64,000 bases of DNA from Escherichia phage vB_EcoM-ZQ1, in the sequence record MW650886.1; one strand, given 5' to 3'. Shown here piece after piece: positions 1 to 64,000 of this stretch (positions within the stretch are counted from its first letter, which is position 1; every line of letters begins with the position of its first letter). A program made the translations under genes and the position numbers. The notes under the pieces are model-generated. The model saw only the letters and a list, made by a program, of their open reading frames with translations. It was not told where the DNA came from and made no database searches.

Positions 1-502
1 TCGTTAGTAAGTCTACACCCATAACCTTCTGGGACAAAATGTTAACCGCCTCTTGGATGCTCTTCAGGGACATTGTCTCAACAAGTGACGATGCGTCATT
101 ATGCCGGTCGGTTAGGTACATATTGCGCAGATTGTTGTAGTTCGTGCGGTTGATGCACGCAGTGTTCAGTGCTATATTCAGGATATACATCATCTGTTCA
201 ATGGTTATATCCTTTGGTATAGCGTGGATGTAATAGATCGAGCCTTCAAAATAGACGTCTACCAGTTCATCTGGTATCTTGGCCCCACCACCGGCATAAT
301 CTTCGATCATCCTGAACAGAGACTCTGGTTGCTCGCTGGCGATCTTATGCGTAACAGTCGCCGAAAGACCGTCGCCCGGTTTAACAGGCCTGGTGTATTC
401 GGTAAGGAATACATTATGTCCGCCGCCGATGATGTGCTCGGCGAATTTGGAGGATGCCTGAGCAGCGTTCTCCGCATGGTATGAAACGACGACTGTAAAC
501 AT
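1..502 (-). CDS. hypothetical protein, 5' part only; gene runs off the window start
   Basis: Hand-translated open minus-strand frame from ATG at 502-500 (MFTVVVSYHAENAAQ...) with no stop before position 1; TAATG overlap with the stop of the upstream gene. Not in the ORF track because no stop lies in the window. Confidence 0.45.
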   Translation of the reverse strand, partial: MFTVVVSYHAENAAQASSKFAEHIIGGGHNVFLTEYTRPVKPGDGLSATVTHKIASEQPESLFRMIEDYAGGGAKIPDELVDVYFEGSIYYIHAIPKDITIEQMMYILNIALNTACINRTNYNNLRNMYLTDRHNDASSLVETMSLKSIQEAVNILSQKVMGVDLLT

Positions 503-1056
503 TAGAACTCCAGGGTCAGAGGGGTTTCTGCGGACTTGTCGTAATCCGCACCACCAGAAGCACGCAGACGATTGCGATCGTTCTTGCGTTTGTGTGCCAG
601 TATGTAAGTCTCAATGTCGATCTCCATATAAGAACACGCAGACGACAGGAAGAACATGAGAGTCTCAACGCAAGGATCGTTCATGAATTGCCCAAGGCGG
701 TACGTAACATTGCGATGCCCTACAACACCCAAAGCAGATGGGGTGAATTCGCGATTACTAAGGACTTCAAATTCTTCTTCGATCTCACCTTTGGTGCGGT
801 CCACAAGGATGAAGCACAACATGAAGTGTACCACGTCCACCAGCTCATAAACTGCGTTCGTATGGTCAAACCCGATGTCGTTGCCATAGACCTTCCAGTC
901 ACGGGTGGTTTCATCAAGGAACTCTGCCCACTCACGATAGATAGAGTTGATGACTGCGTTCTGACTCCATACATTCTTCCACTCTTCCCCAAAGTAGGCC
1001 ACGTTAGTGGCCTTTTGGAGTTCGAGCAGGCTTTTGATATGTCCTGCTGTGATCAT
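502..1056 (-). CDS. all-alpha NTP pyrophosphatase, dCTPase/dUTPase-like (T4 gp56-like)
   Basis: 184 aa; YELVDVVHFML resembles the ELVDIFHFVL motif recalled for T4 dCTPase; ATGA overlap with the dNMP kinase gene upstream. Confidence 0.5.
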   Translation of the reverse strand: MITAGHIKSLLELQKATNVAYFGEEWKNVWSQNAVINSIYREWAEFLDETTRDWKVYGNDIGFDHTNAVYELVDVVHFMLCFILVDRTKGEIEEEFEVLSNREFTPSALGVVGHRNVTYRLGQFMNDPCVETLMFFLSSACSYMEIDIETYILAHKRKNDRNRLRASGGADYDKSAETPLTLEF

Positions 1057-1622
1057 TTACGTTCTCCGTAGAATTTAACGAACGGTTCCCAACCATCAAA
1101 TGGATTGAGGAATTCGTAGTCCACTTTCATTTGGTCAATGAAAGCCTCTATATCGTCCTCTATGATACCAGCACGGTCGGCCTTTGAAATACGGGTGATA
1201 GGGCATTTCGTACTCAGCGCCCATTCATATTCCTGAGGGGTACGCAGATCACTCACGATATAATGGACGTGGGGGTTCTGCTCTACCAGAGGAAGCTGGA
1301 AGCGCTTGAAGAATGCCAGGAACAGATCGGGTTGTACGTAACGCAAGCCCGTATCGCTGCCTAGATGAAGCCAGATCTGCCGTGGAGTTAAGCCCTTGGG
1401 ATTATCAGGGTGCACGTAAGGAACGTCCTTCACGGCATCCTCTACCTCCGCTGGGAGCCATGGGTAGATGTAGTTGGCTACACGGCGCAGTTCATCAGAG
1501 AAAGAAAGGCGCTGTATGTCCATATCACCCTGTAAGTGGTGGTAACTGATCAGGGACTCCAAACAGAAGTCCTTACCGGAGCGCTTGCGCCCCGTAAAGA
1601 ATTCAAGATTTGGGTACATCAT
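1053..1622 (-). CDS. deoxynucleoside monophosphate kinase (T4 gp1-like)
   Basis: 189 aa; N-terminal FFTGRKRSGKDF P-loop matches T4 gp1 FLSGVKRSGKDT; YIVSDLRTPQEYEWA resembles YIVPDTRQDHEMDAA; start overlaps the stop of the next gene. Confidence 0.7.
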   Translation of the reverse strand: MMYPNLEFFTGRKRSGKDFCLESLISYHHLQGDMDIQRLSFSDELRRVANYIYPWLPAEVEDAVKDVPYVHPDNPKGLTPRQIWLHLGSDTGLRYVQPDLFLAFFKRFQLPLVEQNPHVHYIVSDLRTPQEYEWALSTKCPITRISKADRAGIIEDDIEAFIDQMKVDYEFLNPFDGWEPFVKFYGERK

Positions 1623-2665
1623 ACTACACCTTCCAGGAACTTAGGATCAATGATCTTGCGGTCAACCGGGGAATGGGTGAGCGCGGTGTTCAAGCCATGA
1701 TCCTGAATCAGGTCCAGGTTAATGAGCTTTTCGTTCAGTTTACAGTGCAGACAGTACGCCATCTGTACAATCAGGCCGCGATCCGCATCGTATTCCTTCA
1801 GGTGAGCAACCACAGTTTCCCACGGGCTACCGATATCACAGTGATGAAGCACACCAGTGAACAGATTGCGGATATGGTTCTGGTTGGTCACGTTCGTGAA
1901 GTGAATCATGGAGTTGATGAACCCAGCTTCTACTTTGGTGTCCTTCGTGATCTTTCCCAGCTGCTTCTGGCTGACTTCATTGTTGTAGTAATGAAGATTG
2001 TTAGAGAATAGCTTGTACTGACCGACATCAACATCCAGCACCCGAGCAATCACTTCCTGAAGAATAGAGAACTCAATGAAGTTAATTGAACTCATCCCCC
2101 ACAGAACATCCTGTGAGCGGTTGATGACCGTCAGGTTCAGACGACCTTCAACGATGGCGAACAACAGAGCCAGGTTACACACCATGTCCTTAGTCTTTGC
2201 TTCGCCGCTCTCGCTGAACTTCGCCAGACCAGCATCCGAATCTAGAGCCGGGTCATAGATGGTGAGGTACGCCTGGCGAGTGTTTGGGTTCTTGCGCAGG
2301 CGGTTGATAACGCTATCCAGCTGGCCATGGGCGTACAGACGCGGACCATAAGCAGCTCGCCATGTTACCCCATCATCCGAAAAGTTAGCAGCGCGAGGCA
2401 ATACGCGTGACAGGAACTTTATGTCGTTGCGACCTGACAACACCCAGAAGGTCTCGCCGATGGCAGCGATAGCCGATGAGTTGCGACCTTCAACGGAGAG
2501 CCAGCGGTCACGAATATCGGAAACAGTGATCGTCACACCATCAAGGAAGCGGGTGCTATCAGTATTGATTTCAGCATTACCAGGATCAGATTCGATCCCG
2601 AATTCACGGATAGCCAAGACAGCCTGCTTCAGCATGTCATTGTTGTTAATTGCTTTGATTTCCAT
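1619..2665 (-). CDS. thymidylate synthase family protein (possible deoxypyrimidine hydroxymethylase)
   Basis: 348 aa; core aligns to ThyA (VCNLALLF..RSQDVLWGMSSINFIEFSILQEV..SNNLHYYNNE versus [43 protein letters not shown]) with about 100 extra C-terminal residues; coupled to the flanking kinase genes. Confidence 0.6.
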   Translation of the reverse strand: MEIKAINNNDMLKQAVLAIREFGIESDPGNAEINTDSTRFLDGVTITVSDIRDRWLSVEGRNSSAIAAIGETFWVLSGRNDIKFLSRVLPRAANFSDDGVTWRAAYGPRLYAHGQLDSVINRLRKNPNTRQAYLTIYDPALDSDAGLAKFSESGEAKTKDMVCNLALLFAIVEGRLNLTVINRSQDVLWGMSSINFIEFSILQEVIARVLDVDVGQYKLFSNNLHYYNNEVSQKQLGKITKDTKVEAGFINSMIHFTNVTNQNHIRNLFTGVLHHCDIGSPWETVVAHLKEYDADRGLIVQMAYCLHCKLNEKLINLDLIQDHGLNTALTHSPVDRKIIDPKFLEGVV

Positions 2666-3324
2666 CAGATACTCCCAAAATCACGACAGAGGAATGCCAT
2701 CACAGCCTGGTCTACTGTTAGGCCGTGAGACTTCATCATACCCGCAGCCACCGTAGGGAACAAGTCTTTATGTCGTTGACGATGGTCATGAACTCTCTCC
2801 CACTTCTCGACCACCAGACTTTCATTGAAGTCCACACCGCCGTTACGTGATTTAACACGAGCGATACACGTTTCAAGAGGAGTGTCCATAAAGAGCACAA
2901 CCAATTCACGTGGTGGGCGTGTCAGACGGGGGATCCAAGAACTCAATAATGTGGATGGAATGATACCTTCGAAAATCACATCATATTTCAAGTATTCTGG
3001 TTGGTCAGCAATAGACAACGCGAACAACATCTGCTCAGTGTCCTTCAGGGAATCAACCCCCTTGGACTTCGACTTGTCATATTTACCGATACAGACCACG
3101 TTGAACGAAGGACAGACAGTCAGCATGACCTTGCCGTTATGGGTCACGACATACGCCTGAGGATCCCTCTCCGCCAGCTGAGACGGCACAGTGGATTTAC
3201 CGCTACCATTGGAGCCTTTGACGTAGTAGATTTGCCCTCGTGCTGGGTAGATCCCCTTTACGACGGGTGGTTTAAAGAATGTGTGGACGGGGCGCTTCAT
3301 CAGCCCCTTCAGGGAGTAGGACAT
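2665..3324 (-). CDS. P-loop kinase (nucleotide or DNA-base kinase candidate)
   Basis: Walker A GSNGSGKST; ATG re-set to MSYSLKG because the listed first codon is TTG and an SD (GGAG) precedes the ATG; its stop overlaps the TS-family gene start. Confidence 0.5.
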   Translation of the reverse strand: MSYSLKGLMKRPVHTFFKPPVVKGIYPARGQIYYVKGSNGSGKSTVPSQLAERDPQAYVVTHNGKVMLTVCPSFNVVCIGKYDKSKSKGVDSLKDTEQMLFALSIADQPEYLKYDVIFEGIIPSTLLSSWIPRLTRPPRELVVLFMDTPLETCIARVKSRNGGVDFNESLVVEKWERVHDHRQRHKDLFPTVAAGMMKSHGLTVDQAVMAFLCRDFGSI

Positions 3325-3333
3325 AAACTGCTC

Positions 3334-3368
3334 CAATAAACAAAAGGAGCTGCTATTATAGCAGCCCC
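3334..3368 (-). terminator. intrinsic terminator
   Basis: GCTGCTA-TTA-TAGCAGC hairpin followed on the minus strand by TTTTGTTTATT. Confidence 0.5.
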
Positions 3369-3399
3369 TTCATCTATTGAACAGTTTCTGAACTTAAAT

Positions 3400-4236
3400 T
3401 TACACAGCTTTCGCTTCAGCCAGAGCCTGTGGAAGCCATTCATTGATCGCCTTAACCAGAGACTCAGCATCAGACTCTTTGATCTTCTGACGTTTGGTGA
3501 AGGACTTGCCGTTCACATACAGACTGAAGCCCCAGCCACCGGAAACGATAGGCGCAACGTCGACATACGTATTGGTGCGGGCGTGAAGGTTTTCAGGGTT
3601 AGCCAGTTCGGTGACCGGGAACTGGAACCAACGCATGTCTGGGTTCACGTAGCTCAGGAACACGCTGGGAACAACACCAGCTTCAATCGCCGCCAAGACC
3701 GGACCGTGATCAGAAGCGCGAGCCACGTCAACCATTTCCTCACGTTTGGTGTGACGGCGTTTACGCTCTACCAGCGCCGCCTGCGGGGTCAGGGTCTTAC
3801 CCTTCGATGCTTCTTTCAACATAGAAGACGCCAAGGAACCGATTTTCGCGTCGGACGGCTGATTGCCTTCTTCCAGCGCCGCGTTGACTGCATCTTCAAC
3901 CGCGTCTACCGGGGCGTCGGACACTGAGGCTTCACATGCATCGGCAGAGATCGGTGCTTCAGCATCAATAGTTTCAGCGACTTTCAGGGATACTTCAGCT
4001 TGGGCTTGCTCTTGGGCTTGCGCCAGAGCCTGCTGAGTTTCTTCCTTCTCTTCGGCGCTCAGACCTTCAATCAGTTCGAAGCCGTTGGCAGCCTGAAGAA
4101 CACCTTCAACCATACGGCGCAGGGTAACGTTTCCGATGATCAGACCTGCTTCTTTGATTTCAGCCTGAATAGCAGCAACGTCTTTGCCTTCAATTTCAAT
4201 TTTGGTTCCAGAATCCACATGAAGAATATATGACAT
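3400..4236 (-). CDS. hypothetical protein (acidic, Ala/Glu-rich)
   Basis: 278 aa ORF with ATG and AAAGGG SD; sigma70-like promoter upstream; hairpin terminator downstream. Confidence 0.5.
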   Translation of the reverse strand: MSYILHVDSGTKIEIEGKDVAAIQAEIKEAGLIIGNVTLRRMVEGVLQAANGFELIEGLSAEEKEETQQALAQAQEQAQAEVSLKVAETIDAEAPISADACEASVSDAPVDAVEDAVNAALEEGNQPSDAKIGSLASSMLKEASKGKTLTPQAALVERKRRHTKREEMVDVARASDHGPVLAAIEAGVVPSVFLSYVNPDMRWFQFPVTELANPENLHARTNTYVDVAPIVSGGWGFSLYVNGKSFTKRQKIKESDAESLVKAINEWLPQALAEAKAV

Positions 4237-4305
4237 AATAAAAAACCCTTTCGTTATTAAGACCGTATCCGCGGCATATTGTTGTTCTGACTGTGTAGTG
4301 AGAAC

Positions 4306-4334
4306 ATAATATACTGCATTTTCATAGATGTAAA
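4306..4334 (-). promoter_or_regulatory. sigma70-like early promoter (-35 TTTACA, 17 nt, -10 TATTAT)
   Basis: Hexamers read directly on the minus strand upstream of the 3400..4236 gene. Confidence 0.4.
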
Positions 4335-4426
4335 CTACTTTTTATTGAAAAGAAAGTTAACACCTTAGTGTTATAAGGTGCGCGACCAAGCGGAGCGCGA
4401 ACTTGCGTGAATATTAACTTTCTACG

Positions 4427-4702
4427 TCAATATAGAAAAACCATTTCCGGCGGCCAACAATTTGTTAGCTCGACTTTTGCGAACCGTGGTTGGCAGTACG
4501 CATCAACCGACTCATCAAACAGACAGTGTTCTACATTTGCAATCATCAGATCATCACCCACCACTTCAACAGAATGGACAATGATCTTGTGGTCATACGT
4601 CAGGCAACCGTCTAAATGCATGTTGTCGGCGCGGAGGTGTTGCATGATGAAATACTCTATTATCGACTCAAGGACAGTCGTCAGCTTCAGATAACGTTTC
4701 AT
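4427..4702 (-). CDS. hypothetical protein
   Basis: Listed ORF starts on GTG; re-set to the ATG (MKRYLKL) preceded by GAGAGGTG. Confidence 0.4.
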   Translation of the reverse strand: MKRYLKLTTVLESIIEYFIMQHLRADNMHLDGCLTYDHKIIVHSVEVVGDDLMIANVEHCLFDESVDAYCQPRFAKVELTNCWPPEMVFLY

Positions 4703-4722
4703 ACACACCTCTCACAGTGGAG

Positions 4723-5472
4723 TTATTTGGACAGATAGAAGTTTGGAACTTCAGGGAAATGCTCTGGTAGATATTCCCCTAGAACATCCTGTTTCACCTT
4801 CCCTTCGATATCTTCGCGGATACGACGAATCACGTCTTCCTGTTGTTCTGCTGCCATCACTTCTTCCATGGCTGAGTACAAGTTTTCTAGAATGACACCT
4901 ACGTAGTTGTGGATGGCACGACAGGAGTTCTGATCATACTCCATATCCGGATGAATCGCCAGGTCGACCTGATCACGCCCTACCAGCAGATGTCCAGACA
5001 CCAGATTTATCGGGTATTTGAATACTTCACTAGATTTGACAGCAACTCCGTCGGCTTGCTTCAGCAGAAATTCGGTTTCAGAGAAGCGTTCAAGCAGTTC
5101 CGATGGGAATACCATATCGAGATTCTGACGCTTGCGACCAAAGAAGTATAGACAATGCGCCAGTTTCAGGCATGCATCGGTGGCCATCTTCATGTGTGCT
5201 TTAGCGTGTTCATAACCAGCGATCACATCACGGACATAATCGTACAGGTCGGAATGACCAAAACGGATGTCCTCTTCGAAGCGGATTGCTGTTTCACTGT
5301 CCGGTTTCACACCCAGAACATCGAAAATATTTTGTTCGCGAACGAATCTGCCGTTTCGATCGAAACCCAGAACACAACCTACTTCGAATCCACTCTTTTC
5401 AAAATTTGGGAGTTTCATATCAAGGCGAGCTGGGGTAAACTCTAACCCGAACATACGATAAATTTGTGACAT
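4723..5472 (-). CDS. hypothetical protein
   Basis: 249 aa; ATG with GAGG SD 8 nt upstream. Confidence 0.5.
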   Translation of the reverse strand: MSQIYRMFGLEFTPARLDMKLPNFEKSGFEVGCVLGFDRNGRFVREQNIFDVLGVKPDSETAIRFEEDIRFGHSDLYDYVRDVIAGYEHAKAHMKMATDACLKLAHCLYFFGRKRQNLDMVFPSELLERFSETEFLLKQADGVAVKSSEVFKYPINLVSGHLLVGRDQVDLAIHPDMEYDQNSCRAIHNYVGVILENLYSAMEEVMAAEQQEDVIRRIREDIEGKVKQDVLGEYLPEHFPEVPNFYLSK

Positions 5473-5534
5473 GTTATAGCCTCATCATTTAGGATTACCT
5501 GTTCACGAATTATCCCTCGGAACGGGTTATAGAA

Positions 5535-6239
5535 CTATTTCTTCTTATGCATACGACGTGCATCTTTCCACACAGACATCTGGCTCTGTTTCTGGAAGCG
5601 GGCAGTGCGCATGAAGAGAACGATCTCCCAGTACTGTGGCTCAATCTCGTAAAGCTGTGAACGGAACTGATCGGCGCGGTACAGCTTCACACAGTGATTG
5701 TACAGCGGATGGTTGGCGAAGCGCTTCAGGGCTTCCCAGGTGAGCTTCAGACGCGTCTTTGAGCGGTATGCCCGTTCGTTACGCAACTTGATCAGATCCT
5801 CAAACACCAACAGCCTGAGCTTCGGTGGCAGGTAGTGCATGTTGAGCCCCCAGAGGTATGTCACACCCTTCTCTCCAAAGGTGATACCATCACCCTTGAC
5901 AAAGTTGAAGAAGAACACCAGAGGGTACATATCCCAGTAGGGTAGTTCATTCTTCGTCAGAGCATCATATTTGAAATAGAACATGCGCCCGACTATATAC
6001 CGCACACCTTGTACCGGACGTTTGTGATCAGCAAACGCCTGTTTCATATGGTTGGGACTCAGGTTGGCGTCCTTAGACACACGCTCCATGAACCACACAT
6101 GCGAACGGCGGATGTTACGCTTCGCCTCTGGACCGAAGTGTTGACGGTACTTGCGGATGTAACGCTTGACCAGCTCGGGGGCGTCCATCTCGGCCGGAAA
6201 CAGCAACGGATCTTCTTCGCCAGCTGCATTCTTTGCCAT
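5535..6239 (-). CDS. hypothetical protein
   Basis: 234 aa; ATG with AGGAG SD. Confidence 0.5.
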   Translation of the reverse strand: MAKNAAGEEDPLLFPAEMDAPELVKRYIRKYRQHFGPEAKRNIRRSHVWFMERVSKDANLSPNHMKQAFADHKRPVQGVRYIVGRMFYFKYDALTKNELPYWDMYPLVFFFNFVKGDGITFGEKGVTYLWGLNMHYLPPKLRLLVFEDLIKLRNERAYRSKTRLKLTWEALKRFANHPLYNHCVKLYRADQFRSQLYEIEPQYWEIVLFMRTARFQKQSQMSVWKDARRMHKKK

Positions 6240-6250
6240 TTGTCAACTCC

Positions 6251-6258
6251 TATAAATA
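6251..6258 (+). promoter_or_regulatory. T4-type late promoter motif TATAAATA
   Basis: Exact TATAAATA 34 nt upstream of the start of the 6293 gene; gp55 is encoded in this window. Confidence 0.5.
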
Positions 6259-6292
6259 ATAACAGTTATTTTATTTAAGTGGAGTCCTCACC

Positions 6293-7237
6293 GTGGAAGA
6301 CTATCGCAATTTTATCACACAGATATTACAGCGGGGCTTGTCGCGCAAGAACCGCTTCAGAGTGACCATCCCTCTACCACCAGGGGTCTTTGACTCCAAC
6401 GCCACTCTGGCTAATGACGGAAAGGCGTACAGAACCAATTCATCTTTTGGTGACTTGTTTAAGCAGTCAGCCCGTATTGTAAACGCTTTCTTTGGAGGGA
6501 CAAACCAGACGTCCCGTTCCCTTCAGATGATGTGTATGGTTGCCTCATTGCCAGGGGTTGGTATCGACACCACTCCAATGACAAACAACGGTAATCACAT
6601 CAAGATGCCAAACAACAAGTCCAACGTCGACCTCGACTTGTCATTCTTATTAGCCAATGACTATTATGAGAAGTCTGTGATGGACAAGTGGAAGAGTCTG
6701 ATCTTTGATCCTCACACCACCAAAATGGGATATTACGAAGACTTCGTGACTGACATATGCATTGAACAGCTTGACACCGAAGATCAAGTGGTCCACCGCG
6801 TCTACATCGTCGAGGCTCACCCAATAAATTTCAGTTCTATTGAGCTGGATAAAGGCGCCACAGACCAGTTCAACCAGTACAACATTTCTTTCTCTTACAA
6901 CAAAGTGCTTTCGGAGACAGAATATGAAACACGCAGCCTTTCCAGCGATTTTCTTCCTCTCGGCATTGCTGACGCTCTTACCAGTGGTGACTGGGAAACT
7001 GCGGCCTCAAAAGCTGGACAGCTTTATCGCAAGGTGAAAGAAGGGAACTTCACAGGGGAGGCTCTCCTGGCTTACAAACAGCTTGACCAACTTGTAAACA
7101 ACCTGGCTGGGATAAGCATACAGGACTTCGAGCGCATCTCGGTAGGTATCTCTCGTGACATCATGGGCAACGATAACCTGACGGCGGCGGAGAAGACAAG
7201 CCTGTTGGGAATATTGCAAGACGTGATGGGAAAATAA
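6293..7237 (+). CDS. hypothetical protein, probable late gene
   Basis: 314 aa plus-strand ORF with GTG start and GGAG SD; TATAAATA late-promoter motif 34 nt upstream. Confidence 0.5.
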   Translation: MEDYRNFITQILQRGLSRKNRFRVTIPLPPGVFDSNATLANDGKAYRTNSSFGDLFKQSARIVNAFFGGTNQTSRSLQMMCMVASLPGVGIDTTPMTNNGNHIKMPNNKSNVDLDLSFLLANDYYEKSVMDKWKSLIFDPHTTKMGYYEDFVTDICIEQLDTEDQVVHRVYIVEAHPINFSSIELDKGATDQFNQYNISFSYNKVLSETEYETRSLSSDFLPLGIADALTSGDWETAASKAGQLYRKVKEGNFTGEALLAYKQLDQLVNNLAGISIQDFERISVGISRDIMGNDNLTAAEKTSLLGILQDVMGK

Positions 7238-7257
7238 AAAGCCATCCGAAGATGGCT
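7229..7257. terminator. intrinsic terminator between convergent genes (gene 32 and the 6293 gene)
   Basis: AGCCATC-CGAA-GATGGCT hairpin with a TTTTTATTTT tract on the minus strand; weaker T tract on the plus strand. Confidence 0.55.
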
Positions 7258-7263
7258 TGTTGA

Positions 7264-8274
7264 TCAGTTAGACTTGAGATACTGCTCGAATTCGTCAATG
7301 GAAGCCGTGTTTCTGGCATTCGGTTGAGCCTGAGCCTGCGACGGCGCGGCCTGTTGCTGTTTCAGGCTGTCTTGAGCAGTTGGCTGATGTGTAGTCTGGG
7401 TGCTAGGAGCATGAGCCATCGTGGCTGCACCACCTTCAACCAGAGGCTGGTCATCAGGGATTGCCAAAACTTTGCGCAGGCGCTTTTCCAGGGAGTCGTA
7501 GTCTTTGAAGTTAGCCGGATTGAAGAATTCAAACAGGCTGTGCTCGCGAGACCAGACGTCTTCCATATACGCTTCGTCATCACTCAGAGGGGCAGGGTTC
7601 TCCCACACCACCTTACTGAAGTTTGCCACCAGACCTTCCCAGTTCCCAAACTTCTTCTGCTCGCCAAAGAGCTTCAGGTTCAGGTTGGCACCTTCCCACA
7701 GATCGAACGGATCGAATTTAGGGTCGGTTGGGAACTTAGGATTCTGCGCCTGATCCAGGATTTTCTTGATGGCGTTACCAAATTCCAGCAGGAAGACCTT
7801 GCCGTTGTTTTCCGGTACGTTGACATCTTTGATCACCAGGATGTTAGCGTAGTATTTGGTGTCGGGTAGACGTTTCTTCAGGATGTCCTTCAGCTTTTCG
7901 TCGTTCGTTTCTTTCTGCTGTGTCCACAGCGGACGGTCATGGTCGCGCACCGGATCGTCGTTACCGAACGTCTGAGGTGAGTTCTCAATGTACCATCCAC
8001 CAGGTCCCTGGAACTGATGTTTCATGATCATGGCACAAGGGGTGAGGATCTGATCTTTATCGATCGTCCCTTCTTCCTGTGCCTTGAGGTCTACCAGCGG
8101 GACTGGCAGGAAGCGGATGATGTTCTCGGAGATACCATCTTTATTCCAAGTCCATTTCCAGATGCGAGGATCCTTCTGGAAACCGGACTTCTGGCCTTGC
8201 TGTGCAAGACGCGCCTGCATAGCTTCAGTTTGCTGGCCACGGGACGCTTTCAGACGATCGAATAAATTACCCAT
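7264..8274 (-). CDS. 32: single-stranded DNA-binding protein (T4 gp32-like)
   Basis: 336 aa; IRFLPVP, WYIE, YANILVIKD..PENNGKVFLLEFG and WEGANL match T4 gp32 (IRFLPS, WYIE, YIANILVVKD..PENEGKVFKYRFG, WEGANF); acidic Gln/Ala-rich C-terminus. Confidence 0.8.
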   Translation of the reverse strand: MGNLFDRLKASRGQQTEAMQARLAQQGQKSGFQKDPRIWKWTWNKDGISENIIRFLPVPLVDLKAQEEGTIDKDQILTPCAMIMKHQFQGPGGWYIENSPQTFGNDDPVRDHDRPLWTQQKETNDEKLKDILKKRLPDTKYYANILVIKDVNVPENNGKVFLLEFGNAIKKILDQAQNPKFPTDPKFDPFDLWEGANLNLKLFGEQKKFGNWEGLVANFSKVVWENPAPLSDDEAYMEDVWSREHSLFEFFNPANFKDYDSLEKRLRKVLAIPDDQPLVEGGAATMAHAPSTQTTHQPTAQDSLKQQQAAPSQAQAQPNARNTASIDEFEQYLKSN

Positions 8275-8342
8275 TTCTTGTTTTCCTATGTTTCCGCCCC
8301 TCAGGGCTATTCTGTTACATGTATTTTCAGTTTTCTACAAAG

Positions 8343-8360
8343 CGGGGTAATTATACCCCG
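8343..8360 (-). promoter_or_regulatory. 5' UTR hairpin of gene 32 (candidate translational operator structure)
   Basis: CGGGGTA-ATTA-TACCCCG hairpin followed on the mRNA by about 35 nt of AU-rich sequence before the SD. Confidence 0.4.
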
Positions 8361-8373
8361 ATCTTATATTGAA

Positions 8374-8613
8374 TTAACCTTTAAGCACTTGATTTGCTGG
8401 GTCAATTTCAATAATGTCGAACACGTCCGAAAACGTCTTCTTACCTTCGTCGTGCGTGTGATACTCAACGACATATGAGCGACCATCAGGGGTAACGTAA
8501 CGAATACGATCCGTCTGGTCGGCATTCTCGTTCAGACTACCCACACGCCAGCGCATGGAGCCAGGAAGGAACTCGGAGGCTTTCATTGCGCTGTAAATTG
8601 ATTCTTTGCTCAT
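8374..8613 (-). CDS. hypothetical protein
   Basis: 79 aa minus-strand ORF in the gene array. Confidence 0.4.
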   Translation of the reverse strand: MSKESIYSAMKASEFLPGSMRWRVGSLNENADQTDRIRYVTPDGRSYVVEYHTHDEGKKTFSDVFDIIEIDPANQVLKG

Positions 8614-8620
8614 AATAGAC

Positions 8621-8866
8621 CTACACTAATTTCTTGGACTTTAGCGCGTCTTTGATCAGGCGCGCATCGGAGCACTCAGCTGTCAATCGTGACAACAATG
8701 GTGCTGTAATCATCTTTTTGACTTTGGTCTCGTCTATGTCGTTCTCTTCACAGACAGATGCCAGAGTCTCAAGGATACTATCCTTGGTTTGGGCGGCGCG
8801 TAGTAGGACGATTTCAGAAAATAATTCTGGTGTCATCACAAGCGCTGGCTGTTTTTCGTCAGACAT
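8621..8866 (-). CDS. hypothetical protein
   Basis: 81 aa minus-strand ORF. Confidence 0.4.
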   Translation of the reverse strand: MSDEKQPALVMTPELFSEIVLLRAAQTKDSILETLASVCEENDIDETKVKKMITAPLLSRLTAECSDARLIKDALKSKKLV

Positions 8867-9104
8867 CGATTGTGTTCCCCTTACCCGAACCCTTCTTTAT
8901 CGTACGCAAGACGTCCTTGAAGCCGTCTGGAGCTGATTGTGGTCCCTTCACCCCAGAGACAATCTTGGGAGCACCCACGATCATTTTAATCTCCCCTCCG
9001 CACTCAGTGCAGGGGTTGGATTCAGGCTCGTGGCGATCTGCAATAGATTTACGCAGAGTCATCGCGTTACCACAGCCCTTGCATTGATAATCATACAGCG
9101 GCAT
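8859..9104 (-). CDS. zinc-ribbon protein (CxxC...CxxC)
   Basis: 81 aa; YDYQCKGCG...CTECGG; ATG with G-rich SD. Confidence 0.45.
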   Translation of the reverse strand: MPLYDYQCKGCGNAMTLRKSIADRHEPESNPCTECGGEIKMIVGAPKIVSGVKGPQSAPDGFKDVLRTIKKGSGKGNTIDV

Positions 9105-9405
9105 GGAACACCCCCACGGTTGTCAGTACGAAACGTACCATAATGATAACCAGCAACATCACTGTAGAAAACACTACACGCTTGATCATTTTATCGCGCA
9201 TGTGGATGAACTGATATGAGAGGATAGCCTCGGCCTGTTGATCGGCACGAACGTTCGTGTCACGATGTGGGGACAGTGTGTAGAAGTTGATCTGGTACAC
9301 ATACGCATGAACCAGAGTGAAGAACGACTTCACCCAGACCAAGACAACCACTAACAACAAAGCGAACGTCAGGAAGTTCGCCAACAACCAATAATCGACC
9401 ATCAT
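9091..9405 (-). CDS. small membrane protein
   Basis: 104 aa with hydrophobic segments at both ends; AGAGGT SD; start overlaps the stop of the upstream gene. Confidence 0.4.
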   Translation of the reverse strand: MMVDYWLLANFLTFALLLVVVLVWVKSFFTLVHAYVYQINFYTLSPHRDTNVRADQQAEAILSYQFIHMRDKMIKRVVFSTVMLLVIIMVRFVLTTVGVFHAAV

Positions 9406-9992
9406 ATACCTCTGTTGAAGTCTGGATTATTCTCAATGAAGTAAGAGCCACAAGCCATTATCGCAAACGAATCCACGAGGTCATCGATTGGCTTGGGATC
9501 CTTAACTTCCAACATATCCATTATACCGCGCATGCTAACATTGAACAGCGACTCGAAGTGAGCGATCATGGCGTGTTTATCCGCGTTGCCCTTGTCGGTG
9601 AACATCTTCTTCACATGGGATGGCGTCACGATCTGGAAGTCGAAATTGTTACGGCGCAGGGCTTGCTTCAATAGTGAGGTATTCTCTGCGGTCTGGCATA
9701 TGTTGTTGGAGTTCTTAGAGTTGCCCATAGCATACCCTTCAAGAGCGATCGCATCCGGCTTCTCAGTCAACAGAACAGCCTCAGCCCATTTACAGATATT
9801 ATAGAAGCGTTCTTCTGGGGTCTCCCACTTCGGTTGCTTCATGATAAGGATGTTCTGACGAATCTGAGTGCAATACTTCTCCACAGTATAATATGCGTAG
9901 AAGCGCAGATGATCAAAATCAAGAGGGTCTTTATCATCCCAGAAGCACAGGGATGGACAGCCATAGGAGTAGTCGATTCCGCAATATTTCAT
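9402..9992 (-). CDS. RuvC-like Holliday junction resolvase
   Basis: N-terminal MKYCGIDYSYG (RuvC GIDPG-like) and C-terminal DDLVDSFAIMACG (RuvC D..AD.LAIA-like); listed start is TTG, re-set to the internal ATG. Confidence 0.5.
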   Translation of the reverse strand: MKYCGIDYSYGCPSLCFWDDKDPLDFDHLRFYAYYTVEKYCTQIRQNILIMKQPKWETPEERFYNICKWAEAVLLTEKPDAIALEGYAMGNSKNSNNICQTAENTSLLKQALRRNNFDFQIVTPSHVKKMFTDKGNADKHAMIAHFESLFNVSMRGIMDMLEVKDPKPIDDLVDSFAIMACGSYFIENNPDFNRGI

Positions 9993-10043
9993 GTAAATAG
10001 CCCATAACAAAGTTTCATTGGTGTATGGGCTATTTACGCTGGG

Positions 10044-10535
10044 TTAACGAGTGATGATTTTGCTGTCAGGCAGGATCAGACCAGGGTGGTCCAGGTTCTT
10101 CTGCATCTGTTGGATACTCTGCAGGATCACGGTAGTGTCGATGTGGCGTTTCACTTTGCGCGCTTCATCACCGTAGGAGATCTGCCCCTGAGGATCGATG
10201 TAGTGGGCTGTCACAACCTGCAGATCATAACCACACTTGATCAGGTACTTAGCAATGTTGCTAACTTCGAGAGACAGGGACTCACCGTCCACACCAATGT
10301 TGGCTGAGTAGACGATTACGCCATTTTCTACTGCTTTCGGTTCAAACAAAACCATACCAGCGATCGTCTGGATCAAAGGAACTCCCTCGGTATCGAAAGC
10401 CACCTGATCGAACGCACCGATGAACTCATCCGGCACTTTACCTTCGGCATCAGAAACTGTGTGTTTCATAAGGTCCAGGACGTGTTGTTGTACTTCCTCA
10501 ATCGGAGCACGTTCAACGGGTTTTTCGTTTTGCAT
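10044..10535 (-). CDS. hypothetical protein
   Basis: Start re-set to MQNEKP, which has a GGAG SD 7 nt upstream; the longer listed ORF overlaps the upstream gene. Confidence 0.4.
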   Translation of the reverse strand: MQNEKPVERAPIEEVQQHVLDLMKHTVSDAEGKVPDEFIGAFDQVAFDTEGVPLIQTIAGMVLFEPKAVENGVIVYSANIGVDGESLSLEVSNIAKYLIKCGYDLQVVTAHYIDPQGQISYGDEARKVKRHIDTTVILQSIQQMQKNLDHPGLILPDSKIITR

Positions 10536-11037
10536 TACTTTTCTCCAGTTCATAATCGCGCTCCACAACGTATTGGTAGACACGCATCTTAATATAGTCA
10601 GCACTGCCTGCTGAAGACAGCACCATCCATCCACTACTAAGGGCATTCATCTTATATTGACCAACACCCTCTTGAAAATAACTTTTAATCTGTTCTAGCT
10701 TTCGAACACGATGATAATACGAGATGAGTTCGCCGATGACAATACAATCTGGATAATGCTTTTCCAATGTATTGATGTTGCGGTGAACATATACGGGTAG
10801 AACTTCTTCATCGTCGATAGGGCTGTAGTATGGGTCTACGATGACCACTTGTAGACCATAACGCAGCAGGTCTTTGACACCCAGCCGACAGAACTTATAA
10901 TCTTCGTGTTTCATTGCCACATGGAGGATATTCTCTTTCTTGGCATAATCGGTCAGGAAGATAAAGAAGTCTGTGTTGGGATCGGGATATTGTATAGACA
11001 GTTCTTTGCCTATTTCACTAAAACAAAATCCGCGCAT
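10513..11037 (-). CDS. hypothetical protein
   Basis: About 174 aa; start MRGFCF chosen for SD spacing; divergent from the plus-strand gene at 11087. Confidence 0.45.
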   Translation of the reverse strand: MRGFCFSEIGKELSIQYPDPNTDFFIFLTDYAKKENILHVAMKHEDYKFCRLGVKDLLRYGLQVVIVDPYYSPIDDEEVLPVYVHRNINTLEKHYPDCIVIGELISYYHRVRKLEQIKSYFQEGVGQYKMNALSSGWMVLSSAGSADYIKMRVYQYVVERDYELEKSNAKRKTR

Positions 11038-11086
11038 TTTCATTCCTCGTTATAATTACTCTTACAATATACCGTGGAGATACATT

Positions 11087-11893
11087 ATGAATTTACCATC
11101 ATTGCCCAGAACAGAAAAGACATATAAAAGCGACTTTTGGCCTACTGTGATCAAATATCGCGCCTTTACTGCAGGGCAACAAACTTTATTACTTCAGGTG
11201 TCAGATCCGCAAACGCCGATTGAAGAACGCGCGGCCATGATGGAGAGTCTCTTTAGCGAGTGTGTAAATGCAGGCGCACCTTTCAGTAAACTGCCAATCG
11301 GCGTTGTTGAGGAAGTGTTCATCCGCATGCGCATGATCTCCATCGGTGAATTGATGAAGATTCGCTATAAATGCAATAATCAGATTGAAGAAACGATCGA
11401 TCTGGGAGATGGTCAAGAAAAGCACCAGATGGTTCCCTGTGAGCAGGAACTGACTCTACCTATCCCGTTGAACAACGTCAAATGCATTGCTCAGGACGGC
11501 TTCCGGGAGACGTTTGACCTGCCAGGTGGATATCACCTCAAGATGCGCCAACCTTCCTTCTCGGACGCTACGGCACTGTCTGATGCTGCAAGCGTTGAGA
11601 TGATGCTGGCCACCTTTATCGACTGCCTGTACGATGATGACGGTCAGGTGTGGAAGGTTGAGAATCCTGAAGAAATCGGAATCACTCCGGAAGAGGCTAC
11701 TGAGCGCCGCCGTGTGAAAGAAGCGTTTGTTGAGTGGGTGAAGGATAACATCGAATCAGATGTTATTGACAGCATTACGAAGAACTTCTTCCACAAAATA
11801 CCGCGCATCCACTACAAGAGTTCGATCAAGTGTCCGAAATGTGGTAAGGATCACAAAATCGAATTCAATAGTATTAATGAAATTTTCATTTAA
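11087..11893 (+). CDS. hypothetical protein with C-terminal zinc ribbon, immediately upstream of the gp5-like spike gene
   Basis: ATG MNLPSLPRTEK preceded by GGAG; C-terminal CPKCGKDHK; the listed ORF starts earlier on a non-ATG codon. Confidence 0.5.
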   Translation: MNLPSLPRTEKTYKSDFWPTVIKYRAFTAGQQTLLLQVSDPQTPIEERAAMMESLFSECVNAGAPFSKLPIGVVEEVFIRMRMISIGELMKIRYKCNNQIEETIDLGDGQEKHQMVPCEQELTLPIPLNNVKCIAQDGFRETFDLPGGYHLKMRQPSFSDATALSDAASVEMMLATFIDCLYDDDGQVWKVENPEEIGITPEEATERRRVKEAFVEWVKDNIESDVIDSITKNFFHKIPRIHYKSSIKCPKCGKDHKIEFNSINEIFI

Positions 11894-12042
11894 TGTTTGA
11901 AACTGATTTATTATCCTACTTCGTGATGTGTGATGAATTGAAGTTACACGGCTATAGCATATTTGAAATCAACGAGTCGATGCCATGGCATCTTGACTTG
12001 TTAACCGAAGCCCTCAAGGTCAGGTTGTCTAAGAAACAGTAA
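11893..12042 (+). CDS. small hypothetical ORF (49 aa)
   Basis: TAATG-coupled to the previous gene (MFETDLLSYFVMCDELKLHGYSIFEINESMPWHLDLLTEALKVRLSKKQ), followed directly by an intrinsic terminator; below the ORF-track size cutoff. Confidence 0.25.
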   Translation: MFETDLLSYFVMCDELKLHGYSIFEINESMPWHLDLLTEALKVRLSKKQ

Positions 12043-12066
12043 TCCCGCTTCGGCGGGATTTTTATT
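12042..12066 (+). terminator. intrinsic terminator
   Basis: ATCCCGC-TTCG-GCGGGAT hairpin followed by TTTTTATT. Confidence 0.6.
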
Positions 12067-12112
12067 GTCTTAACTGCAAAATAGGTTAACACGCGTTCTC
12101 TTTACCTGAAAT

Positions 12113-12121
12113 TGCTATAAT
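12113..12121 (+). promoter_or_regulatory. possible extended -10 promoter (TGcTATAAT)
   Basis: TGCTATAAT in the long non-coding stretch upstream of the gp5-like gene; no clear -35. Confidence 0.25.
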
Positions 12122-12277
12122 GGGCTTGTTCCCGAGTCATTTGTTGGTGTTTGTCTGTTTTGAATCAGATTGTCAGTAAAATACCATTTTTCAAGGAGTG
12201 TTCTGGGGTGTACAGTTATTGCCTCGCCCTTATGCCTCCATGGCATTGGAATGGTGCTGCCCGCATAGGGCGGTTTG

Positions 12278-12296
12278 ATGAGCGAAGCGAATAGGA
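12278..12296. repeat. 19-mer shared with 54425..54443 in inverse orientation
   Basis: ATGAGCGAAGCGAATAGGA is the exact reverse complement of TCCTATTCGCTTCGCTCAT; each copy is flanked by ATAAAACAAATA. Confidence 0.55.
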
Positions 12297-12363
12297 TCGA
12301 ATAAAACAAATAAAATGAACGGAAGCAGAGCTTCCTATAGTATATAAGGCAAAATCAGCTGCG

Positions 12364-12371
12364 CATAAATA
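12364..12371 (+). promoter_or_regulatory. late-promoter-like motif CATAAATA
   Basis: 7/8 match to TATAAATA, 34 nt upstream of the gp5-like ATG; same spacing as the motif at 6251. Confidence 0.4.
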
Positions 12372-12405
12372 CCTTCAAATCCTTGTTTGACAACCGGAAC
12401 TCAAT

Positions 12406-14016
12406 ATGTTAGACAATATGAGATGGTTTTACGGCACCGTTGAAGATGTCAACGATCCAGACCAAAACGGGCGAGTTGCTGTTCGCATATATGGCGTACA
12501 CACCGACGATCCCGTCCTCCTGCCTACGGACAAACTCCCATGGGCGAAGGTACTGATGCCTGCTTCAAACGCCTCCTCTGCTGGTTTAGGTTGGTCTCCA
12601 ACGGGTATCATTCCTGGTACTGAGGTTATGGGGTTCGCCCTTGACGAAGCATACCAGAATTTACGCATCACCTGGACTTGGACTGGTTCAAGTCCTACTG
12701 ATGGTGCCGACACAAACCCACTGGCTCTCGGGCAGGTCGTTCAATCTGTGGAACGTCAGGCGTACAACGCCGTCACTGACGTTCCTGTGAAACAAGAAGA
12801 CGAACCACAACCAGATCCACAACCACCTGTTGGCGGGTATGATCCAGAGAAGTGGATGACAATCGCTCGTGGCGAATTGGGTATCAAGGAGTACGCTGGA
12901 AAGTTCAACAACAACCCGCGCATTATAGAATATCACAAGACAACCTCCCTTGGTGCTTCTGAAGATGAAGTGTCGTGGTGTGCGGCGTTCGTGGGTTGGG
13001 TTATGATACAGGCTGGATACACGTCTACACGCTCCGCTCTTGCCCGATCTTACCTTACATGGGGCACTCCACTGTCAGCACCACAATATGGCGCTATCGT
13101 AGTCTTCCGGCGTGGTAACAACCCTACATTTGGACACGTAGCGTTTGTGCAGAAGTTCGATGCAAACTATGTCTGGTGTATTGGTGGCAACCAATCCGAT
13201 TCAGTGAAGGTTAGTCGTTTCAGACGTTCTTCGGTCTTGGGATATCGTTGGCCTGGTCCTGCTAACACAGCCACAGCCGTGCCTGCGCAGCAGAATGGTA
13301 AATGGTCAGAACCTATCCCAGATCGTACTCCAAAGGAACAACCGACTCCGGCTCCTACTGGGCGAGTACAGGATATTGACAACACTGGAGAAACCATGGT
13401 TCCGGCTGCGGGTGGCTCCAAATACCCGTACAATAACGTCATGGTGTCCCGAGCTGGGCATATTATGGAAGTGGATGACACCCCTGGTGGTGAACGTCTT
13501 CATTGGATGCATAAGTCTGGGTCTTACAAGCAAATGTTGCCGGATGGTGATGTGGTCAACAAGTCCGTCAAAGACCACTATGACCTGACGATGTTCAACA
13601 AGCGTTATTATGTCGGCGGGGACCACAACCTGACGGTCAAAGGAACTGAAGTTCAGCGCAAGACAGGTGAGGTCTATCATTTGCATTCCAACAACTACTC
13701 AAATGTGGTTGCGGGCACAGCGCTGATGAAATTCAGTGACCTAGCGGAAATGCAAGCGCAGAATATTCTGCGCATTATCTGCGAGACTCTGGAGGTCGGC
13801 GGGACATTGAAGGTTCCTAAGATTCTAACGACTGAGATCATCGCTGACAAACTGACTGTCGCTCAGACGATCAATGGTAACATCATATATGCCGAAGGTG
13901 CTGGTCGCGCTTCTTCTCTGTCAGGTGCAACCCCTGCATCCCCTACGGGTCCGGGTGAGATTGACATCAAGGCAGAATTAAAAGACAATGGTGGTAATTT
14001 CGGCACCAAAGAGTAA
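12406..14016 (+). CDS. baseplate central spike protein (T4 gp5-like N-terminal OB domain) with cysteine peptidase (CHAP/NlpC-P60-like) domain
   Basis: WFYGTVEDVNDPDQNGRVAVRIYGVHTDDPVLLPTDKLPWAKVLMP matches the T4 gp5 N-terminus; internal SWCAAFVGWV...GHVAFVQ gives the Cys/His peptidase signature; Gly/Ser-rich C-terminus. Confidence 0.8.
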   Translation: MLDNMRWFYGTVEDVNDPDQNGRVAVRIYGVHTDDPVLLPTDKLPWAKVLMPASNASSAGLGWSPTGIIPGTEVMGFALDEAYQNLRITWTWTGSSPTDGADTNPLALGQVVQSVERQAYNAVTDVPVKQEDEPQPDPQPPVGGYDPEKWMTIARGELGIKEYAGKFNNNPRIIEYHKTTSLGASEDEVSWCAAFVGWVMIQAGYTSTRSALARSYLTWGTPLSAPQYGAIVVFRRGNNPTFGHVAFVQKFDANYVWCIGGNQSDSVKVSRFRRSSVLGYRWPGPANTATAVPAQQNGKWSEPIPDRTPKEQPTPAPTGRVQDIDNTGETMVPAAGGSKYPYNNVMVSRAGHIMEVDDTPGGERLHWMHKSGSYKQMLPDGDVVNKSVKDHYDLTMFNKRYYVGGDHNLTVKGTEVQRKTGEVYHLHSNNYSNVVAGTALMKFSDLAEMQAQNILRIICETLEVGGTLKVPKILTTEIIADKLTVAQTINGNIIYAEGAGRASSLSGATPASPTGPGEIDIKAELKDNGGNFGTKE

Positions 14017-14089
14017 GTTGGTATAAGTTTGGTGGTAGAGGGGCAGCACGTCTCTCTGCTCCTTATAGGCATCCTGAGAGGATCGCGAA

Positions 14090-14470
14090 ATGAAAGAGTA
14101 TAAAGATGTCGATCTGAAGTTCGGCATGCATCCAGTGACCAAAGATGTCACCATGAAATCAGGTGTGTATGCTGTCTTACAATCCGTGCGGAATATCGTC
14201 ATGTCTTCAGTCGGGGACTGGCCCACTTATCCTGGGATCGGCGCGGGGCTTTATGGGCTGCTGGGTGAAAACACGACACCGACTATCCAGGTAGATGTGA
14301 AGAACAAAGTAGAGGACGCCATCGCCCTGTATGAACCCAGAGCAGAGGTAGAAGAAGTCACGGTGAGTCTGTCAGAGGATTACCACTCTCTGGGCGTGAC
14401 CATCACATTCTATGTGGTCAACAATCCAGATCCAATAACAGACACCGTGTGGTTGAAAAGGACGAATTAG
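14090..14470 (+). CDS. baseplate wedge protein (T4 gp25 / GPW family)
   Basis: 126 aa; YEPR and NPDPI motifs and size match gp25; directly downstream of the gp5-like gene. Confidence 0.7.
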   Translation: MKEYKDVDLKFGMHPVTKDVTMKSGVYAVLQSVRNIVMSSVGDWPTYPGIGAGLYGLLGENTTPTIQVDVKNKVEDAIALYEPRAEVEEVTVSLSEDYHSLGVTITFYVVNNPDPITDTVWLKRTN

Positions 14471-14557
14471 AATTTCTTCCTGAATGCCGGAGCCACGACT
14501 AACATGAAGTGGGGACTGCCAGCTGCATGCCCAGCTCTTTGTAATCTTGCATGAGGA

Positions 14558-15019
14558 CTACTCCGCCAGGGTGATCACAACCATATTTAAGACTGTGTCG
14601 ATAGCTCGGCCTGTTTCCTCTTCATGGAGGGTTTCGGCGCGGAGGTGCACGTCGGTGATGAAATTGTCGATGTGCATTGAAGTCAGGTACGGGCGGTGCT
14701 GGGATAATGGACGGTTGGCCATCACATAATTGCGCAGTGTGTTGAAGTCCTGATGAGAGCATTCTGTGGTATCGATACGGAGGAAGCGTTCGTTGTGTCT
14801 TGTCTTCAACTCAGTTGCTTTCCCGAGGTAGACCAGAGGTCCATTGCGACCGATACGGAACATGACATCAACAACAGACTTGAAGATTTCGCGTTCAATC
14901 AGTGCGGTGGGTGACCAGCAGATCTCTTCTTTGTCGTCGGCGTACAGGGTGTCGATCACCAGAGGAAGCTGAATGTAACCGAAGTTGTGCAGTGGGTTGG
15001 TAAGTACCTTGTTTGTCAT
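14558..15019 (-). CDS. hypothetical protein (possible GIY-YIG endonuclease, EndoII-like)
   Basis: 153 aa; PLVYLGKATELKTRHNE resembles T4 EndoII ELVYIGKTKNLRKR; weak call; carries the conserved leader/start motif. Confidence 0.3.
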   Translation of the reverse strand: MTNKVLTNPLHNFGYIQLPLVIDTLYADDKEEICWSPTALIEREIFKSVVDVMFRIGRNGPLVYLGKATELKTRHNERFLRIDTTECSHQDFNTLRNYVMANRPLSQHRPYLTSMHIDNFITDVHLRAETLHEEETGRAIDTVLNMVVITLAE

Positions 15020-15068
15020 GATATAGTTCCCGCTTTCAATTTGTGGCGAATGCCAATGAATTACTGGG

Positions 15069-15097
15069 AAGTATAAGCGCAGGGATTATAGAAGTAA
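15069..15097 (-). promoter_or_regulatory. early promoter (-35 TTTACT, 17 nt, -10 TATACT) abutting a hairpin
   Basis: GGGGCTTTACTTCT...TATACTTC; same architecture as the cassettes at 27987 and 61083. Confidence 0.5.
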
Positions 15098-15117
15098 AGC
15101 CCCTCAATGAGGGGCTT
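15095..15117 (-). terminator. hairpin after nrdH (terminator element of a promoter-hairpin cassette)
   Basis: AAAGCCCCTCATTGAGGGGCTTT inverted repeat immediately followed by the TTTACT -35. Confidence 0.45.
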
Positions 15118-15124
15118 TGGCTTG

Positions 15125-15349
15125 TCAGCGTTTAAGGCTGGCGGCGAGTCCATTAACGTCGGTCACGGTCTGGTCAGCGAGAACGATTACAGGCATCGAC
15201 ACGCGCGGCTTACCTGTCAACTGCTGAAGTTCTTCCAGCCGGTAATCTTTGTCCAGCTTGAGGATCTTGTGTTCCAGCCCTTTCATTTTGCACAGATTTT
15301 CGGCTGTTACACACTGAGCGCAACCTTGTTTGGAATAGATCGTAATCAT
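15125..15349 (-). CDS. nrdH: glutaredoxin-like protein (NrdH-like)
   Basis: 74 aa; CAQC redox motif near the N-terminus; sits just downstream of nrdB; AAGGTG SD. Confidence 0.7.
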   Translation of the reverse strand: MITIYSKQGCAQCVTAENLCKMKGLEHKILKLDKDYRLEELQQLTGKPRVSMPVIVLADQTVTDVNGLAASLKR

Positions 15350-15358
15350 TTCTCACCT

Positions 15359-16462
15359 TTAAGCGAATTTGAGGCCATCGGATACCGAACCAGTCAGTAC
15401 ACCCATCAGATAATCAGGAGCTTCCGCTTCCTGCAACGCGTACTGCATTGCCTTATTATCTAGCCAGTCATTAATCCATGGGACTGGGTTCTCCTTGCGA
15501 GGTTCACCGGGATATGGATGCCCGATAGCGCCCATCCGGTGGGTTGCCAGCCAGTCTACCATCTGATGAAGGATCTTGGCGTTCAGCCCCAGGATGGAAC
15601 CGTCTTTGAATAGGTAGTTCGCCCACTCCTTCTCCTGATGGACCACGTCCAGGAACATCTGGGTCATCTCACCACGCAGTTCCTCACGGATGATTGCAAA
15701 GTCGGGGTCCATACCAGGCAGGCGGTTTAGAAGCGTCTGGGTCAGGATCAGGTGATCCTGCTCATCACGGGCGATCTGTCGAATGATTTTGGCATTGCCT
15801 TCCATCTTCTTCTGGAACTGTGTGAATGCCCAAGAGCATGCAAAGGACACGTAGAAGCGGATGCCTTCCAGTGTGTTGGCAGCAAACAGAGCACGCCAGA
15901 ATGCGCGTTTGGCATTCATCAGATCTTCTCGGGTGAAGATGCGTCCGGCCATACGCATGCCACTGTACTGTACCATGTCATCGTAGTACACACTGATCTG
16001 GTGAGCACAGTCCACGATCTCCACAACATCCAGTACGTGGTCAAACACGATACCTGGATCGTTCACAGTATTGCGCAAAATGTGGGTGTACGATAAAGAG
16101 TGAATGGCTTCCTGGCGCGTCCATTCAAGGACAGCAAACTGCATTTCAGGGGTAGACGCCCATGGACCAAACGCCTCGAACGGAGCCGCACCCTGGATAG
16201 AGTCCAGCATGGTCTGGCGCTTCAGGTTGCTGAAGTAGACATGTTTCTCTGCTTCGTTCAGAGTAGCGAAGTCTGCCTTGTCCTTGGTGATGTCCACCTC
16301 TTCAGGACGCCAGAACTGGCTGAGACCTTTCTCATACCACTTCTGTACGAATGGCCAGGCCACGACATCGTAACGCTGGATGCTCACTGGGTCACCGAAG
16401 AACGGTAGACCAGTGTTGTCCGAGCTTGGGTCGAATACGGAGAATTGTTTCTGTTCGCTCAT
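15359..16462 (-). CDS. nrdB: ribonucleotide reductase class Ia small subunit
   Basis: 367 aa; ferritin-like diiron protein with EAIHS-type motif; adjacent to nrdA. Confidence 0.85.
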   Translation of the reverse strand: MSEQKQFSVFDPSSDNTGLPFFGDPVSIQRYDVVAWPFVQKWYEKGLSQFWRPEEVDITKDKADFATLNEAEKHVYFSNLKRQTMLDSIQGAAPFEAFGPWASTPEMQFAVLEWTRQEAIHSLSYTHILRNTVNDPGIVFDHVLDVVEIVDCAHQISVYYDDMVQYSGMRMAGRIFTREDLMNAKRAFWRALFAANTLEGIRFYVSFACSWAFTQFQKKMEGNAKIIRQIARDEQDHLILTQTLLNRLPGMDPDFAIIREELRGEMTQMFLDVVHQEKEWANYLFKDGSILGLNAKILHQMVDWLATHRMGAIGHPYPGEPRKENPVPWINDWLDNKAMQYALQEAEAPDYLMGVLTGSVSDGLKFA

Positions 16463-16532
16463 GTTTCTTTCCTGATTAATAAGGGGTGATCTCTCACCCC
16501 TGATGATATAACGGTAGTAGGTTTAGACCAAT

Positions 16533-18815
16533 TTATACAATACAACTATCACAACCAGGTTCCTCAGCCTGCTTCAGCTCTTCGTCTTCCTTGGCGTCCT
16601 TGTTTGTGTTATAATACAGAGTCTTGCCACCCCACATATAGAACGACAAGATATCCTGCATCATCTTGGCGCGAGGGATCTTGCTGTCAGGATACTTCTC
16701 TGGGTCATACCACGTGTTGGTACTGATGGACTGGTCAACCCAGCGCTGGATGACAGCAGCGGTCTTCAGGTACTCAATACAGTCCAGGTCCCACTTGAGG
16801 TCATACATCGGCCCAAGGGTCTCAACGTCCGGGACGACCTGCTTATAAGTGCCGTCCTTGCTACCCTTGATGCTCACCAAGCCCTTCGGTGGCTCAATGC
16901 CGTTCGTTGCGTTGAGGACCTGTGAGGAGCTTTCGGTAGGGGCTACTGCCAGCAGGGTGGCGTTGCGGATACCATAGGTCTTCAGATTGTCCTTCAACTC
17001 ATCCCAATCCAGCCCATATGCCATCCCTTCTGGCTTCTTGCCATTTGGTAGGATATCAAGTGGAAGCGGCTGAAGGTCGGCGGTGACCTGCCCATTATTG
17101 TGGATGGTTCTGCGTTTACACGCCCCGAACTTCATAGCCAGACGGTTGGACGCCTTGACCAGATAGAAGTGCAGGTGTGCCATCCACGCATCTAGCATTT
17201 CAAGACCAGCTGGTGAGCCATAGCCCGTGAAGTTCTTGGCCAAGAAGTGAGCCACGTTCACGATACCAACACCCAGAGGACGATAGTCTTCAACAGCCTT
17301 GCGAGCCTGAATCGCTGGATAGTCCTGATATTCCAACAGCATGTCCAGCGCAGATACCAACACGAACGCCACGTCTTCCATTTCCGTAGGATCTTCGAAC
17401 GCCGTCAGGTTGAAGGAAGCCAGGGTGCACAGAGCCACGCGCCCGTTTTCATCGTTGTACTGCTCAAACTCACGGGTCGGCAGGGCGATTTCTAAACAAA
17501 GATTTGAAGAATAAATCGTGTCTAGGTTGAATGGACTGTATTCATTCATGTGATCGACAAACGCGATGTAGATGCGGCCTGTGTCTGAACGCTGGTCTAA
17601 CAGCATCTGGAACACCTCTTCTGCCTGCAACTTTTTAGCACGAACCAAACCAGCATCAGCGGCCTTGATCATGTTCTCATACAGAGTACGGAACTTGTCA
17701 ACGTCAGCGAAGTATGCTTCATACATTTCGCGGTTGTCTTTCGGGTCGAACAGATACAGAGGCTGCTTGGCAACAAGGCGCTCAAACATCACGCGGTTGA
17801 TCTGAATGCCATAGTCGATACGGCGTTCGCGGTTTTCTTCAGTACCACGGTTGTTCTTCAGAACAACGACGTCATCGAACTGGTAATGCCACAGAGGGAT
17901 GTACGCTGTTGCTGCACCACCACGAATGCCGCCCTGAGAGCACGATTTGAGTGCCCCAGTGAGATACTTGATGAACGGGATCAGGCCTGTGTGAACCATC
18001 TCTCCGCCGCGAATAGGACTACCAATCCCACGGATTGCCCCGACATCGAAGCCGATACCCGCACGTTTGGACACATAGTCAACGATGGTCTTGGCTGTTG
18101 CGTTGATAGAGTTCAGGGTGTCATCAGTCTTGATTAACACACAGGAACTGAACTGACGGGTAGGAGTACGAACACCTGCCATAATCGGGGTGGGAAGACT
18201 GAACTTGCCTGTGCTGGCATATTCATAGAACTTTTTCACCATCTCCAGGCGGCTGTCTTTGTCCCAGTTAGAGAACAACGCCATGGCGATGCCCATGTAC
18301 ATGACCTGAGGGGTTTCGTAGAAGATCTTGCTGTCTTTCTTGGAACGGTCGCGCAACAGGTACTTCTCAGTCAGCTGACCCATGGCCGCCCACGTGAAGT
18401 TCTTATCGCGTTTGTGATTGATAACATCGTTCAGCTCGTTGAACTCTTCGATCGTGTAGAGATCAAGGAACTCACGATCATACACGCGCTGTTTGATGTT
18501 CTTGATGAAGATGTCCAGCAGGTGAGGCGGCTTGTACTGGCCGTAGACAGCCTTGCGCAGATCATACGACTTCAGACGAGCAGCCACATATTGGTAATTG
18601 GGTTTGTCTACAGAGATCAGTGAAGCCGCAGCCTGGATGAGGATATCCTGAATGCGATCTGTTCTCATGTTGTCGGTGAACTGAATCTTCGATGCAGCGA
18701 TCACCTCTGACATTGACACACCAGACAGGCCATCACATGCGCGGTCTACGACCGTGTGTGGTTTCTCAATATCAAATGGGACAGAAGATCCGTCACGTTT
18801 TATAACGTTAATCAT
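16533..18815 (-). CDS. nrdA: ribonucleotide reductase class Ia large subunit
   Basis: 760 aa; ATP-cone-like N-terminus (VIKRDGSSVPFD), C-terminal redox Cys pair (CDSC). Confidence 0.9.
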   Translation of the reverse strand: MINVIKRDGSSVPFDIEKPHTVVDRACDGLSGVSMSEVIAASKIQFTDNMRTDRIQDILIQAAASLISVDKPNYQYVAARLKSYDLRKAVYGQYKPPHLLDIFIKNIKQRVYDREFLDLYTIEEFNELNDVINHKRDKNFTWAAMGQLTEKYLLRDRSKKDSKIFYETPQVMYMGIAMALFSNWDKDSRLEMVKKFYEYASTGKFSLPTPIMAGVRTPTRQFSSCVLIKTDDTLNSINATAKTIVDYVSKRAGIGFDVGAIRGIGSPIRGGEMVHTGLIPFIKYLTGALKSCSQGGIRGGAATAYIPLWHYQFDDVVVLKNNRGTEENRERRIDYGIQINRVMFERLVAKQPLYLFDPKDNREMYEAYFADVDKFRTLYENMIKAADAGLVRAKKLQAEEVFQMLLDQRSDTGRIYIAFVDHMNEYSPFNLDTIYSSNLCLEIALPTREFEQYNDENGRVALCTLASFNLTAFEDPTEMEDVAFVLVSALDMLLEYQDYPAIQARKAVEDYRPLGVGIVNVAHFLAKNFTGYGSPAGLEMLDAWMAHLHFYLVKASNRLAMKFGACKRRTIHNNGQVTADLQPLPLDILPNGKKPEGMAYGLDWDELKDNLKTYGIRNATLLAVAPTESSSQVLNATNGIEPPKGLVSIKGSKDGTYKQVVPDVETLGPMYDLKWDLDCIEYLKTAAVIQRWVDQSISTNTWYDPEKYPDSKIPRAKMMQDILSFYMWGGKTLYYNTNKDAKEDEELKQAEEPGCDSCIV

Positions 18816-18840
18816 GGTGTTCCTCGGGTTTGTTTACGCA

Positions 18841-18879
18841 GGTTTTATTATACGCCGCCCTCGTAGATTGAAGGCGGCG
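18841..18879 (-). terminator. hairpin after phoH
   Basis: CGCCGCC...GGCGGCG stem followed by TATAATAAAACC on the minus strand. Confidence 0.4.
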
Positions 18880-18898
18880 GGGAGGGTTGGTGAGTTAC

Positions 18899-19741
18899 TT
18901 AAATGTCGTACAGATCGTTGACTTCCAGCATCAGGCGGGTGAAGTCGCCGCGCCCGTTGCGGTCAGACTTGTCGAACTCGATGATACTGAAAGGCTGAAC
19001 CCATTCAGGGTACTCATCACCGACGCCAACACCATCGATCTTCAGGGTTCCGGCCTCCAGCTTGGCGTTGAAGTCGCGGAAGGAACTGACGTACTTTTCA
19101 AGGGCGCTGTCGCGCAGGCGCTTGTTGGACTGTTTGATGTCACCGTTGACAAAGATGTAAGTCGAGTCAGATGCGCGGGTCAGTAGGTTCTTCAGCTGCT
19201 CCATATCACATTCCTGCGCTTCTTCAATGATCAGGAAGGTGTCGTCGAAGGTCATCCCCTTGATGGTCTCCAGATCCTGGATCTCAATGATCCGCTTCTC
19301 CCACAGATAGTTGAAGAAACCGTCGCTACCTGTGTCAGTCTTCAGCACCTTCTTCAGCGTCTGAATCAGGGGCATCAGATATGGCATCAGTTTTTCGTAT
19401 GTGTCGCCAGGGCGGAAGCCTGCAGTCTGGCCTGTTGGCAGCGGAGAGCGCGTGATGACGATCTTACTGACCACTTTATCGATCAGGAGCTTGGCGGCGG
19501 CTGAGGCACCACAATACGATTTACCTGTGCCTGCCGGACCGATTGCGATGGTGAGGTTTTCTTCAAGAGCAGATTGATACGCGAGGTTCTGATTTTCTGA
19601 GAGGCCATTGAACGGAGCGATTCTGAAGTCACCTTTAGAGAACTTCATCCAGTCATCTTCTTTCTGGATTGTCTCTTTCTTGCGTGCTGACTTGGTCTTG
19701 CCCGCTGGCTTCTTACTTACAACTTTGGTGGCAGATTGCAT
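18899..19741 (-). CDS. phoH: PhoH-like ATPase
   Basis: 280 aa; Walker A GPAGTGKSY and overall PhoH architecture. Confidence 0.8.
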   Translation of the reverse strand: MQSATKVVSKKPAGKTKSARKKETIQKEDDWMKFSKGDFRIAPFNGLSENQNLAYQSALEENLTIAIGPAGTGKSYCGASAAAKLLIDKVVSKIVITRSPLPTGQTAGFRPGDTYEKLMPYLMPLIQTLKKVLKTDTGSDGFFNYLWEKRIIEIQDLETIKGMTFDDTFLIIEEAQECDMEQLKNLLTRASDSTYIFVNGDIKQSNKRLRDSALEKYVSSFRDFNAKLEAGTLKIDGVGVGDEYPEWVQPFSIIEFDKSDRNGRGDFTRLMLEVNDLYDI

Positions 19742-19810
19742 GGGAACCTTCCTATATCTCAGGGTGTCATCACCTCTAATTAAGGTGACAACCCCAGCAT
19801 ACCTGAGGAT

Positions 19811-19840
19811 TGGATAAAGAAAAGGCCGTTTCCGGCCTTT
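19811..19840 (-). terminator. intrinsic terminator after the endolysin gene
   Basis: AAAGGCCG-TTTC-CGGCCTTT hairpin followed by TTCTTTATCC. Confidence 0.5.
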
Positions 19841-19843
19841 GAG

Positions 19844-20638
19844 TTAACTGAAACTCTTGTATGCTGCTGCGAGCTTCTTGTCGTACTGGTTCTTGGCATA
19901 CGCCGGACCATTATAGCGCCGTGCAAATTCAGACCAGTTCTTGTCCTTCAGAGCCTTCCAGAGCTTGGCGTCAGCCTTGATGAACTTCACGAATGCCATC
20001 AAATGAGCACGTTCTCCTGTCAGGAAGTCGTTGAACATCTCCTTGGCGTTGGCATATCCACAGACCTGGCAGTTGAATCCCATGATCTGGAAGAGACCGT
20101 AAGAGGCGCTCTCGTACGCACAATCCTCATCGATGTTGATGGCCGCATGAAGTCGATCCAACTCCGCGTCGCCTCCCGTGTACCCGCCTGCGGAAGGACT
20201 GACCAACGTCGGGTACATATGTCCCATGGCATTCGCCCGAGCCTGTCCGAACTTCGCCATCAGCTTCTTATACATGATGTGACGCTCAAATAATGTCTTG
20301 ATCTTACCTGACTTGGTGAAGCCCGTGCCGCGCGACTCAACCTGATTCACCGCCTTGACAGAGGCAAGGTCAACACCCAGATCATTAGCAGCATCAATCA
20401 GGTCTGACTCAGTTAAATGATCCTGATGGGCGTCTCCGGCGTTGCGAATAGCATAGGAGGTCTTTGGACCCACGATACCATCAATGACAAGCCCCGCACC
20501 CGCCTGAACAGTCTTGACGGCGTTCTCTGTTGCCTTACCAAAGATGCCGTCAGCGACGAGGGTGAAGCCGATTTTGTTGAGGCTATCCTGAAGTGCCTTC
20601 ACTTCAGTACCACGGTTGCCAAATTTTAGAATGGCCAT
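19844..20638 (-). CDS. endolysin (N-terminal peptidoglycan-binding domain, C-terminal muramidase-like domain)
   Basis: PG_binding_1-like N-terminus (GNRGTEVKALQDSLNKIGF...DGIFGKATENAVK); listed start is TTG, re-set to ATG MAILKFG with GGAGG SD. Confidence 0.55.
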   Translation of the reverse strand: MAILKFGNRGTEVKALQDSLNKIGFTLVADGIFGKATENAVKTVQAGAGLVIDGIVGPKTSYAIRNAGDAHQDHLTESDLIDAANDLGVDLASVKAVNQVESRGTGFTKSGKIKTLFERHIMYKKLMAKFGQARANAMGHMYPTLVSPSAGGYTGGDAELDRLHAAINIDEDCAYESASYGLFQIMGFNCQVCGYANAKEMFNDFLTGERAHLMAFVKFIKADAKLWKALKDKNWSEFARRYNGPAYAKNQYDKKLAAAYKSFS

Positions 20639-20700
20639 AAGAAAATACCTCCACAATGAATGTAGAGGTATTTAAAGTGAAAGTGAACTGACTTTGAGGA

Positions 20701-21000
20701 TTACATGGTTTCCAGCATAGAATTCAGCTTAACGATCTGCATTTCAATATTTTTCTTTAGACTCAGATACGCTTCAACTGGGGAAGCGGTTGGGCCAGTC
20801 TGATATTTTCCTGCTTGAGCTGACCAACACCGAGTGGCTTTCCAATAAAAGAGGAATACAGTGGATTCAACGCTTTCTATTTCGATAGCACCAACACCGA
20901 GTGGGCAATATTTGCGTATACCGTATCTCCACTGCTTACCAGTCTCTTTTTCCAGGGCTTGGCAAGCAACTGAACCAATTTGTTCTAGAGTAAGTTTCAT
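20701..21000 (-). CDS. hypothetical protein
   Basis: 99 aa ORF. Confidence 0.4.
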   Translation of the reverse strand: MKLTLEQIGSVACQALEKETGKQWRYGIRKYCPLGVGAIEIESVESTVFLFYWKATRCWSAQAGKYQTGPTASPVEAYLSLKKNIEMQIVKLNSMLETM

Positions 21001-21185
21001 CGCACTACCACCACTGGCATGATTTCTCTGAATGACTCGCGCACCTCAGTGTCGTACCCGTATTTCTCAAGGATTGCCATCATCGCCTGCTCAAGTTCCT
21101 CTTGGAACTGAGGAAAGACTTTGTTCGGGATGCGTTCAACAACCCAGAGAGCGCCCGCAGACGCCTGAATGACTGCTCGTGCCAT
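20997..21185 (-). CDS. hypothetical protein
   Basis: 62 aa; stop overlaps the start of the downstream ORF. Confidence 0.35.
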   Translation of the reverse strand: MARAVIQASAGALWVVERIPNKVFPQFQEELEQAMMAILEKYGYDTEVRESFREIMPVVVVR

Positions 21186-21244
21186 GAGGATGGCCTCCTA
21201 CCAAAAACCTGAAAGGAGGGGAGTTGCCTCCCCCTTGCTACCGC

Positions 21245-21733
21245 TTATGCCAGTTTGCTCACCAGAGCTTCAACTGCGTCGGCGCTCAGTTTACCCATTT
21301 TGACGTACTGAGCTTTTGCTTCGCCACCAACAGCTTTCACGATGTCGGTGTTGTCGTACCCCTTCTTAGGGAAGACCATCACAGAGAAGGAACCGTTGTT
21401 CAGCGGGTTCAGCTGGATGCGACCTTTACCGACTACGATGGTGCCGTAAGTTTCGGTGCTTGCTTCGACAATGTGGATGTCGTGACCCAGGTTTTTCAGC
21501 ATACCAACTTTGTCGGCAGTCTTAGCAACCACAGCTTTATCAACCACAACCTGCTCTACCAGGGTGAAGCCGTTAGTCACTTTCACTTTACCGTTCAGCA
21601 GGTTCATGAAGGAAGTTTTACCACCAGTGAAGCCAGCTGCCTGAGCGATGCGGAACATTTCAACTTTAGCAACTTCGGTGTTCAGTTCGAAAGAGATGGT
21701 GCCGTTGGTGATCAGAGTTTTGGTAGTAGCCAT
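21245..21733 (-). CDS. hypothetical protein
   Basis: Start re-set to MATTKTL with AGGA SD; strong sigma70-like promoter upstream. Confidence 0.5.
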   Translation of the reverse strand: MATTKTLITNGTISFELNTEVAKVEMFRIAQAAGFTGGKTSFMNLLNGKVKVTNGFTLVEQVVVDKAVVAKTADKVGMLKNLGHDIHIVEASTETYGTIVVGKGRIQLNPLNNGSFSVMVFPKKGYDNTDIVKAVGGEAKAQYVKMGKLSADAVEALVSKLA

Positions 21734-21806
21734 GATGTAATTCCTCATAATGTAGTTGGTGCGTTTCACTTTTCATTCGGCGGTGTGTTGCCGCCCTATG
21801 TGAACT

Positions 21807-21835
21807 ATAATAGTGCATCATTATTGAAGAGTAAA
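21807..21835 (-). promoter_or_regulatory. early promoter (-35 TTTACT, 17 nt, -10 TATTAT)
   Basis: TTTACTCTTCAATAATGATGCACTATTAT upstream of the 21245..21733 gene. Confidence 0.45.
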
Positions 21836-21867
21836 GTCTTTTTCAATAATTTTTAAAAATTATTTTT

Positions 21868-21901
21868 GAAGTATTTTAAAAGGCCTCGTCGAATGAGGCC
21901 T
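21868..21901 (-). terminator. intrinsic terminator
   Basis: AGGCCTC-GTCGAAT-GAGGCCT hairpin followed by TTTTAAAATAC on the minus strand. Confidence 0.5.
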
Positions 21902-21929
21902 GGAGGGAAGTAATGTGAAGTAAAAAGTT

Positions 21930-22136
21930 TTAGTTCGGGCGAAATCTTACAAACTCGCGAGCCAATTCGGCTTGCTCATCACTGATGGGAACCCCATGGA
22001 AGTCCGCCTGACCATTCTTCCAGCCGTGGATGAAACTCGGAGATTCTTCCCCAGATAAGACATACCCCTCACGAGATTTCAAGTACCCCCGCACGATCTC
22101 TCCGTCGTCCAGTTTGTTCAGTTCTTCTAACGTCAT
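21930..22136 (-). CDS. hypothetical protein
   Basis: 68 aa; ATGA-coupled to the primase gene stop. Confidence 0.4.
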   Translation of the reverse strand: MTLEELNKLDDGEIVRGYLKSREGYVLSGEESPSFIHGWKNGQADFHGVPISDEQAELAREFVRFRPN

Positions 22137-23191
22137 CGCACTTTCCTCAGTTCAGCGAATTGTAATGATGCGGCCATACCTTGGTAAACGTTCTTGGCGA
22201 TCAGCTTCAGGAGGTCTTGTATGGACATGTTGCCCTTTGATGGCATGACCATGTCGTTGATATCCTTCCAAGGAACGTCTGGTGGGAACAGTACAACCTT
22301 GACACCTTTATCTATCATCTTCTGAATACCGTCACACACCTGCGGGTTCCGGTACTGATTATCAGGGATATAAATGTCACCCTTCACGCTCAGTAGATCA
22401 GCGTCGGCCGATGCAAGACAGTTGGGTAGGAACAGGCTGTCAATCGGACCTTCCACAACCAGCTTGGTCTTGTGAATGTTCACCCGGTCTTCACCATACA
22501 CCTTAGTGTCTTCATCCTTGGGCTTGACTGTTGCGTAGCGTAGTGCCGCATTCTTGTCGAATGCACGCCCCTGAACGATCTTCATGCGACCATCCTGAGT
22601 CCAGAACGGAATCACCAGCCGCTCGTCATCGGGGATCTTCAGCTGCTTCTCAGGGTTCGTTTCGAACTGGAGTAGATCCTGGCGGAAGTGTTGTGTGTAA
22701 TACAGGAGGGACAAAGTGCTCTCCGGCAGTCCACGCCACTGTACGTACTGTCGAGCCTTATGGTCAGGCGGTAGCAGATCAAGCCGTAGCATATTGCCGA
22801 GGAGGCTCTCGTCGCGTTTCGCCGCCACTGAGCCAATACGGGCGGTCTGTGTCAGCTTTGGCAGCGGCTTCAGGGAAGGAAGTGGTCTGCCCGACGTATC
22901 ACCCAGCAGACGGAACTTCTCCATGTTGTACTCTGTTGAGAGGCGTTCGTCGAACTTCTTCAGCCAGAACTCAAATGACCAGCCATTCATGTTATGGCAA
23001 TTGTGACATTTAAACCGGAAGCAGTCATTATCTCGATCGAAGAAAAAATAACCTCGTCGCTTATTAGCACTTTTGAGAGAATCTCCACACAGGGGACAAC
23101 GGAAGTTTGCGACAGCACCAACGCGCTCCCACTTGAATTTATCGAGTCTGGGAGCAACGTAATTTATGAATTGTTCATCAAGAAATTTCAT
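22133..23191 (-). CDS. 61: DNA primase (T4 gp61-like)
   Basis: RCPLCGDSLKS..FKCHNCH zinc ribbon matches T4 gp61 RCPVCGDSKTD..IHCYNC; TOPRIM VVEGPIDSLF matches VLEGPIDSLF. Confidence 0.85.
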   Translation of the reverse strand: MKFLDEQFINYVAPRLDKFKWERVGAVANFRCPLCGDSLKSANKRRGYFFFDRDNDCFRFKCHNCHNMNGWSFEFWLKKFDERLSTEYNMEKFRLLGDTSGRPLPSLKPLPKLTQTARIGSVAAKRDESLLGNMLRLDLLPPDHKARQYVQWRGLPESTLSLLYYTQHFRQDLLQFETNPEKQLKIPDDERLVIPFWTQDGRMKIVQGRAFDKNAALRYATVKPKDEDTKVYGEDRVNIHKTKLVVEGPIDSLFLPNCLASADADLLSVKGDIYIPDNQYRNPQVCDGIQKMIDKGVKVVLFPPDVPWKDINDMVMPSKGNMSIQDLLKLIAKNVYQGMAASLQFAELRKVR

Positions 23192-23435
23192 TAGATCTTC
23201 TGCCTCTGGAACACTTCGGTCACAGTATAGTCTACATCACGACTTTGAGCTATACACAGTGCTCGACAAGCCCTCTATACAAAATATTTGTTTACCAGCC
23301 GTGTTGTGTTCGAAGTGGGCGAAGCTGTCCAAGAGATTCATGTAGCTGCGCATGTGACGGGGTAAAGATTTTGCTCATTGTCCTTTCCTTTCGGTGGATA
23401 ATGAGCAAAATTATATGCCTTTATTTTGTATTGAC

Positions 23436-23789
23436 TTACGACAGCTGCTTCAGTTTGTAGATCGTCTGATAGCACAGCGTCTTGATTTCATCAAGTGTGT
23501 TCTGAAGGTGGGAGTCACACTGCTTGTAGATGCCATCTACGTCTATCACCACACTGTTAATATAGGAGATAGGGTCTGGGTTGTACAATTTGATATTCTC
23601 GAATGATGGAACATACTGGCCACCCGCACCGATGTATGCTTCGGTAAACGTGTCCAGCAAGTCCTCTAGATCCCCGTAGAACTCCCCGAGTGCCTTGTGC
23701 TTGGCATAGGACGTTGTAACGAAGTGTAAGGCATGAGAGTGGGCTATAGCAAGCAGTCCACGGTTGATGAAAATACTCGCATTGACCAT
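23436..23789 (-). CDS. hypothetical protein
   Basis: Listed start is GTG; re-set to ATG MVNASIF with GAGGA SD; terminator hairpin upstream. Confidence 0.45.
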   Translation of the reverse strand: MVNASIFINRGLLAIAHSHALHFVTTSYAKHKALGEFYGDLEDLLDTFTEAYIGAGGQYVPSFENIKLYNPDPISYINSVVIDVDGIYKQCDSHLQNTLDEIKTLCYQTIYKLKQLS

Positions 23790-23799
23790 GATGTTGTCC

Positions 23800-23834
23800 T
23801 CAGAAAAAGAAATCCCCCTGTATTTAAGGGGGAT
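23800..23834 (-). terminator. intrinsic terminator
   Basis: ATCCCCC...GGGGGAT hairpin followed by TTCTTTTTCT. Confidence 0.5.
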
Positions 23835-23874
23835 TGTAATCACTGCTTGACAAGAACCATCTTGATGGTTTCAC

Positions 23875-24180
23875 TTAGTCTTTGTCGGCAGACTTGCCAA
23901 AGAAGAATTCGAAACCGTCATGGACAGCAACGACTTCCTGACCTTGGGAGATACCGTGAGTCTGGTCTGGGGTCAGCTTCACCTTGATGGTGTTGCCATC
24001 GGTTAACTCCAGGTTGTAGACATCCGCCTGATTGTCAGGAGTGATCTGGGTCACGGTAGCGCCGGAACACCACTGAGTGCCATCAGCTTGTTTGGTGATG
24101 GATACGGTCTTACCCTGGACACCAGCATGGGTCTGAGGTTTAGCGGCTTGTTCTTTAAAATATTCGATAAACGGTTTCAT
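23875..24180 (-). CDS. hypothetical protein, probable late gene
   Basis: 101 aa; TATAAATA 24 nt upstream of the ATG plus GAGGAG SD. Confidence 0.45.
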   Translation of the reverse strand: MKPFIEYFKEQAAKPQTHAGVQGKTVSITKQADGTQWCSGATVTQITPDNQADVYNLELTDGNTIKVKLTPDQTHGISQGQEVVAVHDGFEFFFGKSADKD

Positions 24181-24204
24181 CTTAATCTCCTCGGGGATTT
24201 AAGT

Positions 24205-24212
24205 TATTTATA
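24205..24212 (-). promoter_or_regulatory. T4-type late promoter motif TATAAATA (minus strand)
   Basis: Reverse complement of TATTTATA, 24 nt upstream of the 23875..24180 ATG, directly after a terminator hairpin. Confidence 0.45.
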
Positions 24213-24229
24213 AGCCCCCGAAGGGGCTT
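24212..24229 (-). terminator. hairpin after the 1096-aa gene
   Basis: AAGCCCC-CGAA-GGGGCTT stem-loop 8 nt past the stop; followed by the late-promoter motif. Confidence 0.45.
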
Positions 24230-24236
24230 TTGATGA

Positions 24237-27200
24237 TCAGATCTTAATCTGCATGTTGCCACCCAGGGACTGCTCGTACTCGCTGTATGCGCCTTCCCCG
24301 TAGTCTCGTGCCCACTGGTCAGACTGCTGGGCGCTATCCAGAGTCATCAGGTTTGGTTCAGTCGGGTTGTAACCCTTGGACTTCGCATCCCGGTACAGAG
24401 TCTGCAGGTACTGGTTGGCGCGGTCAATCTGAGCTTTGAACTCGCGATATGCCCCTTCAGTTGTGTTGCGGCGGAAGGTGATATCCCAGTCCACGTTCAG
24501 AGTCTGACCATCACGGCTTGCATAGATCTGCCAATCCAGGTCGCGGCCTTTTGGTGCGTTGTCGCGGATGGAGTCGGCGTATGCCGCAAGGTCGTCCTTC
24601 GGATTGTGCGACGTGCTTTTCAGAAGTAGTGCATGACCCATACCACCGTTTGGCTCAAGAGACCATTTTCCTGTTTCTCTTCCCAGGCGTTCTATGTTGT
24701 TGAGTTGGTTTATCGACAATTCAGAAGAGTCAAATAATACCACATCACGTTTTTTGGGGGTTCTCACATAAGGGGTGAGATCAATGTCGATCATCCGGTT
24801 TATAAATTCTACCACTTCAGCTTGTTTCTTTGGCAATGTGGTATTGATATCCGGCTTGTTTGCCACTTTCTCTAGGCGTTTATTTTCTGCGCTTATCATG
24901 GACAGCATAATTTGTGTAACTTTGCCGTCAGACAAGTTGTAATCATTCCAAATCACTTCACCTTTATCCGTGATGGTTATATCGTTCAAGAACACCTGGT
25001 TTGGGTTGTATGACTGACTTTTCAACTGTTGGAGGTTTCTGGAAAGATATACCATTTTTGATGAAATCTCATCAATCACACTCTGGACCATATCTTTGTT
25101 TAAAGGAAGTTCATATGTCTTCGGATTGTTCAGGGTACGCCCTTTCTGAGAGACAATTGGGGTGAATGCAACTTTACCTTTGTCGTAGTAATAGGTCACG
25201 TTGGTTATCATAGAAGTACCGGCGTATTTTCCCGTTTCGGGGAAATTGACATCCCACCGAATGGACATGCCGTTGACAGTCTCACCAAACACCATGGCGT
25301 TGCTTGGTATCTTCAGGGTTCCAGAGTTGACCAGATCAGCGCCTTGGGCATTCAGGTCGATAGAACCATAGATAGCCCCGGTAATACGATCTTTCAACAT
25401 CAGGGTCTTGTCGCCCTTCTCTGGGATGATTTCCAGCGGGTGCTTGCCACGCGGAGGTTCTTTGATGAGTTCCAGTAGAGCAGTTTTCCCTGGTTTCACA
25501 CGATTCAGGACAGCGTCGGACACTGTCAGAGTCCAGTTTGCGGTTTCCACATAACCCCAGCCCCGAGAACGGCGAATGGCTTTGATAGGATATGGAGCGC
25601 TTGTTGGCACTGCGCTAATTTCCCATTTGCCAGTGTACTGGGTCTTGGCAACCTCAAAGATGGACGCAATTACTGCATTGGCGACGTCACGGGCGCTACC
25701 TTTGGCCACGTTCTCCTCTTCAGCAATTTCGCTGAAAACTGAGTATTGAACGAAACCAGCGAGGACGTTTGTGAAGTTGACAACGATAACCAACCCGCCT
25801 GCTGTCGTGTAACGACCAGCGCCCACACGACGGATGTTTTCACCAGGAAGAATAGAAGTGTCCAACCCAACGTTGGTATCAATGATACCCAGAACACGAG
25901 CGATGAAACCACTGTCACGTAATTGATCAACACTGGTTGCACCCTCGGTCGAATCCGATGCGGATTTAGACACTTTGTTCAACTTGATAGAGACAAGGGT
26001 TTCCCCGTTGACACCGATGATATCCCATTCAGTACCCTGCTCGTTCGAGGTGCGGGCAATCTTGCGCTTTGAATTGATGGCACCTTCGTAACGCCCGTTC
26101 TTGACCACAACAGAGGCAGTAGCAGCATCAGTCGCACTTGCTGCATTTGAAAAGTCTGGGTCAGAAATACTGATGTCGACGTCACCGTTTTGAGAACGCA
26201 TGCGAACACCGTTTTTGAATCGTTCAACGTTTACTTCTCGAGCACCAAGTCGTTTGGCATCAATAACAGCAGTTCCAGAACCGATAATGTTGGCTGGGTT
26301 ATTTCTGTCTGAACTGTTTTGAGAACCTTTCCAAAATTTTGTAGACGCCATGGTGAAATCATTCAGGATATTGATAGGGACTTGCGGTAATTTCAACTGA
26401 CGAGCAATGAAATCAGCACTTTGCCCACGCACAGGTTTCTCATTCATGTATGCGCCAACATACACGCCCGGCTCATTGTAGTGGGGAGCGATATTTGCCG
26501 TGTTCGTGCGGCCTCTCTCCTTACCAGCCCATAACAACATGGGCTGATCCCCGTTTGAAGTTAATTTCCATCCGTTGCCATTGCTGGTGTCATTGCTGGT
26601 GTCATTGCTGGTGTCAACGTCCACCACCAGAATTATCTGAGCACCTTTCTTGAAAGTGTACTGATCGTACATACCTTTCTTCTGTTTGGTCATGGACGCA
26701 CCGACCAAGTCTTGGTTGGTGAAGCCGCGCTTCATATTCCAAGATACCTCAGTCCCGTCTGGATATTTGTCAAAATCATAACCATAGAATGTGGCTACTT
26801 CTTTCGAACCGCTTATCAGACGGACGTAATTTCCACGAATCGGGTCTCGCCCGCTCTTCAACTCCAGACCAGTGTCCGAGCTGTTGTACCACTCGCGGTT
26901 GACTTCTATTTCAGAAGAACCAGCCCCAACTCCCACATCCGGAGTATTGTTCTGAACCGGAACGTCACCGACTTTGTCTGGATCATCCCAGGTGATACCC
27001 TGCATCTTCGGACCGTCGAATACCTGAGCCGGATCTTTACCCTTACGAACTAGCCACACATAACCACGGTCAGGAACAGGCGCGTAGGTCAGGTCCATGA
27101 CGTTCAGTTTCTGCTTCAGGCCGGACTGGCGGATGATCTTAGGAATCAGGGTCATACCGCGATCCAGCGCTTTCTTAGAGAAGTTGACAGCAAAGCCATC

Positions 27201-27527
27201 GATGGTCTTACCCAGAGGGGTCGCCATGAATTGTTTGGTCGCTTCGATCATGGAAGCGATAACGCGCATTGGGTTCTTGAAGCGAGCGATGGCGTCAGGA
27301 TAGACGGAGCCGCGCTTCTGGCCGATGAAAACCTGACGAACGCTCTTGCCCAGCCCCTGAGGAGTATAGAACTGAATGCGGTATTCCTTATCATCTTCGT
27401 CGACGAAGGTAAAGAACACATCGCCTGCGTTCTTCTTACCCATGGTCAGCTCATACGGAGCGGAGTTGAACGCTTCGTCTAACTGATCTCTTTCCTGCAT
27501 GAACTGGAGGAAACTTAGCTTTGACAT
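24237..27527 (-). CDS. large hypothetical protein (1096 aa) with internal (DTSN)x3 repeat
   Basis: Long uninterrupted ORF with AGGAGA SD; no family recognised. Confidence 0.6.
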   Translation of the reverse strand: MSKLSFLQFMQERDQLDEAFNSAPYELTMGKKNAGDVFFTFVDEDDKEYRIQFYTPQGLGKSVRQVFIGQKRGSVYPDAIARFKNPMRVIASMIEATKQFMATPLGKTIDGFAVNFSKKALDRGMTLIPKIIRQSGLKQKLNVMDLTYAPVPDRGYVWLVRKGKDPAQVFDGPKMQGITWDDPDKVGDVPVQNNTPDVGVGAGSSEIEVNREWYNSSDTGLELKSGRDPIRGNYVRLISGSKEVATFYGYDFDKYPDGTEVSWNMKRGFTNQDLVGASMTKQKKGMYDQYTFKKGAQIILVVDVDTSNDTSNDTSNGNGWKLTSNGDQPMLLWAGKERGRTNTANIAPHYNEPGVYVGAYMNEKPVRGQSADFIARQLKLPQVPINILNDFTMASTKFWKGSQNSSDRNNPANIIGSGTAVIDAKRLGAREVNVERFKNGVRMRSQNGDVDISISDPDFSNAASATDAATASVVVKNGRYEGAINSKRKIARTSNEQGTEWDIIGVNGETLVSIKLNKVSKSASDSTEGATSVDQLRDSGFIARVLGIIDTNVGLDTSILPGENIRRVGAGRYTTAGGLVIVVNFTNVLAGFVQYSVFSEIAEEENVAKGSARDVANAVIASIFEVAKTQYTGKWEISAVPTSAPYPIKAIRRSRGWGYVETANWTLTVSDAVLNRVKPGKTALLELIKEPPRGKHPLEIIPEKGDKTLMLKDRITGAIYGSIDLNAQGADLVNSGTLKIPSNAMVFGETVNGMSIRWDVNFPETGKYAGTSMITNVTYYYDKGKVAFTPIVSQKGRTLNNPKTYELPLNKDMVQSVIDEISSKMVYLSRNLQQLKSQSYNPNQVFLNDITITDKGEVIWNDYNLSDGKVTQIMLSMISAENKRLEKVANKPDINTTLPKKQAEVVEFINRMIDIDLTPYVRTPKKRDVVLFDSSELSINQLNNIERLGRETGKWSLEPNGGMGHALLLKSTSHNPKDDLAAYADSIRDNAPKGRDLDWQIYASRDGQTLNVDWDITFRRNTTEGAYREFKAQIDRANQYLQTLYRDAKSKGYNPTEPNLMTLDSAQQSDQWARDYGEGAYSEYEQSLGGNMQIKI
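26579..26614. repeat. in-frame 12-nt x3 perfect tandem repeat inside the 1096-aa gene
   Basis: CATTGCTGGTGT x3 on the plus strand, encoding DTSNDTSNDTSN on the minus strand. Confidence 0.7.
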
Positions 27528-27602
27528 TTTATATCTCCTGATTGAATTAATGGCGGTTTCTTCTAATTAGCGAAACCAAAAGGGAGCGTCAGCCCCCTTA
27601 TC

Positions 27603-27938
27603 TTATTTTTGAACTTGGGCTACAGACATCGCCCAGAGCGGGAGGGTGTGGGGGTCCAGGGCTTCCAGTAGATATTCGACGCGCTCTGACATGATACCTT
27701 CAGGGAAGTTTACTTCTTCTGGTTCGTTGTTGGCCGTCCAACCCAATGTCAGTCCTTCAGCGTGATGGATGATATAAACGAAGTCGTCTGGTTCGTAGTC
27801 CTTTTCCATCAGGGCGAAGAAATCTTCCATTTCTTCGTCGGAGAAGTAGTAGATGCGAGGTACAGAGCCGTCAGCAAAGTGCTCAGCACCCTGGAAGGCA
27901 AACATGTCATCGGCGGTGAAGTTCTTGAGTTGTGTCAT
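27603..27938 (-). CDS. hypothetical protein
   Basis: Start MTQLK preceded by the conserved leader TTGAAAAGCAGGAACTATATCATG. Confidence 0.45.
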   Translation of the reverse strand: MTQLKNFTADDMFAFQGAEHFADGSVPRIYYFSDEEMEDFFALMEKDYEPDDFVYIIHHAEGLTLGWTANNEPEEVNFPEGIMSERVEYLLEALDPHTLPLWAMSVAQVQK

Positions 27939-27986
27939 GATATAGTTCCTGCTTTTCAAGTTGGTGTCGTACTGCTTATGGAATGA

Positions 27987-28015
27987 AGTATAGGAAAGGA
28001 TATTGAAGAAGTAAA
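27987..28015 (-). promoter_or_regulatory. early promoter (-35 TTTACT, 17 nt, -10 TATACT) within a promoter-hairpin cassette
   Basis: TTTACTTCTTCAATATCCTTTCCTATACTTCATTCCATAAGCAG, near-identical to the cassette at 61083. Confidence 0.5.
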
Positions 28016-28031
28016 GGGGCGAAAGCCCCTT
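28014..28031 (-). terminator. hairpin (terminator element of a promoter-hairpin cassette)
   Basis: AAGGGGC-GAAA-GCCCCTT; T-rich on both sides. Confidence 0.45.
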
Positions 28032-28044
28032 TTATTGAATTATT

Positions 28045-28683
28045 TTACGGCGTCGGATTCACAACCGGAATGTGGGATCGAATACCTGCGATGATGTCCT
28101 TCAGCCGAGGATTCCATCCACCCACCAAACGGGGGAGAGCGATAGCGCCAGGCTGGACCAAAATGATGTCGCTGCCTGTGATATTGTGCTGAGGGAACTG
28201 AGCAAGGTACTGCTCCATGGCGACACCCTCATCAATCAGAACAGGACCGACATCAGATGACGCGTAGGTTGCACCCAGACCGTCAACGCCCCATGCCAAG
28301 ATACCCCAGTCAGGGATGTTGGCTTCAGATGTGATGGTGAATCCAAACACGGTGTTCAGCGAAGTAAAGGAATAGACATCGTGGGTGATGTCATACACCA
28401 GATACCCCTTGGCCAGCATATCGGCAAAGATCGCGTCCGTATCGCCAACAGCCGGAGTCGGCACAGTAAACAACAGCTCGCCATCAGGAGGAGCAGGATA
28501 CGTGCCGAGGGCATAGAGGCACCATGCATCAATGCACTTCTTAATGAACGCCTCTGGCGCGACATAATCAGCAAGGCGAACCGTACCTGAGTACTCTGAT
28601 ACGATAATGCCTTCCTTCGCACCCTGTAGAGCAATGAAGACCAAGATATGTTCATATCCGGCCTGAGATGGAGTGATGTTCAT
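28045..28683 (-). CDS. hypothetical protein
   Basis: Start re-set to MNITPSQ (TAATG overlap with the upstream gene). Confidence 0.45.
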   Translation of the reverse strand: MNITPSQAGYEHILVFIALQGAKEGIIVSEYSGTVRLADYVAPEAFIKKCIDAWCLYALGTYPAPPDGELLFTVPTPAVGDTDAIFADMLAKGYLVYDITHDVYSFTSLNTVFGFTITSEANIPDWGILAWGVDGLGATYASSDVGPVLIDEGVAMEQYLAQFPQHNITGSDIILVQPGAIALPRLVGGWNPRLKDIIAGIRSHIPVVNPTP

Positions 28684-29297
28684 TATCTTGTCCTCTTCAG
28701 TTTCTCTATTGTGTGCTTGTTCATGGCGATCACCTGAGGATCTACCTCGGAGATGGTCCGGCCTTCGAAAGACACACATTTCTGAAGATATTTAGCTTTC
28801 TTCACGACGTCGGCAGCATAAGCGTTCGATGCAGGATTACGGGCGAAGCCAGCATTGTAAGAGGAGAGGGATTTGCGGATATTCTGATTGTGATAGGTCA
28901 GCCAGAACTGCATCTCATCGAGGGCGGCTTGCGCGGCATATTCTTGGTCGGTCAGCAACTTTATGGCGACATTGGCATAGCACTTGCGATTCTTACAACC
29001 TTCGCGATCACCAACTGTCTTCACCTTGTTCTGAAAGGCTCCCATGTTGGCCGCCTTGAGACCGTATCGCATTGACACTACATCTTCACCAGCGCGGCTC
29101 TCTCGCCAAGATATGGCGGCCAGAGTGTAGCCAAGATCTTGTGTCTTGCCTACGTGATAGGCGGTTGCCATCGTATTAAGTTGTTGCTCGGAGAAATTAT
29201 AAACACATTGACTTGTATTTTGGGAAGCGTGCACATTCCCGCTGGCAATGGTAAAGGTCACGGACAAGGCCATGGCCTTCAACGTTGTCATCGTCAT
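28683..29297 (-). CDS. secreted lytic transglycosylase-like protein (SLT domain)
   Basis: Signal peptide MTMTTLKAMALSVTFTIASGNVHA; AISWRESRAG...GAFQ resembles the SLT catalytic ES...GLMQ motif. Confidence 0.45.
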   Translation of the reverse strand: MTMTTLKAMALSVTFTIASGNVHASQNTSQCVYNFSEQQLNTMATAYHVGKTQDLGYTLAAISWRESRAGEDVVSMRYGLKAANMGAFQNKVKTVGDREGCKNRKCYANVAIKLLTDQEYAAQAALDEMQFWLTYHNQNIRKSLSSYNAGFARNPASNAYAADVVKKAKYLQKCVSFEGRTISEVDPQVIAMNKHTIEKLKRTR

Positions 29298-29393
29298 GAT
29301 GGCGTTCCTTATGTTTGTCGACTTGCAGCTCGATTGAGCCTCCTGACAGGGGTTAAAAGATAAAGGGCACGTGATATTTAGTGCCCTTCAGCC

Positions 29394-29678
29394 TCATTCG
29401 TAGATGAGGTGGTAGGATTCCTCGATACACTCCAGCCAGCCATAGACGAACTGTAGAGGGTCATCCCATGCCGTCTTGGTCGCGACGGTAAAGTTGCCGT
29501 CCAGGATCTGCATATCTTGGTACTTGTTGAAAGCGAGTACAGCATCAACCACAATCAGGCCGCCCTGCTCAAGATAACGATTCGGAGTGACGGCCACTTG
29601 GTAACGAGGATTCCTGTGATTCCATATCTCCACAGCAATGTCACAGGAATCCTGAATTTCATCTTTGGTTTCTGACAT
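29394..29678 (-). CDS. hypothetical protein
   Basis: 94 aa ORF at the end of the gp55-gp47-gp46 operon-like array. Confidence 0.4.
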   Translation of the reverse strand: MSETKDEIQDSCDIAVEIWNHRNPRYQVAVTPNRYLEQGGLIVVDAVLAFNKYQDMQILDGNFTVATKTAWDDPLQFVYGWLECIEESYHLIYE

Positions 29679-29988
29679 ACGTTTGTCTCAGGTGTTCAGT
29701 AAAGGATTTACCCAGCTTGCGGAATAGTTTAATACGACCAATGACTTTGACGTAAACATCTCCGTGGCAGGGGCGTGGCTTACACCAGCACCCCAATACC
29801 TTCCCGTCAAGCTCAAGGAGTTCATCCTCGGTGATATCCCCTTCAATCAGGCGCACATACAGGTCTTCTTCAAACAGTTCGATACAGACGCCTCGTCCAT
29901 GGTCTTTGACCTCAAATGGGTTCCCCCATTTACCAGGCCGACCAATGTAGACGTCATATGGCTCCTTCTTGAAGTGGACGACTTTCAT
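29659..29988 (-). CDS. hypothetical protein (DUF4326-like, GNPF / CWCKP..CHGD motifs)
   Basis: 109 aa; YIGRPGKWGNPF and LGCWCKPRPCHGD; family name recalled from memory. Confidence 0.4.
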   Translation of the reverse strand: MKVVHFKKEPYDVYIGRPGKWGNPFEVKDHGRGVCIELFEEDLYVRLIEGDITEDELLELDGKVLGCWCKPRPCHGDVYVKVIGRIKLFRKLGKSFTEHLRQTYVRNQR

Positions 29989-30149
29989 TTCAGGATTTGA
30001 CCTGCAAGTAGATAACAGAACCAGACAGAGAACCCGAGATACCCCAGTGCTTTCAGGTAGTTTTTCCTTTCGACTTCACGAGAAAATGCAATGATGTCAA
30101 TGATGCATGCAAAGACCAGGATTGCGAGTTTAATTTGTTCGTAGTTCAT
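29985..30149 (-). CDS. small membrane protein (54 aa), not in ORF track
   Basis: Hand translation MNYEQIKLAILVFACIIDIIAFSREVERKNYLKALGYLGFSVWFCYLLAGQILK; starts 2 nt after the gp46-like stop and ATGA-overlaps the next gene. Confidence 0.4.
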   Translation of the reverse strand: MNYEQIKLAILVFACIIDIIAFSREVERKNYLKALGYLGFSVWFCYLLAGQILK

Positions 30150-30151
30150 GA

Positions 30152-32497
30152 TCAATCCTTCTTGATAACTTCAGTCAGGCCGTTTCGCAGGCCGTAGCGA
30201 ATGTTGTGTTGGAAGTATTCCTGGAACTCCTGTTCGCGCTGGCTAATAACAAACAGGTTGTTCCCGCCGAACTTATGCTTCAACATCTCAACCGATTCCT
30301 GCACCCCGCGCTCGCTCATGTTCTCAAGGATCTCGTCCAGCACGAACAGGTTACATTGTACAGACGCCTTGAGGTTAGCCACATCGCGCAGAGCTAATGT
30401 CACAGCCAGGTTCAGACGACTGCGCTGGCCAGTAGACAGGGAGAAGATACTCTGTCCTTTGCGGCCTGCTGCGCTCATGGTGATCTCAAAGGTATCGTCA
30501 ACAACGATGTCCAGGAACATGTTGAGGGCTTCAAGATACTCGTTGATCTTGCTATTGAGGAATGGCAGATACAGGGCGATGATACGCGCCTTGGTCTGGT
30601 CATCTTTCAAGAAGAACAGCAGGTGCTGTAAGTCCTGGAGTTCTTGGTCGGCATCCTCGCGGCGCTGGTATAGATCCTCCAGTTCACCTTCCAACGCAGC
30701 GATGGAGTTCTCCAGGTCGGTGGTAGGTGTTGGCTTTACAGCCAGTTTACGCTCCAGATCGGCAATAGACGCCACGAGAGGAGCACGACGGGCTTTCAGC
30801 TCGGCGATCTTATCATCGACGGCTTTAATCCCGCTAACGGCATTCTCTCGCGTCTGTTGCAGCGACGCAGTGATGTCTTCAAAACGAACGTTCATTGCCT
30901 TACGGATGTCAAGGATCTTCTGTTGGCATTCACGGTTCAGCGAATTACACTCAATCGTGGCGACATCATGAAAACCTTGAATATCACGGCGCAGCTGCTT
31001 GATGTTGTCAACGATTTCGTCGGCCTGCTTGCGCATTGCATCAAGTTCAGCATCCAACACAGCAATGTCAGCAACCAGCTTGTCGTCCTGGGCTTTGTGG
31101 TCATCGATCAACACAGTGACTTCGGCGGTGACTTTATCCAGCTGGTCCAGCTTCGCCTGTAGATCCTGAATCCGAGGATTGTACTCGCTTTCAATGCGCG
31201 CCTTGGTATCGTCGGACACCAGTTGGGTACATGTTGGGCAAGTCCCCATGTCGTGGAAGCGCTTGATGGCCGACTGATGCCCCTCCATTTCAGTCTGGAA
31301 CTTGATACGGAAGTTCTCACCCTGCTGGCGGCGCTGAATAGCAGCGTTCAGGGTGTCCAGGTTTGTGTTGCGCTTGGTGAGCAGGGTGTTCTTGCGTTCG
31401 GCCACTGTAAAGGCGCGGTCACGCAAGACCTGAAGTTCATGCTCCGCAGTAGACACTTCGATGCGCTCATAATCATCGGCCTTTTCCTGAGCGGCATCCT
31501 TCACCGCCTGGATCTTGGCATCAAAGTCTTTCTTGACAGCCTCGATCTCTACCATGGATTCATCATGCAGGCGGCTTTCCACCGTCTTCATTTCCTGGGT
31601 GGCTTCAAACTCCACAGCCGTGAGGCGGGTGCGCTCCTCATTCTGCGCGGCAATGTCAGCATCCAGGGAATTCAGGGCTTCCTGTTGCTGTACAAGGATA
31701 TCGGCCGACTGCTGTTGGATCAGGGCGTTGGATTGCTCGATCTGCTGAAGCTGCGTCTTCTTGTTGGTGTGGTCAACAACCTTCAGTGCGCATTCGTTAG
31801 ATATAGAGTCCAGAGTTGCATTTGTCCTTTTGATGGCGGCCTTGACATCTTCGTTCATCAGGCTGAAGAAGCCCAAGTCCCAGATAGTCTCCACCATGGC
31901 GCGGCGGTCGGCTGTGTACATCTCCGTGAACGGAATGAACTTCTCTTTACCCAACACCAGAGAGTTCTCAAACATCTTCTGGTCTACACCGATGAGGTTC
32001 ACGATGTACTTGTTCATGTCGGCTTTGGCTGCTTCGTTATCGATCTGCAACCACTTGCCGTCCACCATCTGGTAGACTTCAACAAAGTCAGGTTTAATGC
32101 CACGGCGAACCTTCCATTCGCTACCACGGCAGGCAAACTCCACCTCACCCACACATTCCTTGCGGCTCTGTGAGTTAACCAGGCCTGCCTTCTTCTCCTT
32201 CTTGCTGTATGTGTCGTTGTACAGTACGAAAAACAGCAGCCATACCAGCATCGTGGATTTACCCGCGCCGTTGTCATCAGACGTGACAAGGGTGGCCGGG
32301 TTGCGCTGATAATCAATCTCCATGAACTGATTGCCGATGGAGCGGAAGTTCTTGGCGCGGCCTTTGCGGAAGGTCAGTTTGTGTGTAACAACGTTACGCA
32401 CTTCAAATGGGACTTCAACCTCGACCGGGGCGTCGGCTTCCTTCAAAAGATTACCAAATTTGGTCAAGATATCTGTGCTCTGAGTCATGTTATGCAT
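30152..32497 (-). CDS. 46: recombination nuclease ATPase subunit (T4 gp46 / SbcC-Rad50-like)
   Basis: Walker A GAGKSTML; long coiled-coil with CPTC zinc hook (MGTCPTCTQL versus T4 GGLCPTCLSQ); the start could instead be the ATG 9 nt downstream. Confidence 0.8.
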   Translation of the reverse strand: MHNMTQSTDILTKFGNLLKEADAPVEVEVPFEVRNVVTHKLTFRKGRAKNFRSIGNQFMEIDYQRNPATLVTSDDNGAGKSTMLVWLLFFVLYNDTYSKKEKKAGLVNSQSRKECVGEVEFACRGSEWKVRRGIKPDFVEVYQMVDGKWLQIDNEAAKADMNKYIVNLIGVDQKMFENSLVLGKEKFIPFTEMYTADRRAMVETIWDLGFFSLMNEDVKAAIKRTNATLDSISNECALKVVDHTNKKTQLQQIEQSNALIQQQSADILVQQQEALNSLDADIAAQNEERTRLTAVEFEATQEMKTVESRLHDESMVEIEAVKKDFDAKIQAVKDAAQEKADDYERIEVSTAEHELQVLRDRAFTVAERKNTLLTKRNTNLDTLNAAIQRRQQGENFRIKFQTEMEGHQSAIKRFHDMGTCPTCTQLVSDDTKARIESEYNPRIQDLQAKLDQLDKVTAEVTVLIDDHKAQDDKLVADIAVLDAELDAMRKQADEIVDNIKQLRRDIQGFHDVATIECNSLNRECQQKILDIRKAMNVRFEDITASLQQTRENAVSGIKAVDDKIAELKARRAPLVASIADLERKLAVKPTPTTDLENSIAALEGELEDLYQRREDADQELQDLQHLLFFLKDDQTKARIIALYLPFLNSKINEYLEALNMFLDIVVDDTFEITMSAAGRKGQSIFSLSTGQRSRLNLAVTLALRDVANLKASVQCNLFVLDEILENMSERGVQESVEMLKHKFGGNNLFVISQREQEFQEYFQHNIRYGLRNGLTEVIKKD

Positions 32498-33605
32498 CCA
32501 GTTTGTTCAGGCGTTGTTGGGCAGCATTATAGAAGTGCTCTGCCAGTTTACAGACATTGTCGGGGCGCTGAATGTTGTTCCCTGCGCGGATATCCTTCTT
32601 CAGGACTTCCACCGCATCGGTCGCCACCATCTCTTCGGTGACCTCAACCTTCTCGGCAGCAACAGTAATCGTCCGGTCGATGAAGTTGTAGTCGATACAC
32701 TTGCAGCGCTTCATGGCATCACAGAACTTTTCATAATGCTTAGCATTGTCGCGGTTCTGTACAATAACCTTAACGATTTGCCCTTCAATACCCAAGCCTG
32801 TGTTCAACCATTCCGGGTCGATCCAATTACCTTCTTCATCAGAGGACAACTTGGTGTAATCATATTCCACATAGCGGAACAGCGTCTGGTGCTCGGCGTT
32901 CGGGATAAAGATCTCACCACCACGCATGTCGTCTACATAGAAGCCACGGTTAGTGCCGTCTTTGTAGTCTTCCCAGTTCAGGTGATATGGAGTCCCAATA
33001 TATTGAATGTTACCTTCCATCGAACGGGTATGGAAATGCCCCGTGTCGACCCTGGTAAACTTGGAAAGCAGAGCAACGTCGATCTGACCGTGATCACAAG
33101 TAGAAGACTGGTACATTTTGAACCCCGCCAGCTCCAGATGCGCAAAACAGTACTCGGCGTCTGTATCTTGTATCGCTTTAATAGACGCATCATAGTTCTC
33201 CTTGTTGATCCAAGGTAGCAGTAGAGTCTTGACACCCTCGATCATCACTTCGGTCGGTTCGCTGTAATAGCAGTACACATCCGGGTCGAGTTCGTTCAGG
33301 TAGGATGGCCAGTTGATGCGGTTGGACTCTTCCAGGGTGATGTCATGGTTGCCCACGATGCCATTCCACTTGATACCAGCCGCTTTCAATGCAGGGGTGA
33401 GTTCATCCTTCAGCCAGTCTTTGTCACGACCGTACATGAATTTGCGGACATCAAACGTATCACCGAACTGCCAGACCTCTTTGATATCAGAGTCGGCAAG
33501 TTCAGGAATGAAATAATTGATGAGATAGTTCTTGATGAAGTCGCGAACGTATCGAGAACCATTACGGCTCCCGATATGCAGATCACCAATTTTAGCAATC
33601 GCCAT
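32490..33605 (-). CDS. 47: recombination nuclease subunit (T4 gp47 / SbcD-Mre11-like)
   Basis: GDLHIG, GDTFDVRK and IVGNHD phosphoesterase motifs match T4 gp47 (GDWHLG, GDIFDVRK, IVGNHD). Confidence 0.85.
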   Translation of the reverse strand: MAIAKIGDLHIGSRNGSRYVRDFIKNYLINYFIPELADSDIKEVWQFGDTFDVRKFMYGRDKDWLKDELTPALKAAGIKWNGIVGNHDITLEESNRINWPSYLNELDPDVYCYYSEPTEVMIEGVKTLLLPWINKENYDASIKAIQDTDAEYCFAHLELAGFKMYQSSTCDHGQIDVALLSKFTRVDTGHFHTRSMEGNIQYIGTPYHLNWEDYKDGTNRGFYVDDMRGGEIFIPNAEHQTLFRYVEYDYTKLSSDEEGNWIDPEWLNTGLGIEGQIVKVIVQNRDNAKHYEKFCDAMKRCKCIDYNFIDRTITVAAEKVEVTEEMVATDAVEVLKKDIRAGNNIQRPDNVCKLAEHFYNAAQQRLNKLDA

Positions 33606-34333
33606 TATTCTGTTTCTCCTTCGGTTTCGTCTAGGCCGAATTGGGTATTGCCGAAGTCCTGATCTAAATTTTCTTCGGCCTGCGCTGGTGTCGTATTCTT
33701 AGCCTGCGCCATGTATTGAAGTATACCTTTCGCAATCTTTTTATTCGATTCTGCGAGACGAGCTGCCTCCACCTTCTCTCGTTCCTTCTGCCTTTGAGCG
33801 TCCTTTTTGTTCTCAAAGTTGCCGATACGTTCACGGAAGTCCATGCCAATTCCTGTAGCATCAACAAAGATCTCTTGTTGGAAGTCGGGGTCATCTGCCA
33901 GGCCTGCGAACCCACCCGCCTCTTCAAATGAGCGCAATTTAATGTACGTGTGCTCTTCTTCGATGTTCAGTTTACGAGCAAATGAGCGATCAGCACACAT
34001 GGTCACCCAAGAAAAGAAGTTGATCTTCCCTTTCTTACCGATGTGGTCGACGTCAAAGGTGTGGAGGTAACGCAGGATGTTGACGATTGCTTCAGAGACC
34101 ATGTCTTCACGGAAGGGATAATCGCGATAGTTGTAGCGGGTACTCATCTTGGTGATGATGCGCTGGACCTGCAGAGCAACATAGTTGGGGATCTTTGGAA
34201 GCCTGGTGCCCTCAGCAAGTGCTTTCTTGCGGGCGGGGATCCAATCACGAAGGATACTAATGACACGCTCGTTGTCTTCGTCCGTGAAATATTTGACGAC
34301 ATTCTCCCCTCTGTCCACGAAGTTCATTCCCAT
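33605..34333 (-). CDS. 55: late-transcription sigma factor (T4 gp55-like)
   Basis: RYNYRDY..EDMVSEAIVN..YLHTFD resembles T4 gp55 RFNFSGY..EMIADGIEA..GLHNFD; directly upstream of gp47/gp46 as in T4; acidic C-terminal extension. Confidence 0.6.
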   Translation of the reverse strand: MGMNFVDRGENVVKYFTDEDNERVISILRDWIPARKKALAEGTRLPKIPNYVALQVQRIITKMSTRYNYRDYPFREDMVSEAIVNILRYLHTFDVDHIGKKGKINFFSWVTMCADRSFARKLNIEEEHTYIKLRSFEEAGGFAGLADDPDFQQEIFVDATGIGMDFRERIGNFENKKDAQRQKEREKVEAARLAESNKKIAKGILQYMAQAKNTTPAQAEENLDQDFGNTQFGLDETEGETE

Positions 34334-34344
34334 TATGATAGCCC

Positions 34345-34872
34345 TCAGATACCGATAAATTCATCAAAAGATCCAACAACCTTCTTCACCGAGATCTTGT
34401 CATTCTCAATCAGGAAGTTGCTGTCGTTTTTGGCTGCTGTAGCCCAGTCATCGGCAAGTTCGTTGCCTTCGTGCCCCGCATGACCCTTAACCCATTTTAG
34501 TTCAACATCACAAATTGAACAAACGAGATCATAGATTCTGAACAGATCTTTGATGAGTTCAACGTTCTTTTCTGGGAAACCCTGATACTCCCACTTCGTT
34601 CGCCATTCAGTGACACTCTTGATGGCATATTGACTGTCAGACCAAATTGTTGCCTTTGGTATTCTGCGCTCACCCTTTCCTGAGAATGCCCACAGTAGCT
34701 TCAATGCGTTGGTCACACCCAACAACTCGGCGATATTGTTAGTGGACGGGGGAGGTAGATGACCGAAGAACACCTTCCATTGCATACCCGTTATTGGCCT
34801 GATGACAAATGCCCAGCCTGCGGCCTGGTTGGTCTTCGGGTTAGAACCCCCGTCAGAATAAATTTCTATCAT
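34345..34872 (-). CDS. rnhA: ribonuclease HI (bacterial RnhA-type)
   Basis: IEIYSDGGSNP...AGWAFVI and C-terminal WVKGHAGHEGNELADDWA match the RNase HI catalytic core; start re-set to MIEIYSD. Confidence 0.8.
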   Translation of the reverse strand: MIEIYSDGGSNPKTNQAAGWAFVIRPITGMQWKVFFGHLPPPSTNNIAELLGVTNALKLLWAFSGKGERRIPKATIWSDSQYAIKSVTEWRTKWEYQGFPEKNVELIKDLFRIYDLVCSICDVELKWVKGHAGHEGNELADDWATAAKNDSNFLIENDKISVKKVVGSFDEFIGI

Positions 34873-34874
34873 GA

Positions 34875-34882
34875 TATAAATA
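34875..34882 (+). promoter_or_regulatory. T4-type late promoter motif TATAAATA
   Basis: Exact TATAAATA 35 nt upstream of the ATG at 34918. Confidence 0.5.
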
Positions 34883-34917
34883 TCCCAAACTGGTTTTATA
34901 GAAAGAGGAATGAAACT

Positions 34918-35685
34918 ATGGCACCCCGCGCATATCGTTTCAGTCTCACCGCCCCGCAGATTGAGCAATTGCTCCTCTCTATCTATGATGCTATCAAGTC
35001 AGAAGATATCATCTATGATTATGCTGCAGGTGGGACTGCTGGACAAGTCGCAGCAGCGTCTGCTGTCAAGAACATGTGGTTGAAGCTCAACGAGATGGTG
35101 ACAGGCCAAGGTCTCAAAGATGCCATCAACGATGCAGAAGACAGCAACGTGTTCACCGACTATTATAAGTCTTTACTGGATCGCGAAGGCTGGAAATTTA
35201 TTGGATCGCCAGCAGATGAACTTCAGCGAGGCGACATCGATACCTCGAACTTCAAAGGTGGTGAGGTCATTCTACTTCAGAAGAACGCTTCGGGCAACCC
35301 AGAATTCCAATACTGGAAGCGAACCCCTGTTGCTGGGGGTGATCCTACCTTTGCATGGGCTTCGGTCTATGAAGGGAACTCCAATGATTCCAGCATAGAG
35401 ATTCCCGTGGTTGGCACCAGCGTACTCAAGGACATCCCCAAGGCACTCTTCCATATGATCGAGTTCAGAGTACATGTCTACGATGAGACACTGGGTCATT
35501 GGCAAGACACCGACGGGAAGGTAGGGTATCGTGGCGAGGATCTGATCTACAGTGTCTACAACCATATTCAGACCAAACCTCTCGCCACCATTGACTTCAG
35601 CCAAGATACGGACAATATGACGGTTTCTGTGACGTCGTTGGAACCGAATGTCAAGTGCCGTCTGTCCTTCGTTGCGGGTTACTAA
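34918..35685 (+). CDS. hypothetical protein, probable late gene
   Basis: ATG MAPRAYRF with AAGAGGAA SD; TATAAATA 35 nt upstream; the longer listed ORF begins inside the divergent RNase H gene. Confidence 0.5.
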   Translation: MAPRAYRFSLTAPQIEQLLLSIYDAIKSEDIIYDYAAGGTAGQVAAASAVKNMWLKLNEMVTGQGLKDAINDAEDSNVFTDYYKSLLDREGWKFIGSPADELQRGDIDTSNFKGGEVILLQKNASGNPEFQYWKRTPVAGGDPTFAWASVYEGNSNDSSIEIPVVGTSVLKDIPKALFHMIEFRVHVYDETLGHWQDTDGKVGYRGEDLIYSVYNHIQTKPLATIDFSQDTDNMTVSVTSLEPNVKCRLSFVAGY

Positions 35686-37400
35686 ACCTCAAACACGGCA
35701 TCAGTGAACCAAGCGGGGAAGAACTCTGGGTTGCGCATCATCAGTGATTCAAAAGAAGAATCAAGGATGTACGTCGCAGCCCAGTCATTCACGCCCCTGA
35801 CCGAACGCCCACACATCTGAACGATACGCAGTACCGCCATCCTGAAGTACGCCGATGGGTCCACACTGTTGACGTGGGCCACCAGAGGATCACCAAGGTA
35901 ATCGTATGGCACCTTGATCAAGATCTGAAATCGACTATAATCGCCTTTGAAGTCATACCCCTCTTCCATGGCCGGACTGGCGATGACACAAGGCGTCTTC
36001 GTCCTGAACGCGTGTTCCATGATGTCCATCAGAGCCTTACGAGTACGAGGAACGTGAATCATATTCCGGTACTTACTGAACTTTTGTAGAGCCAGGGCGC
36101 GGTCATAACTGACTGTGTGAATGATGCCAGACTGTCCAGGGTGGAACGCGATAATTTCATCCACGTATTCAGCCAGCTTCTTCATCTCGTAGTCACCCAT
36201 GTTCGCTGTCATCTTCATGATGGGCATGTAGTTGACTTTCCGGTTCTCAATCGGGATAGGGTTGCCGATCTGTATCTTGTGGTACTCACCCTCGCGGATA
36301 CCCAGTGACCGGGCGTACGAGTCAATCCCACAAATGGTAGCCGACATGTGAACGTGGTAGTCACCCTTGCGGAACAGGCCGAACTGGGATACATCAGAGG
36401 CGATGACAGGCTTGAACTGAATCATACCCTTGTCCTTCTCCTGTACGATGAAAGTGCTGGCGTTGGTCTGCCCCATGATACCGCAGTAGTCACTGAGGTT
36501 GTGAAGAGTATCAATAATATCAGACAGCTTCATCACCTGGGCTTCAGTCAGGCGCTCGTCCTCTACCAGTTCCTCAAGAGTTTCCAACAGGGCTTCAACC
36601 TTGCCGTGCAGTTCATCAAATATCGCATGCATCTCACCAGACAGGGAATACAGCTTGCCCAATTCATAGTTCTCTGTGCGGATGATGATATCCTTGATGG
36701 TCTCCACGATAGACACTCCCTCGGGGATCGTAAGCAACCCTTCCACAGCCTTTATGTTGTATTCCATGATAGTATGCTCTAGGAGCGTAGAGGGCATTTT
36801 ATGACACTCGTCAAGGATCAGCATATCGGCGCGGTTTTCCGGCTTCATACAGATCGTCGTGCACATCTCCACCATCATGGCGGCGTTGGTGCAGCGCAGG
36901 GAGGAGACGTCGGTCCACTGTCGACGCGCCTGAACATATGGGCAACGATTCTTACTACAGTGGCCATCACGGCATGCCATACGGCACTGAATGGCGTTGT
37001 AGTATAGGTCGGGACTGATGTGGCAACGATAGTTCTTCTTGCCCTTCAGGATGTCTATCGCCACGGCTTTCTCTGCTGCATACTGATCCTGTAAACCTTT
37101 GGTCGGCGTCGTGATAGACGTGCGGAACTGACCATACGGGTTGTGCTCAAGAACCAAATGGCGAAGCACGTTATGGATGGTAGTGCCGATGAGGGATTTA
37201 CCTACACCAGTCGGAGCCTCGATGATCACGTGTTTGAATTTCTTATTCACAAGGGCATCAATGGCTTCAACGATGCATTCCATCTGGCCGGGGTTGGCGG
37301 TGTCATACGGGAAGAACTCAGTGGCAAGAGACTTGATGCGGTCTATGCTGACTGGTCCGACGCCGTCAAGCGCCTTGGTATATTGGTTGAATGCTGTCAC
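35682..37400 (-). CDS. DinG/XPD-like (Rad3 family) DNA helicase with Fe-S cluster cysteines
   Basis: Walker A PTGVGKS, DECH box (LILDECHKM), four-Cys cluster CRMACRDGHCSKNRC; GTG start with strong SD AGGAGGAAG. Confidence 0.7.
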   Translation of the reverse strand: MTAFNQYTKALDGVGPVSIDRIKSLATEFFPYDTANPGQMECIVEAIDALVNKKFKHVIIEAPTGVGKSLIGTTIHNVLRHLVLEHNPYGQFRTSITTPTKGLQDQYAAEKAVAIDILKGKKNYRCHISPDLYYNAIQCRMACRDGHCSKNRCPYVQARRQWTDVSSLRCTNAAMMVEMCTTICMKPENRADMLILDECHKMPSTLLEHTIMEYNIKAVEGLLTIPEGVSIVETIKDIIIRTENYELGKLYSLSGEMHAIFDELHGKVEALLETLEELVEDERLTEAQVMKLSDIIDTLHNLSDYCGIMGQTNASTFIVQEKDKGMIQFKPVIASDVSQFGLFRKGDYHVHMSATICGIDSYARSLGIREGEYHKIQIGNPIPIENRKVNYMPIMKMTANMGDYEMKKLAEYVDEIIAFHPGQSGIIHTVSYDRALALQKFSKYRNMIHVPRTRKALMDIMEHAFRTKTPCVIASPAMEEGYDFKGDYSRFQILIKVPYDYLGDPLVAHVNSVDPSAYFRMAVLRIVQMCGRSVRGVNDWAATYILDSSFESLMMRNPEFFPAWFTDAVFEV

Positions 37401-37449
37401 TTTCTTCCTCCTATGGGATTCGCCTATAGTTTACCCGATCCCCAAGAAC

Positions 37450-37478
37450 GAAAAAGCCGGAGCATTGTACTCCGGCTT
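37450..37478 (-). terminator. intrinsic terminator after the HU gene
   Basis: AGCCGGAG-CATTGTA-CTCCGGCT hairpin followed by TTTTTC. Confidence 0.55.
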
Positions 37479-37529
37479 TCTCTTTTGCCATGCCCTGTAA
37501 TGCAGAGCCTGGCCGCGCGTCAGATAGAA

Positions 37530-37808
37530 TTACTTGCCGTTGGCAGCGTTCTTCAGACCTTCGCCCACTTTGAATTTCACAACGTTTTTCGCCGCGATCT
37601 GAATGGTCTGGCCATTCAGAGGGTTGCGACCTTCACGCGCTTCTTGGTGTTTCACTTCGAACGCACCGAAGCCGACCAGCTGTACAGATGCGCCTGCAGC
37701 AACTGCAGTTTTAACACCGTCGATAAAGGATGCCACTACTTTCTCCGCTTCGCCTTTGGTGATGTTCTGGGTCGAAGCAATGTGGGCAACAAATTCAGTA
37801 CGATTCAT
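37530..37808 (-). CDS. HU/IHF-family DNA-binding protein
   Basis: 92 aa; GFGAFEVKHQEAREGRNPLNGQTIQIAAKNVVKFKVG is typical of HU. Confidence 0.8.
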   Translation of the reverse strand: MNRTEFVAHIASTQNITKGEAEKVVASFIDGVKTAVAAGASVQLVGFGAFEVKHQEAREGRNPLNGQTIQIAAKNVVKFKVGEGLKNAANGK

Positions 37809-37933
37809 CTGGATTTCTCCGTTGAGTTAATGTTTACTTTCATGTTCACTACAAGAGGACTACATCTTACCTAACAAAACATATTGAATAAAGCGAAATT
37901 ATTAGCCTTTCACCACGATTACAGTCTTTGTGC

Positions 37934-38374
37934 TCATATTTGCTCCGTTTGTTTCTCAACGCCCAGTGCGGCGGCATAGATACCACGAGCCATGCGATCA
38001 TCACAAAATCCATGCGTGAATAATCCAGCAATGGCATCAAGGCGTTCCTGTGTTGGTGTGACAGGCACAGACACCGTTTGAACTTCAGTCTTTTCGGTGC
38101 CTTCCGGCTTCATCAAGACCTCCATTTCTTGACGGCTAACAATAATGGTTTCTACCTTATCTTCATCGATCAACATTTCGTTCAGAAGATCGTATCCCAA
38201 CACTTGTGTATCGCCGATATATGTCTTCGCGTTCAGTTGTGCTTCGATACTTAACACCCTCTGAGCTGTAAGACCACCAGAGGAGAACGGTACTGGATAG
38301 AAGGCGGAACGCACTTGGGCACACCCATTTACGCTGTAACGAACCAGCAAGACATCACACCATACGCCAGCCAT
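37934..38374 (-). CDS. hypothetical protein
   Basis: 146 aa; GGAGGTG SD. Confidence 0.45.
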   Translation of the reverse strand: MAGVWCDVLLVRYSVNGCAQVRSAFYPVPFSSGGLTAQRVLSIEAQLNAKTYIGDTQVLGYDLLNEMLIDEDKVETIIVSRQEMEVLMKPEGTEKTEVQTVSVPVTPTQERLDAIAGLFTHGFCDDRMARGIYAAALGVEKQTEQI

Positions 38375-38375
38375 A

Positions 38376-39038
38376 TTACACCTCCACCGCGTGAGACTTC
38401 AGGAGTTCATCAATCTCTTTCTGTCCCATGTATGAGAACGGGGTGCGCTGGTAGAACGCCCAGAGTACTAACTGGACAACAGCACGGGAACGGGTTTCGG
38501 CCGTCATCACCAGGCCACTGAAATGAGGAGACTCAGCTGTCCATTGTATATCTTCGCCCAGGTCTTGATTACAGGTCACCGAGATGCGGAACTTGTTGCA
38601 CAGATTGTCGACTTCTTTGTACGCATCGGTAGACACACGAAGTTGTTCCGCATGTACCCACGGAGTTGTGATGATTCTTTCACCCAACGTCTTTTCTGAA
38701 ACGAACCAATCAATAGATTGGGTAAACTCGCTGAAATGGTCGATACGATAAATGCAGTCTCCCCCTTCCATAGAACGCATGGCATGATAGCGAGCGTCGA
38801 TTTCGTTGTTGTGCATCGCGTTGAAGTCGATGAACACGCGACGCGCCAGCACAACATCTTCTGGTTGAAGTGCCAGGAAATCGTTCAGGCGGCTATAATG
38901 GAGGATATTGGAACCGTCGTGGCCACGTGTGCAATATGCGTAATGGCTACCGATACGGGCGTGGGCAATATAAGACAACGGGGCGAAGAATAATCCGTCA
39001 GGATCAGGACCGACGATAATAGAATAAAGTTTTTCCAT
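38376..39038 (-). CDS. hypothetical protein
   Basis: Start re-set to MEKLYSII, preceded by the conserved ACTATATCATG start context. Confidence 0.45.
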   Translation of the reverse strand: MEKLYSIIVGPDPDGLFFAPLSYIAHARIGSHYAYCTRGHDGSNILHYSRLNDFLALQPEDVVLARRVFIDFNAMHNNEIDARYHAMRSMEGGDCIYRIDHFSEFTQSIDWFVSEKTLGERIITTPWVHAEQLRVSTDAYKEVDNLCNKFRISVTCNQDLGEDIQWTAESPHFSGLVMTAETRSRAVVQLVLWAFYQRTPFSYMGQKEIDELLKSHAVEV

Positions 39039-39094
39039 GATATAGTCACTCAAATGAAAGGGCAGCTTTATGATAAGCCGCCCGAGGTTATTGA

Positions 39095-39964
39095 TTATTG
39101 GAAATCGCCAACATACATGTTCAGCTTGTCGTCCCAATTCAGAACGACACGGATCGTTCCGGTATCTTCTGGGAAGGTCAGTTTGTCGCACATGGCGCGA
39201 TTAACATAAGTCCCACTCTGGTTCACGTTGTAGTCCTTGCCTTGCATGATACCGAAACGCTTGAAGTCGCGAGTGACCATCATGTTCAGAGTTGTCCAAG
39301 GGATTGCATCGCGCAGGGCTTTGCACAGGACGATCTTGCCATCCGACCTGAACGACACAAACAGCTCGTTGGCGACACGACGGCGAGTAGGCGGTTCAAG
39401 TTCACGCAGGGAAATGAATTGTGAATTCTTTACCTTTTCTGCCAGCGCCTGTACTTCTGTTGGATCCGGCTTGAACGGCTCCACTGAAGAGTCAGACTTC
39501 ATCACAACGTCACCCTTGCGCTTCTCAACCAATTGCTCCACAGCCTTTTGACTCACGGGCGGGAGGTATTTGGACTCAGGAACAACCGCTGGCTTGATGA
39601 CAGGGCTTGCATCTGGTTTCGCCTTTGGGGTACTCCGAGCCGCACGCAGCTTTTCCTGGGCTTCCAGAATGCGCTCTTGACGAGAAAGTGGAGCCTTTGG
39701 GGTGATCTTCGTACTGAAGTCAGAAACGCCGACCCAGTCACCCTGGTCATTACGCTTGGCGACCAGAGTCAGTTTGTGAATGATACCCTGAAGTTTGCTC
39801 TCACGTAAGTTGTCGGCATACCAGAACTTCGCGCCCATCTCGAACTTCTCGGCGAAGATCACGCGAGCGTCTTCGTGTACCAACATAACTTTGGCTGCGT
39901 TGGGGGCAAAAGCCTTATTCTTTTCGATAATCGCCGCAGCGATTGTTTTGGTCAGGAGCATCAC
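39095..39964 (-). CDS. hypothetical protein
   Basis: 289 aa ORF. Confidence 0.5.
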   Translation of the reverse strand: MMLLTKTIAAAIIEKNKAFAPNAAKVMLVHEDARVIFAEKFEMGAKFWYADNLRESKLQGIIHKLTLVAKRNDQGDWVGVSDFSTKITPKAPLSRQERILEAQEKLRAARSTPKAKPDASPVIKPAVVPESKYLPPVSQKAVEQLVEKRKGDVVMKSDSSVEPFKPDPTEVQALAEKVKNSQFISLRELEPPTRRRVANELFVSFRSDGKIVLCKALRDAIPWTTLNMMVTRDFKRFGIMQGKDYNVNQSGTYVNRAMCDKLTFPEDTGTIRVVLNWDDKLNMYVGDFQ

Positions 39965-40000
39965 GGTGTATTCCTTCAGTTCACAATGTAGGGCTAAATT

Positions 40001-40330
40001 TTAACCCGAAACTTTATTTTGAAATCCGACAAAGTCCTGGGCAATCCCCCGGCAATACATCAGGTCTTTCTTCGTTTGTGGACTGTTGTCAGCCGCAGTC
40101 AGCATCATGGGAAGGTCCAGCGCATTCTCTATCTGATCAACACTGAACAGATCAAGGCGCTTCAGCTCTCCCTCGAAGTCAGACAGTAGGATAGATGTGT
40201 CTTTGTCATCTGGGTGGAACTGCTGATACGTCTCCATCCATGCCACACATGTGTTCAGTTTGGACGGTGGCGCGGCGTTTACACACCCGGCTATCAGTAC
40301 CAACAAGAGCAGGATTTTACATTTCATCAC
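40001..40330 (-). CDS. lipoprotein
   Basis: N-terminal MMKCKILLLLVLIAGC lipobox; ATGA-coupled to the upstream gene. Confidence 0.5.
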   Translation of the reverse strand: MMKCKILLLLVLIAGCVNAAPPSKLNTCVAWMETYQQFHPDDKDTSILLSDFEGELKRLDLFSVDQIENALDLPMMLTAADNSPQTKKDLMYCRGIAQDFVGFQNKVSG

Positions 40331-41013
40331 TCGTTCTCCTTCATCATATTGTCGCAGTCAACACGAGTCTGCTGGAGTTCGCGCGACATGCGGGGATCAT
40401 CAAGGTTCACGCTCAGATTCGTGGCCAGGTCTTTCAGACCGTTCTGAACCCTGTCTTCAAAGTAATAATCGTTCTCAACCAGCCAGGCTCTGAGACCAAG
40501 AGCGCGGGTGCGCCATTCCTTCTTCAGGACGCGATCAGAGGTCTGCGTAGCGCTGTATTCGAATACTTTGACGCACTGGTTGCCATCGTTGATGAGGTTC
40601 AGGTGGCGGCGACCAACCTGCACACCCTTCTGTAATGCCGGAGAAGGGAGCGAACGGCACTGTCTTACGGTCATTCGGCCTTGGGTGCCCATTCGGCCAG
40701 TCATGATTAAATCGCCAGCCTCCATGCCTCCACGGTTAAATTCGTCGTCATTGAGGTAGCCCTTGAGGTTATAGGCTCCCTGTTTGTAACGGTTGAACTC
40801 AATTCCGGCATTGACGACAGCAGTGGAGACGTTGCCTGTGTTCCAGAGTTCAGCGAAGTTCTCTATGGAACCAGACTTGTCGATGGCAACCGCCTGGGAG
40901 AACCCAGCACAATAGGAAAGGTCGGACCACAGTTTATCACCTGTGGAGTTCAGCTTGGCAGCGGCGGGTAATGCCAGACCAGCCAGCACAACCCCGAGGA
41001 TTAAACGTTTCAT
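40327..41013 (-). CDS. secreted protein (signal peptide)
   Basis: Start re-set to MKRLILGVVLAGLALPAAA with AGGAGA SD. Confidence 0.5.
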   Translation of the reverse strand: MKRLILGVVLAGLALPAAAKLNSTGDKLWSDLSYCAGFSQAVAIDKSGSIENFAELWNTGNVSTAVVNAGIEFNRYKQGAYNLKGYLNDDEFNRGGMEAGDLIMTGRMGTQGRMTVRQCRSLPSPALQKGVQVGRRHLNLINDGNQCVKVFEYSATQTSDRVLKKEWRTRALGLRAWLVENDYYFEDRVQNGLKDLATNLSVNLDDPRMSRELQQTRVDCDNMMKENE

Positions 41014-41092
41014 GGCGATTCTCCTTATTTCATTGGATGAAATGATAGGCGGCTCACCATGATGAGTAAAGGGATTCAATAAACTATCGTAT

Positions 41093-41542
41093 TCAGAAAC
41101 GGGTATCGCTGACCGTTCTGTATCGCACACCCTGAAACTGTTTAGCGAGTCTAACAAATTCCATCGCTGGTAAATCAACTTTGTAGACCTTCATGCGCTG
41201 TTTGCCGTCCATGTTCAACGCAGCGACAAATCGGTGAGAACCGTCAACAACGTAATTGTCAGAAGACACCCAAACTCGACCCATAGGTTTCTTATTTCTG
41301 ATCTGCTTCATAATCTTCCAGACCTTCATTTTATTGATTTCGTTCTGGGTAAGACGAAGCATTTTGATGGGCACTTGCGCAGCATCTATGGACACGCCGT
41401 TGTCTTCAAGATATTTGTGAAAATCTTCTTGTTTGTCGGCATCGATTTGCGGCATAGAAGAACGAGAAAGCCCGAGGTTCCCAACAGGGATCCTCAGGCC
41501 GTTAATGATGTTCAACCAGTCAATAAAGGATGTAAGGAACAT
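41093..41542 (-). CDS. ParB/sulfiredoxin-like nuclease domain protein
   Basis: 149 aa; NYVVDGSHRFVAA resembles the ParB-like DGxHR motif; GAGGTG SD. Confidence 0.4.
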   Translation of the reverse strand: MFLTSFIDWLNIINGLRIPVGNLGLSRSSMPQIDADKQEDFHKYLEDNGVSIDAAQVPIKMLRLTQNEINKMKVWKIMKQIRNKKPMGRVWVSSDNYVVDGSHRFVAALNMDGKQRMKVYKVDLPAMEFVRLAKQFQGVRYRTVSDTRF

Positions 41543-41574
41543 GACACACCTCGGGATATAGGGTTATCCCTTAG

Positions 41575-41766
41575 TTAGCGCATCCATCGATCCTTTCTCT
41601 CTTTCTCCTTGCGTTCGCGACGTTTCTGGTCGGATCGGAATAACCAATAGAAGAAGTTCCCACCCAAGATGAAAACCACCGCGATTATTACTAGGACACC
41701 CTTCACAATTTCCCAAACCAATTCTTTATCCAAATTATACCTCGTCTTCTTCAGGTCCACCGTCAA
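41575..41766 (-). CDS. small membrane protein
   Basis: 63 aa; one hydrophobic helix followed by a basic tail. Confidence 0.35.
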   Translation of the reverse strand: MTVDLKKTRYNLDKELVWEIVKGVLVIIAVVFILGGNFFYWLFRSDQKRRERKEKERKDRWMR

Positions 41767-42022
41767 TCAGGATACGAGCGGTGTCGAAAGTTTCCCCGCC
41801 CGTGTTCAGCAGCTTGGTTAGATCATCAAGAGTACCGACAGGGCCAAGATCAGATGACCGCGATATAAACTCCAGCATGCCATACAACGCTGTTTGGAAT
41901 CGGCTGTTGTCGATATCGTTCTTTATTACCATCAGGCGCAAGATGTTCTCTGACTGAGTATGGCCAACACACGCCTTGTCTCTGATCATCTCCTTGATAG
42001 AACTTCTCTCTGATGGTGTCAT
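41735..42022 (-). CDS. hypothetical protein
   Basis: 95 aa ORF. Confidence 0.35.
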   Translation of the reverse strand: MTPSERSSIKEMIRDKACVGHTQSENILRLMVIKNDIDNSRFQTALYGMLEFISRSSDLGPVGTLDDLTKLLNTGGETFDTARILIDGGPEEDEV

Positions 42023-42393
42023 AACGTACCCCCGACAGAGATCAAGAACTCTTCTTGCATGGTCTTGACCGGGTGGTGGTTGCGGGTTTCGAACATGAAG
42101 CCCCAGCCACCGTCGGCGACGTTACCAAAGGTCTTGACACCAAAGGACTTCGTCCCGTTGGAGCAGGAATAGATGTCCAGGACGTATGGGCTACCCTGAT
42201 TGTCGATCCCACGATTCACGTCGTCTGATACACAGCGCTCAATCATCTTCCCGTTCTTATACAGAACGAGGTCTTGACCATACGCCTTGAAAGCATAAAC
42301 ACCGTTGGTAGACACTCCGGTGATGACAGGAGGGGCGGAAACAGCAGCAAAGGAAGCGCCTAGCAGGGCAACAGCGAGGATTAACTTTTTCAT
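42019..42393 (-). CDS. secreted protein (signal peptide)
   Basis: Start MKKLILAVALLGASFAAVSA preceded by the conserved leader motif. Confidence 0.45.
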   Translation of the reverse strand: MKKLILAVALLGASFAAVSAPPVITGVSTNGVYAFKAYGQDLVLYKNGKMIERCVSDDVNRGIDNQGSPYVLDIYSCSNGTKSFGVKTFGNVADGGWGFMFETRNHHPVKTMQEEFLISVGGTL

Positions 42394-42445
42394 GATATAG
42401 TCTCTTGGTTTCAAATGGGCGGGGTATGATTACCCCGCCGTGGGT

Positions 42446-42952
42446 TTATAGGGTAACAAGTGATACGGTAAAAACCATCGTCCCGTCTGTTGCCATTTTT
42501 CTTGAAACTGGTATGACGCGAGGCTGGCAGAATATCCATTCTTTCTCCATGGACGCCAAGTCCAGCATATCCATTTCTGATTCATCGCCTTTGTTCACAA
42601 ATTTTTCTAGAGAACCATAGACATTAAGCCCCTCCGGGAGTCTGTTTCGATGTTTGTAACAAATGCGGGCAACAGCTTTGGTTCCGTACGATTTAGAAAA
42701 TTTTTTGGCCACATGCTTCAGTTCACTGAAGCTAAGACAAGAATCCCATGTCTGGAACATGTCGCCTCGTTCAAACATCATCTCTAAACGCGCAACGTCC
42801 TCTTTAGGCAGCCCGCGATAAAGTGTGGTCGTCTGTGGTTCGCGCAATTCTTGCACCAGATCACGGACGGCAGGGGAAACAGTACCGGGGCGCATGATGT
42901 GGGACTTATCATGGACGAGGTAAAATAAATCTTGAATTTGTTGATCAGTCAT
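42446..42952 (-). CDS. hypothetical protein
   Basis: Start MTDQQIQ with AGGAACTATATCATG context. Confidence 0.45.
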   Translation of the reverse strand: MTDQQIQDLFYLVHDKSHIMRPGTVSPAVRDLVQELREPQTTTLYRGLPKEDVARLEMMFERGDMFQTWDSCLSFSELKHVAKKFSKSYGTKAVARICYKHRNRLPEGLNVYGSLEKFVNKGDESEMDMLDLASMEKEWIFCQPRVIPVSRKMATDGTMVFTVSLVTL

Positions 42953-43011
42953 GATATAGTTCCTGCATTTCAAATAGACGGGGTAATCATACCCCGCCCA
43001 AAGTTATAGAA

Positions 43012-43251
43012 TTAGCTGATATGCTTCAGAAGAGCGAAGAGGATCACGGCCTTGGCCTTTACCTTTCCTACGATGCCTGTCTCGACATCAACTTCTTCAG
43101 CAACCCACTCTTTTCCCTTCTTGCTGATGATAACGTCACGACGCTGTGCGTAGACTTCTTTGGTCGCATACACACGACGGAACCCTTTAGCGCGGAGCAA
43201 TCCCCAATTGCGATCAATCTCTACTGAAGTTTCGACCATTTTGTTCTTCAT
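43012..43251 (-). CDS. hypothetical protein
   Basis: 79 aa; promoter-hairpin cassette upstream. Confidence 0.4.
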   Translation of the reverse strand: MKNKMVETSVEIDRNWGLLRAKGFRRVYATKEVYAQRRDVIISKKGKEWVAEEVDVETGIVGKVKAKAVILFALLKHIS

Positions 43252-43302
43252 GATATAATCTTACCTTTCAACCCGGTGAACCCATCGTTCGCCAGTTATT
43301 GA

Positions 43303-43331
43303 ATAATAGGACATTCCTTAGAGGAAGTAAA
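43303..43331 (-). promoter_or_regulatory. early promoter (-35 TTTACT, 17 nt, -10 TATTAT) after a repeat hairpin
   Basis: GGGGTTTACTTCCTCTAAGGAATGTCCTATTAT. Confidence 0.45.
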
Positions 43332-43367
43332 CCCCTAAAAGTAAAAATCCCCAACGTTTGTTGGGGA
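43324..43367. repeat. 44-bp direct repeat, copy 1 (contains an 11-bp-stem hairpin)
   Basis: GAAGTAAACCCCTAAAAGTAAAAATCCCCAACGTTTGTTGGGGA, identical to 43683..43726. Confidence 0.7.
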
Positions 43368-43384
43368 TTTAATAAAAGTTATGC

Positions 43385-43609
43385 CTATTTAATTTCTCGG
43401 CTTGAATTTTCTAGTTCTAATTTTCTTATAGCAGAAATTCTGCCTTCATCAGTTGCGGGAAACTCCCAAACAGCACGACGCCCGTTGTTGGTATCACAAC
43501 TTGCCAGCCAGCAGAAATTAGAGGGGTCCTTAAACAAGACCAATTTAGGGTTAGCAATATTGTTCAGGCAAAATGGGGTGAGGTCAACAACACATGATAT
43601 AGCAGACAT
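43385..43609 (-). CDS. hypothetical protein
   Basis: 74 aa; promoter-hairpin cassette upstream. Confidence 0.4.
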   Translation of the reverse strand: MSAISCVVDLTPFCLNNIANPKLVLFKDPSNFCWLASCDTNNGRRAVWEFPATDEGRISAIRKLELENSSREIK

Positions 43610-43668
43610 AATATATACCTTCTTTCAATGAACGGGAACGCCCCGCTCTATGAATTCAATAATACGCA

Positions 43669-43697
43669 TTTACATTATAGAAGTAAACCCCTAAAAG
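43669..43697 (-). promoter_or_regulatory. early promoter (-35 TTTACT, 17 nt, -10 TATTAT) after a repeat hairpin
   Basis: GGGGTTTACTTCTATAATGTAAATGCGTATTAT. Confidence 0.45.
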
Positions 43698-43726
43698 TAA
43701 AAATCCCCAACGTTTGTTGGGGACTT
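43683..43726. repeat. 44-bp direct repeat, copy 2
   Basis: Identical 44-mer 359 bp downstream of copy 1; each copy precedes a small gene. Confidence 0.7.
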
Positions 43727-43729
43727 CTG

Positions 43730-44053
43730 TTATTTGCGCAGGGCAACCACGAGTTCAGCGAGTTCACCCATGGTCGGGTCATCGCCTTTACTACCCAGCC
43801 AACCGTCGTCGATTTCGACCTGAAACTCTTCTTCTAGTTCCATTACGATTTCGATGGCATCCAGTTCGTCACCACCGAGGTCTTTCTTGGTACGGAGGCC
43901 AGCCAGCTTGTCCAGGGCGTCCTCGTTCTGAGATGCCACGTCGTCCAGCAATTTGCGCTTGTCATCGTCACGCCACAGATCCATATTCAGATTGTCAGTG
44001 GCGTACTGAGCCAGATGACGCATGACTTCAACATATGTTGGTTTACTGCTCAT
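43730..44053 (-). CDS. acyl carrier protein-like protein with Ser-to-Glu at the phosphopantetheine site
   Basis: DLGGDELDAIEIVMELEEEFQVEIDD aligns with E. coli ACP [26 protein letters not shown]; the DSL serine is Glu here. Confidence 0.55.
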   Translation of the reverse strand: MSSKPTYVEVMRHLAQYATDNLNMDLWRDDDKRKLLDDVASQNEDALDKLAGLRTKKDLGGDELDAIEIVMELEEEFQVEIDDGWLGSKGDDPTMGELAELVVALRK

Positions 44054-44060
44054 GTTATTA

Positions 44061-44086
44061 CTCCAAAGAAAGGCGGGTTGCCCCGC
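44061..44086 (-). terminator. hairpin after the vWA gene
   Basis: GGCGGG-TTGC-CCCGCC followed by TTTCTTTGG. Confidence 0.45.
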
Positions 44087-44094
44087 CCGTTGGA

Positions 44095-46296
44095 TTAGAT
44101 TTTGATTTCTTTCTCTGTCAGTTCGGCAGTGACCTTGTACTTCACGCCATCCACTTCAACTTCCATGGTGGACTCTTCCAGGTCGAGATCGGTGAACCAG
44201 CCATGGCCAGCAACGATACCATAAACCACTTTAGACAGCGTCTTGTTCAGGGCACGGACTTCGGTGATGGCCGCCTTGGCAGCAGCGTCGATCCAGTTTT
44301 CGATCAGCTGTTTCTGTAAGGCTTCAGGCACGGCAGTGATCATAGGAGACTTCACGAATGCTTCGTACTCCTTCAGCGCATTGGCGATGAACAAGTCACC
44401 AGCATTGAGTTTCTTGTTCTCGGCAATCTTCTTCTGTACCGCTGCGATAGACGGTAGAGATGAAGCGCCAGCGATCTTCACGTTCAGCTCACGGCTCATG
44501 TAGAAGTCGGTAGACTCTTTGGTCTCAGTCTTCGGTGAGAATCCGTAATCGCGGATGCCGTAGGAGGACAGGAACTCGGCCGCCTCAGCGCCGTACTGTA
44601 CTGCCAGGCCTTTGGCGTTACCCTTACCAACCAGGGCGTCTCGATAGAACTTCAGCACCTTCTGCTTGCCTTTCAGGGCTTCCAGACGGACATTATCCGC
44701 AAAGAACTGAGCAGCACTGATGTTCTTGACCATGGCGCGGTTGACCAGCGGTACGCTTTCCAGGTTCAGGACAAACACTTCCGGACCACCAAACACGTGG
44801 ACGCCCATTTCGATCAGCTTCTGTACAACTTCGATATCAGCCTTGAACGGTAGAGTCTTCACGTTAATGATACCGTCTTTGACGATGGTGTAGTTGCGCC
44901 ACTGGAAAGTATCCAGTTCTTCAGGCAGGCCAAACTTCTTCTGTGCGAATTCAGGCACAGCCACAGTACCGTGTTGAATTGTACGCACGCTGATGTTCGG
45001 GCGCTCGGAGTTATAGACCAAATCGCTGATTGGCACAACACCCAGGTCGTTGGTAGGTTCGAACGTCGGGTTCCACTCTTCGTGTTCTGCCAGCTTGAGA
45101 GCCAGGGCTTTACGCTCTTCTTTGGACTGAGCATTCGCGATCTGTTCTGCCAGCTTGTCTTCGGTGTCGTCGGTTTTCTGCACAGTACCGCGCCCGATGC
45201 TCTTATAGGAGAACATCGGATGCTTGGTAGCAACAGGCACACCAGCTTCAGCCAGGTACGTCAGCACGTCAACGACGGTCGTCGCATCTTCAGCCGGAAC
45301 CAGGTCATAGTCAATACCGTCAACGCCGCGCAGCTGGTCATCAACGATGGCCTGGGTCAGATCGTTCTTGATGTTGGAGTAGTCCTGCTTGGTGAAGCAG
45401 TTGCTGTACTGTTTGATGAAGCGAACGTCGCCCGTCTTCTTCAGCGCAGCCCAAACCAGATCTGCGTCCATAGTGTGTACGCCGTAGAACGCCAGCACAT
45501 ATGCCGCCTGGATGTCCGTCAGGCTATCCATCTGGTCGATCATGTTGGGGTTTACAACCCACAGCTTGGTGACGCTCTCAGGGATGCTCACGTGGCCGAT
45601 AGGATGGTCTTCATCCGGCTGTACCGCCAGCACAGTTGCTACGCCGTTTTCAACATAGATGGCGTGGGTGTATAGCAGAGGCACATCAACAACCACCTTC
45701 GGCACTGATGACTTCAGCACGTTTTCCAGTTCGGTCTGGTATTCGGTCTGACCTTCGGCAAACACGTGAGTTGCGCCAGAGCGCTCGGACATCTGCGCCA
45801 GCAGTTCACGGTTACAGTGCCAGCCGTATTCGATGAAAGTAATGTTATCGAACGCGGAAGGAAGTTTTTCGGCGGTATCCAGGATTTCATTGGAGTGCCA
45901 GCAGTTGTCATAACCATCGGTCATGAATGCCAGGTTGTTGACGTAGCCAGGTTTCTTCAGGTCACGCGCAGTATCCATCGCCAGTTTCAAAGGCTCAACA
46001 AAGCCAGTACATCCGGACGGTTGCAGGAAGCGATCGATCAGTTTGTTCAGCTCGCTCAGGTCAGACGCAGCACTAACCTGGCGGCCAGCGAACACAGTAC
46101 CAAAGTCTCCTTTGGAGGAGAAATACAGAACGCTCACAGTGTCTTCCGGTTTCACCAGGGAAGGCAGGTTCTCCTTCAGATGCTTACGGACTTCAGGGAG
46201 CGCACGGTACATAGAGCCGGAAATGTCTACAACGATTACATGGTTGGACGGAGCAGCAGTCGCAACCGCATTCTTAAATTCTAATGATTCAATCAT
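44095..46296 (-). CDS. von Willebrand factor A (vWA, MIDAS) domain protein
   Basis: N-terminal VIVVDISGSMY (DxSxS MIDAS) ... MTDGYDN; start re-set to MIESLEF. Confidence 0.6.
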   Translation of the reverse strand: MIESLEFKNAVATAAPSNHVIVVDISGSMYRALPEVRKHLKENLPSLVKPEDTVSVLYFSSKGDFGTVFAGRQVSAASDLSELNKLIDRFLQPSGCTGFVEPLKLAMDTARDLKKPGYVNNLAFMTDGYDNCWHSNEILDTAEKLPSAFDNITFIEYGWHCNRELLAQMSERSGATHVFAEGQTEYQTELENVLKSSVPKVVVDVPLLYTHAIYVENGVATVLAVQPDEDHPIGHVSIPESVTKLWVVNPNMIDQMDSLTDIQAAYVLAFYGVHTMDADLVWAALKKTGDVRFIKQYSNCFTKQDYSNIKNDLTQAIVDDQLRGVDGIDYDLVPAEDATTVVDVLTYLAEAGVPVATKHPMFSYKSIGRGTVQKTDDTEDKLAEQIANAQSKEERKALALKLAEHEEWNPTFEPTNDLGVVPISDLVYNSERPNISVRTIQHGTVAVPEFAQKKFGLPEELDTFQWRNYTIVKDGIINVKTLPFKADIEVVQKLIEMGVHVFGGPEVFVLNLESVPLVNRAMVKNISAAQFFADNVRLEALKGKQKVLKFYRDALVGKGNAKGLAVQYGAEAAEFLSSYGIRDYGFSPKTETKESTDFYMSRELNVKIAGASSLPSIAAVQKKIAENKKLNAGDLFIANALKEYEAFVKSPMITAVPEALQKQLIENWIDAAAKAAITEVRALNKTLSKVVYGIVAGHGWFTDLDLEESTMEVEVDGVKYKVTAELTEKEIKI

Positions 46297-46459
46297 CGTT
46301 ATTGCCTTCTTCAGGGTTGTCTTCGGCCTCACCTTCCGGCTTGGCCAGCATATATTCAAGGAAGTCGCGATTGAGTTCAATCTGACTCATCAGCGTTTCG
46401 CTCGGTTTAAAGCTGAGGTCGATGGTGTCTAGACCAGCTTTCTTGAATGGTTCTGTCAT
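46289..46459 (-). CDS. small acidic hypothetical ORF (56 aa)
   Basis: Hand translation MTEPFKKAGLDTIDLSFKPSETLMSQIELNRDFLEYMLAKPEGEAEDNPEEGNNDD; stop overlaps the vWA start; below the ORF-track cutoff. Confidence 0.25.
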   Translation of the reverse strand: MTEPFKKAGLDTIDLSFKPSETLMSQIELNRDFLEYMLAKPEGEAEDNPEEGNNDD

Positions 46460-46552
46460 GGTTAGTCGACCTTCACTTCAGTAACACCAGGTATTTCACG
46501 GACATGGGCCAGGCCTCTGTTTGTTAGTCATGGCGTATTATACTGCGAAGGG

Positions 46553-46798
46553 TTAATTGAAACGCCCAGCATTTACGCTGGACGTTATTGATATTGAAAA
46601 GGTTTTGACAAACTCAGGATTTGGAGGAAGCACCCTTCCATGTCTGCCGTCGCCATGGGCATGGCAACCGACACGGGCATCACATGGAGTGCACACCCAG
46701 AACTTCAGATTGCGGAGGTCAGGGCGATGAGGGTAGAGAACATCACCACCGACGAATTCGGCTGGGAGGCCACAGTAATCACATATAACAGGTTTCAT
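46553..46798 (-). CDS. zinc-ribbon protein
   Basis: CDYCG...CTPCDARVGCH; start MKPVICDY chosen because the longer listed ORF begins inside the upstream terminator hairpin. Confidence 0.4.
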   Translation of the reverse strand: MKPVICDYCGLPAEFVGGDVLYPHRPDLRNLKFWVCTPCDARVGCHAHGDGRHGRVLPPNPEFVKTFSISITSSVNAGRFN

Positions 46799-46804
46799 AT
46801 TCTT

Positions 46805-46836
46805 TGTCCAAAAGAAACCCCGCACATGGCGGGGTT
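46805..46836 (-). terminator. intrinsic terminator
   Basis: AACCCCGC-ACATG-GCGGGGTT followed by TTCTTTTGG. Confidence 0.5.
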
Positions 46837-46858
46837 GCTCAGGCCGAGGCCAACAGGG

Positions 46859-47230
46859 TTATTTCAGCAGCGCTTCCAGTTCTTCAACAGATTTGCTTTC
46901 CAGCTCTTGCTGTTTCTTACGCTGGATCAGCTCCAGGATAATCTGGTTGTTCGCCTTACGCTCTGCCGCTTCTCTGCTGTCGTCACGTTCTTTCAGCTTA
47001 ACGCCGATGATGTGCTTGACAACGTCGAAGCGCAGCTGCAGTTCGGAGTCAACGTTGCTTTTGGTGCCAATGAAATCTTCTTCATCGGTTTCTGCTGCTT
47101 TCACCTGACGGCTCAGACCTTTCGCCATTTCGTTCAGGGCAGTCAGGCTCAGGTCCCAGACCTGCTCAACAGACAGCAGACCTTTGTTAGACTCGAAGCG
47201 CAGTTTCATACGGGTTGCTTTATCAAACAT
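46859..47230 (-). CDS. hypothetical protein
   Basis: 123 aa charged helical protein; GAGGA SD. Confidence 0.5.
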   Translation of the reverse strand: MFDKATRMKLRFESNKGLLSVEQVWDLSLTALNEMAKGLSRQVKAAETDEEDFIGTKSNVDSELQLRFDVVKHIIGVKLKERDDSREAAERKANNQIILELIQRKKQQELESKSVEELEALLK

Positions 47231-47274
47231 TTTACTATCCTCAATGATGAATGGGTTACAATTTCAAATCAGGT

Positions 47275-49293
47275 TTAGAACACAACTTTCACAGTGCGGT
47301 TGAACGAACCGCTCACCTTCACGAACACGTGGTTGCGTTGGGTGGTAGAGAAGCCCAGACCGGACAGCTGCTCAGTGCTTGGCTGTACTTTAATCTTACC
47401 ACCTAACATTTCAAAAACCTTGCGGTGTTTATCAAGTTCCGGCTTCAGATATTCGTTATAGAAACCACGGGTGCCGACAGGGTTAGCACAACCTTCCAGG
47501 ATGAAGAACACGTGCTTGTTGCCAGTCTGCTCGCCGTCCCAATGGTTTGGTGAGTTCAGAACCAGCTGTACCTTCTGGAAGACGGAGGTCTTGATACCCC
47601 AGATTTCCTGAGAGCGAGCGTCGTCTTTCAGGGTAGAACTGATGTCAACCACCTGACCAGCGCGAACCTGAACCACAACAGCCAACGTGCGATCTTTGTT
47701 ACCCAGGCCAGGGTGTGAGAAGCGCTTAGTCTGACCTTTGTATTCAACTTCGATTTCGAAACCAACGTCACAGGTTTCACGCTTGTTGAAGTTGGTGACA
47801 TAGAACTCATAATTCCCGTCGCGCAGCTTGCTTTCATCGCTAAAGAAGATGTTCTCCACCGGACGGCGGTTTGGATCAATGCCGTCCATACCGTTCATGT
47901 CGATGTCCAGAGTTGCGCCAGTTGACGAACGACGGTTGCGAAAATATACGTGGTTGTGAAGAGGATCGTTCATGCTCAGATCCAGGTCGTCGTTGTTATG
48001 CCAAGCCAGTGACACGCGGAGGAAGCTGTCGACATTGCCGCCTGCGGTCTTCACGCGCTCTTTGATGGAGTCGGCCACTTCGCCATTGTACGACCAGCTG
48101 AAGCCGTTGTTCCACTTGAACAGGTTAGGAGCGCCTGCGGTAGCCGGAGCGATCAGGGACATCAGGTTGCCAATGTGAGAGTTTTCAACCAGTACTTCCA
48201 GGGAATGCGCCTTTGGCAACACGTTGGTCAGGAAGTCGTCGATCGTGATCTCTTCAACCTTGTCCAGGGACTTGGTCGGAGTCTTCACTTCAGACGCCAG
48301 CTGAGCAAACGGGTCCATCTTCTTCTGAGCTGCCAAATCGGCGAACAGAACGTTGTTGATGGTCAGATCGTCATACACGGCATAACGGCGACCCAGTGAA
48401 TCAGTCAGACCCAGCGCTTCGACTTCTTTCTGCGCGTTTTCAATCATCGACTTCGTGACCAGCGCGGTTGGGCGCTTGTAGTTCGTCGGAGCGACTTTGG
48501 CTTCAAAGGACTTCACGGCGGTTTCCAGATCCCGGCCTTCATTGAGGTCTACCAGCAGAGAGCCAATCACGGTATTACGAATGCCGTGAGGGATATGACC
48601 GTTTGCACGGTAGCCAGTGCGCCAAGCCCACAGAGCGCGTTTCTCTTCTGCAGTTTGTTCGTACAGGGTCTTGTTCACCACGAACGCCTGCACTGCCGCT
48701 TTGTGCTCTTCACCGCGATACAGAGAATTCTGGTCAATCAATTCCAGAACGATTTCAGCCGATTCCAGAGACAGTTCACGCAGGCCGCGCTCAAACACTT
48801 CAATCGCCTGGCGGATTTCACCCTTCTTAGAAGCGATGGTATCTGCCCGCAGAACATAGCTACCCAGCAGGTCGGTGTGGAAGTGGTTGTAGGTGCGGAC
48901 AATACCGTCTTTCATTTCGTGATTCGACCCAACACCAACTTTCTTGGTGTCGTTGAAGTACACATCGACGATTGCGTGCTGCTTAACATATGCTGACAGC
49001 GCCGCAGCGACAACGTCGTATTCGTTACCCAACTGAATGTTATCCCAGATAGAGATCACGTTCAGGTCGGAGTCGATGGTGACCACACCGCCGATATTAC
49101 GGATGAATTGTTTACAGCAGGTACAGTCGTGCTCGGTACGCTCACGATAAAGCGGGTTAGTGCCAGCAGGGAAAGAAGACAGATACAGATCCCACAGAGC
49201 ATCTTTATCGATGTTGGTCATGAACAGACCAGTTGCTGACATGGCCAGCACGTTATTGTTGACAGCTACTGCGAAGGGCTTAAAATCTGACAT
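47275..49293 (-). CDS. large hypothetical protein (672 aa)
   Basis: Long ORF with GGAAG SD; no family-B polymerase motifs (DxxSLYPS, YGDTDS) seen on inspection. Confidence 0.6.
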   Translation of the reverse strand: MSDFKPFAVAVNNNVLAMSATGLFMTNIDKDALWDLYLSSFPAGTNPLYRERTEHDCTCCKQFIRNIGGVVTIDSDLNVISIWDNIQLGNEYDVVAAALSAYVKQHAIVDVYFNDTKKVGVGSNHEMKDGIVRTYNHFHTDLLGSYVLRADTIASKKGEIRQAIEVFERGLRELSLESAEIVLELIDQNSLYRGEEHKAAVQAFVVNKTLYEQTAEEKRALWAWRTGYRANGHIPHGIRNTVIGSLLVDLNEGRDLETAVKSFEAKVAPTNYKRPTALVTKSMIENAQKEVEALGLTDSLGRRYAVYDDLTINNVLFADLAAQKKMDPFAQLASEVKTPTKSLDKVEEITIDDFLTNVLPKAHSLEVLVENSHIGNLMSLIAPATAGAPNLFKWNNGFSWSYNGEVADSIKERVKTAGGNVDSFLRVSLAWHNNDDLDLSMNDPLHNHVYFRNRRSSTGATLDIDMNGMDGIDPNRRPVENIFFSDESKLRDGNYEFYVTNFNKRETCDVGFEIEVEYKGQTKRFSHPGLGNKDRTLAVVVQVRAGQVVDISSTLKDDARSQEIWGIKTSVFQKVQLVLNSPNHWDGEQTGNKHVFFILEGCANPVGTRGFYNEYLKPELDKHRKVFEMLGGKIKVQPSTEQLSGLGFSTTQRNHVFVKVSGSFNRTVKVVF

Positions 49294-49407
49294 GATGTAA
49301 TCTTCCTGTTTCAGTTCAAATGTGCGCCCCGTTTGCCAGGGCGCTTCGTTTAAGTGAGGTCAATATACGCTGGATTGAGTTATTGAAGAACGAAGTAAAG
49401 GGAATCT

Positions 49408-50628
49408 TTATTCAGGTTTCTTCAAACGGTCCAGCAAATTGACGGAACCACGTTTGAGCACGACTTCATCACAGCGCTTTTTGTATTCCCCACCGCCGTC
49501 ATATCCAACCTTCCCGCGCGGTTTTTTACCTTGCTGTATGGCCTCTACACAACGAGTATATTTCGACAATTCACAAAAGTGGTTTTCTAATTGTTGAACA
49601 TTCATACACTGATCCCAAGGCTCTTCCGCAGACCAAAATTCTTCCCTGTTATACCCAAGAGGGCCATAAACCGCGTCCTGATTGTCCCGCAACCAGAAGA
49701 TGCATTCTTCATGCGTCATGCCATCTTTGTCCTGGAACATCAGGTCGATCCCTGCGCGACAGCCTGGTCCAGCAACCGTGAAGTGGTTCTCACTGAAAGG
49801 ATATTCAGGAATGTAAGTGAAGTCAACCCATATCTGATAGGCCAGGAATGGGCCAAGCCCTTCGATGTCGTCATACATGCGCTGGTATACTTCCAAAGGA
49901 GTACCAAGGCGCAGCAGGTCATGGAAATAATTTGGATACTTGTTGACGAATGCCTTCAGGGAGCGGATGACACGCATTGGCATGTACGGTTCCCAACCTT
50001 CGATGGTGTAGAAGTCCGGCTCTGCTTCGGCTATCGCCTTGGCTTCTTTATAATCCATGTTCTGGGTTGAACCGTCTTTACAGATCAGATTCACCATCAT
50101 CCCACCGAAGCGCTGCTCCTTGTGGTTGACAACCATCTCAGGGAAAGCCAGGCATTGCTTCAGGCCGCCCGTGTTGAAGGCATTGGTGAATACCTTACCA
50201 CCGTCGGCCTCGAACTTCTGAAGTCGTTCGCGGGTTGCATCGAGGTTGATCTCGGCGAATTCTTTGATCGTCATCGCGCCGCCGATAGCCTGGATTGGAT
50301 CCCAGAGGTTGAACATGCGGAACAACACGCAGTTGAACATCTTGTCGGCCATACCCAGAGCATCATTCTTGGCGATGTTGTTGATCAGGTTGAGAGACTG
50401 CCTGTCGTGCTCTCTCCGGACGTTACAGAATTTAACCTGGCGTAGTATGGGATTATCAGTCCAAGGAGCAGGAAGGCGCTGGACGTCCTTCTTGACGTGG
50501 ATCTGATAACGATCGCGCATCCATTCGTAAGACAGGCGGGTATGGGTCGGGCTGAGAACCGGTTTGGCCGACTTTATCTTTTCTTCACGGACACCGCAGT
50601 ACGGGACGTCCAGGGCTTTATCTTTCAT
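49408..50628 (-). CDS. hypothetical protein (406 aa)
   Basis: AAGAGGA SD; terminator hairpin just upstream. Confidence 0.55.
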   Translation of the reverse strand: MKDKALDVPYCGVREEKIKSAKPVLSPTHTRLSYEWMRDRYQIHVKKDVQRLPAPWTDNPILRQVKFCNVRREHDRQSLNLINNIAKNDALGMADKMFNCVLFRMFNLWDPIQAIGGAMTIKEFAEINLDATRERLQKFEADGGKVFTNAFNTGGLKQCLAFPEMVVNHKEQRFGGMMVNLICKDGSTQNMDYKEAKAIAEAEPDFYTIEGWEPYMPMRVIRSLKAFVNKYPNYFHDLLRLGTPLEVYQRMYDDIEGLGPFLAYQIWVDFTYIPEYPFSENHFTVAGPGCRAGIDLMFQDKDGMTHEECIFWLRDNQDAVYGPLGYNREEFWSAEEPWDQCMNVQQLENHFCELSKYTRCVEAIQQGKKPRGKVGYDGGGEYKKRCDEVVLKRGSVNLLDRLKKPE

Positions 50629-50640
50629 GGTATCCTCTTA

Positions 50641-50673
50641 GAATACGAAAACAGAGGCCATTATAGCCTCTGT
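50641..50673 (-). terminator. intrinsic terminator (loop contains TATAAT)
   Basis: ACAGAGGC-CATTATA-GCCTCTGT followed by TTTTCGTATTC. Confidence 0.5.
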
Positions 50674-50696
50674 TGTTTAGTGAATAACCGTATATC

Positions 50697-51569
50697 TTAA
50701 TCGATACGGGTCAGTTGGGTGATAGATGATTGCACTGGGCTGGCCACATAGATACGGACGTTGGCTTTCCATTCACCCCAGATCAACGGTAGAGTTGGGA
50801 AGTTGTCTTCATTGAAAACAAACACGGGAATGTAGCTCTCGACTGTTTCGCCAGAGAACGCCTGGAAGCCCATCTTGGTGTATCCCATGATCTCGTCAAT
50901 AAAATCGAACGGCGCGTAGGCAACACCAGCATGTTCGTTGCATCCGAGTCGACCTGGGGTAGCCGTGCCTGTCAGAATGATTTCGGTGATCTGGCGCTTA
51001 GGCTCGGTGGTCAACATATCAGAGAAGTCAGGCTCTTTGAAGGTTGCCATGTTCTTCAGGAACTTGCCAGCCGGGTATTCTTTACCGTCGACGGTGATGG
51101 TGTCTACTACTTTGATGCACGCCTGAGGGAATTCCCCTTCGATGCGCAGACTTTCGCGTGGGAAGCCTTTGTTGTAGTAGTAATCCAGTGCTGGCACAAC
51201 TTCACCTTCATTACGGATGAACTTGCTCATGTTAGAGGCATACACGCGCTGTAGGCATTCGTCACCGTCGAAACCAGCAATATGAGCCACGCCGTCGTTG
51301 ACTGTTGTGATGTCACCCTGGGCATCCATGATCTGGCGCATAATGTCTTTGATGTCGACAACAACGGGTTCTTTCAGGACTCGCGGAGATGCAGTGAACT
51401 CAATTTTCACCTCGTGGTCGAAATACGCCGCTTCCAGCAGTTCACGGGTTTCTTCCAGCACCAGTTTCGCCTGATTGCGGATCTTACCAAAGTCGGGCGA
51501 TGTGACGTCGCCCTTTGCATTACCGAAAGCCAGATTCAGATTCACGTTCTTGGAAAATGTAGTTGTCAT
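50697..51569 (-). CDS. hypothetical protein (290 aa)
   Basis: GGAG SD; directly downstream of regA, where T4 carries gene 43. Confidence 0.5.
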   Translation of the reverse strand: MTTTFSKNVNLNLAFGNAKGDVTSPDFGKIRNQAKLVLEETRELLEAAYFDHEVKIEFTASPRVLKEPVVVDIKDIMRQIMDAQGDITTVNDGVAHIAGFDGDECLQRVYASNMSKFIRNEGEVVPALDYYYNKGFPRESLRIEGEFPQACIKVVDTITVDGKEYPAGKFLKNMATFKEPDFSDMLTTEPKRQITEIILTGTATPGRLGCNEHAGVAYAPFDFIDEIMGYTKMGFQAFSGETVESYIPVFVFNEDNFPTLPLIWGEWKANVRIYVASPVQSSITQLTRID

Positions 51570-51585
51570 GATTTAGCGACTCCAG

Positions 51586-52050
51586 TTATTCGCTTTTTGC
51601 CTTCGTAGGCCGGATGATGTATTTTGGAACCAGTTTCCATTCAGGAACCTGATCGTGTTTAACCACTTTAATGCGAGACATATCGGCTGCTTCAGTGACC
51701 TGCTCAGGATGAATGACCTTCACCATGTTCCACTGCTCCAGCAGCTTGATGATGCGGTTCATCCTCAGGACATCTTCGCGGTTAAATCCGTTGTAATGCC
51801 CGTCCAGCATAAATAGATGCTTAAAGTGGACGATATAATACTTACCACACTTATGAAGAATATGGCAAGTCTGATACAGAGTATTCGGCTCTTGGCGCGT
51901 GTTTACCCCAATTCGACTCAGTGTTTCCTTGATCCCCAGGAATATACCTGGCCGATCTTGGTTCAATTGAACTTCAACCATACAATCAACGATGCTGGCC
52001 TCATCGTTGACTGCTGAAATATTCAATATGTCTAGCGTATTACGCGCCAT
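51586..52050 (-). CDS. regA: translational repressor RegA
   Basis: LYQTCHILHKCGKYYIVHFKHLFMLDG and EWKLVPKYII match T4 RegA (LYQSCHILQKKGLYYIVHFKEM, EWKLVPKYTI); the start may be the internal MVEVQL. Confidence 0.7.
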   Translation of the reverse strand: MARNTLDILNISAVNDEASIVDCMVEVQLNQDRPGIFLGIKETLSRIGVNTRQEPNTLYQTCHILHKCGKYYIVHFKHLFMLDGHYNGFNREDVLRMNRIIKLLEQWNMVKVIHPEQVTEAADMSRIKVVKHDQVPEWKLVPKYIIRPTKAKSE

Positions 52051-52079
52051 GACTCATTCCCCTTTTACAATAGTTTGAA

Positions 52080-52502
52080 CTATTTAGCCTTGCGCGGTTT
52101 CGCTTTGGCGTTCAGCTCAGTGCGTCTCATCTTCTCGCGTATCTCGGCCAGGACTTCCTTCGGCAAGAAACGGACGTACTCCGATGCCTTCTCCATGCTG
52201 ATGTAGAAGTACTCTGAGAGTAACTTCACGTCAGGATCAATCGGACCTTTCTTAGACCATTTGTCGTAGCGTTTCCGAGCCGGAATGGTGTAAAAGGCAT
52301 ATGACCATTGCATCCATGGAGTGATAGCATGTAGCTTATTCATCTGTTGCGCAGCCACTAGAGTGTCTTTGCTCTGAGCTAAACCACGCCGCGTCATAAA
52401 CGGGTCGAATCCTTTCAACACTTCTGGGTCATCAGACCGCAAAAGGTTTTCTTTGCTGCTGTTCAGAGCAGCCAGGTAATCGAACAATCCAAGGGCGGCC
52501 AT
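52080..52502 (-). CDS. 62: clamp loader small subunit (T4 gp62-like)
   Basis: PARKRYDKWSKK resembles T4 gp62 PRGKRYGKWAK; sits between gp44 and regA as in T4; start re-set to MAALGLF with GGAAGTGA SD. Confidence 0.6.
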   Translation of the reverse strand: MAALGLFDYLAALNSSKENLLRSDDPEVLKGFDPFMTRRGLAQSKDTLVAAQQMNKLHAITPWMQWSYAFYTIPARKRYDKWSKKGPIDPDVKLLSEYFYISMEKASEYVRFLPKEVLAEIREKMRRTELNAKAKPRKAK

Positions 52503-52506
52503 AATA

Positions 52507-53493
52507 TCACTTCCACTTGATGTTGAGCATGACATTGGTCAGGAAAAACACAGCATGCAGCCAGACATCGCCGACTTGACGGTGTTCAATCTGAGACTGA
52601 CCACATACGCATACCAGATCCGGGATAGACTCATTCTGAACCAACATTTGCTTCTCTTTATCCTGTGGTACACAGAACTGGAAGAAGCGGGAATAGAAGT
52701 CTTCAGTGATATAGTTCTGGTTGTCGGTCACCCACTGCTTCATCCCAGCCCAGTCATTATCCTTCAACATATTCACCAACATACCCATATCGGCCGATTT
52801 TAACACAGCCAGTGCACGTTCGTCGATCTTGCCGTAAGTGGTGACGTTATCCTGTAGAACACCCATGATGCGGCGGTTATCAGGGAAATGGCGCTTGACA
52901 ATAGCAGCCAACACAGGAGGGTCATACTCAACACCTTCGCAGCGAAGGATTTCAGCACAGCGGCGCATGAACTGAAGTTTTACCTCATCAGCCTCAGCCT
53001 CATTCCAGATAAAGTCGATTTCACGGCAACGAGAGCGCAGAGGTTCGTTCACACGTTGCTTGGCGTTGGTGGTCAGGATGAATGAACAGTTCTTGGAGAC
53101 CTTCTCCACAATACCCTTCAGCGACTCCTGTGCCGCCATAGACAGACGCTCTACTTCGTCGAGGATAACGACTTTGCGACCACCGAATACGCTCACACCA
53201 GTAGAGTACTGAATCACGCGGTCACGGATAACGTCGATGCTGTTGTCCAGGGATGCGTTGATCATCAGTGGTTGCTTACAACCGATTTCATTACACACGG
53301 CCAGGGCGGAGGTAGTCTTGCCAGTACCAGGCTGAGGGGAGTAGAACAGCATAGACGGGATGTTGCCGTTGCCGCTGGTGATGTAGCCATGGATTTTAGC
53401 GCGGACGTCTTGAGGGATGATAATCTCGTCCAGGTTGTCAGGGCGGTACTTGTTTTCCCATGCGTACTGGTCGGAAACGATAGTAATATTAGA
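52507..53493 (-). CDS. 44: clamp loader ATPase subunit (T4 gp44-like, AAA+)
   Basis: ENKYRPDNLDEII, PGTGKTT, ILDEVERL and SRC motifs match T4 gp44; start re-set to MSNITIV. Confidence 0.85.
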   Translation of the reverse strand, partial: SNITIVSDQYAWENKYRPDNLDEIIIPQDVRAKIHGYITSGNGNIPSMLFYSPQPGTGKTTSALAVCNEIGCKQPLMINASLDNSIDVIRDRVIQYSTGVSVFGGRKVVILDEVERLSMAAQESLKGIVEKVSKNCSFILTTNAKQRVNEPLRSRCREIDFIWNEAEADEVKLQFMRRCAEILRCEGVEYDPPVLAAIVKRHFPDNRRIMGVLQDNVTTYGKIDERALAVLKSADMGMLVNMLKDNDWAGMKQWVTDNQNYITEDFYSRFFQFCVPQDKEKQMLVQNESIPDLVCVCGQSQIEHRQVGDVWLHAVFFLTNVMLNIKWK

Positions 53494-53576
53494 CATTTCA
53501 GCCTCGTGTAGAAGAATCATTTCAAATAGGCGGGGAACGCCCCGCCCACACATTATAGCATCAGGCTGGAGATTGA

Positions 53577-54245
53577 TTACTCAATCTGTGCGCCGACGAA
53601 GTAATTGATCGTCGCGTCGGATGATTGGAAGTTCACCATCTGTAGATCAGCACAGGCACGCAAAGTGTAGTTGCCTTCGATCATTTTCAGGTTGGCAACA
53701 TCCAGCGGCATTACGAAGTCCGGCAGCGCGGTTTCGCCCAGCTCAACAGTGTAGTTGTTGGAGTTGTCCAGGGTAGTAGTGGTTGCAACCAGGCGAGTTT
53801 TGCCACCCTGAGCAACCAGGCGCACAGTCTTATGTCCGAGGGTAGAACAGGCGCGGGTCAGTTCTTTCATCTTCTCTGGAGTGATGATCGCTTCAAAGTC
53901 GACAGACGGCAGTTCAATAGTATCAGCCGGGACAACCGTGAGTTCTTTAGCAGAACGCCAGAATTGCAGCTGAGAACTTTCGCCCTTCAACAGGATGTAG
54001 TCCTGATGGAATTCGGCTTTGGCACCTTTAAAGGAAGGTAGGCGCTGGATAGCCAGAAGTTTGGTCAGGTCCAGAATCGGGAACTCAAACGGGAAGTCTT
54101 CTTCGATCTGCGCCACGGCGATCACAGTAGAAGAATCATTAATACTGCGCAGCATCTTGCCCGGTGTCAGAACGATAGATGGGTTGATGGTCTCAAAGTT
54201 GGCCAGCAACTGAAGTGTACGTTCGGAGAGAGTGATCTCTTGCAT
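53577..54245 (-). CDS. 45: sliding clamp (T4 gp45-like)
   Basis: 222 aa, the size of gp45; two-domain beta-rich protein directly upstream of gp44/gp62/regA in T4 order. Confidence 0.8.
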   Translation of the reverse strand: MQEITLSERTLQLLANFETINPSIVLTPGKMLRSINDSSTVIAVAQIEEDFPFEFPILDLTKLLAIQRLPSFKGAKAEFHQDYILLKGESSQLQFWRSAKELTVVPADTIELPSVDFEAIITPEKMKELTRACSTLGHKTVRLVAQGGKTRLVATTTTLDNSNNYTVELGETALPDFVMPLDVANLKMIEGNYTLRACADLQMVNFQSSDATINYFVGAQIE

Positions 54246-54377
54246 TTGTATGTATCCTCAAAATATAGTGGGGGTTCAAGTCATGTTTGACGCAATCTAG
54301 TATCGCTGTGTTTTGCTTATAGAACAAGTGGCAAATTGCGCTACGCGTTATTAATAAATGCCTTCGGCATTTATGGA

Positions 54378-54424
54378 CTTTATTAAAGATAATAACCTTT
54401 ATTAAAGATAATAATCTTTATTAA
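54378..54424. repeat. tandem repeat, about 2.5 copies of a 19-bp AT-rich unit
   Basis: CTTTATTAAAGATAATAA(C/T) repeated in the divergent gp45 upstream region. Confidence 0.6.
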
Positions 54425-54443
54425 TCCTATTCGCTTCGCTCAT
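54425..54443. repeat. 19-mer TCCTATTCGCTTCGCTCAT
   Basis: Exact match to the reverse complement of 12278..12296. Confidence 0.55.
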
Positions 54444-54457
54444 AAAACAAATACTCG

Positions 54458-54487
54458 TTGTTCGCTAACGCTCACAACTCGTATAAT
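54458..54487 (+). promoter_or_regulatory. sigma70-like promoter (-35 TTGTTC, 18 nt, -10 TATAAT)
   Basis: Read directly on the plus strand upstream of the 54607 gene. Confidence 0.4.
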
Positions 54488-54606
54488 ACCACGCCATTGT
54501 TCAACAAGAAAGCAGTTTTTATTCAACAGCAAAATTAATTTATTTGGTCTAAACATGCACGCGAAATAATATGTATGTCATGTTAACCAACATACGAGAG
54601 TAATAT

Positions 54607-54978
54607 ATGAAACAGTTCGTAGGATTATACGCAGTTGGGTGTAGTAAACCAGACGCCAAGCTCACCACAGATCAATTTACCACAGGCACCCCAGTTTATC
54701 TGACACAGCTGGCGTCAGACAAGAACTTACCATCGGAGCCGCGATTTGTCCCTCTGGGGTTGATGACAGGTCTGAAAGTTGGTCTGTATGTCGGTGTGGT
54801 GACGTTTGAAAATGGCGTCGAAGCGAAAGTTCTGCCATTCAAATTGGGCAGCGAAGAAATGCTGAAGGATACGATCAGTGAACACCTGAACTCACAATGT
54901 CTGGCTTCTCTGGACAAATTGTTCGGTGTAGTAACTGATGAAGGCGAGGCCACCCCCGCCTATGTGAATCAAGATTAA
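54607..54978 (+). CDS. hypothetical protein
   Basis: 123 aa plus-strand ORF, divergent from gene 45; sigma70-like promoter about 120 nt upstream. Confidence 0.45.
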   Translation: MKQFVGLYAVGCSKPDAKLTTDQFTTGTPVYLTQLASDKNLPSEPRFVPLGLMTGLKVGLYVGVVTFENGVEAKVLPFKLGSEEMLKDTISEHLNSQCLASLDKLFGVVTDEGEATPAYVNQD

Positions 54979-56483
54979 TCGTGATTACCCAGCGCCACCT
55001 TCATGAACTCCACAGGGTGGCGCTCTGCCAGGTAAAACTTGTAACGCTCGTGAGAGTGCCTAAGAGCGTGGTTCGTGCTGGCGTTGTACGATGCATCATC
55101 CACTAAGTCCCATATCCACGCGACGTCCTTAGAGGAGTGCTGACGCATCAGACGACCCAATGTCTGTATGACGCGGATATATGACTTGCTCGGGTGTGCC
55201 AGTACAAGGTGGTGTAGCTTCTTGATCGACACTCCCTGCTGCATTGTCCCGTATGAAGCCAACAACGTGATATCTTCTCCATCCTCCATCGCTTTCTGTA
55301 TGCGGCGGCGGTCTTCGATCTTCACTTCCCCGTTGATGACAAACACGTTGGGCTTGACTGCGCTCAGCATATCGTACACAACCATCATGTGGGCGTCAAT
55401 ACGCTCGAACATGATGGCCACGTTCCCTTTCAGATTCAGTGCCATCTTGGCGATCAGTTCGTTGCGGGACTGGTGTGTGATAAGGTATTCTATTTCCTTG
55501 GAATAATCCCCGTCCAGACCAACAGCATCCGCCGGAGTGTGCTTCAGCTGAATCATCTTCACTTTGATGTCAGTGGCGTATCCGAGATTGATAAGATCGC
55601 GAGCCGTGATGATCTTATGGTACGCCCCGAAGTGAGCCACCACCTGAAGCCCGGCAACTTTGGTATTCGCCAGCGTACCTGTAACCCCCAAGCGCTGGTC
55701 GGCATAGATGCAGTTGTTTAGGATGTAAGACAGTTTCTCAGACTTGGAGGTGTGCACTTCATCCACCACGATATCACCGAACTGGTGGAACCATTCCTTC
55801 GGTTGATCTTGAATGCCTTGCCATGTACTGATGACGATTGGTTTGCTGATCTCCTTTGTCGCGCCCTCAAAAATCAGCTGGGTGTTAACAACGGGCTTCC
55901 AATCACTGCCATGCGCATACTCTTCGAAGTTGTCGTACAGCTGAGTGACTAAGTGGATTGACGGCACCACGATAAGCGTCTTCAGAGGACTTTCGAGAGC
56001 TTCTCTGCGCCGCCTGTAGTACCGCGCCATGACATACAGAATAAAGGACTTACCGGCACTCGTAGCCAGTTCACAGACGCATCTGGTTTGACGCATAGCC
56101 TTGGCGATGGTGTCGTACTGGTAGTCACGAGTCTCGGCATCGATATATTCGTGATTTTCGGTGCGGATCTTTGGATGCAGACTGTCGATGAAGTCACGGA
56201 TTTCTTCATCTGGGATGTCCTGAATGTACTTCAGCGCCGGATCCAGTTCAATGGTGTATCCGTTGTTCTTACAGAACTTAAATACCTCAAACAGCAGACC
56301 GATATCGATTAGACCAGATGACTTGGTAAATAGGCGGACAACCCCGTCCCATTTAGAGAAGGGGTTGGGAACGAAGTTCGGGTCTTCGAATTTGAAGTAG
56401 TCATTAAGTTCTTCCCTGATAGAAAGATCTGCGATGCAACGCATGCGGACTTCGTTAACCTTAACAATCTGAATGTCTGCCAT
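54975..56483 (-). CDS. uvsW: UvsW-like SF2 helicase
   Basis: N-terminal VKVNEVRMRCIADLSIREELNDYFKFEDPNF..WDGVVRLF and ATSAGKS resemble T4 UvsW; length about 502 aa from ATG MADIQ (GGGAGA SD). Confidence 0.8.
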   Translation of the reverse strand: MADIQIVKVNEVRMRCIADLSIREELNDYFKFEDPNFVPNPFSKWDGVVRLFTKSSGLIDIGLLFEVFKFCKNNGYTIELDPALKYIQDIPDEEIRDFIDSLHPKIRTENHEYIDAETRDYQYDTIAKAMRQTRCVCELATSAGKSFILYVMARYYRRRREALESPLKTLIVVPSIHLVTQLYDNFEEYAHGSDWKPVVNTQLIFEGATKEISKPIVISTWQGIQDQPKEWFHQFGDIVVDEVHTSKSEKLSYILNNCIYADQRLGVTGTLANTKVAGLQVVAHFGAYHKIITARDLINLGYATDIKVKMIQLKHTPADAVGLDGDYSKEIEYLITHQSRNELIAKMALNLKGNVAIMFERIDAHMMVVYDMLSAVKPNVFVINGEVKIEDRRRIQKAMEDGEDITLLASYGTMQQGVSIKKLHHLVLAHPSKSYIRVIQTLGRLMRQHSSKDVAWIWDLVDDASYNASTNHALRHSHERYKFYLAERHPVEFMKVALGNHD

Positions 56484-56511
56484 ACAAAATCTCCCAAGGA
56501 TTATGGGGTAT

Positions 56512-57258
56512 TTAGTGATCCGGCCAGACTCCGTTTTGTTCTTTATCCATGCGATGATACAGACGAACACGCTCAAACATCTTTGTCAGAATGTCATCAC
56601 GGTTGAACTCAATGACGGTTGGTAGAGGGGAAGACTCGTTGGCAATCACGTTGATGAGGCGGGTGATCTTGACGCCGAACATCTGCTGGAACATGACCGA
56701 ATATAAGCACAGCTGGATACTGTAATCCTCGATCATGCCCCGCGTCTTCATGGTGTTCGATGTCTTGAAGTCGATGACAGCAGGTTTACCCTCATAAACC
56801 CCGATAAGGTCTACACGACCTGCAAGACCAAGCACCTCGCTATATAATGGGATCTCCTGAGCATAGATCTTTGTCATCTTGTTCAGGTAAGGGAACAGCT
56901 GCTTGAACATGAACATGTATTCGCCAGCCGCTTCCAACACTTCTTTCATTGGGCGGTTCTTTAGATACAGTTCACACGCAAGGTGCAGCTTCTCCCCTCG
57001 GTCAGCACAGCGCATGGTCTCAAGGTCAGCGGCTTCTGCGCCCAGCTTCTTCCTCCAAGACTCAAGCCATTCATGATCTCCAGTGCGTCCCAGCATAGTC
57101 GTGACGGATGTCAGTTTAACACCAGACGGTGAAACATAATGACGACCATTCTCCGTCGTAACACATTCCAGTTCCTTATGAGGAAGTTCGTATTGCTGGA
57201 ATGTGTAATGGCGGTTTTCGAAGTCATTCAGCTTGCGTAGATCCTGGAGAGATGCCAT
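56512..57258 (-). CDS. PD-(D/E)xK family nuclease (RecB/Cas4-like)
   Basis: VDLIGVYEGKPAVIDFKTS and QLCLYS resemble the D...E.K / QxxxY nuclease core. Confidence 0.45.
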   Translation of the reverse strand: MASLQDLRKLNDFENRHYTFQQYELPHKELECVTTENGRHYVSPSGVKLTSVTTMLGRTGDHEWLESWRKKLGAEAADLETMRCADRGEKLHLACELYLKNRPMKEVLEAAGEYMFMFKQLFPYLNKMTKIYAQEIPLYSEVLGLAGRVDLIGVYEGKPAVIDFKTSNTMKTRGMIEDYSIQLCLYSVMFQQMFGVKITRLINVIANESSPLPTVIEFNRDDILTKMFERVRLYHRMDKEQNGVWPDH

Positions 57259-57273
57259 TATGTGTGATCCTCG

Positions 57274-57726
57274 TTATACACCATCAATATATTTTCTCCA
57301 CTCAATAGCATTTTTCACTTCGTATCCCAGTTTGTTCAGGCGATCCAAACAAGTCTCTATGAACTTGACTTTTGCTTTTTGTTCTTGTAACAGAACAGAC
57401 AACTCCACATAGTCATCGTCTGCTTTGACCCATGTATCTAGGTCAGACTTCAGGGGGCGAACCTTCAGGGGGCGCTCTGCGTAGATGTTAGGGGGTAACT
57501 CCCCTGCATAGTAGCGGCGCAGATAGAGATCGATCTGGCGGAAGCGCCCGTTGAGAAATTCAAGATAACGTCCCTCGCGCAGATAATGCCGCTGTACAGC
57601 CATCCAAGAGCGCCCGATTTTCAGTGAGATCTGGTCAAGGTTCATGTCTTCTGGGTCCACTGTGATCAGCGGCTCCAGTTCGTTCATGATGTCCTCGGTA
57701 GCCATTGTCTGTAGTTGTTCTTTCAT
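57274..57726 (-). CDS. hypothetical protein (possible UvsY-like recombination mediator)
   Basis: 150 aa, next to uvsW as in T4; weak resemblance only (LRRYYAGE versus LDYYSG). Confidence 0.3.
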   Translation of the reverse strand: MKEQLQTMATEDIMNELEPLITVDPEDMNLDQISLKIGRSWMAVQRHYLREGRYLEFLNGRFRQIDLYLRRYYAGELPPNIYAERPLKVRPLKSDLDTWVKADDDYVELSVLLQEQKAKVKFIETCLDRLNKLGYEVKNAIEWRKYIDGV

Positions 57727-57768
57727 AAAATATCCCAGCTTGTCAATGTCATAGAATTATACCGCATT

Positions 57769-58269
57769 TCATGGATTAGAATCAATCGCCTTCCCACCAG
57801 ATAGTGGAACCAGCTGTTGGAACTTGAAGGTCACTGTTGTCACCAGCTGAGGTACAGCCGCGTCTACGTCCACCAGTACGTTGTCCAAAGCAGTCGGGCG
57901 GGCTTCCTCCAGCACGAGAGTGAGGCCAATCGGTCGGTTGAGGTTATCCAGCAATTCAATGGTAATGTCCTTGCTGACAGGCAAATCCTTGCCGACGTTG
58001 CTGGTAATCCATTGGTGGATCTGTAACCATGATTTCCAGTCCTCGTCTATAACGAAAGTAAATACGACGGGATCATAGGTTAAACGCTCTGAAGGTATAG
58101 AAACCAACACGTCACCAGGAGACGGACCATCGATGCCTTCGGAGTACACTCCTGGTATACTGAAGTCGTGGATGTTACGGGTTAGGAGTACAAGGTCTCC
58201 GATAGTCAGACGCCACTTATCGGACGCCGCGAAATTAGGGTTTTCGTTCTTGAATTGTACGTTGGACAT
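57769..58269 (-). CDS. hypothetical protein (possibly tail-tube/baseplate-tube family)
   Basis: Start re-set to MSNVQFKNE with AAAGGTG SD; 166 aa, close to T4 gp19 size; DEDW...HQW pattern weakly resembles it. Confidence 0.3.
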   Translation of the reverse strand: MSNVQFKNENPNFAASDKWRLTIGDLVLLTRNIHDFSIPGVYSEGIDGPSPGDVLVSIPSERLTYDPVVFTFVIDEDWKSWLQIHQWITSNVGKDLPVSKDITIELLDNLNRPIGLTLVLEEARPTALDNVLVDVDAAVPQLVTTVTFKFQQLVPLSGGKAIDSNP

Positions 58270-58468
58270 AATAGCACCTTTGCTGTGGAGATATTTTGTG
58301 ACCCTGATGCGCGGGATCAGTAGATTGTTGTTGGCATGCTCGATGCTCTTGTTTACGAGCTGTCGAATCTTTGTCACGCCAATAATTTCTGTTTCCGAAT
58401 TCTGGAACCCAGAAGTGCGCACTGTACCTGTGACGTTGTCGGCCAGCGTTCCCACTTGTAACAAGGGT

Positions 58469-58948
58469 ATGCTGGACATCATCGTGCAAGAGTTCCAGCC
58501 CTTCCAGAAGCTCGTACCTTTAGGTTGCTTTGATGAGAACATGAGCACCCTCAAGCCATACTGGAAGACCACAATTCCTCTCCTGCGGCATGGCGATGAA
58601 GGGAAGATTCCATACATTTCAGCAAGTATTTATTACTCTCAGAACAACAGCATCATTATCACTTTTAATCCATCATTCTACGCCAAGCTGAAGCAACAAA
58701 TGGTTGGACGATTGGGTGCAACATCGGATATAATCGTGACGTTCAAGATCATGAATGACACAGATAAACCAGTACGAATCGCAACTCAGAGTGTGTTCGT
58801 CAACAATGACGCGGTTGGAAATGGGATGAGCATCTTTGAAGTTAACCCAGGGGGAACGATCTTGATCAGACTGAGTAATGTGGGTGTGAACTCCCTGCTG
58901 TTGGATGGCATCGAACCAGTGGGAGTTCTTCCGGCGCGGGAGCACTGA
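58469..58948 (+). CDS. hypothetical protein (coding strand uncertain)
   Basis: Plus-strand ORF in a gap between minus-strand ORFs; convergent stop with the downstream minus-strand gene; weak SD. Confidence 0.3.
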   Translation: MLDIIVQEFQPFQKLVPLGCFDENMSTLKPYWKTTIPLLRHGDEGKIPYISASIYYSQNNSIIITFNPSFYAKLKQQMVGRLGATSDIIVTFKIMNDTDKPVRIATQSVFVNNDAVGNGMSIFEVNPGGTILIRLSNVGVNSLLLDGIEPVGVLPAREH

Positions 58949-59674
58949 TTACTTCAGCGCGTTCTTCAGATTATCGGAACCGATGCTGTTGATGACACCT
59001 CCGGCGCAGATATCTTTCGCCCACTCTGAGATCACGTTGGCAAAAGAGAAGTTAAGACACTTACCAACCATGTCTTGGATATGGGCTAACTCTGCTGCAA
59101 TACCGTTCGTGATGTCTTGAGCAATAGAGGCTACTGATGCGACAGCAGTGTCGATGGCTTGAGTAACTTCAGCAGCCAGTGCCCGAATAGCATCAAGACC
59201 AGCACTGACACCCTGAGCTACCAACTCAGCCAGCTCATTCATCTTGTTTGTGATAGTTGTGAGAACACTTTGCATGGTGTTGATCCACTGTTTGCCGAGG
59301 TTCTGAATAACCCCAAATGCATTATTGATCAGATCACAGTTGTTCGGTTCTCGACCTATAGACTTCAGGGCGGACTTATAAGACACAGATGTACCGATGC
59401 GGGAATATGCCTCGTTCACTGACTGGTCGCCATAGTTGTTCAAAGTAGTGATGCTGTTGTTGGCTGAGTTGAACATTGCTGTAGATTCGTTGAGTTTGGC
59501 TGTAGTCAACCCACCTGCCGTCAGCGCTTCCTGAATCTGCGCATTTCCGGTGTTAGCCAGTGACGCTGTAGTCGCCTTACCACTGGTGATTAACCCCTGT
59601 GAGGCGCTGCTGAGGGACGGGAGAGGATTGGTAAATGCGTTGCCCTGCGATAGGGCGTCATAGATCTGTGCGTT
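58949..59674 (-). CDS. hypothetical protein (Ala/Asn/Thr-rich)
   Basis: Start taken at MNAQIYD, downstream of an 11-bp-stem hairpin; the listed longer start lies inside that hairpin. Confidence 0.4.
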   Translation of the reverse strand, partial: NAQIYDALSQGNAFTNPLPSLSSASQGLITSGKATTASLANTGNAQIQEALTAGGLTTAKLNESTAMFNSANNSITTLNNYGDQSVNEAYSRIGTSVSYKSALKSIGREPNNCDLINNAFGVIQNLGKQWINTMQSVLTTITNKMNELAELVAQGVSAGLDAIRALAAEVTQAIDTAVASVASIAQDITNGIAAELAHIQDMVGKCLNFSFANVISEWAKDICAGGVINSIGSDNLKNALK

Positions 59675-59676
59675 CA

Positions 59677-59705
59677 TAAGAAAATACCCCCATGGATGAT
59701 GGGGG
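59677..59705 (-). terminator. hairpin with 11-bp stem
   Basis: AAATACCCCCA-TCATCCA-TGGGGGTATTT followed by TCTT. Confidence 0.4.
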
Positions 59706-59715
59706 TATTTAGGGA

Positions 59716-59925
59716 TCATGGTAGTTTGTAAACGAAGTTGGACCAGAACTTACGAACAAACTTCTTGACATAAACCATTCGGTTGGCGTATTCCCCATCC
59801 TTCAGGTCATTGTAGGTCTCGATCCCTACCGCGCCCAAGAAGTACGCCGTGAAGATATAGCAGAACAGATTGATGACGACAAACATGATGTATCTCCGCT
59901 GTGTGTTGAGTTTAATAAATACCAT
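59716..59925 (-). CDS. small membrane protein
   Basis: 69 aa hydrophobic ORF; uncertain. Confidence 0.3.
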   Translation of the reverse strand: MVFIKLNTQRRYIMFVVINLFCYIFTAYFLGAVGIETYNDLKDGEYANRMVYVKKFVRKFWSNFVYKLP

Positions 59926-59966
59926 ACAATGTTTTCCGCGAACCAGAAGCCGAACGGGTAGTCACA

Positions 59967-60350
59967 CTACAGGTGTCCCTCCGGAGCTTTCTTGCAACGG
60001 TTGATCATGTCCAGGGTGCCAGTGGACGAACCATCCCACATCGCAATCGGATACACTTCCAGCTTGGTCTGTCTGACGAGATCCAATGCCTTGTCTAACA
60101 TGTCCTGATTGCGTTTGTTGCCCATCCCTTTCCCATACTTTTCATAATAGCTCGGAGGGATCGGCATGGGGGTGATATGAACATAATTGATTTCAGCCCA
60201 GTCACGGCAAATCTTGTCTACACCAGAGGCTTCACCCTCAATCAGTGTATAGACTTCATGAGGATCGAGGAGTTCGTCCAGCTTGGCGAATACCTTATCC
60301 CGCTCGGTGATTGAGCGGGAACCCGTAATGAGAACGATATACTTCTTCAT
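59967..60350 (-). CDS. hypothetical protein (possible SLOG/DUF2493-like Rossmann protein)
   Basis: MKKYIVLITGSRSI N-terminus resembles the GSR motif of SLOG-family proteins. Confidence 0.3.
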   Translation of the reverse strand: MKKYIVLITGSRSITERDKVFAKLDELLDPHEVYTLIEGEASGVDKICRDWAEINYVHITPMPIPPSYYEKYGKGMGNKRNQDMLDKALDLVRQTKLEVYPIAMWDGSSTGTLDMINRCKKAPEGHL

Positions 60351-60355
60351 AGAAC

Positions 60356-60700
60356 TCACAGCGCCCCAAGATTGCCGATTACGTACAGGGAGCACAGAGG
60401 AGTGCCTGACGAACGCGGTTCGATCGTCATCCCGCTCAGGCGGATCAGTTCCAGTAAGCCGTCAGTGGTCTGATACGCGCGTGTCGAGCCGTTCGGTCGA
60501 TATAGCTCCAGCTCAGTTCGCCCTTCCTTTATTGCATTTCGAATGCGAGTGAACACGCTGTGGTCGCCGAACTTCTGTTTCAGAATATCCAGTTTGGTGG
60601 TCAGGCAGCGCGTTTTGCGTGGCTTGCGCTCACTCGGCTTTTCGAATTTGACGATGTGGGGGATCTCCACGGATTTGTTCAGTTTGGTGTCTGCTGCCAT
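60356..60700 (-). CDS. hypothetical protein
   Basis: 114 aa; GAGGA SD. Confidence 0.4.
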   Translation of the reverse strand: MAADTKLNKSVEIPHIVKFEKPSERKPRKTRCLTTKLDILKQKFGDHSVFTRIRNAIKEGRTELELYRPNGSTRAYQTTDGLLELIRLSGMTIEPRSSGTPLCSLYVIGNLGAL

Positions 60701-60759
60701 GGTAAAGTCCTCTATTTGTAGGGGATAGGGTATGCGGTTAACATACCCCGTTCAAAGGT

Positions 60760-61041
60760 TTAGAACAAATGCTCGCCTTCCACATGGTATGCTAACACGC
60801 CGTCAGAACATTCAAAATACATGTTATCATATTCCCACAGAGCGGTGATTTCTTCACCCTGGCAAACCACCGAAAACTTCGGCTGGCTGGCCTTAACTGG
60901 AAATTTTTCAGGGGAAGAGATTGGGGTGAATTTGGCATTTCTGACGGCCATACCAACAAATTGCTGCAATGTTACTTTGTAACGAGAGTGGGTGATAGTG
61001 CCAGCATTCAGGGCTTCGATCAATTGCGCTTTAGTTGTCAT
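60760..61041 (-). CDS. hypothetical protein
   Basis: 93 aa; conserved leader/start motif and promoter-hairpin cassette upstream. Confidence 0.4.
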   Translation of the reverse strand: MTTKAQLIEALNAGTITHSRYKVTLQQFVGMAVRNAKFTPISSPEKFPVKASQPKFSVVCQGEEITALWEYDNMYFECSDGVLAYHVEGEHLF

Positions 61042-61082
61042 GATATAGTTCCTTCATTTCAGAGTCAGTGTTGTGCTGCTTA

Positions 61083-61110
61083 TGGAATGAAGTATACGGG
61101 GTTTATTGAA
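61083..61110 (-). promoter_or_regulatory. early promoter (-35 TTTACT, 16 nt, -10 TATACT) embedded in a hairpin
   Basis: ACGGGGTTTACTTCTTCAATAAACCCCGTATACTTCATTCCATAAGCAG. Confidence 0.5.
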
Positions 61111-61143
61111 GAAGTAAACCCCGTATTCAACTTTTTATTGAAT

Positions 61144-61380
61144 TTATTTAAAACGGTCAGGAAGGGTGTCGTGAACCTCGGCGCTCAGCACCAGAAACTT
61201 ACCATCCGTCGTTGGGAAGCAATAGTCTTTCTTGATGTGACGCAAGTGTTCAGCTACAGCTGCCACGCAGTCATCTGTCACGTCGGTCTTCTCACCAACC
61301 CACATGCTGGTTTTGGTGTTCAACCTGCCCTGGAATATAGTACCAGTGAGAGGACTTGCGCCGATCTTTTTGATAATCAT
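61144..61380 (-). CDS. hypothetical protein
   Basis: 78 aa; GAGG SD. Confidence 0.4.
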   Translation of the reverse strand: MIIKKIGASPLTGTIFQGRLNTKTSMWVGEKTDVTDDCVAAVAEHLRHIKKDYCFPTTDGKFLVLSAEVHDTLPDRFK

Positions 61381-61388
61381 GTTTGACC

Positions 61389-61829
61389 TCAGTTGTTAAC
61401 GCGGAATGCCGCCGGATACCCACCTGGATGCCCTTCTCCGGTCACGAAGACCTCGTACCGGGCACCTTTAACCAAACCGGGCAAATTGCCTGAGTCGAGT
61501 AGATATCGGATTTTATCCATAGTCTCCATCCAGGACTTAGCAGGTTCAGCTTCAGCCTCCCCACGGTTGATTTTGATCACACCCTCTGAATAATACTTCC
61601 CACTGTCCTTCATGTAGTACAGCTTGACGTCGATAAACTGTGGGGATGGAACTTCTGTCCAACCCTCATCGTTCAAATCCTGGCGATCATTGTCGAAACT
61701 CTGAAAATCAACATCACCGCATGCCAGGCGATAATCTTTGAATTTACGGAAACCTTCCGCCTTGTCCCCAACGGAGCTACGGAAGAACTGTTTCTTGGCG
61801 GGACTAATGAAAATGAAATTCTTGTCACA
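61389..61829 (-). CDS. hypothetical protein
   Basis: Start MCDKNFIF with AGGATCTATATCATG context. Confidence 0.45.
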   Translation of the reverse strand, partial: CDKNFIFISPAKKQFFRSSVGDKAEGFRKFKDYRLACGDVDFQSFDNDRQDLNDEGWTEVPSPQFIDVKLYYMKDSGKYYSEGVIKINRGEAEAEPAKSWMETMDKIRYLLDSGNLPGLVKGARYEVFVTGEGHPGGYPAAFRVNN

Positions 61830-61849
61830 CATGATATAGATCCTTCCTT

Positions 61850-62074
61850 TCAAAGAATGTTGTGTTCGTCGATATCGGACTGCGTTGCAATCTCCCAGCG
61901 GACGATGTTCTCGGTTGTGATGAAATCACGGTTCAGGTGAGAGGCTGGAACATACACCATCGTGTCGACCATGAAGTAACACTGCTCATTGTTACAAGAA
62001 TCAACGTAAACCTCGATGAGGCACACCTCGGCAACACCGGCTTTCGGCTTCTTCACGATCTTTTTCAAGTACAT
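61850..62074 (-). CDS. hypothetical protein
   Basis: Start MYLKK with GAGGG SD. Confidence 0.4.
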   Translation of the reverse strand: MYLKKIVKKPKAGVAEVCLIEVYVDSCNNEQCYFMVDTMVYVPASHLNRDFITTENIVRWEIATQSDIDEHNIL

Positions 62075-62137
62075 GGTACAACCCTCGGATAGTAGACGGG
62101 GCAATAATACCTCTCGCCCCGTTATTGAAATGTTCTT

Positions 62138-63610
62138 TTAGTTCAAGACATATTTGATCAGTCCACAATTCCAAATCCTGACCAACCCGGCTTCGGTTGC
62201 TAACTGGCTTTCTGTTTTGCCTTCTACGTCATACCCCATGCGAGCAAATGAACCTTTTCTGAAACCGAATTTGTGCTCACGCATAAATGTGCCAGGCTTG
62301 TGATATTTGTAGTCTGGCTTCTGTACTTCCTCTTCTACGAATCCGTGGGATAGGTAAATGTTGGACAACCTGCTTACAACACACCTATCCCCAAAGGAAT
62401 AGATTTTGGTGTCGGCAAATTTTCTTCTGAAGTGTGAAAGAAGTTTACTGAATGCCCCGTGGCAATCATTAGAGGCAAATCTGACTAATTCCAGGCCATC
62501 TTTCCTTTTAGTGAATAGCATCACGGCTTGTATGACCTCACTCTTGTCAATTAACGACAAATGGTGGGTAGAAGAAACGGAACCTTGTATGTGGTGGTTG
62601 TCTAAAAACTCCCTCAAGCCGCTTATATTCCCCCAAACGACTTTGTGTTGGCGAGCATATGACGCAGGCGTTTTAATGCCAAGTTTAGCTTTCAGAAGAG
62701 ATTTTACCACTTCCTGTTTCTCAACCCATTCATCTTCCCAGATGTGGACCAACTGGATACCCTGAGATTCACATATTTCAGTCTTTTCCAGGTGATAATG
62801 TTTCTCTTTAAAAACTTCTGAATGCCAGTACAGGCCATTAAATTCAATCGCCAATTTGTGTTCAGGGCAATAGATATCCAGTTGTTTACCGGATAATATA
62901 CTGTAATCAGAAACAGTGTTTACAACTCCCATTGAGGTGAGAAACTCGGATATTTCCTTTTCATAAGAAGATTTCTTGTTCCTGATAGAACCATTGCTGA
63001 ACAACGCACGTTTTAGTATGTTCGAGTTTTTCATAGGGTTGTCAACACCATAACGTTCTTGTAACGTTGCCAACGCCTTCTCCCTCACACCAGGTAATTG
63101 TAGTGTGGAGCAGCTTCCGTATTTGGATATATTCGAAGTCTCTATGGCTTTCCGACCAATACCACCTTTACACATAGAAACCTGATAACATTCTTCAGAA
63201 CAATATGTTCTGTAATCTTTATTATTGATGTAAAAGTTGGTTTCCTTGGAACACACCGGGCATATTTTCACGGTTCTATTGTACATCCAAGCTGTGACTT
63301 TACAAGCCAAATCTTGTAGGGTGTTGTGGGCATTGGCGAACACTAAAAGGTCTACATTGATGTGCTTCATAAGCAGTTCAGATTTGCATTTTTGGATATC
63401 CAATTTGTTGTTCTTGGTAAACATATATTTGTAGAAAAATTGGCGATATGATTCCTCGTCAGACAATTCATTCACTGCTTCAAGGAAACCTTCCGGGAGG
63501 TTCTTTAGGGTGTTCGATGCGAAGGTCTTGCAAGCATCTGAACAAAATTTCTTATCTTTCCTGGATGCTTTGAACTGTTCATGGCAGACACTACAGATTA
63601 CCTGATACAT
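62138..63610 (-). mobile_element. putative freestanding homing endonuclease gene (zinc ribbons plus Vsr/DUF559-like nuclease domain)
   Basis: 490 aa; two CxxC pairs (CSVCHEQ..CSDAC and CPVCSKE..CSEEC); KLAIEFNGLYWHSE resembles the Vsr-like AIFVDGCFWH core; the gene looks more AT-rich than its neighbours. Confidence 0.4.
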
Positions 63611-63660
63611 AATTATTCTCCTCCATATGGTATCTAGTATAACCTGTTCGATAATATGAA

Positions 63661-63689
63661 CAAATAAAAACCCCGCCGAAGCGGGGTTT
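63661..63689 (-). terminator. intrinsic terminator
   Basis: AAACCCCGC-CGAA-GCGGGGTTT followed by TTTTTATTTG on the minus strand. Confidence 0.55.
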
Positions 63690-63715
63690 GTTTAGGGTTA
63701 AGGACAACTGTTCTA

Positions 63716-64000
63716 TTAGAACAGGCCTTTGATCAGCCCTTTACGGAAATATACGTTGGTGTCCTTGGCGATACCATCCGCAGTCACATAGACCTGTGGA
63801 TCCTGGTTCGCTGGGATCTGAACGAATGGGTTAGCACAAATCCCGTAGCGGGTCTTGAATGCCATACGTGGTGCGAAGGTGGTTTCACCCTGGGTGCGGT
63901 ACATTTCCAGCGGTACATACGGTGCGAAGAAGATACCAGCGTCCAGTGCGGTTGCGCCTTTGTATGCTAGGGTGATGTATTCTGCTACTGCATACGGGTC
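63716..64000 (-). CDS. hypothetical protein, 3' end only; gene starts beyond the window end
   Basis: Open minus-strand frame continues to the window edge; the listed 62-aa ORF is its C-terminal tail. Confidence 0.45.
   Translation of the reverse strand, partial: DPYAVAEYITLAYKGATALDAGIFFAPYVPLEMYRTQGETTFAPRMAFKTRYGICANPFVQIPANQDPQVYVTADGIAKDTNVYFRKGLIKGLF

Follow-up and report, generated by a model that had tools for sequence, protein, structure and literature searches.

Leader copies and their genes

Two consecutive minus-strand genes of the 64,000-nt stretch analysed here (the window), which comes from a ViI-like phage of the genus Agtrevirus (Ackermannviridae) with about 98% identity to Escherichia phage LHE287, begin with nearly the same 24-nt leader. 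The product of the 124-aa ORF at 42019-42393 falls in a PHROG of unknown function and has a signal-peptide-like N-terminus, and the ORF at 42446-42952 matches phrog_832 (E=5.7e-15). The GC stem-loop at 42418-42439 (MFE -18.7 kcal/mol and z = -3.8 for the construct) recurs at 42977-42999 as the same palindrome with the loop flipped.

TTGAAA-N3-AGGAACTATATC-ATG, or a close variant of it, precedes 11 minus-strand genes in the window (Table 1). A preliminary description had reported a near-identical leader on many minus-strand genes, and we confirm its copies at 15019, 27938, 39038, 42393, 42952, 43251 and 61041 as well as its variants at 21733 and 49293; the start given as 61829 is in fact the ATG at 61832, and one copy absent from that list starts the 74-aa ORF at 43609. 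The variant at 21733 consists of two tandem degenerate leader copies (..TGAAACGCACCAACTACATT-ATG-AGGAATTACATC-ATG), and a 73-nt direct repeat found at the 43251 and 43609 elements flanks the ORF at 43385-43609.

Table 1. Leaders, stem-loops and composite elements in the window.
Feature	Position	Strand	Gene or remark
Complete element: stem-loop 15096-15118, -35 TTTACT 15093-15098, -10 TATACT 15070-15075, leader 15017-15040	15017..15118	-	153-aa ORFan
Variant element: -35 21830-21835, -10 21807-21812, 5′UTR stem-loop 21779-21796	21731..21835	-	162-aa ORF
Complete element (socket B): stem-loop 28013-28032, -35 28010-28015, -10 27987-27992, leader 27936-27959	27936..28032	-	111-aa ORFan cargo
Stem-loop (39060-39083) and leader variant TTTCATTTGAGTGACTATATC-ATG	39036..39083	-	220-aa ORF; stem-loop terminator-like
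Leader TTGAAACCAAGAGACTATATC-ATG	42391..42414	-	Starts 124-aa ORF 42019-42393
GC stem-loop GGCGGGGTA-ATCA-TACCCCGCC	42418..42439	-	Right after stop codon of upstream ORF, right before leader
Leader TTGAAATGCAGGAACTATATC-ATG	42950..42973	-	168-aa ADP-ribosyltransferase-like cargo ORF 42446-42952
GC stem-loop GGGCGGGGTA-TGAT-TACCCCGTC	42977..42999	-	Repeat; arms 100% complementary; -20.1 kcal/mol
Complete element: terminator-like stem-loop 43345-43370, -35 43326-43331, -10 43303-43308, leader variant GTTGAAAGGTAAGATTATATC-ATG	43249..43370	-	79-aa ORF
Complete element: stem-loop 43701-43726, promoter 43659-43687, leader variant TTGAAAGAAGGTATATATT-ATG	43607..43726	-	74-aa ORF 43385-43609
Variant element: weak promoter 49362-49390, 5′UTR stem-loop 49324-49344, TTTGAAC, leader CTGAAACAGGAAGATTACATC-ATG	49291..49390	-	672-aa ORF
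Complete element (socket D): stem-loop 61097-61123 enclosing -35, -35 61113-61118, -10 61091-61096, leader 61039-61062	61039..61123	-	93-aa ORFan cargo
Leader TTGAAAGGAAGGATCTATATC-ATG, without adjacent promoter or hairpin	61830..61853	-	147-aa ORF

The number of copies far exceeds expectation, which is 0 from shuffled sequence and 0.33 from the SD-spacer composition of the other genes. With at most 3 mismatches, the full 24-mer has 5 matches, all on the minus strand, and none in 100 shuffles. The core ACTATATCATG, with at most 1 mismatch, has 9 matches against a shuffle mean of 0.88, and no shuffle reached 9; eight of these matches are the starts of ORFs of at least 79 aa, and the ninth (43593-43603) is found 13 nt into the 43609 gene, straight after the leader variant of that gene. 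The composition null was built from the position-specific base frequencies of the -8 to -1 spacer in the 70 other called genes. The mismatch counts of the spacer are bimodal. Because seven genes lie within 1 mismatch of ACTATATC where this null predicts 0.33, and because each of the other 70 genes has at least 2 mismatches in the 8-nt spacer, the motif cannot be dismissed as SD plus spacer composition, the outcome that the preliminary description had named beforehand as its refutation. The same 70 genes rule out a general property of all gene starts. Paralogous N-termini are likewise ruled out, as the ORFs are unrelated by BLASTP.

Conservation is strongest in (A/G)ACTAYATC-ATG and in TGAAA at -20 to -16, UGAAA and ACUAUAUC being segments of the 24-nt leader, and the SD core varies among copies (AGGA, GGGA, AGAG, AGTG, AAGA). 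Predicted structure around the start is weaker in the leader genes than in other genes (mean MFE -6.2 vs -10.8 kcal/mol, Mann-Whitney p=0.002), and the predicted 5′UTR of the 27938 gene is unpaired in the centroid structure. The suggestion of a ribosome-binding or enhancer-type region fits these data: the SD spacing of 8 nt, the low predicted structure and the retention of the motif beside diverged flanks agree with it. However, a generic initiation region leaves the constancy of ACUAYAUC and UGAAA beside a variable SD core unexplained, and a specific binding factor may therefore be involved. When the spacer was compared by hand with the 3′ end of 16S rRNA, we found no pairing beyond AAGGA. 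A search of the whole window against Rfam 15 gave no match at the gathering threshold, Pfam gave none for ten leader genes, and a string search of the literature for the motif returned only unrelated primer or vector matches.

Composite architecture of the elements

The leader is the 3′ module of a composite element, which also comprises a GC stem-loop, a predicted early promoter of the T4 type (TTTACT-N16/17-TATACT) and about 42 nt of unstructured leader, and which ends in the SD and the ATG. Eight minus-strand promoters of the form TTTACW-N16-18-TAYWHT occur in the window, and six of them have a leader ATG 48-51 nt downstream (73 nt at the 21733 variant). Altogether, a sigma70/T4-early-type promoter with the hexamers TTTACT-N16/17-TATACT/TATTAT/TATAAT lies upstream of 7 of the 11 leaders; the copy at 61832 has neither promoter nor hairpin. 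A/T-rich stretches, such as aaataattcaataaaa and ttattgaat, are located immediately upstream of the -35 or of the stem-loop. In some cases the last 24 nt form an intercistronic junction by themselves or preceded solely by a stem-loop.

These parts are those of the promoter-early stem-loops (PeSLs) of RB49/phi1, T4/PST and KVP40/nt-1 (Arbiol et al. 2010, PMC2839356; Comeau et al. 2014, PMC4122927). According to these studies, a PeSL comprises an A/T-rich region, a sigma70-like early promoter, a GC stem-loop in variable position (five subclasses) and an SD with the ATG at the 3′ end. The present elements have the same composite build, with our motif corresponding to the SD and ATG at the 3′ extremity; they are clustered beside small ORFans in variable regions, the junctions of indels and replacements between relatives fall in the element, and the T4/PST consensus TTTACW-N17-TAYWAT matches the consensus found here. 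The 4 of 11 leaders without a promoter are comparable to the published "half PeSLs". Moreover, all five stem-loop positions described for PeSLs are occupied in the window: upstream of or overlapping the -35 (15019, 27938, 43251, 43609), enclosing the -35 and spacer (61041), within the 5′UTR (21733, 49293), and with TATAAT in the hairpin loop (3343-3371, 50650-50674). The differences are that PeSLs have been described in T4-like phages, whereas the present elements belong to ViI-like Ackermannviridae, and that the 3′ module is here a sharply conserved 24-nt block, found in four genera and also as the sole spacer between tandem cassettes, and is thus more than an SD. The assignment to PeSLs is made from sequence; promoter and terminator activity, and mini-circles of the kind seen for RB49 PeSLs at a sensitivity of about 1e-5, are putative in the present elements. 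Our literature search found no paper linking PeSLs to Ackermannviridae.

The stem-loops are predicted to be stable (-18 to -20 kcal/mol, z about -3.5), and the stem at 15096-15118 carries a compensatory change relative to Salmonella phage Vi01. The hairpins at 39060-39083 and 43345-43370 pass a terminator scan, and those at 42418-42439 and 42977-42999, which are followed only by (C/T)ATTTGAAA and have no T-run of the kind required, fail it. The GGGGTA..TACCCC hairpin said to stand often upstream of the leader is limited to 42393 and 42952; the copy at 39038 has a different GC hairpin, and the remaining copies do not have the GGGGTA..TACCCC type. A sense-strand late or middle promoter in the leader was also considered and rejected: TTGAAA is only 9-11 nt from TATATC/TATCAT, and the start would fall inside the ORF. 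The late-promoter-like motifs of the window have the form (T/C)TAAATA(C) and are located away from the leaders.

Gene exchange behind the leader

At four syntenic positions, here called sockets, the window and Vi01 carry ORFs without BLASTP similarity, and nucleotide homology (77-85%) extends across the element before being lost at +3 to +7 relative to the ATG. Near the stop codon the two phages are again homologous at sockets B and D, and in 45 Klebsiella phages the homology to socket D stops at ATG+3 to +5. The ORFs inserted in Vi01 have a second, partial copy of the leader in their flanks. LHE287 does not have the ORF at 42952 and has its junction within the repeated TTTGAAA, between the hairpin of the first copy and the leader of the second. 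In a metagenomic contig from IMG/VR (L078), both socket-B cargos stand in tandem, separated solely by TAA and the 24-nt leader. The cargo genes are ORFans, together with the ADP-ribosyltransferase-like gene (ART) here and DenV in Vi01, and socket C shows at least five different arrangements of ART, DenV and two ORFs of 92 aa and 124 aa across genomes. The idea of cassette-borne leaders, raised in the preliminary description, is thus supported: the element stays at its genomic position, the ORF behind it is exchanged, and homology breaks at the ATG.

Leaders occupy about 0.4% of the window, and non-homologous segments beginning within 12 nt of a leader ATG number 3 of 20 in the comparison with Vi01 and 2 of 6 in that with LHE287. 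The other 17 of the 20 indels relative to Vi01 are away from any leader, and the loss at socket D in LHE287 consists of two microhomology deletions inside the ORF, with no leader-leader recombination. The end of homology at the ATG could partly reflect survivorship, rather than crossover in the leader, because only in-register replacements stay expressed.

The elements are widespread in this lineage. A 114-nt element is found at 80-98% identity in 276 records from four genera, whereas a 25-kb query from the same window reaches only 60-80% identity in most records, and the orthologous leader of the 39038 gene is retained in Vi01. In IMG/VR, 40 exact instances precede 15 unrelated protein families. 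A 14-mer scan of that database gave mostly chance matches, and the stricter 23-nt pattern was informative: the full motif is limited to the phage lineage, with the exception of one match, in two near-identical Rha-like contigs, which was judged to be due to chance (no promoter context; rough expectation about 0.7). The block TGAAA-N3-AGGAACTAYATC therefore appears to be lineage-specific in IMG/VR.

A probable portable early cassette and its alternatives

We believe that the motif is probably the translation-initiation end of composite regulatory cassettes that doubles as homology for ORF-precise exchange, according to the PeSL principle. Such a cassette would be ordered as an A/T-rich stretch, a GC stem-loop, an early promoter, a CA-rich unstructured 5′UTR of about 42 nt, and UUGAAA-N3-AGGAAC-UAUAUC-AUG. 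The stem-loop would terminate or attenuate upstream transcription, and the T4-type promoter would be read by the host sigma70 RNA polymerase. The block would then supply any following ORF with an open RBS (AGGA + 8 nt), with an A/U-rich spacer and a second codon that is usually ACN or AAN, for immediate-early expression. Since copies of the repeat (about 24-100 nt) are shared inside a genome as well as among genomes and stop at the ATG, the repeat would also act as portable recombination homology, through which whole ORFs could be inserted, deleted or replaced at fixed sockets and the newcomer correctly expressed. The exchange is supported by comparative sequence, and its mechanism is proposed from the same comparisons; we predict transcription starts, early timing, the activity of terminators and the strength of translation from the sequence.

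Other known systems share part of this design. The early promoter regions of T4 whose ribosome-binding sites are conserved (Liebig & Rueger 1989, cited in PMC3184105) are, from the description given there, similar in their GTTTAC-type -35 and extended conserved context followed by conserved initiation regions. By analogy only, integron cassettes and lambdoid "morons" are also single-ORF units, promoterless or self-promoted, at fixed positions with a repeated structured boundary, and their arrays differ between genomes in the combination of cassettes, as socket C does. Unlike in integrons, no integrase or attC-type site was identified here, and the repeat is a translation leader rather than the site of a dedicated enzyme; homologous recombination by the phage itself is the simplest explanation of the exchange. 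Early regulation in ViI-like phages is an acknowledged gap: early promoters could not be identified in the CBA120 paper, a 2024 review of Ackermannviridae leaves promoters and transcription unmentioned, and we found no RNA-Seq literature on promoters of Kuttervirus or Ackermannviridae. The present elements would offer a concrete early-promoter and leader consensus for the family and would extend the PeSL principle past T4-like phages. The sockets mark where accessory early genes (for example the ADP-ribosyltransferase-like gene, DenV and many ORFans) are swapped ORF for ORF between genera, and they provide a natural, evolution-validated insertion site and expression leader for engineering Ackermannviridae, a family with uses in biocontrol and diagnostics.

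It is also conceivable, but in our opinion unlikely, that the leader is the RNA operator of a phage translational repressor that binds the spacer and AUG and jointly shuts off the early mRNAs at a later stage. RegA is the obvious candidate and, as the preliminary description noted, has its gene in the window (51586-52050, minus strand; PF01818, E=2e-34). In T4, RegA binds its targets at the SD-AUG spacer and the AUG, and the best-conserved leader positions are these, outside the SD core; the retention of the motif in orthologous leaders with diverged flanks and its restriction to the phage lineage also agree with an operator. The RegA operators of T4 and RB69 are similar in being short RNA elements, found in several early mRNAs, that overlap the SD-AUG spacer and the AUG, with the repressor gene in the same genome. 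However, the motif is absent upstream of the orthologues of the classical RegA regulon (genes 45, 44, 62 and regA, at 53577-54245, 52507-53496, 52080-52502 and 51586-52050), and T4 RegA sites are degenerate and A/U-rich, whereas the leader is a far sharper 11-mer. That RegA and the motif occur together carries no information, since every member of the lineage has both. Nothing was found in support of the earlier suggestion that RegA acts on this leader. The wider notion of a lineage-specific RNA operator, recognised by RegA or another phage or host factor and giving the socketed genes one post-transcriptional early-to-late switch, is similarly doubtful. An operator would be compatible with the portable cassette; if real, it would complete a plug-and-play expression standard in which promoter, UTR and operator are fixed and ORFs are exchangeable across four genera.

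Neutral conservation, in which one promoter-leader unit was recently duplicated or spread by gene conversion and its copies need only an ordinary SD, is quite improbable. Recombination between copies is evident, and sockets B and D and the gp19/gp18 insert of LHE287 have the entire promoter and 5′UTR in common, beyond the motif. Nevertheless, across subfamilies the last 60 nt of the elements are 85-100% identical compared with 69-84% in neighbouring coding sequence, the copies at 15019, 43251 and 61832 and the hairpin-only copies, whose contexts are unrelated, have only the 24-nt block in common, and the 61832 motif is kept between the window and Vi01 although its upstream flank has diverged. 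Still less probable is an RNA processing or stability determinant formed by the stem-loop and AUUUGAAA, with an RNase E or RNase III site and the leader as the processed mRNA 5′ end, or with a 5′-terminal protective hairpin if a weak promoter, TTCTGA-N17-TATAAC/T, starts at the hairpin. A stable hairpin abuts the leader in three copies, the failure of the 42393 and 42952 hairpins in the terminator scan suits this role, and Vi01 has a perfect TATAAT 4 nt upstream of the socket-C hairpin; however, no hairpin adjoins the leader in seven copies, ATTTGAAA alone is not clearly enriched (7 matches vs 3.5 expected), and nothing was found that points specifically to RNase processing. We give almost no credence to the core as a DNA signal of the opposite strand, where the complement of ACTATATCA, TGATATAGT, would be an extended -10 promoter antisense to the early transcripts. 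It agrees with TGnTATAAT at 8 of the 9 positions, and at all 9 in the 43251 copy, and a promoter scan flagged a plus-strand candidate at 42932-42960, but no plus-strand genes lie downstream of the leader sites. Furthermore, sense -4 changes from T to C in 26% of 50 distinct leader versions, altering the base for the critical -11 A, and the base for the -7 T also varies; this variation at critical positions led us to reject the promoter, and translation fully accounts for the ATG and the SD spacing.

The leader and its upstream elements

The preliminary description reported that at least eight minus-strand genes begin with a near-identical leader, a 24-nt block of the form TTGAAA-N3-core-ATG, and this repetition is real. 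With three mismatches or fewer allowed, TTGAAA-N3-AGGAACTATATCATG matched five times in the window, always on the minus strand, and never in 100 dinucleotide shuffles. The core ACTATATCATG, with at most one mismatch, matched nine times against an expectation of 0.88, and no shuffle reached nine. The closest match to the window is the Agtrevirus-type Escherichia phage LHE287 (~98% identity), in which 10 genuine copies were found against ~0.3 per shuffle (147,999 of 149,485 nt covered). The starts originally described were correct except for 61829, where the ATG lies at 61832.

Leader starts and other features of the window
Feature	Position	Strand	Remarks
Leader ATGs	15019, 27938, 39038, 42393, 42952, 43251, 61041, 61832	minus	each starts an ORF of 79-220 aa
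Leader variants (ATGs)	21733, 49293	minus	
Further leader copy (ATG)	43609	minus	74-aa ORF
RegA homologue	51586-52050		PF01818, E=2e-34
Late-promoter-like motif	12360-12400	plus	approximate coordinates
Late-promoter-like motifs	56490-56510, 19745-19775, 23795-23815, 24185-24215	minus	approximate coordinates

As the null for the spacer, we used the position-specific composition of -8 to -1 in 70 other called genes. Under this null, 0.33 genes are expected within one mismatch of ACTATATC; seven were observed, and all other genes had at least two mismatches. Initiation regions with the leader therefore form a class apart and are not a by-product of Shine-Dalgarno (SD) sequences combined with A/T-rich spacers. 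The window-copy alignment and 50 distinct versions from several genomes, which were chosen by similarity to the consensus and thus inflate its information content, give T-T-G-A-A-A-n-G-n-A-G-G-A-A-C-T-A-Y-A-T-C-ATG-A-C/A-A. The SD core varies (AGGA, GGGA, AGAG, AGTG, AAGA), and TGAAA and ACTAYATC-ATG are steadier.

The window copies occur in three upstream contexts: a promoter (seven copies), a hairpin only (three) or neither (one, at 61832). The predicted promoters are of the sigma70 type, TTTACT-N16/17-TATACT (or TATTAT, TATAAT), with an A/T-rich stretch upstream, and the end of the -10 box lies 48-51 nt from the ATG in six copies and 73 nt in the variant at 21733. In these copies a GC stem-loop lies upstream of the -35 box, overlaps or encloses it, or falls within the 5′UTR. 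At 39038, 42393 and 42952, the stem-loop (predicted -18 to -20 kcal/mol, z = -3.1 to -3.8) follows straight after the upstream stop codon, with the leader directly behind it. Because promoters of the same type stand upstream of the ATGs 41013 and 4236 without a leader, leader and promoter are separable modules. Structure prediction gave an essentially unstructured 5′UTR and, for a gene set from a crude custom gene caller, weaker structure from -40 to +30 in leader genes than in others (mean -6.2 vs -10.8 kcal/mol, p=0.002).

Several local irregularities were observed. The hairpins 42416-42437 and 42979-43000, which flank a cassette encoding an ADP-ribosyltransferase-like (ART-like) protein, are mutually 100% complementary over 22 nt and form one palindrome whose 4-nt loop is flipped between them (ATCA vs TGAT), as though one of the two had undergone inversion. 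At 21731-21775 (minus strand), two degenerate leader copies stand in tandem and in frame, TGAAACGCACCAACTACATT-ATG-AGG-AAT-TAC-ATC-ATG, an arrangement kept in LHE287 and Vi01 (a Salmonella phage); the start codon of the 162-aa gene is thus ambiguous, with five extra codons possible. Upstream of the clamp-loader gene 52507-53496, a gp44 orthologue, the minus strand has at 53520-53527 a hairpin and then CTATTTGAAATGA, which correspond to the 5′ half of a hairpin-leader unit; the SD region that comes next, CACGAGGCTGAA-ATG, is unrelated, and the whole may be a half-element remaining from an old exchange.

Exchange of genes behind a conserved leader

The alternative of cassette-borne leaders, also raised in the preliminary description, proved right, since the leader is kept in place while the ORF behind it changes. 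At the ATGs 15019, 27938, 42952 and 61041, the conserved element is shared with Vi01, which belongs to a different subfamily, and the downstream ORFs there have no detectable similarity to those of the window. Across the upstream gene and the element, the nucleotide sequences are 77-85% homologous, up to an end at +3 to +7 of the ATG; at two of the sites, homology resumes near the stop codon (+354/+295 at socket B, the exchange site at 27938; +272/+444 at socket D, at 61041). At socket A (15019), Vi01 carries an extra 77-aa ORF behind the leader, and the orthologue of the window gene is shifted downstream and has lost its leader.

Socket C (42952/42393) holds an ART-like ORF and then a 124-aa ORF, each preceded by a hairpin-leader unit (copy-1 and copy-2). 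The ART-like ORF (42446-42952) is absent from LHE287 despite 98% identity, and the junction falls within the TTTGAAA that both copies share, with the hairpin of copy-1 on one side and the leader of copy-2 on the other. DenV replaces the ART-like ORF in Vi01 and LIMEstone1; in other phages the leader is followed directly by a 92-aa ORF, or by an ART-like ORF and then the 92-aa ORF. Behind DenV in Vi01 comes TGA-AGAGGCTATATC-ATG, where the ATG opens the next gene, and a separate 50-aa insert terminates within GAGGACTATATCATG of the gene after it; these second, partial copies indicate that the inserts are bracketed by leaders. At socket D, the window cargo occurs in 54 of 271 records, other genera included, and other records have cargos of differing length. 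At least three unrelated cargos occupy this site, and in Klebsiella phages homology stops 3-5 nt past the A of the ATG. In one IMG/VR contig the two socket-B cargos, a 91-aa ORF of the Vi01 type and a 111-aa ORF of the window type, stand in tandem with TAA plus TTTGAACCGAAGGAACTATATC as the sole spacer. Breakpoints are enriched at the leaders, which make up ~0.4% of the sequence: a leader ATG lies no more than 12 nt from the start of 3 of the 20 window segments without Vi01 homology, and of 2 of the 6 without LHE287 homology.

The 114-nt promoter-leader upstream of 27938 is present in 276 phage records (Agtrevirus, Limestonevirus, Kuttervirus, Taipeivirus), at 80-98% identity and in 2-4 places per genome; most of these records match a 25-kb window query at only 60-80%. 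In the LIMEstone1 record, the element is annotated as a "putative middle promoter" plus terminator. Between window and Vi01 elements, the last 60 nt are 76-100% and the last 24 nt 89-100% identical, against 65-84% in flanking coding sequence (-300 to -110), and the stem-loops carry compensatory changes. Vi01 keeps the motif wherever the leader gene remains first in its unit (39038, 49293, 61832). At 61832 it is kept although the sequence directly upstream has diverged, which argues for constraint on the motif itself. Among 2.9 million IMG/VR contigs, a strict 23-nt pattern matched 38 stretches, all of them on contigs of 152-164 kb or on family-homologous fragments except for two contigs, so that the motif appears lineage-specific; its 40 instances precede 15 unrelated protein families. 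The two outlying contigs are near-identical and lack the promoter context, and we regard them as a chance match. Comparison of these sequences establishes the architecture of the element, its non-random repetition, its conservation across genera, and ORF-precise replacement with bracketing leaders and tandem intermediates.

LHE287 gave two further observations. Its socket-D cargo (record 111,885-111,930, equivalent to window 60760-61041) is a remnant with two internal deletions, between the short direct repeats ACTAT and ATTTGTT, and a -35 box mutated to TTTAAT; by its sequence, this is decay through microhomology deletion, not leader-leader exchange. At 120,822-121,227 of the record, between the tail tube (gp19) and tail sheath (gp18) genes, lies a 118-aa ORFan that has a complete promoter-leader element to itself and looks like an early-expressed moron within a late operon; Vi01 has a GIY-YIG endonuclease in this gap.

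Relation to PeSLs and interpretation

In T4-like phages, a promoter-early stem-loop (PeSL) combines a sigma70-like early promoter with an A/T-rich region and with a G/C stem-loop, for which five placements around the promoter are described, and its 3′ end is formed by the SD sequence and start codon of the gene that follows; PeSLs cluster beside ORFans in hyperplastic regions, occur at insertion, deletion and replacement junctions between close relatives, and recombine with neighbouring PeSLs into mini-circles, with crossovers between the -10 box and the ATG (Arbiol et al., 2010, PMC2839356; Comeau et al., 2014, PMC4122927). The T4/PST promoter consensus, TTTACW-N17-TAYWAT, is that of the window elements, and all sequence-defined features, including all five stem-loop positions, are present in the window. 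Going by the published descriptions, the window elements appear to differ in having as 3′ module a 24-nt block that is sharply conserved and common to four genera, and in that the leader can stand alone as the sole spacer between tandem cassettes. Judged on these features, the element is a PeSL-type regulatory cassette of Ackermannviridae whose leader module is unusually sharp. We found no paper connecting PeSLs to ViI-like or Ackermannviridae phages; the CBA120 paper states that early promoters were not identifiable, and the 2024 family review makes no mention of promoters or transcription.

We consider it probable that the element combines an early cassette, an open initiation region and ORF exchange mediated by leaders or PeSLs. 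The promoters would be immediate-early and dependent on host RNA polymerase, the stem-loops would insulate or attenuate transcription, and the leader would act as a strong, open initiation region. Relative to the 16S tail, AGGA followed by 8 nt has the optimal aligned spacing. ORFs would be inserted, excised and swapped as copies of the leader or PeSL undergo homologous recombination, after which selection would retain the in-register products only.

An operator for RegA or another repressor, which would be compatible with this cassette reading, seems unlikely. A RegA homologue is encoded in the window, as first noted, and a repressor of initiation would bind where the leader bases are most conserved; however, the motif is absent from gp44, gp45, gp62 and from regA itself, and nothing found speaks for RegA. 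Neutral homogenisation alone is less credible still: it is contradicted by conservation above that of flanking coding sequence and by unrelated contexts that share the motif only. A role in RNA processing or as a 5′-hairpin stabiliser, which could concern none but the three hairpin copies, is very improbable, and we give hardly any credence to an antisense extended -10 promoter, TGATATAGT, whose critical positions vary in 26% of leader versions.

Leader genes and other promoter-like motifs

The matches of the finding region and of the first 25 kb of the window are Ackermannviridae (ViI-like) phages; YX22, PC3 and AV101 follow LHE287, in which position ~48,865 corresponds to base 1 of the window, and Shigella phage Ag3 is 92% identical. 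The minus strand holds the majority of the window genes, and T4-like replication, recombination and nucleotide-metabolism genes are among those encoded. None of 10 leader genes tested had a Pfam match, and nine fall into PHROGs families of unknown function. Small ORFans behind strong early promoters would be as expected for host-takeover or accessory genes. The 168-aa ART-like ORF has no Pfam family and matches the PHROG "RNA polymerase ADP-ribosylase" (phrog_832, E=5.7e-15); it may be of interest as an accessory gene because homologues of the RNA-polymerase ADP-ribosylating proteins of T4 are, as the 2011 CBA120 paper suggests, absent from ViI-like phages. The 672-aa leader gene at 47275-49293 (minus strand) corresponds to two adjoining annotated ORFs of Vi01 (85303-87319; 481-aa and 184-aa matches), and this split may be genuine or result from a frameshift or from a sequencing error.

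Stem-loops of 9-11 bp at 3343-3371 and 50650-50674 (both minus strand) have a loop of exactly TATAAT. Their ends lie 18-20 nt ahead of the start codons 3324 and 50628, which have ordinary SD regions and no conserved leader; the stem-loops resemble a PeSL subclass defined by overlap of stem-loop and -10 box. As of 2011, no late promoter had reportedly been identified in ViI-like phages. The motifs (C/T)TAAATAC or ATAAATA, which recur 20-40 nt upstream of several genes, such as gp5 and UvsW, resemble the T4 late promoter TATAAATA.

Follow-up and report, generated by a model that had tools for sequence, protein, structure and literature searches.

A serine-less acyl carrier protein homologue with a conserved recognition helix in phages of the Ackermannviridae

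Introduction

What can an acyl carrier protein (ACP) do for a phage when the serine that should bear its phosphopantetheine arm is missing? The question is raised by a small gene in the 64,000-nucleotide stretch of Escherichia phage vB_EcoM-ZQ1 DNA (MW650886.1) analysed here (hereafter the window), which is part of an Ackermannviridae myophage genome. A preliminary description of this DNA, made from the sequence, had noted the likeness of the encoded protein to ACP and the glutamate at its attachment position, and had suggested that it could be an ACP mimic binding or titrating ACP-dependent host enzymes.

The gene is widespread: tblastn retrieved it from 276 phage records, with a coverage of 80% or more in 270. 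Almost all of these belong to Ackermannviridae infecting Salmonella, Klebsiella, Escherichia, Dickeya, Shigella, Serratia and Enterobacter. In GenBank and RefSeq it is annotated in many records as "acyl carrier protein", sometimes as "acpP" or "acpA", a label implying a role in lipid or auxiliary metabolism that the protein cannot have. Many of the approximately 270 records concerned are of candidate phages for the therapy or biocontrol of Salmonella, E. coli O157, Klebsiella and Dickeya. Literature searches combining ACP with phages or Ackermannviridae returned annotation tables only, in which no mention of the missing serine or of a function was found; as we found no paper on the subject, the loss of this serine from phage ACP-like proteins has apparently gone unremarked before.

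Results

Genomic location and reading frame

The 501 bases around the gene shared 96% identity with Escherichia phage LHE287 and Salmonella phage SW16-7; at least 80% of this query was covered in 82 phage records. The open reading frame stands as it was initially drawn (Table 1), and the possibility of a wrong frame or start, raised at first, is rejected: a Shine-Dalgarno (SD) sequence, GGAG, lies 7 nt 5' of the ATG, homologues align from Met1, the dN/dS against the LIMEstone1 ortholog is 0.13, and one mass-spectrometry retrieval has been reported for the Sajous1 ortholog gp186 (PMC10892097). The protein of Escherichia phage PC3 is 100% identical to that of the window. Judging from its substitution ratio, the gene is under purifying selection. 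The same ratio leaves an opposite-strand ORF (43714-44025) unsupported.

Table 1. Positions of the ACP-like gene, its notable segments and its flanking elements in the window.
Feature	Position	Strand	Remarks
ACP-like gene (putative pseudo-carrier)	43730..44053	minus	107 aa, ATG start, pI 4.3, net charge -14
Glu63, codon GAA	43865..43867	minus	faces attachment Ser36 of AcpP; from the sequence and phmmer/BLASTP alignments
DLGGDELD motif, helix II and start of helix III (residues 58-83)	43805..43882	minus	equivalent to AcpP residues 31-56, acidic recognition helix
Helical insert in loop I (residues ~22-52, ~25-30 residues)	43898..43990	minus	gap in ACPs at this stretch; fast-evolving
Spacer, vWA stop to ACP-like start, 41 nt	44054..44094	minus	GC hairpin 44088-44071, T-rich tail, SD GGAG 44064-44061
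vWA protein, 734 aa, intact MIDAS (D25-x-S27-x-S29, T98, D128)	44095..46299	minus	upstream neighbour; Pfam VWA 33.5 bits
Terminator hairpin and sigma70-like promoter TTTACT-16-TATAAT	43654..43726	minus	3' of the ACP-like stop; serves the next gene, 43609-43385

ACP homology and predicted fold

The strongest resemblance to ACP was found around helix II, where residues 57-83 shared 17 of 27 positions (63%) with E. coli AcpP (E = 5e-9, BLASTP with compositional adjustment); the AcpP query agrees with the PDB matches. This region includes DLGGDELDAIEIVMELEEEFQVEIDD, residues 58-83 of the phage protein. A phmmer search of the PDB gave 99 matches at E<=1, the best 60 of these 99 being all ACP chains, with the ACP of B. 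subtilis at the top (5.5e-6). The Pfam PP-binding model (PF00550) matched residues 58-101 with 26.0 bits, above its gathering cut-off of 20.8, while PF14573 (25.2 bits) fell under its cut-off of 32. The match to PHROG 4154, "acyl carrier protein", reached 2.4e-57. All 11 matching NCBIfam ACP models scored far under their cut-offs, including the equivalog TIGR00517 (34.6 versus 70.45 bits).

The predicted fold is a four-helix bundle in the order helix I, long loop, helix II, helix III, helix IV. The likeness had been described for the C-terminal half of the protein; it is real but not confined to that half, as residues 7-21 align with ACP helix I and the loop-I insert, for which AF2 predicts helices at residues 24-27, 30-40 and 44-51, lies in between. 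The AF2 model agrees with the homology, its fold matches being nearly all carrier proteins among the matches listed. A compositional artefact was ruled out by the Pfam score above threshold, the compositionally adjusted BLASTP alignment and these essentially carrier-only fold matches. The protein is thus, by sequence and model, an ACP homologue with a predicted full four-helix ACP fold.

Residue at the phosphopantetheine-attachment position

Both the phmmer and the BLASTP alignments placed Glu63 opposite the ACP serine, as had been read from the sequence. The conservation of this residue was followed in a family set of 41 protein clusters (55-97% identity), 40 of which span position 63, the 41st being truncated: Glu was found in 38 of the 40, Asp in two and Ser in none. 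A profile search of 1.84 billion representative proteins recovered full-length relatives at 30-50% identity (P0042-P0047, P0049), all with D-[E/D]-L, and position 63 was E or D in 17/17 diverged serine-less relatives. The acidic residue is therefore kept in relatives down to 30% identity, while the "DLG" portion of the motif decays in distant members.

Erwinia phage vB_EamM-Bue1 (MG973030) contains an ACP-like ORF (about 5310-5612) that reads AMDELD and lies directly 3' of its vWA gene. This ORF is uncalled in the source record, where it falls in an apparent 440-nt "intergenic" gap. Serratia phage 3M possesses a 90-aa ACP-like gene reading FDELD, about 900 nt 3' of the vWA gene.

Potential for carrier function

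Without a Ser hydroxyl, phosphopantetheine cannot be attached to the protein at position 63, in agreement with the preliminary description; a host phosphopantetheinyl transferase (PPTase) is available, but position 63 offers it no Ser. Searches by tblastn with AcpS and Sfp queries gave no match in any Ackermannviridae record. The scan of nine neighbouring proteins found no lipid-synthesis, PKS or NRPS domain and no acyl- or peptidyl-processing family in any of them.

The protein could still be a genuine carrier, loaded at another residue or by another chemistry, in which case the database annotation would be correct. The PP-binding match above the Pfam threshold and the many records naming an acyl carrier protein speak for this explanation, which is nevertheless extremely improbable: the attachment Ser is missing from every member examined, no substitute Ser stands beside helix II (the only invariant hydroxyl, T94, corresponds to the canonical non-modified T64), and the failure to detect a PPTase, the score under the equivalog cut-off and the neighbours listed above all argue against it. 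Most likely, the protein is a pseudo-carrier that acts only via protein-protein contacts, and we conclude from the sequence comparisons that the annotation "acyl carrier protein" describes its ancestry, not its function.

Docking residues and evolutionary rate

Six residues (D62, L64, E68, M71, E74 and D83) were invariant across 21 aligned sequences including AcpP, as well as in the 17 serine-less sequences, where D65 and I81 were nearly so. These eight positions (in the order D62, L64, E68, M71, E74, D83, D65, I81) correspond to AcpP D35, L37, E41, M44, E47, D56, D38 and I54. The acidic recognition helix is thus kept, as had been proposed, and the alignments show that the acidic and hydrophobic set retained in helices II and III comprises the residues with which cellular ACPs dock on the basic patches of their partners. 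To our knowledge, this surface acidic docking set is not conserved in the other classes of carrier proteins that have this fold. In E. coli, mutagenesis showed that M44, V43, L42, F50, I54 and T64 are needed for ACP partner binding (PMC3340395). The window protein is identical to AcpP at five of these six positions, L42 being replaced by Ile, and the L42-equivalent varies among L, I, V, F, M and T in the 17 relatives.

The loop-I insert diverges fast, its identity being 13-26% in relatives that still share 42-62% over residues 53-107. With both genes measured over the same genome pairs, the overall dN of the ACP-like gene was 2-4 times that of the vWA gene (0.44-0.62 versus 0.14-0.20).

vWA neighbour

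The vWA gene lies directly upstream, separated by the 41-nt spacer, so that the protein does sit next to a vWA protein as stated at the outset. The MIDAS residues of the latter were invariant or at least 90% conserved in 63 homologues. Its confident AF2 model (pLDDT 87.7) gave Foldseek matches to ArnB, 4fx5 and ITIH1, limited to the N-terminal ~400 residues (vWA and beta-sandwich), the C-terminal ~330 residues having no PDB match; phmmer against the PDB returned nothing useful for it. A Ku-like architecture was considered and discarded, with no Ku entry among the matches listed. Homologues of the vWA protein were present in 504 phage records, which besides Ackermannviridae comprise Straboviridae (49% identity), Bacillus phage AR9 and Rhizobium phages. 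PADLOC reported nothing for the vWA protein and a single non-significant match for the ACP-like protein (E = 0.023). Six vWA peptides were recovered from LIMEstone1 virions, in a study that does not list the ACP-like protein (PMC3296691).

Transcriptional context

The hairpin in the spacer was also found, with differing stem sequences and a spacing of 41-43 nt, in LIMEstone1 and three diverged contigs, and the LIMEstone1 annotation places a terminator there. The same annotation has a terminator and an early promoter at the place equivalent to 43654-43726. The ACP-like gene had been credited with its own promoter-hairpin cassette; the cassette in fact lies beyond the stop codon, in front of the next gene, and upstream of the ACP-like gene there is only the terminator-like hairpin and the SD sequence. 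Scans for sigma70-like and T4-late (TATAAATA) promoters detected none 5' of the gene, which is probably read through from the vWA transcript, judging from this arrangement. Its assignment to an early-gene block was not borne out either, as no promoter was found for it and its vWA neighbour was recovered from LIMEstone1 virions.

The 73-nt cassette occurs twice (43654-43726 and 43298-43370; 84% identity), the second copy lying 356 nt beyond the first, and each copy precedes a small minus-strand gene. In each, the hairpin GTCCCCAACAAACGTTGGGGA and a T-run overlap a TTTACT-16/17-TATAAT promoter, and the cassette appears from its sequence to act as a combined stop/restart module. Another repeat, of 50 nt (42390-42439 and 42949-42998; 78% identity), carries a GC hairpin, GGCGGGGTA...CCCCGCC, right before the starts of two neighbouring minus-strand genes. 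Hairpin-plus-SD modules resembling it are located before the ACP-like gene (44088-44061) and before the ORF at 46836-46816. Three genes downstream of the ACP-like gene, the minus-strand ORF 42446-42973 encodes a 175-aa protein matching phrog_832, "RNA polymerase ADP-ribosylase" (1.3e-15); the syntenic gene of a diverged contig matches Pfam Mod_ADP_RT. By these matches, the 175-aa protein looks like an enzyme of the host-takeover type.

Other serine-less and related ACP-like proteins

Vibrio phage 277E43-1 encodes (3980-4513) a 177-aa protein whose N-terminal ACP-like domain has Asn at the Ser position (GFDNLD) and is joined to about 90 C-terminal residues of unrelated sequence. Outside phages, many ACP-like proteins in which Glu or Asp occupies the Ser position possess hydrophobic, signal- or lipobox-like N-termini (for example LASC, LAGC, LTGC, LVGC), as judged by eye and by hydropathy score (P0098, P0101, P0116, P0123, P0150, P0162, P0177, P0074, P0076 and P0059), and some contain two or three tandem ACP-like domains. 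From these features, they are possibly a class of exported, non-carrier ACP-fold proteins. Expansion of a short serine-less clade (P0057) added two further proteins, one with Glu and the other an ordinary Ser-type ACP.

The nearest Ser-containing relatives (P0058, P0065 and P0061) have in common a DDPT/DDxT motif before helix IV. They are orphan ACPs whose surroundings resemble prophages or mobile elements and are no fatty-acid or polyketide clusters: P0058 is found with RusA and AAA_24, P0065 with ParB and methyltransferases, and P0061 beside a type I restriction-modification system. A tblastn hit to a "phage acpP" in Acinetobacter phage MD-2021a (CAKLQH020000007.1) was rejected, as it belongs to a bacterial rpmF-fabD-fabG-acpP cluster, either chromosomal or contaminating.

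Discussion

A candidate surrogate for host ACP

The invariant residues of the phage protein form the universal ACP docking set and are not family-specific, which makes a host protein with an ACP-docking site the most likely partner; moreover, the phage has no ACP-binding enzymes of its own, and this also points to the host. We therefore put forward, tentatively and at somewhat less than an even chance, that the ACP-like protein may dock on a host ACP-binding protein, a proposal drawn from residue conservation. It would occupy this site as an ACP surrogate, either non-productive or hijacking; the carboxylate of residue 63 would stand in for the negative charge of the Ser-phosphodiester and/or cap helix II, and the fast-evolving loop-I insert would add specificity. 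The finding of serine-less ACP-like proteins in unrelated phage-like contigs lacking a vWA neighbour favours this proposal. Against it stand the abundance of host AcpP, which makes competition difficult, the decay of the "DLG" portion of the motif in distant members and, as regards mimicry specific to the host, the phmmer matches in the PDB, which were best for Bacillus and Plasmodium ACPs among the matches listed and not for enterobacterial AcpP.

Host AcpP is present at about 100 uM (PMC8602292), so that bulk titration of fatty-acid synthesis enzymes, one of the actions first envisaged, is unlikely. A low-copy partner accepting an arm-less ACP is more credible, with AcpS, MukB and PlsB as candidates. 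The role of Glu/Asp63 could be that of a phosphodiester charge mimic, of a metal ligand or of a mere helix II cap. The preference for Glu or Asp may be purely structural (helix N-cap or dipole), since the Vibrio phage homologue has Asn at this position and the apparently exported bacterial ACP-like proteins have Glu or Asp as well.

A bolder form of the docking proposal, which we consider possible but doubtful, is that the protein of Ackermannviridae, and of some other phages, is an ACP surrogate permanently lacking its arm, whose Glu/Asp carboxylate and intact recognition helix lock onto an ACP-dependent host protein. Examples of the latter would be MukB, PlsB or AcpS, in the last case with the surrogate mimicking a substrate as a dead end at the Mg2+/CoA site. 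Host takeover at the ACP hub would then be a strategy not described before, and the D-[E/D]-L-D ACP-folds, including the exported lipoprotein-like bacterial ones, would form an unrecognised non-carrier class of ACP domains.

Alternative explanations

The conserved neighbourhood suggests another explanation, in which the ACP-like protein is the partner or ligand of the vWA protein. MIDAS ligands of vWA and integrin I domains donate an acidic residue; in the manner of an integrin or midasin ligand, Glu/Asp63, exposed where helix II begins, would offer its carboxylate to complete the MIDAS metal coordination, and the protein would serve as a subunit, chaperone or regulator of the virion-associated vWA protein. 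The MIDAS pattern (DxSxS, T, D) conserved in the 63 vWA homologues and the restriction of position 63 to E or D in the family are both in line with this, as is the order vWA-hairpin-ACP-like, with its spacer of 41-43 nt, common to the window, LIMEstone1 and three diverged contigs, and extended by the Bue1 ORF directly after vWA and the 3M gene about 900 nt downstream. However, adjacency inside one colinear phage family is weak evidence, and the two genes part company elsewhere: the 504 phage records with vWA homologues compare with about 270 for the ACP-like gene, which was not found within 2.5 kb of the vWA gene in four other phage groups (Slopekvirus, Pseudotevenvirus, AR9 and Rhizobium phages), while the serine-less ACP-like proteins of other phage contigs have no vWA neighbour. 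The terminator-like hairpin conserved between the genes, their unequal rates of change (dN) and the virion data, with six vWA peptides and the ACP-like protein unlisted, likewise separate them. Binding to the vWA protein is thus unlikely, and a weaker explanation than docking on a host ACP-binding protein.

Equally unlikely, in our view, is a role as structural or regulatory subunit in another phage-encoded complex, unconnected with host ACP partners. Accessory roles of this kind are taken by ACP-fold proteins in mitochondrial complex I, ATP synthase and mitoribosome assembly intermediates, which offer a model by analogy, but such a role would leave unexplained why the universal ACP docking residues, and not a lineage-specific surface, are invariant. 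Phage DNA mimics are small acidic proteins, and with a pI of 4.3 and a net charge of -14 the protein might be an Ocr/ArdA-like nucleic-acid mimic blocking host DNA-binding defence or repair proteins; T7 gp5.9 is reported to be a DNA mimic inhibiting MukBEF (PMC7617805). This explanation is very improbable, as such a charge is ordinary for an ACP (-15 for E. coli AcpP), no DNA-mimic protein was found among the fold matches listed, which are nearly all carrier proteins, and the only PADLOC match is far from significant.

Significance

Docking on a host ACP partner, if confirmed, would provide the first demonstrated case of a viral protein aimed at the ACP interaction hub, and a natural non-acylatable ACP with a highly conserved docking helix would be a ready tool for dissecting the ACP functions that are independent of the prosthetic group. 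The repeated replacement of Ser by Glu or Asp in independent ACP lineages raises the question of whether the carboxylate is a phosphate mimic, a metal ligand or a helix cap. As an anomaly, the missing serine is firmly grounded and easy to test, and the phage family concerned is in wide use.

Comparison with known systems

Compared with AcpP and other PF00550 carriers, the phage protein has Glu or Asp in place of Ser36, a helical insert of ~25-30 residues in loop I and, ahead of helix IV, five inserted residues with a GDDPT motif. Its gene has no fab, PKS or NRPS context, the phage has no detectable PPTase, and its score falls under the NCBIfam equivalog cut-offs.

The closest precedents for the loss of the serine are apicomplexan. 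The mACP of Plasmodium falciparum (Ser to Phe) binds Isd11, and the replacement residue, Phe113, itself contributes to the interface; no serine-less ACPs were found outside Apicomplexa and Vitrella in that work (PMC8547962). Like these proteins, the phage ACP homologue has lost both the Ser and the phosphopantetheine while still being under selection (dN/dS 0.13). They differ in the replacement, which is Phe, Cys or Gly in the apicomplexan proteins and acidic in the phage one, and in that the partner of mACP is a eukaryotic LYR protein of Fe-S biogenesis. mACP acts by protein binding, as the phage protein probably does. The phage serine-less family appears to have an origin separate from the apicomplexan ones.

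ACP-fold accessory subunits of mitochondrial complexes provide a further parallel, including T. brucei mt-SAF32, Euglena NDUEG11, Tetrahymena ATPTT11 and an ACP-like subunit of cytochrome oxidase. These are eukaryotic and organellar, and their likeness to the phage protein is one of fold.

Finally, apo-AcpP indicates that an ACP without its prosthetic group still binds or modulates host proteins. Keating, Carey and Cronan reportedly observed in 1995 that apo-ACP inhibits PlsB, with growth inhibition as the outcome. Apo- and holo-AcpP stimulate the MukB ATPase equally (PMC8602292). In these cases, the arm-less form is a state of the host's own ACP, whereas the phage paralog lacks the arm permanently and carries an additional insert.

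Follow-up and report, generated by a model that had tools for sequence, protein, structure and literature searches.

The block of large genes that follows regA in Escherichia phage vB_EcoM-ZQ1 is probably a conserved early/middle gene set of the Ackermannviridae, made up of functionally independent pieces rather than forming one system, with the DNA polymerase encoded elsewhere. Two of the four large genes, encoding proteins of 406 and 290 aa, would take part in thymine-modification chemistry, the role of the latter being the more conditional.

Composition and conservation of the block

The window analyzed is the whole 64,000-nucleotide stretch of record MW650886.1, from a phage of the ViI-like lineage of Ackermannviridae whose best match at the DNA level is Escherichia phage A221 (97%); at the protein level, sequences are 100% identical to those recorded for vB_EcoM-ZQ1. 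As originally predicted, four large ORFs (733, 672, 406 and 290 aa) lie past regA, and all of them are on the minus strand. The features referred to below are the following:

1619-2665, minus strand: dUMP hydroxymethylase-like thyA homolog (77% identity to Vi01_060c; Pfam Thymidylat_synt 1e-15)
2665-3336, minus strand: 5-hmdU DNA kinase, ortholog of ViI gp67 (88% identity to Vi01_061c)
43730-44053, minus strand: 107-aa ACP-like protein (Pfam PP-binding 1e-5; phrog_4154 2e-57)
44071-44088, minus strand: terminator-like hairpin 3' of the vWA gene (7-bp stem with 6 G-C, T-rich tail; consensus match only)
44095-46296, minus strand: 733-aa cytoplasmic vWA protein, with a vWA domain and complete MIDAS (1-195), a beta-sandwich (200-250) and an unmatched C-terminal region
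46495-46640, no strand: deletion junction, where relatives have about 4 kb including NAMPT and PRPP synthetase
46553-46825, minus strand: truncated DUF3268 zinc-finger ORF, 90 aa (Pfam DUF3268 1.8e-7, residues 12-64)
46816-46836, minus strand: terminator-like hairpin 3' of the DUF8224-partner pair (8-bp stem with 6 G-C, T-rich tail; consensus match only)
46859-47230, minus strand: 123-aa helical protein (phrog_2018), DUF8224 partner by conserved adjacency
47275-49293, minus strand: 672-aa DUF8224 (PF26675) protein with an internal TerD-like beta-sandwich at about residues 425-560
49408-50628, minus strand: 406-aa aGPT-PPlase clade 1 / HMUDK_hel protein, ortholog of ViI gp160 (Vi01_130c)
50697-51569, minus strand: 290-aa putative MazG-like NTP pyrophosphohydrolase (PHROG profiles; ortholog of ViI Vi01_131c / orf00161)
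51586-54245, minus strand: regA, gp62, gp44 and gp45, the T4-type clamp and clamp-loader cluster (Pfam, PHROG and the annotations of relatives agree)

The ORFs of the block are conserved at the DNA level in 283 Ackermannviridae-type phage records, with at least 80% of the block covered in 152 of these, and because of this conservation they are not chance ORFs. The genes follow one another on a single strand, in an order kept by all Ackermannviridae examined; in ViI, likewise, regA is followed by MazG, orf00160 and orf00158, and then by orf00144 (vWA) and the ACP gene. A vWA gene in a replication/early block had been considered unusual, but the position of the block, and of the vWA gene in it, is fixed throughout Ackermannviridae. 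No T4-type late-promoter motif (TATAAATA) was found within the block. In the adjoining cluster, regA (51586-52050) was identified by Pfam Translat_reg (2e-34) and gp62 by Phage_clamp_A (2e-10), along with matches to clamp-loader PHROGs. The agreement of the gp45-gp44-gp62-regA order with that of T4 was borne out on the T4 record, where it reads 45-44-62-regA-43.

The gene list of the original prediction holds for the large ORFs and for the zinc ribbon, but it overlooked the 123-aa gene at 46859-47230, i.e. the partner of the 672-aa protein. The zinc-ribbon protein does match DUF3268, but its gene is not intact: the ORF is a remnant of 90 aa, compared to about 142 aa in relatives, and retains only the equivalent of codons 1-61 of gp164 from Shigella phage ChubbyThor. 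In the alignment to one relative (L001), positions 46100-46494 correspond to 5102-5495 and positions 46641-47400 to 9510-10269. The DNA missing here encodes gp160-gp163 in ChubbyThor, including a nicotinamide phosphoribosyltransferase and a ribose-phosphate pyrophosphokinase. The stretch between the DUF8224 pair and the vWA gene is probably a variable insertion site, where the NAD-salvage genes have been lost from vB_EcoM-ZQ1 together with half of the zinc-finger gene.

Genes linked to thymidine hypermodification

The original description of the large proteins as uncharacterised does not apply to the 406-aa protein, which matches Pfam PF18723 (HMUDK_hel) at 2e-80 and 270.6 bits (cut-off 25) over positions 4-280 of the 281 in the profile. 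It is 82% identical over its full length (407 aa compared) to Vi01_130c (gp160), and its gene is situated downstream of regA and MazG, as is the gp160 gene in ViI. In that phage gp160 corresponds to orf00160 and aG/PT-PPlase1 (PMC5889632, Table 3), and it is among the five genes that jointly rebuild 5-NeOmdU in vitro (PMC5889632). Orthology with gp160 places the 406-aa protein in the thymidine-hypermodification gene set. Its role is most likely post-replicative, on the kinase-activated form of 5-hydroxymethyl-dU in DNA. Along with the 5-hmdU DNA kinases, the serine transferase gp247 and the decarboxylase gp226, it would be part of the route to 5-(2-aminoethoxy)methyl-dU. The kinase activity of gp67 was shown by experiment, and serine transfer is credited to gp247 by work on purified enzymes (PMC8989533). 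A BLAST comparison of the 406-aa protein with gp247 gave no match.

For the 290-aa protein the description as uncharacterised holds in part. It is a putative MazG-like NTP pyrophosphohydrolase, an assignment drawn solely from PHROG profiles, i.e. phrog_2144 ('MazG-like pyrophosphatase', 3.5e-133) and phrog_671 ('nucleotide pyrophosphohydrolase', 2e-20, residues 2-193). No Pfam family was matched even at E<=10, nor any NCBIfam model, and no PDB match was obtained, including in a search with its family profile. The family, with 246 matches, is confined to Ackermannviridae. All 18 orthologs compared have the acidic residues E39, E40, E43, E46, D82 and D86 unchanged, the motif spacing being judged by eye only. 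The protein would most likely hydrolyze dTTP and/or dUTP, which would keep thymine out of new DNA and supply dUMP to the dUMP hydroxymethylase. Removal of dTTP is required in the 5-hmdU pathway (PMC8989533). Two other NTP pyrophosphatases able in principle to fill the same role are encoded by ViI.

The DUF8224 protein and its small partner

A precomputed PF26675 match exists on a protein identical to the 672-aa protein and on 119 of the 120 listed homologs. In searches against a Pfam set without the DUF8224 model, the 672-aa protein matched no family at E<=0.1, TerD included. The TerD fold is the sole solved fold that matches DUF8224, and it was found to fit about 115 of the 672 residues, while TerD chains were not retrieved from the PDB by sequence with the family profile. 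For the remaining ~85% (~550 residues) no solved fold was matched. The protein thus carries a TerD-like domain and is not a member of the TerD family. Four residues of this domain, D438, D463, D465 and E480, are invariant and suggest that the beta-sandwich may bind Ca2+.

DUF8224 is a very large family, found in thousands of phage lineages. A homolog of the 123-aa partner, with a size of ~125 aa across the loci, is present in all 82 DUF8224 loci that have room for it and lies directly downstream in 74 out of 84 loci (median gap 17 nt). The family profile of the partner matched neither Pfam nor the PDB. The pair, an obligate module, occurs amid replication and RNA-repair genes of virulent phages from numerous unrelated groups, namely Ackermannviridae, rV5-like, phiCbK-like, SPO1/Bastille-like and N4-like phages, RSL1 and the cyanophage Ma-LMM01. 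Judging from gene adjacency, the two proteins may form a complex, our best guess being a nucleic-acid or host-takeover role in early infection. This module is the most novel part of the block. It is conceivable, although we put it forward tentatively, that DUF8224 and its ~125-aa partner constitute an unrecognized two-protein machine, among the most widespread in large virulent phages, of mostly unsolved folds with a Ca2+-binding TerD-like sensor, which would act at a stage of host takeover or of nucleic-acid metabolism that has yet to be given a name.

The vWA protein and its ACP-like neighbor

The 733-aa protein (counted from ATG; 761 aa from an upstream TTG) has a vWA domain with an intact MIDAS, just as the original prediction had it: PF00092 was matched over residues 20-184 at 33.5 bits (cut-off 23.8, E 6e-8), with the alpha/beta fold of the domain recovered. 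Among 91 homologs, D24, S26 and S28 of the DxSxS...T...D motif are conserved in at least 90%, while T97 and D127 are invariant. The C-terminal two thirds, a conserved alpha/beta region of ~480 aa, matched nothing.

RB43-like and jumbo phages have homologs too, and there the neighboring genes are unrelated; among 78 vWA loci, no neighbor family recurs outside Ackermannviridae. The suggested pairing with an ATPase did not hold up. There is no recurrent ATPase beside the vWA genes of RB43-like and jumbo phages, no AAA_3 or AAA_5 domain among the vWA neighbors that have Pfam listings, no match for two phage AAA proteins in the 64-kb window by tblastn, and no MoxR-type ATPase in the annotation of the ViI DNA inspected (134 kb). 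The protein would stand alone and serve as an adaptor, its intact MIDAS most likely clamping an acidic residue of a ligand protein via a metal ion.

Of the 21 loci with the ACP-like gene family, 19 have it immediately 3' of the vWA gene. The ACP-like protein lacks the serine for phosphopantetheine attachment: each of the 18 distinct orthologs has E or D in place of the serine of DSLD. This position aligns with S36 of E. coli ACP.

Alternative explanations

The original prediction, that the vWA, 672-aa and other large proteins make up one novel accessory system for defense or anti-defense centered on the vWA/MIDAS protein, is quite improbable. Co-linearity and the gene order kept in Ackermannviridae speak for it, and at least two genomes from outside this family (contigs of L045/L122 and L076/L141) have both vWA and DUF8224, but there the distance from one gene to the other is roughly 28 and 100 kb, respectively. 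In the loci examined outside Ackermannviridae no part of the block adjoins another: DUF8224 loci have no vWA neighbor and vWA loci no DUF8224 neighbor. Within the family, the distribution of vWA, DUF8224 and the other genes is compatible with functional coupling as well. Furthermore, there is no AAA+ partner in the window or among the vWA neighbors inspected, the 406-aa and 290-aa proteins are assigned to a different, known pathway, and PADLOC models match neither the 123-aa protein nor any of the four large ones (E<=0.1). Unlikely, too, is a Ter-like module in which the TerD-like DUF8224 protein, the vWA protein (cf. TerY/TerF) and the phosphoribosyltransferases of relatives would make or sense a nucleotide-like signal for superinfection exclusion or stress resistance. 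Apart from the fold match to TerD, this explanation draws on Ter systems that join TerD, vWA proteins and phosphoribosyltransferases and are reported from jumbo phages (PMC7824862), and on the location of NAMPT and PRPP synthetase in relatives, at the very site that separates the DUF8224 module from the vWA gene. Against this stand the small extent of the TerD-like part, which Pfam TerD does not match by sequence, the lack of TerB, TerC and TelA matches among the proteins scanned, and the absence of linkage between DUF8224 and vWA elsewhere. The phosphoribosyltransferase genes are moreover lost in vB_EcoM-ZQ1 while both large genes are intact.

We consider it very unlikely that the vWA protein, the DUF8224 protein or both belong to the virion or help to assemble it, e.g. 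as a tail protein or a cochaperone of the MoxR-vWA type, pairs of which aid virion assembly in other viruses (PMC7824862). One deposited genome does name the vWA ortholog 'tail protein', and mass spectrometry of Kuttervirus virions gave one vWA peptide as well as three and one peptides for two 'putative DNA-directed RNA polymerase' products, a label that DUF8224 orthologs bear in some records; these counts are, however, tiny compared to the 196-311 that this table gives for proteins of the virion and its assembly (PMC10892097). In addition, the genes lie amid replication genes and the block shows no late-promoter motif, neither the window nor the inspected ViI DNA yielded a MoxR ATPase, and the vWA gene of RB43 is surrounded by small hypothetical ORFs, on the strand that does not carry the flanking baseplate genes. 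Least probable by far is a derivation of the proteins from a T4-type family-B polymerase by splitting or strong divergence, for which only the position of gene 43 after regA in T4 can be cited. The original prediction had seen no polymerase motifs by eye, and this is now confirmed, as no DNA_pol_B or other polymerase match appeared in Pfam, PHROGs, NCBIfam or the PDB, nor an exonuclease domain in any search of the four proteins, each of which has a distinct fold or family of its own. The same phage family has an intact polymerase, the 998-aa Vi01_190 of ViI (145128-148124), which adjoins gp243 and gp247 about 57 kb from the regA block. The family-B polymerase gene is not decayed at this site; in this lineage it sits elsewhere, as in ViI.

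Comparison with known systems

Seen as a conserved set of independent pieces, the block can be compared to several known systems. The order of clamp, clamp loader and regA is identical to that in the 45-44-62-regA-43-(imm)-42-beta-gt region of T4, and in both phages DNA-modification genes (gene 42 and beta-gt in T4) are found just past the replication cluster. T4 differs in having its polymerase gene at this position and in modifying cytosine instead of thymidine.

The closest counterpart of the 406-aa protein is ViI gp160, which is alike in full-length identity, genomic position and the co-occurrence of orthologs of the 5-hmdU DNA kinase and dUMP hydroxymethylase, and from which it shows no structural difference. 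While the 406-aa protein belongs to clade 1, gp247 is a clade 2 paralog and a demonstrated amino-acid:DNA transferase (PMC8989533). The HMUDK_hel domain is also the C-terminal domain of gp186 in Bacillus phage SP10. The 290-aa protein resembles MazG and the all-alpha NTP pyrophosphohydrolases in its MazG-annotated PHROG matches and in the invariant acidic residues of its N-terminal helical part, but it matches neither Pfam MazG nor any solved MazG, has about 100 extra C-terminal residues and is restricted to one phage family. Its proposed activity parallels the dTTPase-dUTPase activities of hmU phages, in line with the need of 5-hmdU phages to remove dTTP (PMC8989533).

Proteins comparable to the 733-aa protein in combining vWA and beta-sandwich domains are a Catenulispora vWA protein (4fx5), ITIH1 (6fpy), the archaeal ArnB (8s05, similar to the Sec23/24 core) and Sec24. 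Lastly, TerD, as known from Klebsiella (2kxt) and from Streptomyces SCO6318 (2qz7), is a Ca2+-binding beta-sandwich of tellurite-resistance operons, whereas its likeness in DUF8224 is one domain within 672 aa, located outside any ter operon and accompanied by a small helical partner.

Gene order downstream of regA

The genes lying between 43.7 and 54.3 kb of the window, all on the minus strand, are listed in order of transcription.

ORFs of the clamp-loader cluster and the block that follows it
53577-54245, minus: gp45, 222 aa
52507-53553, minus: gp44, 348 aa as listed (the true start may be downstream of the ORF start)
52080-52535, minus: gp62, 151 aa as listed (140 aa annotated in relatives)
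51586-52050, minus: regA, 154 aa
50697-51569, minus: MazG-like ORF, 290 aa
49408-50628, minus: HMUDK_hel ORF, 406 aa
47275-49293, minus: DUF8224 ORF, 672 aa
46859-47230, minus: partner ORF of the DUF8224 protein, 123 aa
46553-46825, minus: zinc-finger ORF, 90 aa
44095-46296, minus: vWA ORF, 733 aa
43730-44053, minus: ACP-like ORF, 107 aa

The order 45-44-62-regA had been recognized as that of T4, in which gene 43, the DNA polymerase, comes next, and the T4 record agrees, which confirms the observation. The original prediction saw no polymerase among the genes after regA, and indeed no polymerase signature was found in any protein of the block by Pfam, PHROGs, NCBIfam or PDB searches. Salmonella phage ViI, the family's reference, has its DNA polymerase gene (Vi01_190, 998 aa) intact about 57 kb from the block, where it neighbors the genes for the gp243 kinase and the gp247 transferase. 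Because the block lacks any such signature and the ViI polymerase is intact elsewhere, the idea that the block proteins are parts of a split or diverged polymerase is refuted.

By megablast, 283 phage records, all of Ackermannviridae type, match positions 44000-52100, the best DNA match being Escherichia phage A221 (97% identity); the 672-aa and 290-aa products are 100% identical to vB_EcoM-ZQ1 proteins. The same block follows regA in ViI, in the order orf00161, orf00160, orf00158, then orf00144 and the ACP gene. It is an ordinary, conserved trait of a well-sequenced phage family.

The site between the vWA and zinc-finger genes varies among relatives. Positions 46495-46640 stand where Shigella phage ChubbyThor has about 4 kb (5496-9509 of the aligned locus, L001), encoding gp160-gp163, among them a nicotinamide phosphoribosyltransferase (NAMPT) and a ribose-phosphate pyrophosphokinase (PRPP-synthetase), together with the C-terminal part of a DUF3268 zinc-finger protein. 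vB_EcoM-ZQ1 is without NAMPT, PRPP-synthetase and two small genes, and the C-terminal half of the DUF3268 protein was lost in the same deletion, so what had been listed as a zinc-ribbon protein is a remnant. ChubbyThor, SKML-39 and Ag3 all carry the two NAD salvage genes and the two small genes at this site. Terminator-like hairpins, as consensus matches only, are found after the MazG-like gene (50650-50674), after the DUF8224-partner pair and after the vWA gene, and would fit separate units. No T4-type late-promoter motif was found in the block.

Established and probable thymidine-chemistry genes

The large proteins had all been taken as uncharacterized, which does not hold for two of the four. 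The 406-aa protein matches the Pfam family HMUDK_hel end to end (E 2e-80) and is 82% identical to ViI Vi01_130c (orf00160, i.e. gp160), listed as aG/PT-PPlase1 by Lee et al. 2018 (PMC5889632). In that work, mixed lysates of recombinant ViI gp67, gp160, gp226, gp243 and gp247 converted 5-hmdU DNA to 5-(2-aminoethoxy)methyl-dU (PMC5889632), and later work with purified enzymes identified gp67 and gp243 as 5-hmdU DNA kinases, gp247 as a serine:DNA transferase and gp226 as a decarboxylase (PMC8989533). Orthologs of a dUMP hydroxymethylase-like thyA (77% to ViI) and of the kinase gp67 (88%) are located at 1619-3336 on the minus strand. With these in the same window, vB_EcoM-ZQ1 has the pathway, and it very probably contains 5-hmdU-derived hypermodified thymidine.

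The second assignment is that of the 290-aa protein, which matches PHROG families annotated as MazG-like and NTP pyrophosphohydrolase (3.5e-133 and 2e-20), while Pfam, NCBIfam and PDB searches gave it no support. Its family is confined to the Ackermannviridae, and the gp160-type clade 1 aGPT-PPlase gene has a fixed position beside it. Phages with hmU must remove dTTP/dUTP (PMC8989533), and the MazG-like protein would be suited to this task. The 406-aa protein belongs to thymidine chemistry and the 290-aa protein probably does, the dTTP/dUTP role of the latter being a presumed one.

The DUF8224 protein and its partner

Every listed homolog of the 672-aa protein, except one fragment, carries PF26675 (DUF8224). 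The family is extremely common and strongly conserved: it counts 4895 cluster representatives at E<=1e-3, of which 1229 still pass at E<=1e-30. Its members are typically about 670 aa long and share 40-50% identity over the full length across unrelated phage groups. By tblastn it was found in 554 phage records, including Ackermannviridae, rV5/CR8-like phages, Caulobacter phiCbK-like phages, Ralstonia RSL1, Bacillus BCU4/PK16, Microcystis Ma-LMM01 and Cellulophaga phi4:1, as well as 70-76-kb phages of Pseudomonas, Stenotrophomonas, Vibrio and DSS3. These 70-76-kb phages were judged N4-like from genome size and from an N4-type RNA polymerase neighbor in one metagenomic locus. Apart from a few strays, the 554 records are labeled "hypothetical"; the labels "putative DNA-directed RNA polymerase", given to some orthologs, and "ATP-binding-cassette protein", given to some records, found no support in our searches. 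Split or fragmentary versions also occur: in ViI the annotation splits the gene into two ORFs that overlap (Vi01_128c/129c, L004 11301-13320), two Dickeya phage matches (H75 and H84) cover residues 1-267 and 1-89 only, and PHROGs has separate fragment families. Frameshifts, sequencing errors or insertions could account for these.

Beside this gene lies the 123-aa gene that the original prediction overlooked. Of 84 DUF8224 loci (80 from IMG/VR and four others), 74 have a homolog of it as the next gene downstream, in the same orientation and at a median distance of 17 nt. None of the 82 loci with room for the partner lacks it. Setting aside antisense-ORF artefacts over the partner gene, the other neighbor families occur only in the approximately 13 Ackermannviridae loci or in at most nine loci. 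A Pfam census of 124 genes flanking the DUF8224 modules likewise yielded no recurrent family, only scattered replication and RNA-repair families, the commonest being DNA_pol_A (five), helicases, RtcB and RNA ligase. AAA/MoxR-like ATPase genes were seen near DUF8224 in two metagenomic phage contigs (L010 6966-7985 and 12884-14023; L011 6777-8390), one of them probably N4-like and one also with a DUF2201 (vWA-like) gene nearby. A MoxR/AAA partner was rejected, as these are two loci only, not a general pattern over the 84, and none is found in the window. A candidate vWA homolog of 712 aa, encoded close to DUF8224 in a "Bradyrhizobium" contig, proved to be a GHKL ATPase and shows no similarity.

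The AlphaFold2 model of the 672-aa protein is confident (pLDDT 91), and its beta-sandwich segment (approximately residues 425-560) holds the invariant acidic residues D438, D463, D465 and E480. BFVD matches of the model were only uncharacterized phage proteins, including very distant jumbo-phage relatives. For the partner, the profile (A6) gave no PDB or Pfam match and no detectable relatives of known function, and no relevant paper on DUF8224, PF26675 or TerD-like domains in phages was found. We infer that the two proteins form a complex that includes a putative Ca2+-binding, TerD-like domain and acts early in infection. Experiments could start from this domain and from the constancy of the pairing.

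The vWA and ACP-like proteins

The vWA domain and intact MIDAS reported for the 733-aa protein are well founded: the domain exceeds the Pfam VWA cut-off, and all the MIDAS residues are conserved across 91 homologs. About 480 further residues are conserved with no match when searched as part of the whole protein. In PDB sequence searches with the four large proteins, as single sequences and as the profiles A1, A2 (DUF8224 protein) and A5 (MazG-like protein), only the vWA domain was matched, and NCBIfam and PADLOC searches gave nothing useful. With 142 matches, the vWA family is far smaller than DUF8224 and looks phage-only; its members come from Ackermannviridae, RB43-like T4 relatives, Shewanella phage Thanatos-1 and many jumbo phages of 300-500 kb. 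The "tail protein" label of one ortholog found no support in any search.

The original prediction joined the large proteins into one possible accessory system. That they are non-polymerase accessory genes stands; that they form one system does not, and a single vWA-centered system is not supported. The neighbors of the vWA gene vary by lineage (DNA ligase, PNKP, dCMP deaminase, RNA ligase, Tad3, CCA-adding enzyme), and in RB43 small hypothetical ORFs surround the gene (ORF119c), on the other strand from the flanking baseplate genes. Two genomes have both vWA and DUF8224, but separated by about 28 kb in one and about 100 kb in the other. Neither in the vWA loci nor in the window was a MoxR-type ATPase found, or any other recurrent partner except a jumbo-phage transglycosylase. 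The vWA gene stands alone, and the best mechanistic reading of its product would be a cytoplasmic, metal-dependent protein adaptor. As for the transglycosylase, the sole recurrent neighbor seen outside the Ackermannviridae, a 554-aa protein with this domain (PF00912, 4e-42) is encoded one to two genes downstream of vWA in seven out of ten jumbo-phage loci (L127 10335-11999 and nine others, on contigs of 300-500 kb) and lies 10-13 genes away in the other three.

The neighboring ACP-like protein (43730-44053, minus) is without the phosphopantetheine-attachment serine, the DSLD motif reading GDELD here. An acidic residue, E or D, occupies this position in each of the 18 distinct orthologs from Ackermannviridae, which excludes a role as a conventional carrier; the protein may serve as an ACP decoy or bind some other partner. 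Of 78 vWA loci, only 22 gave ACP-like matches, and every one of these belongs to the Ackermannviridae-type set. Because the adjacency is thus confined, the protein as MIDAS ligand of the vWA protein was set aside as a side note. ORFs matching the serine-less profile were also seen in two DUF8224 loci outside this family (L076 6954-7454 and L079 13160-13453; E 3.5e-10 and 8e-8), one of them immediately upstream of DUF8224.

Other ORFs

A 1096-aa ORF (24237-27527, minus) has no Pfam family and matches phrog_3867 (unknown function), with a short stretch at residues 900-954 resembling an internal head protein family; the late-promoter motif TATAAATA is found just downstream of its 3' end (24205-24212, minus). 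The 175-aa ORF at 42446-42973 (minus) matches the C-terminal end of phrog_832 (RNA polymerase ADP-ribosylase, 1e-15). The 490-aa ORF at 62138-63610 (minus) weakly resembles domains of endonuclease type (MTES_1575, DUF559) and possibly encodes an endonuclease of the homing or restriction-like kind.

Comparison with T4

For this window the main value lies in correct bookkeeping. The "polymerase slot" of ViI-like phages is occupied by nucleotide-pool and thymidine-hypermodification genes and two orphan genes, and it hides neither a polymerase nor a vWA defence system. What remains of interest, besides the part played by the clade 1 aGPT-PPlase, are the two families without known relatives in function, and chiefly the DUF8224-partner pair with its very wide distribution. 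According to the T4 record, the genes just past gene 43 are also DNA-modification genes, namely gene 42 and beta-gt, and modification enzymes beside the clamp-loader cluster are not odd.
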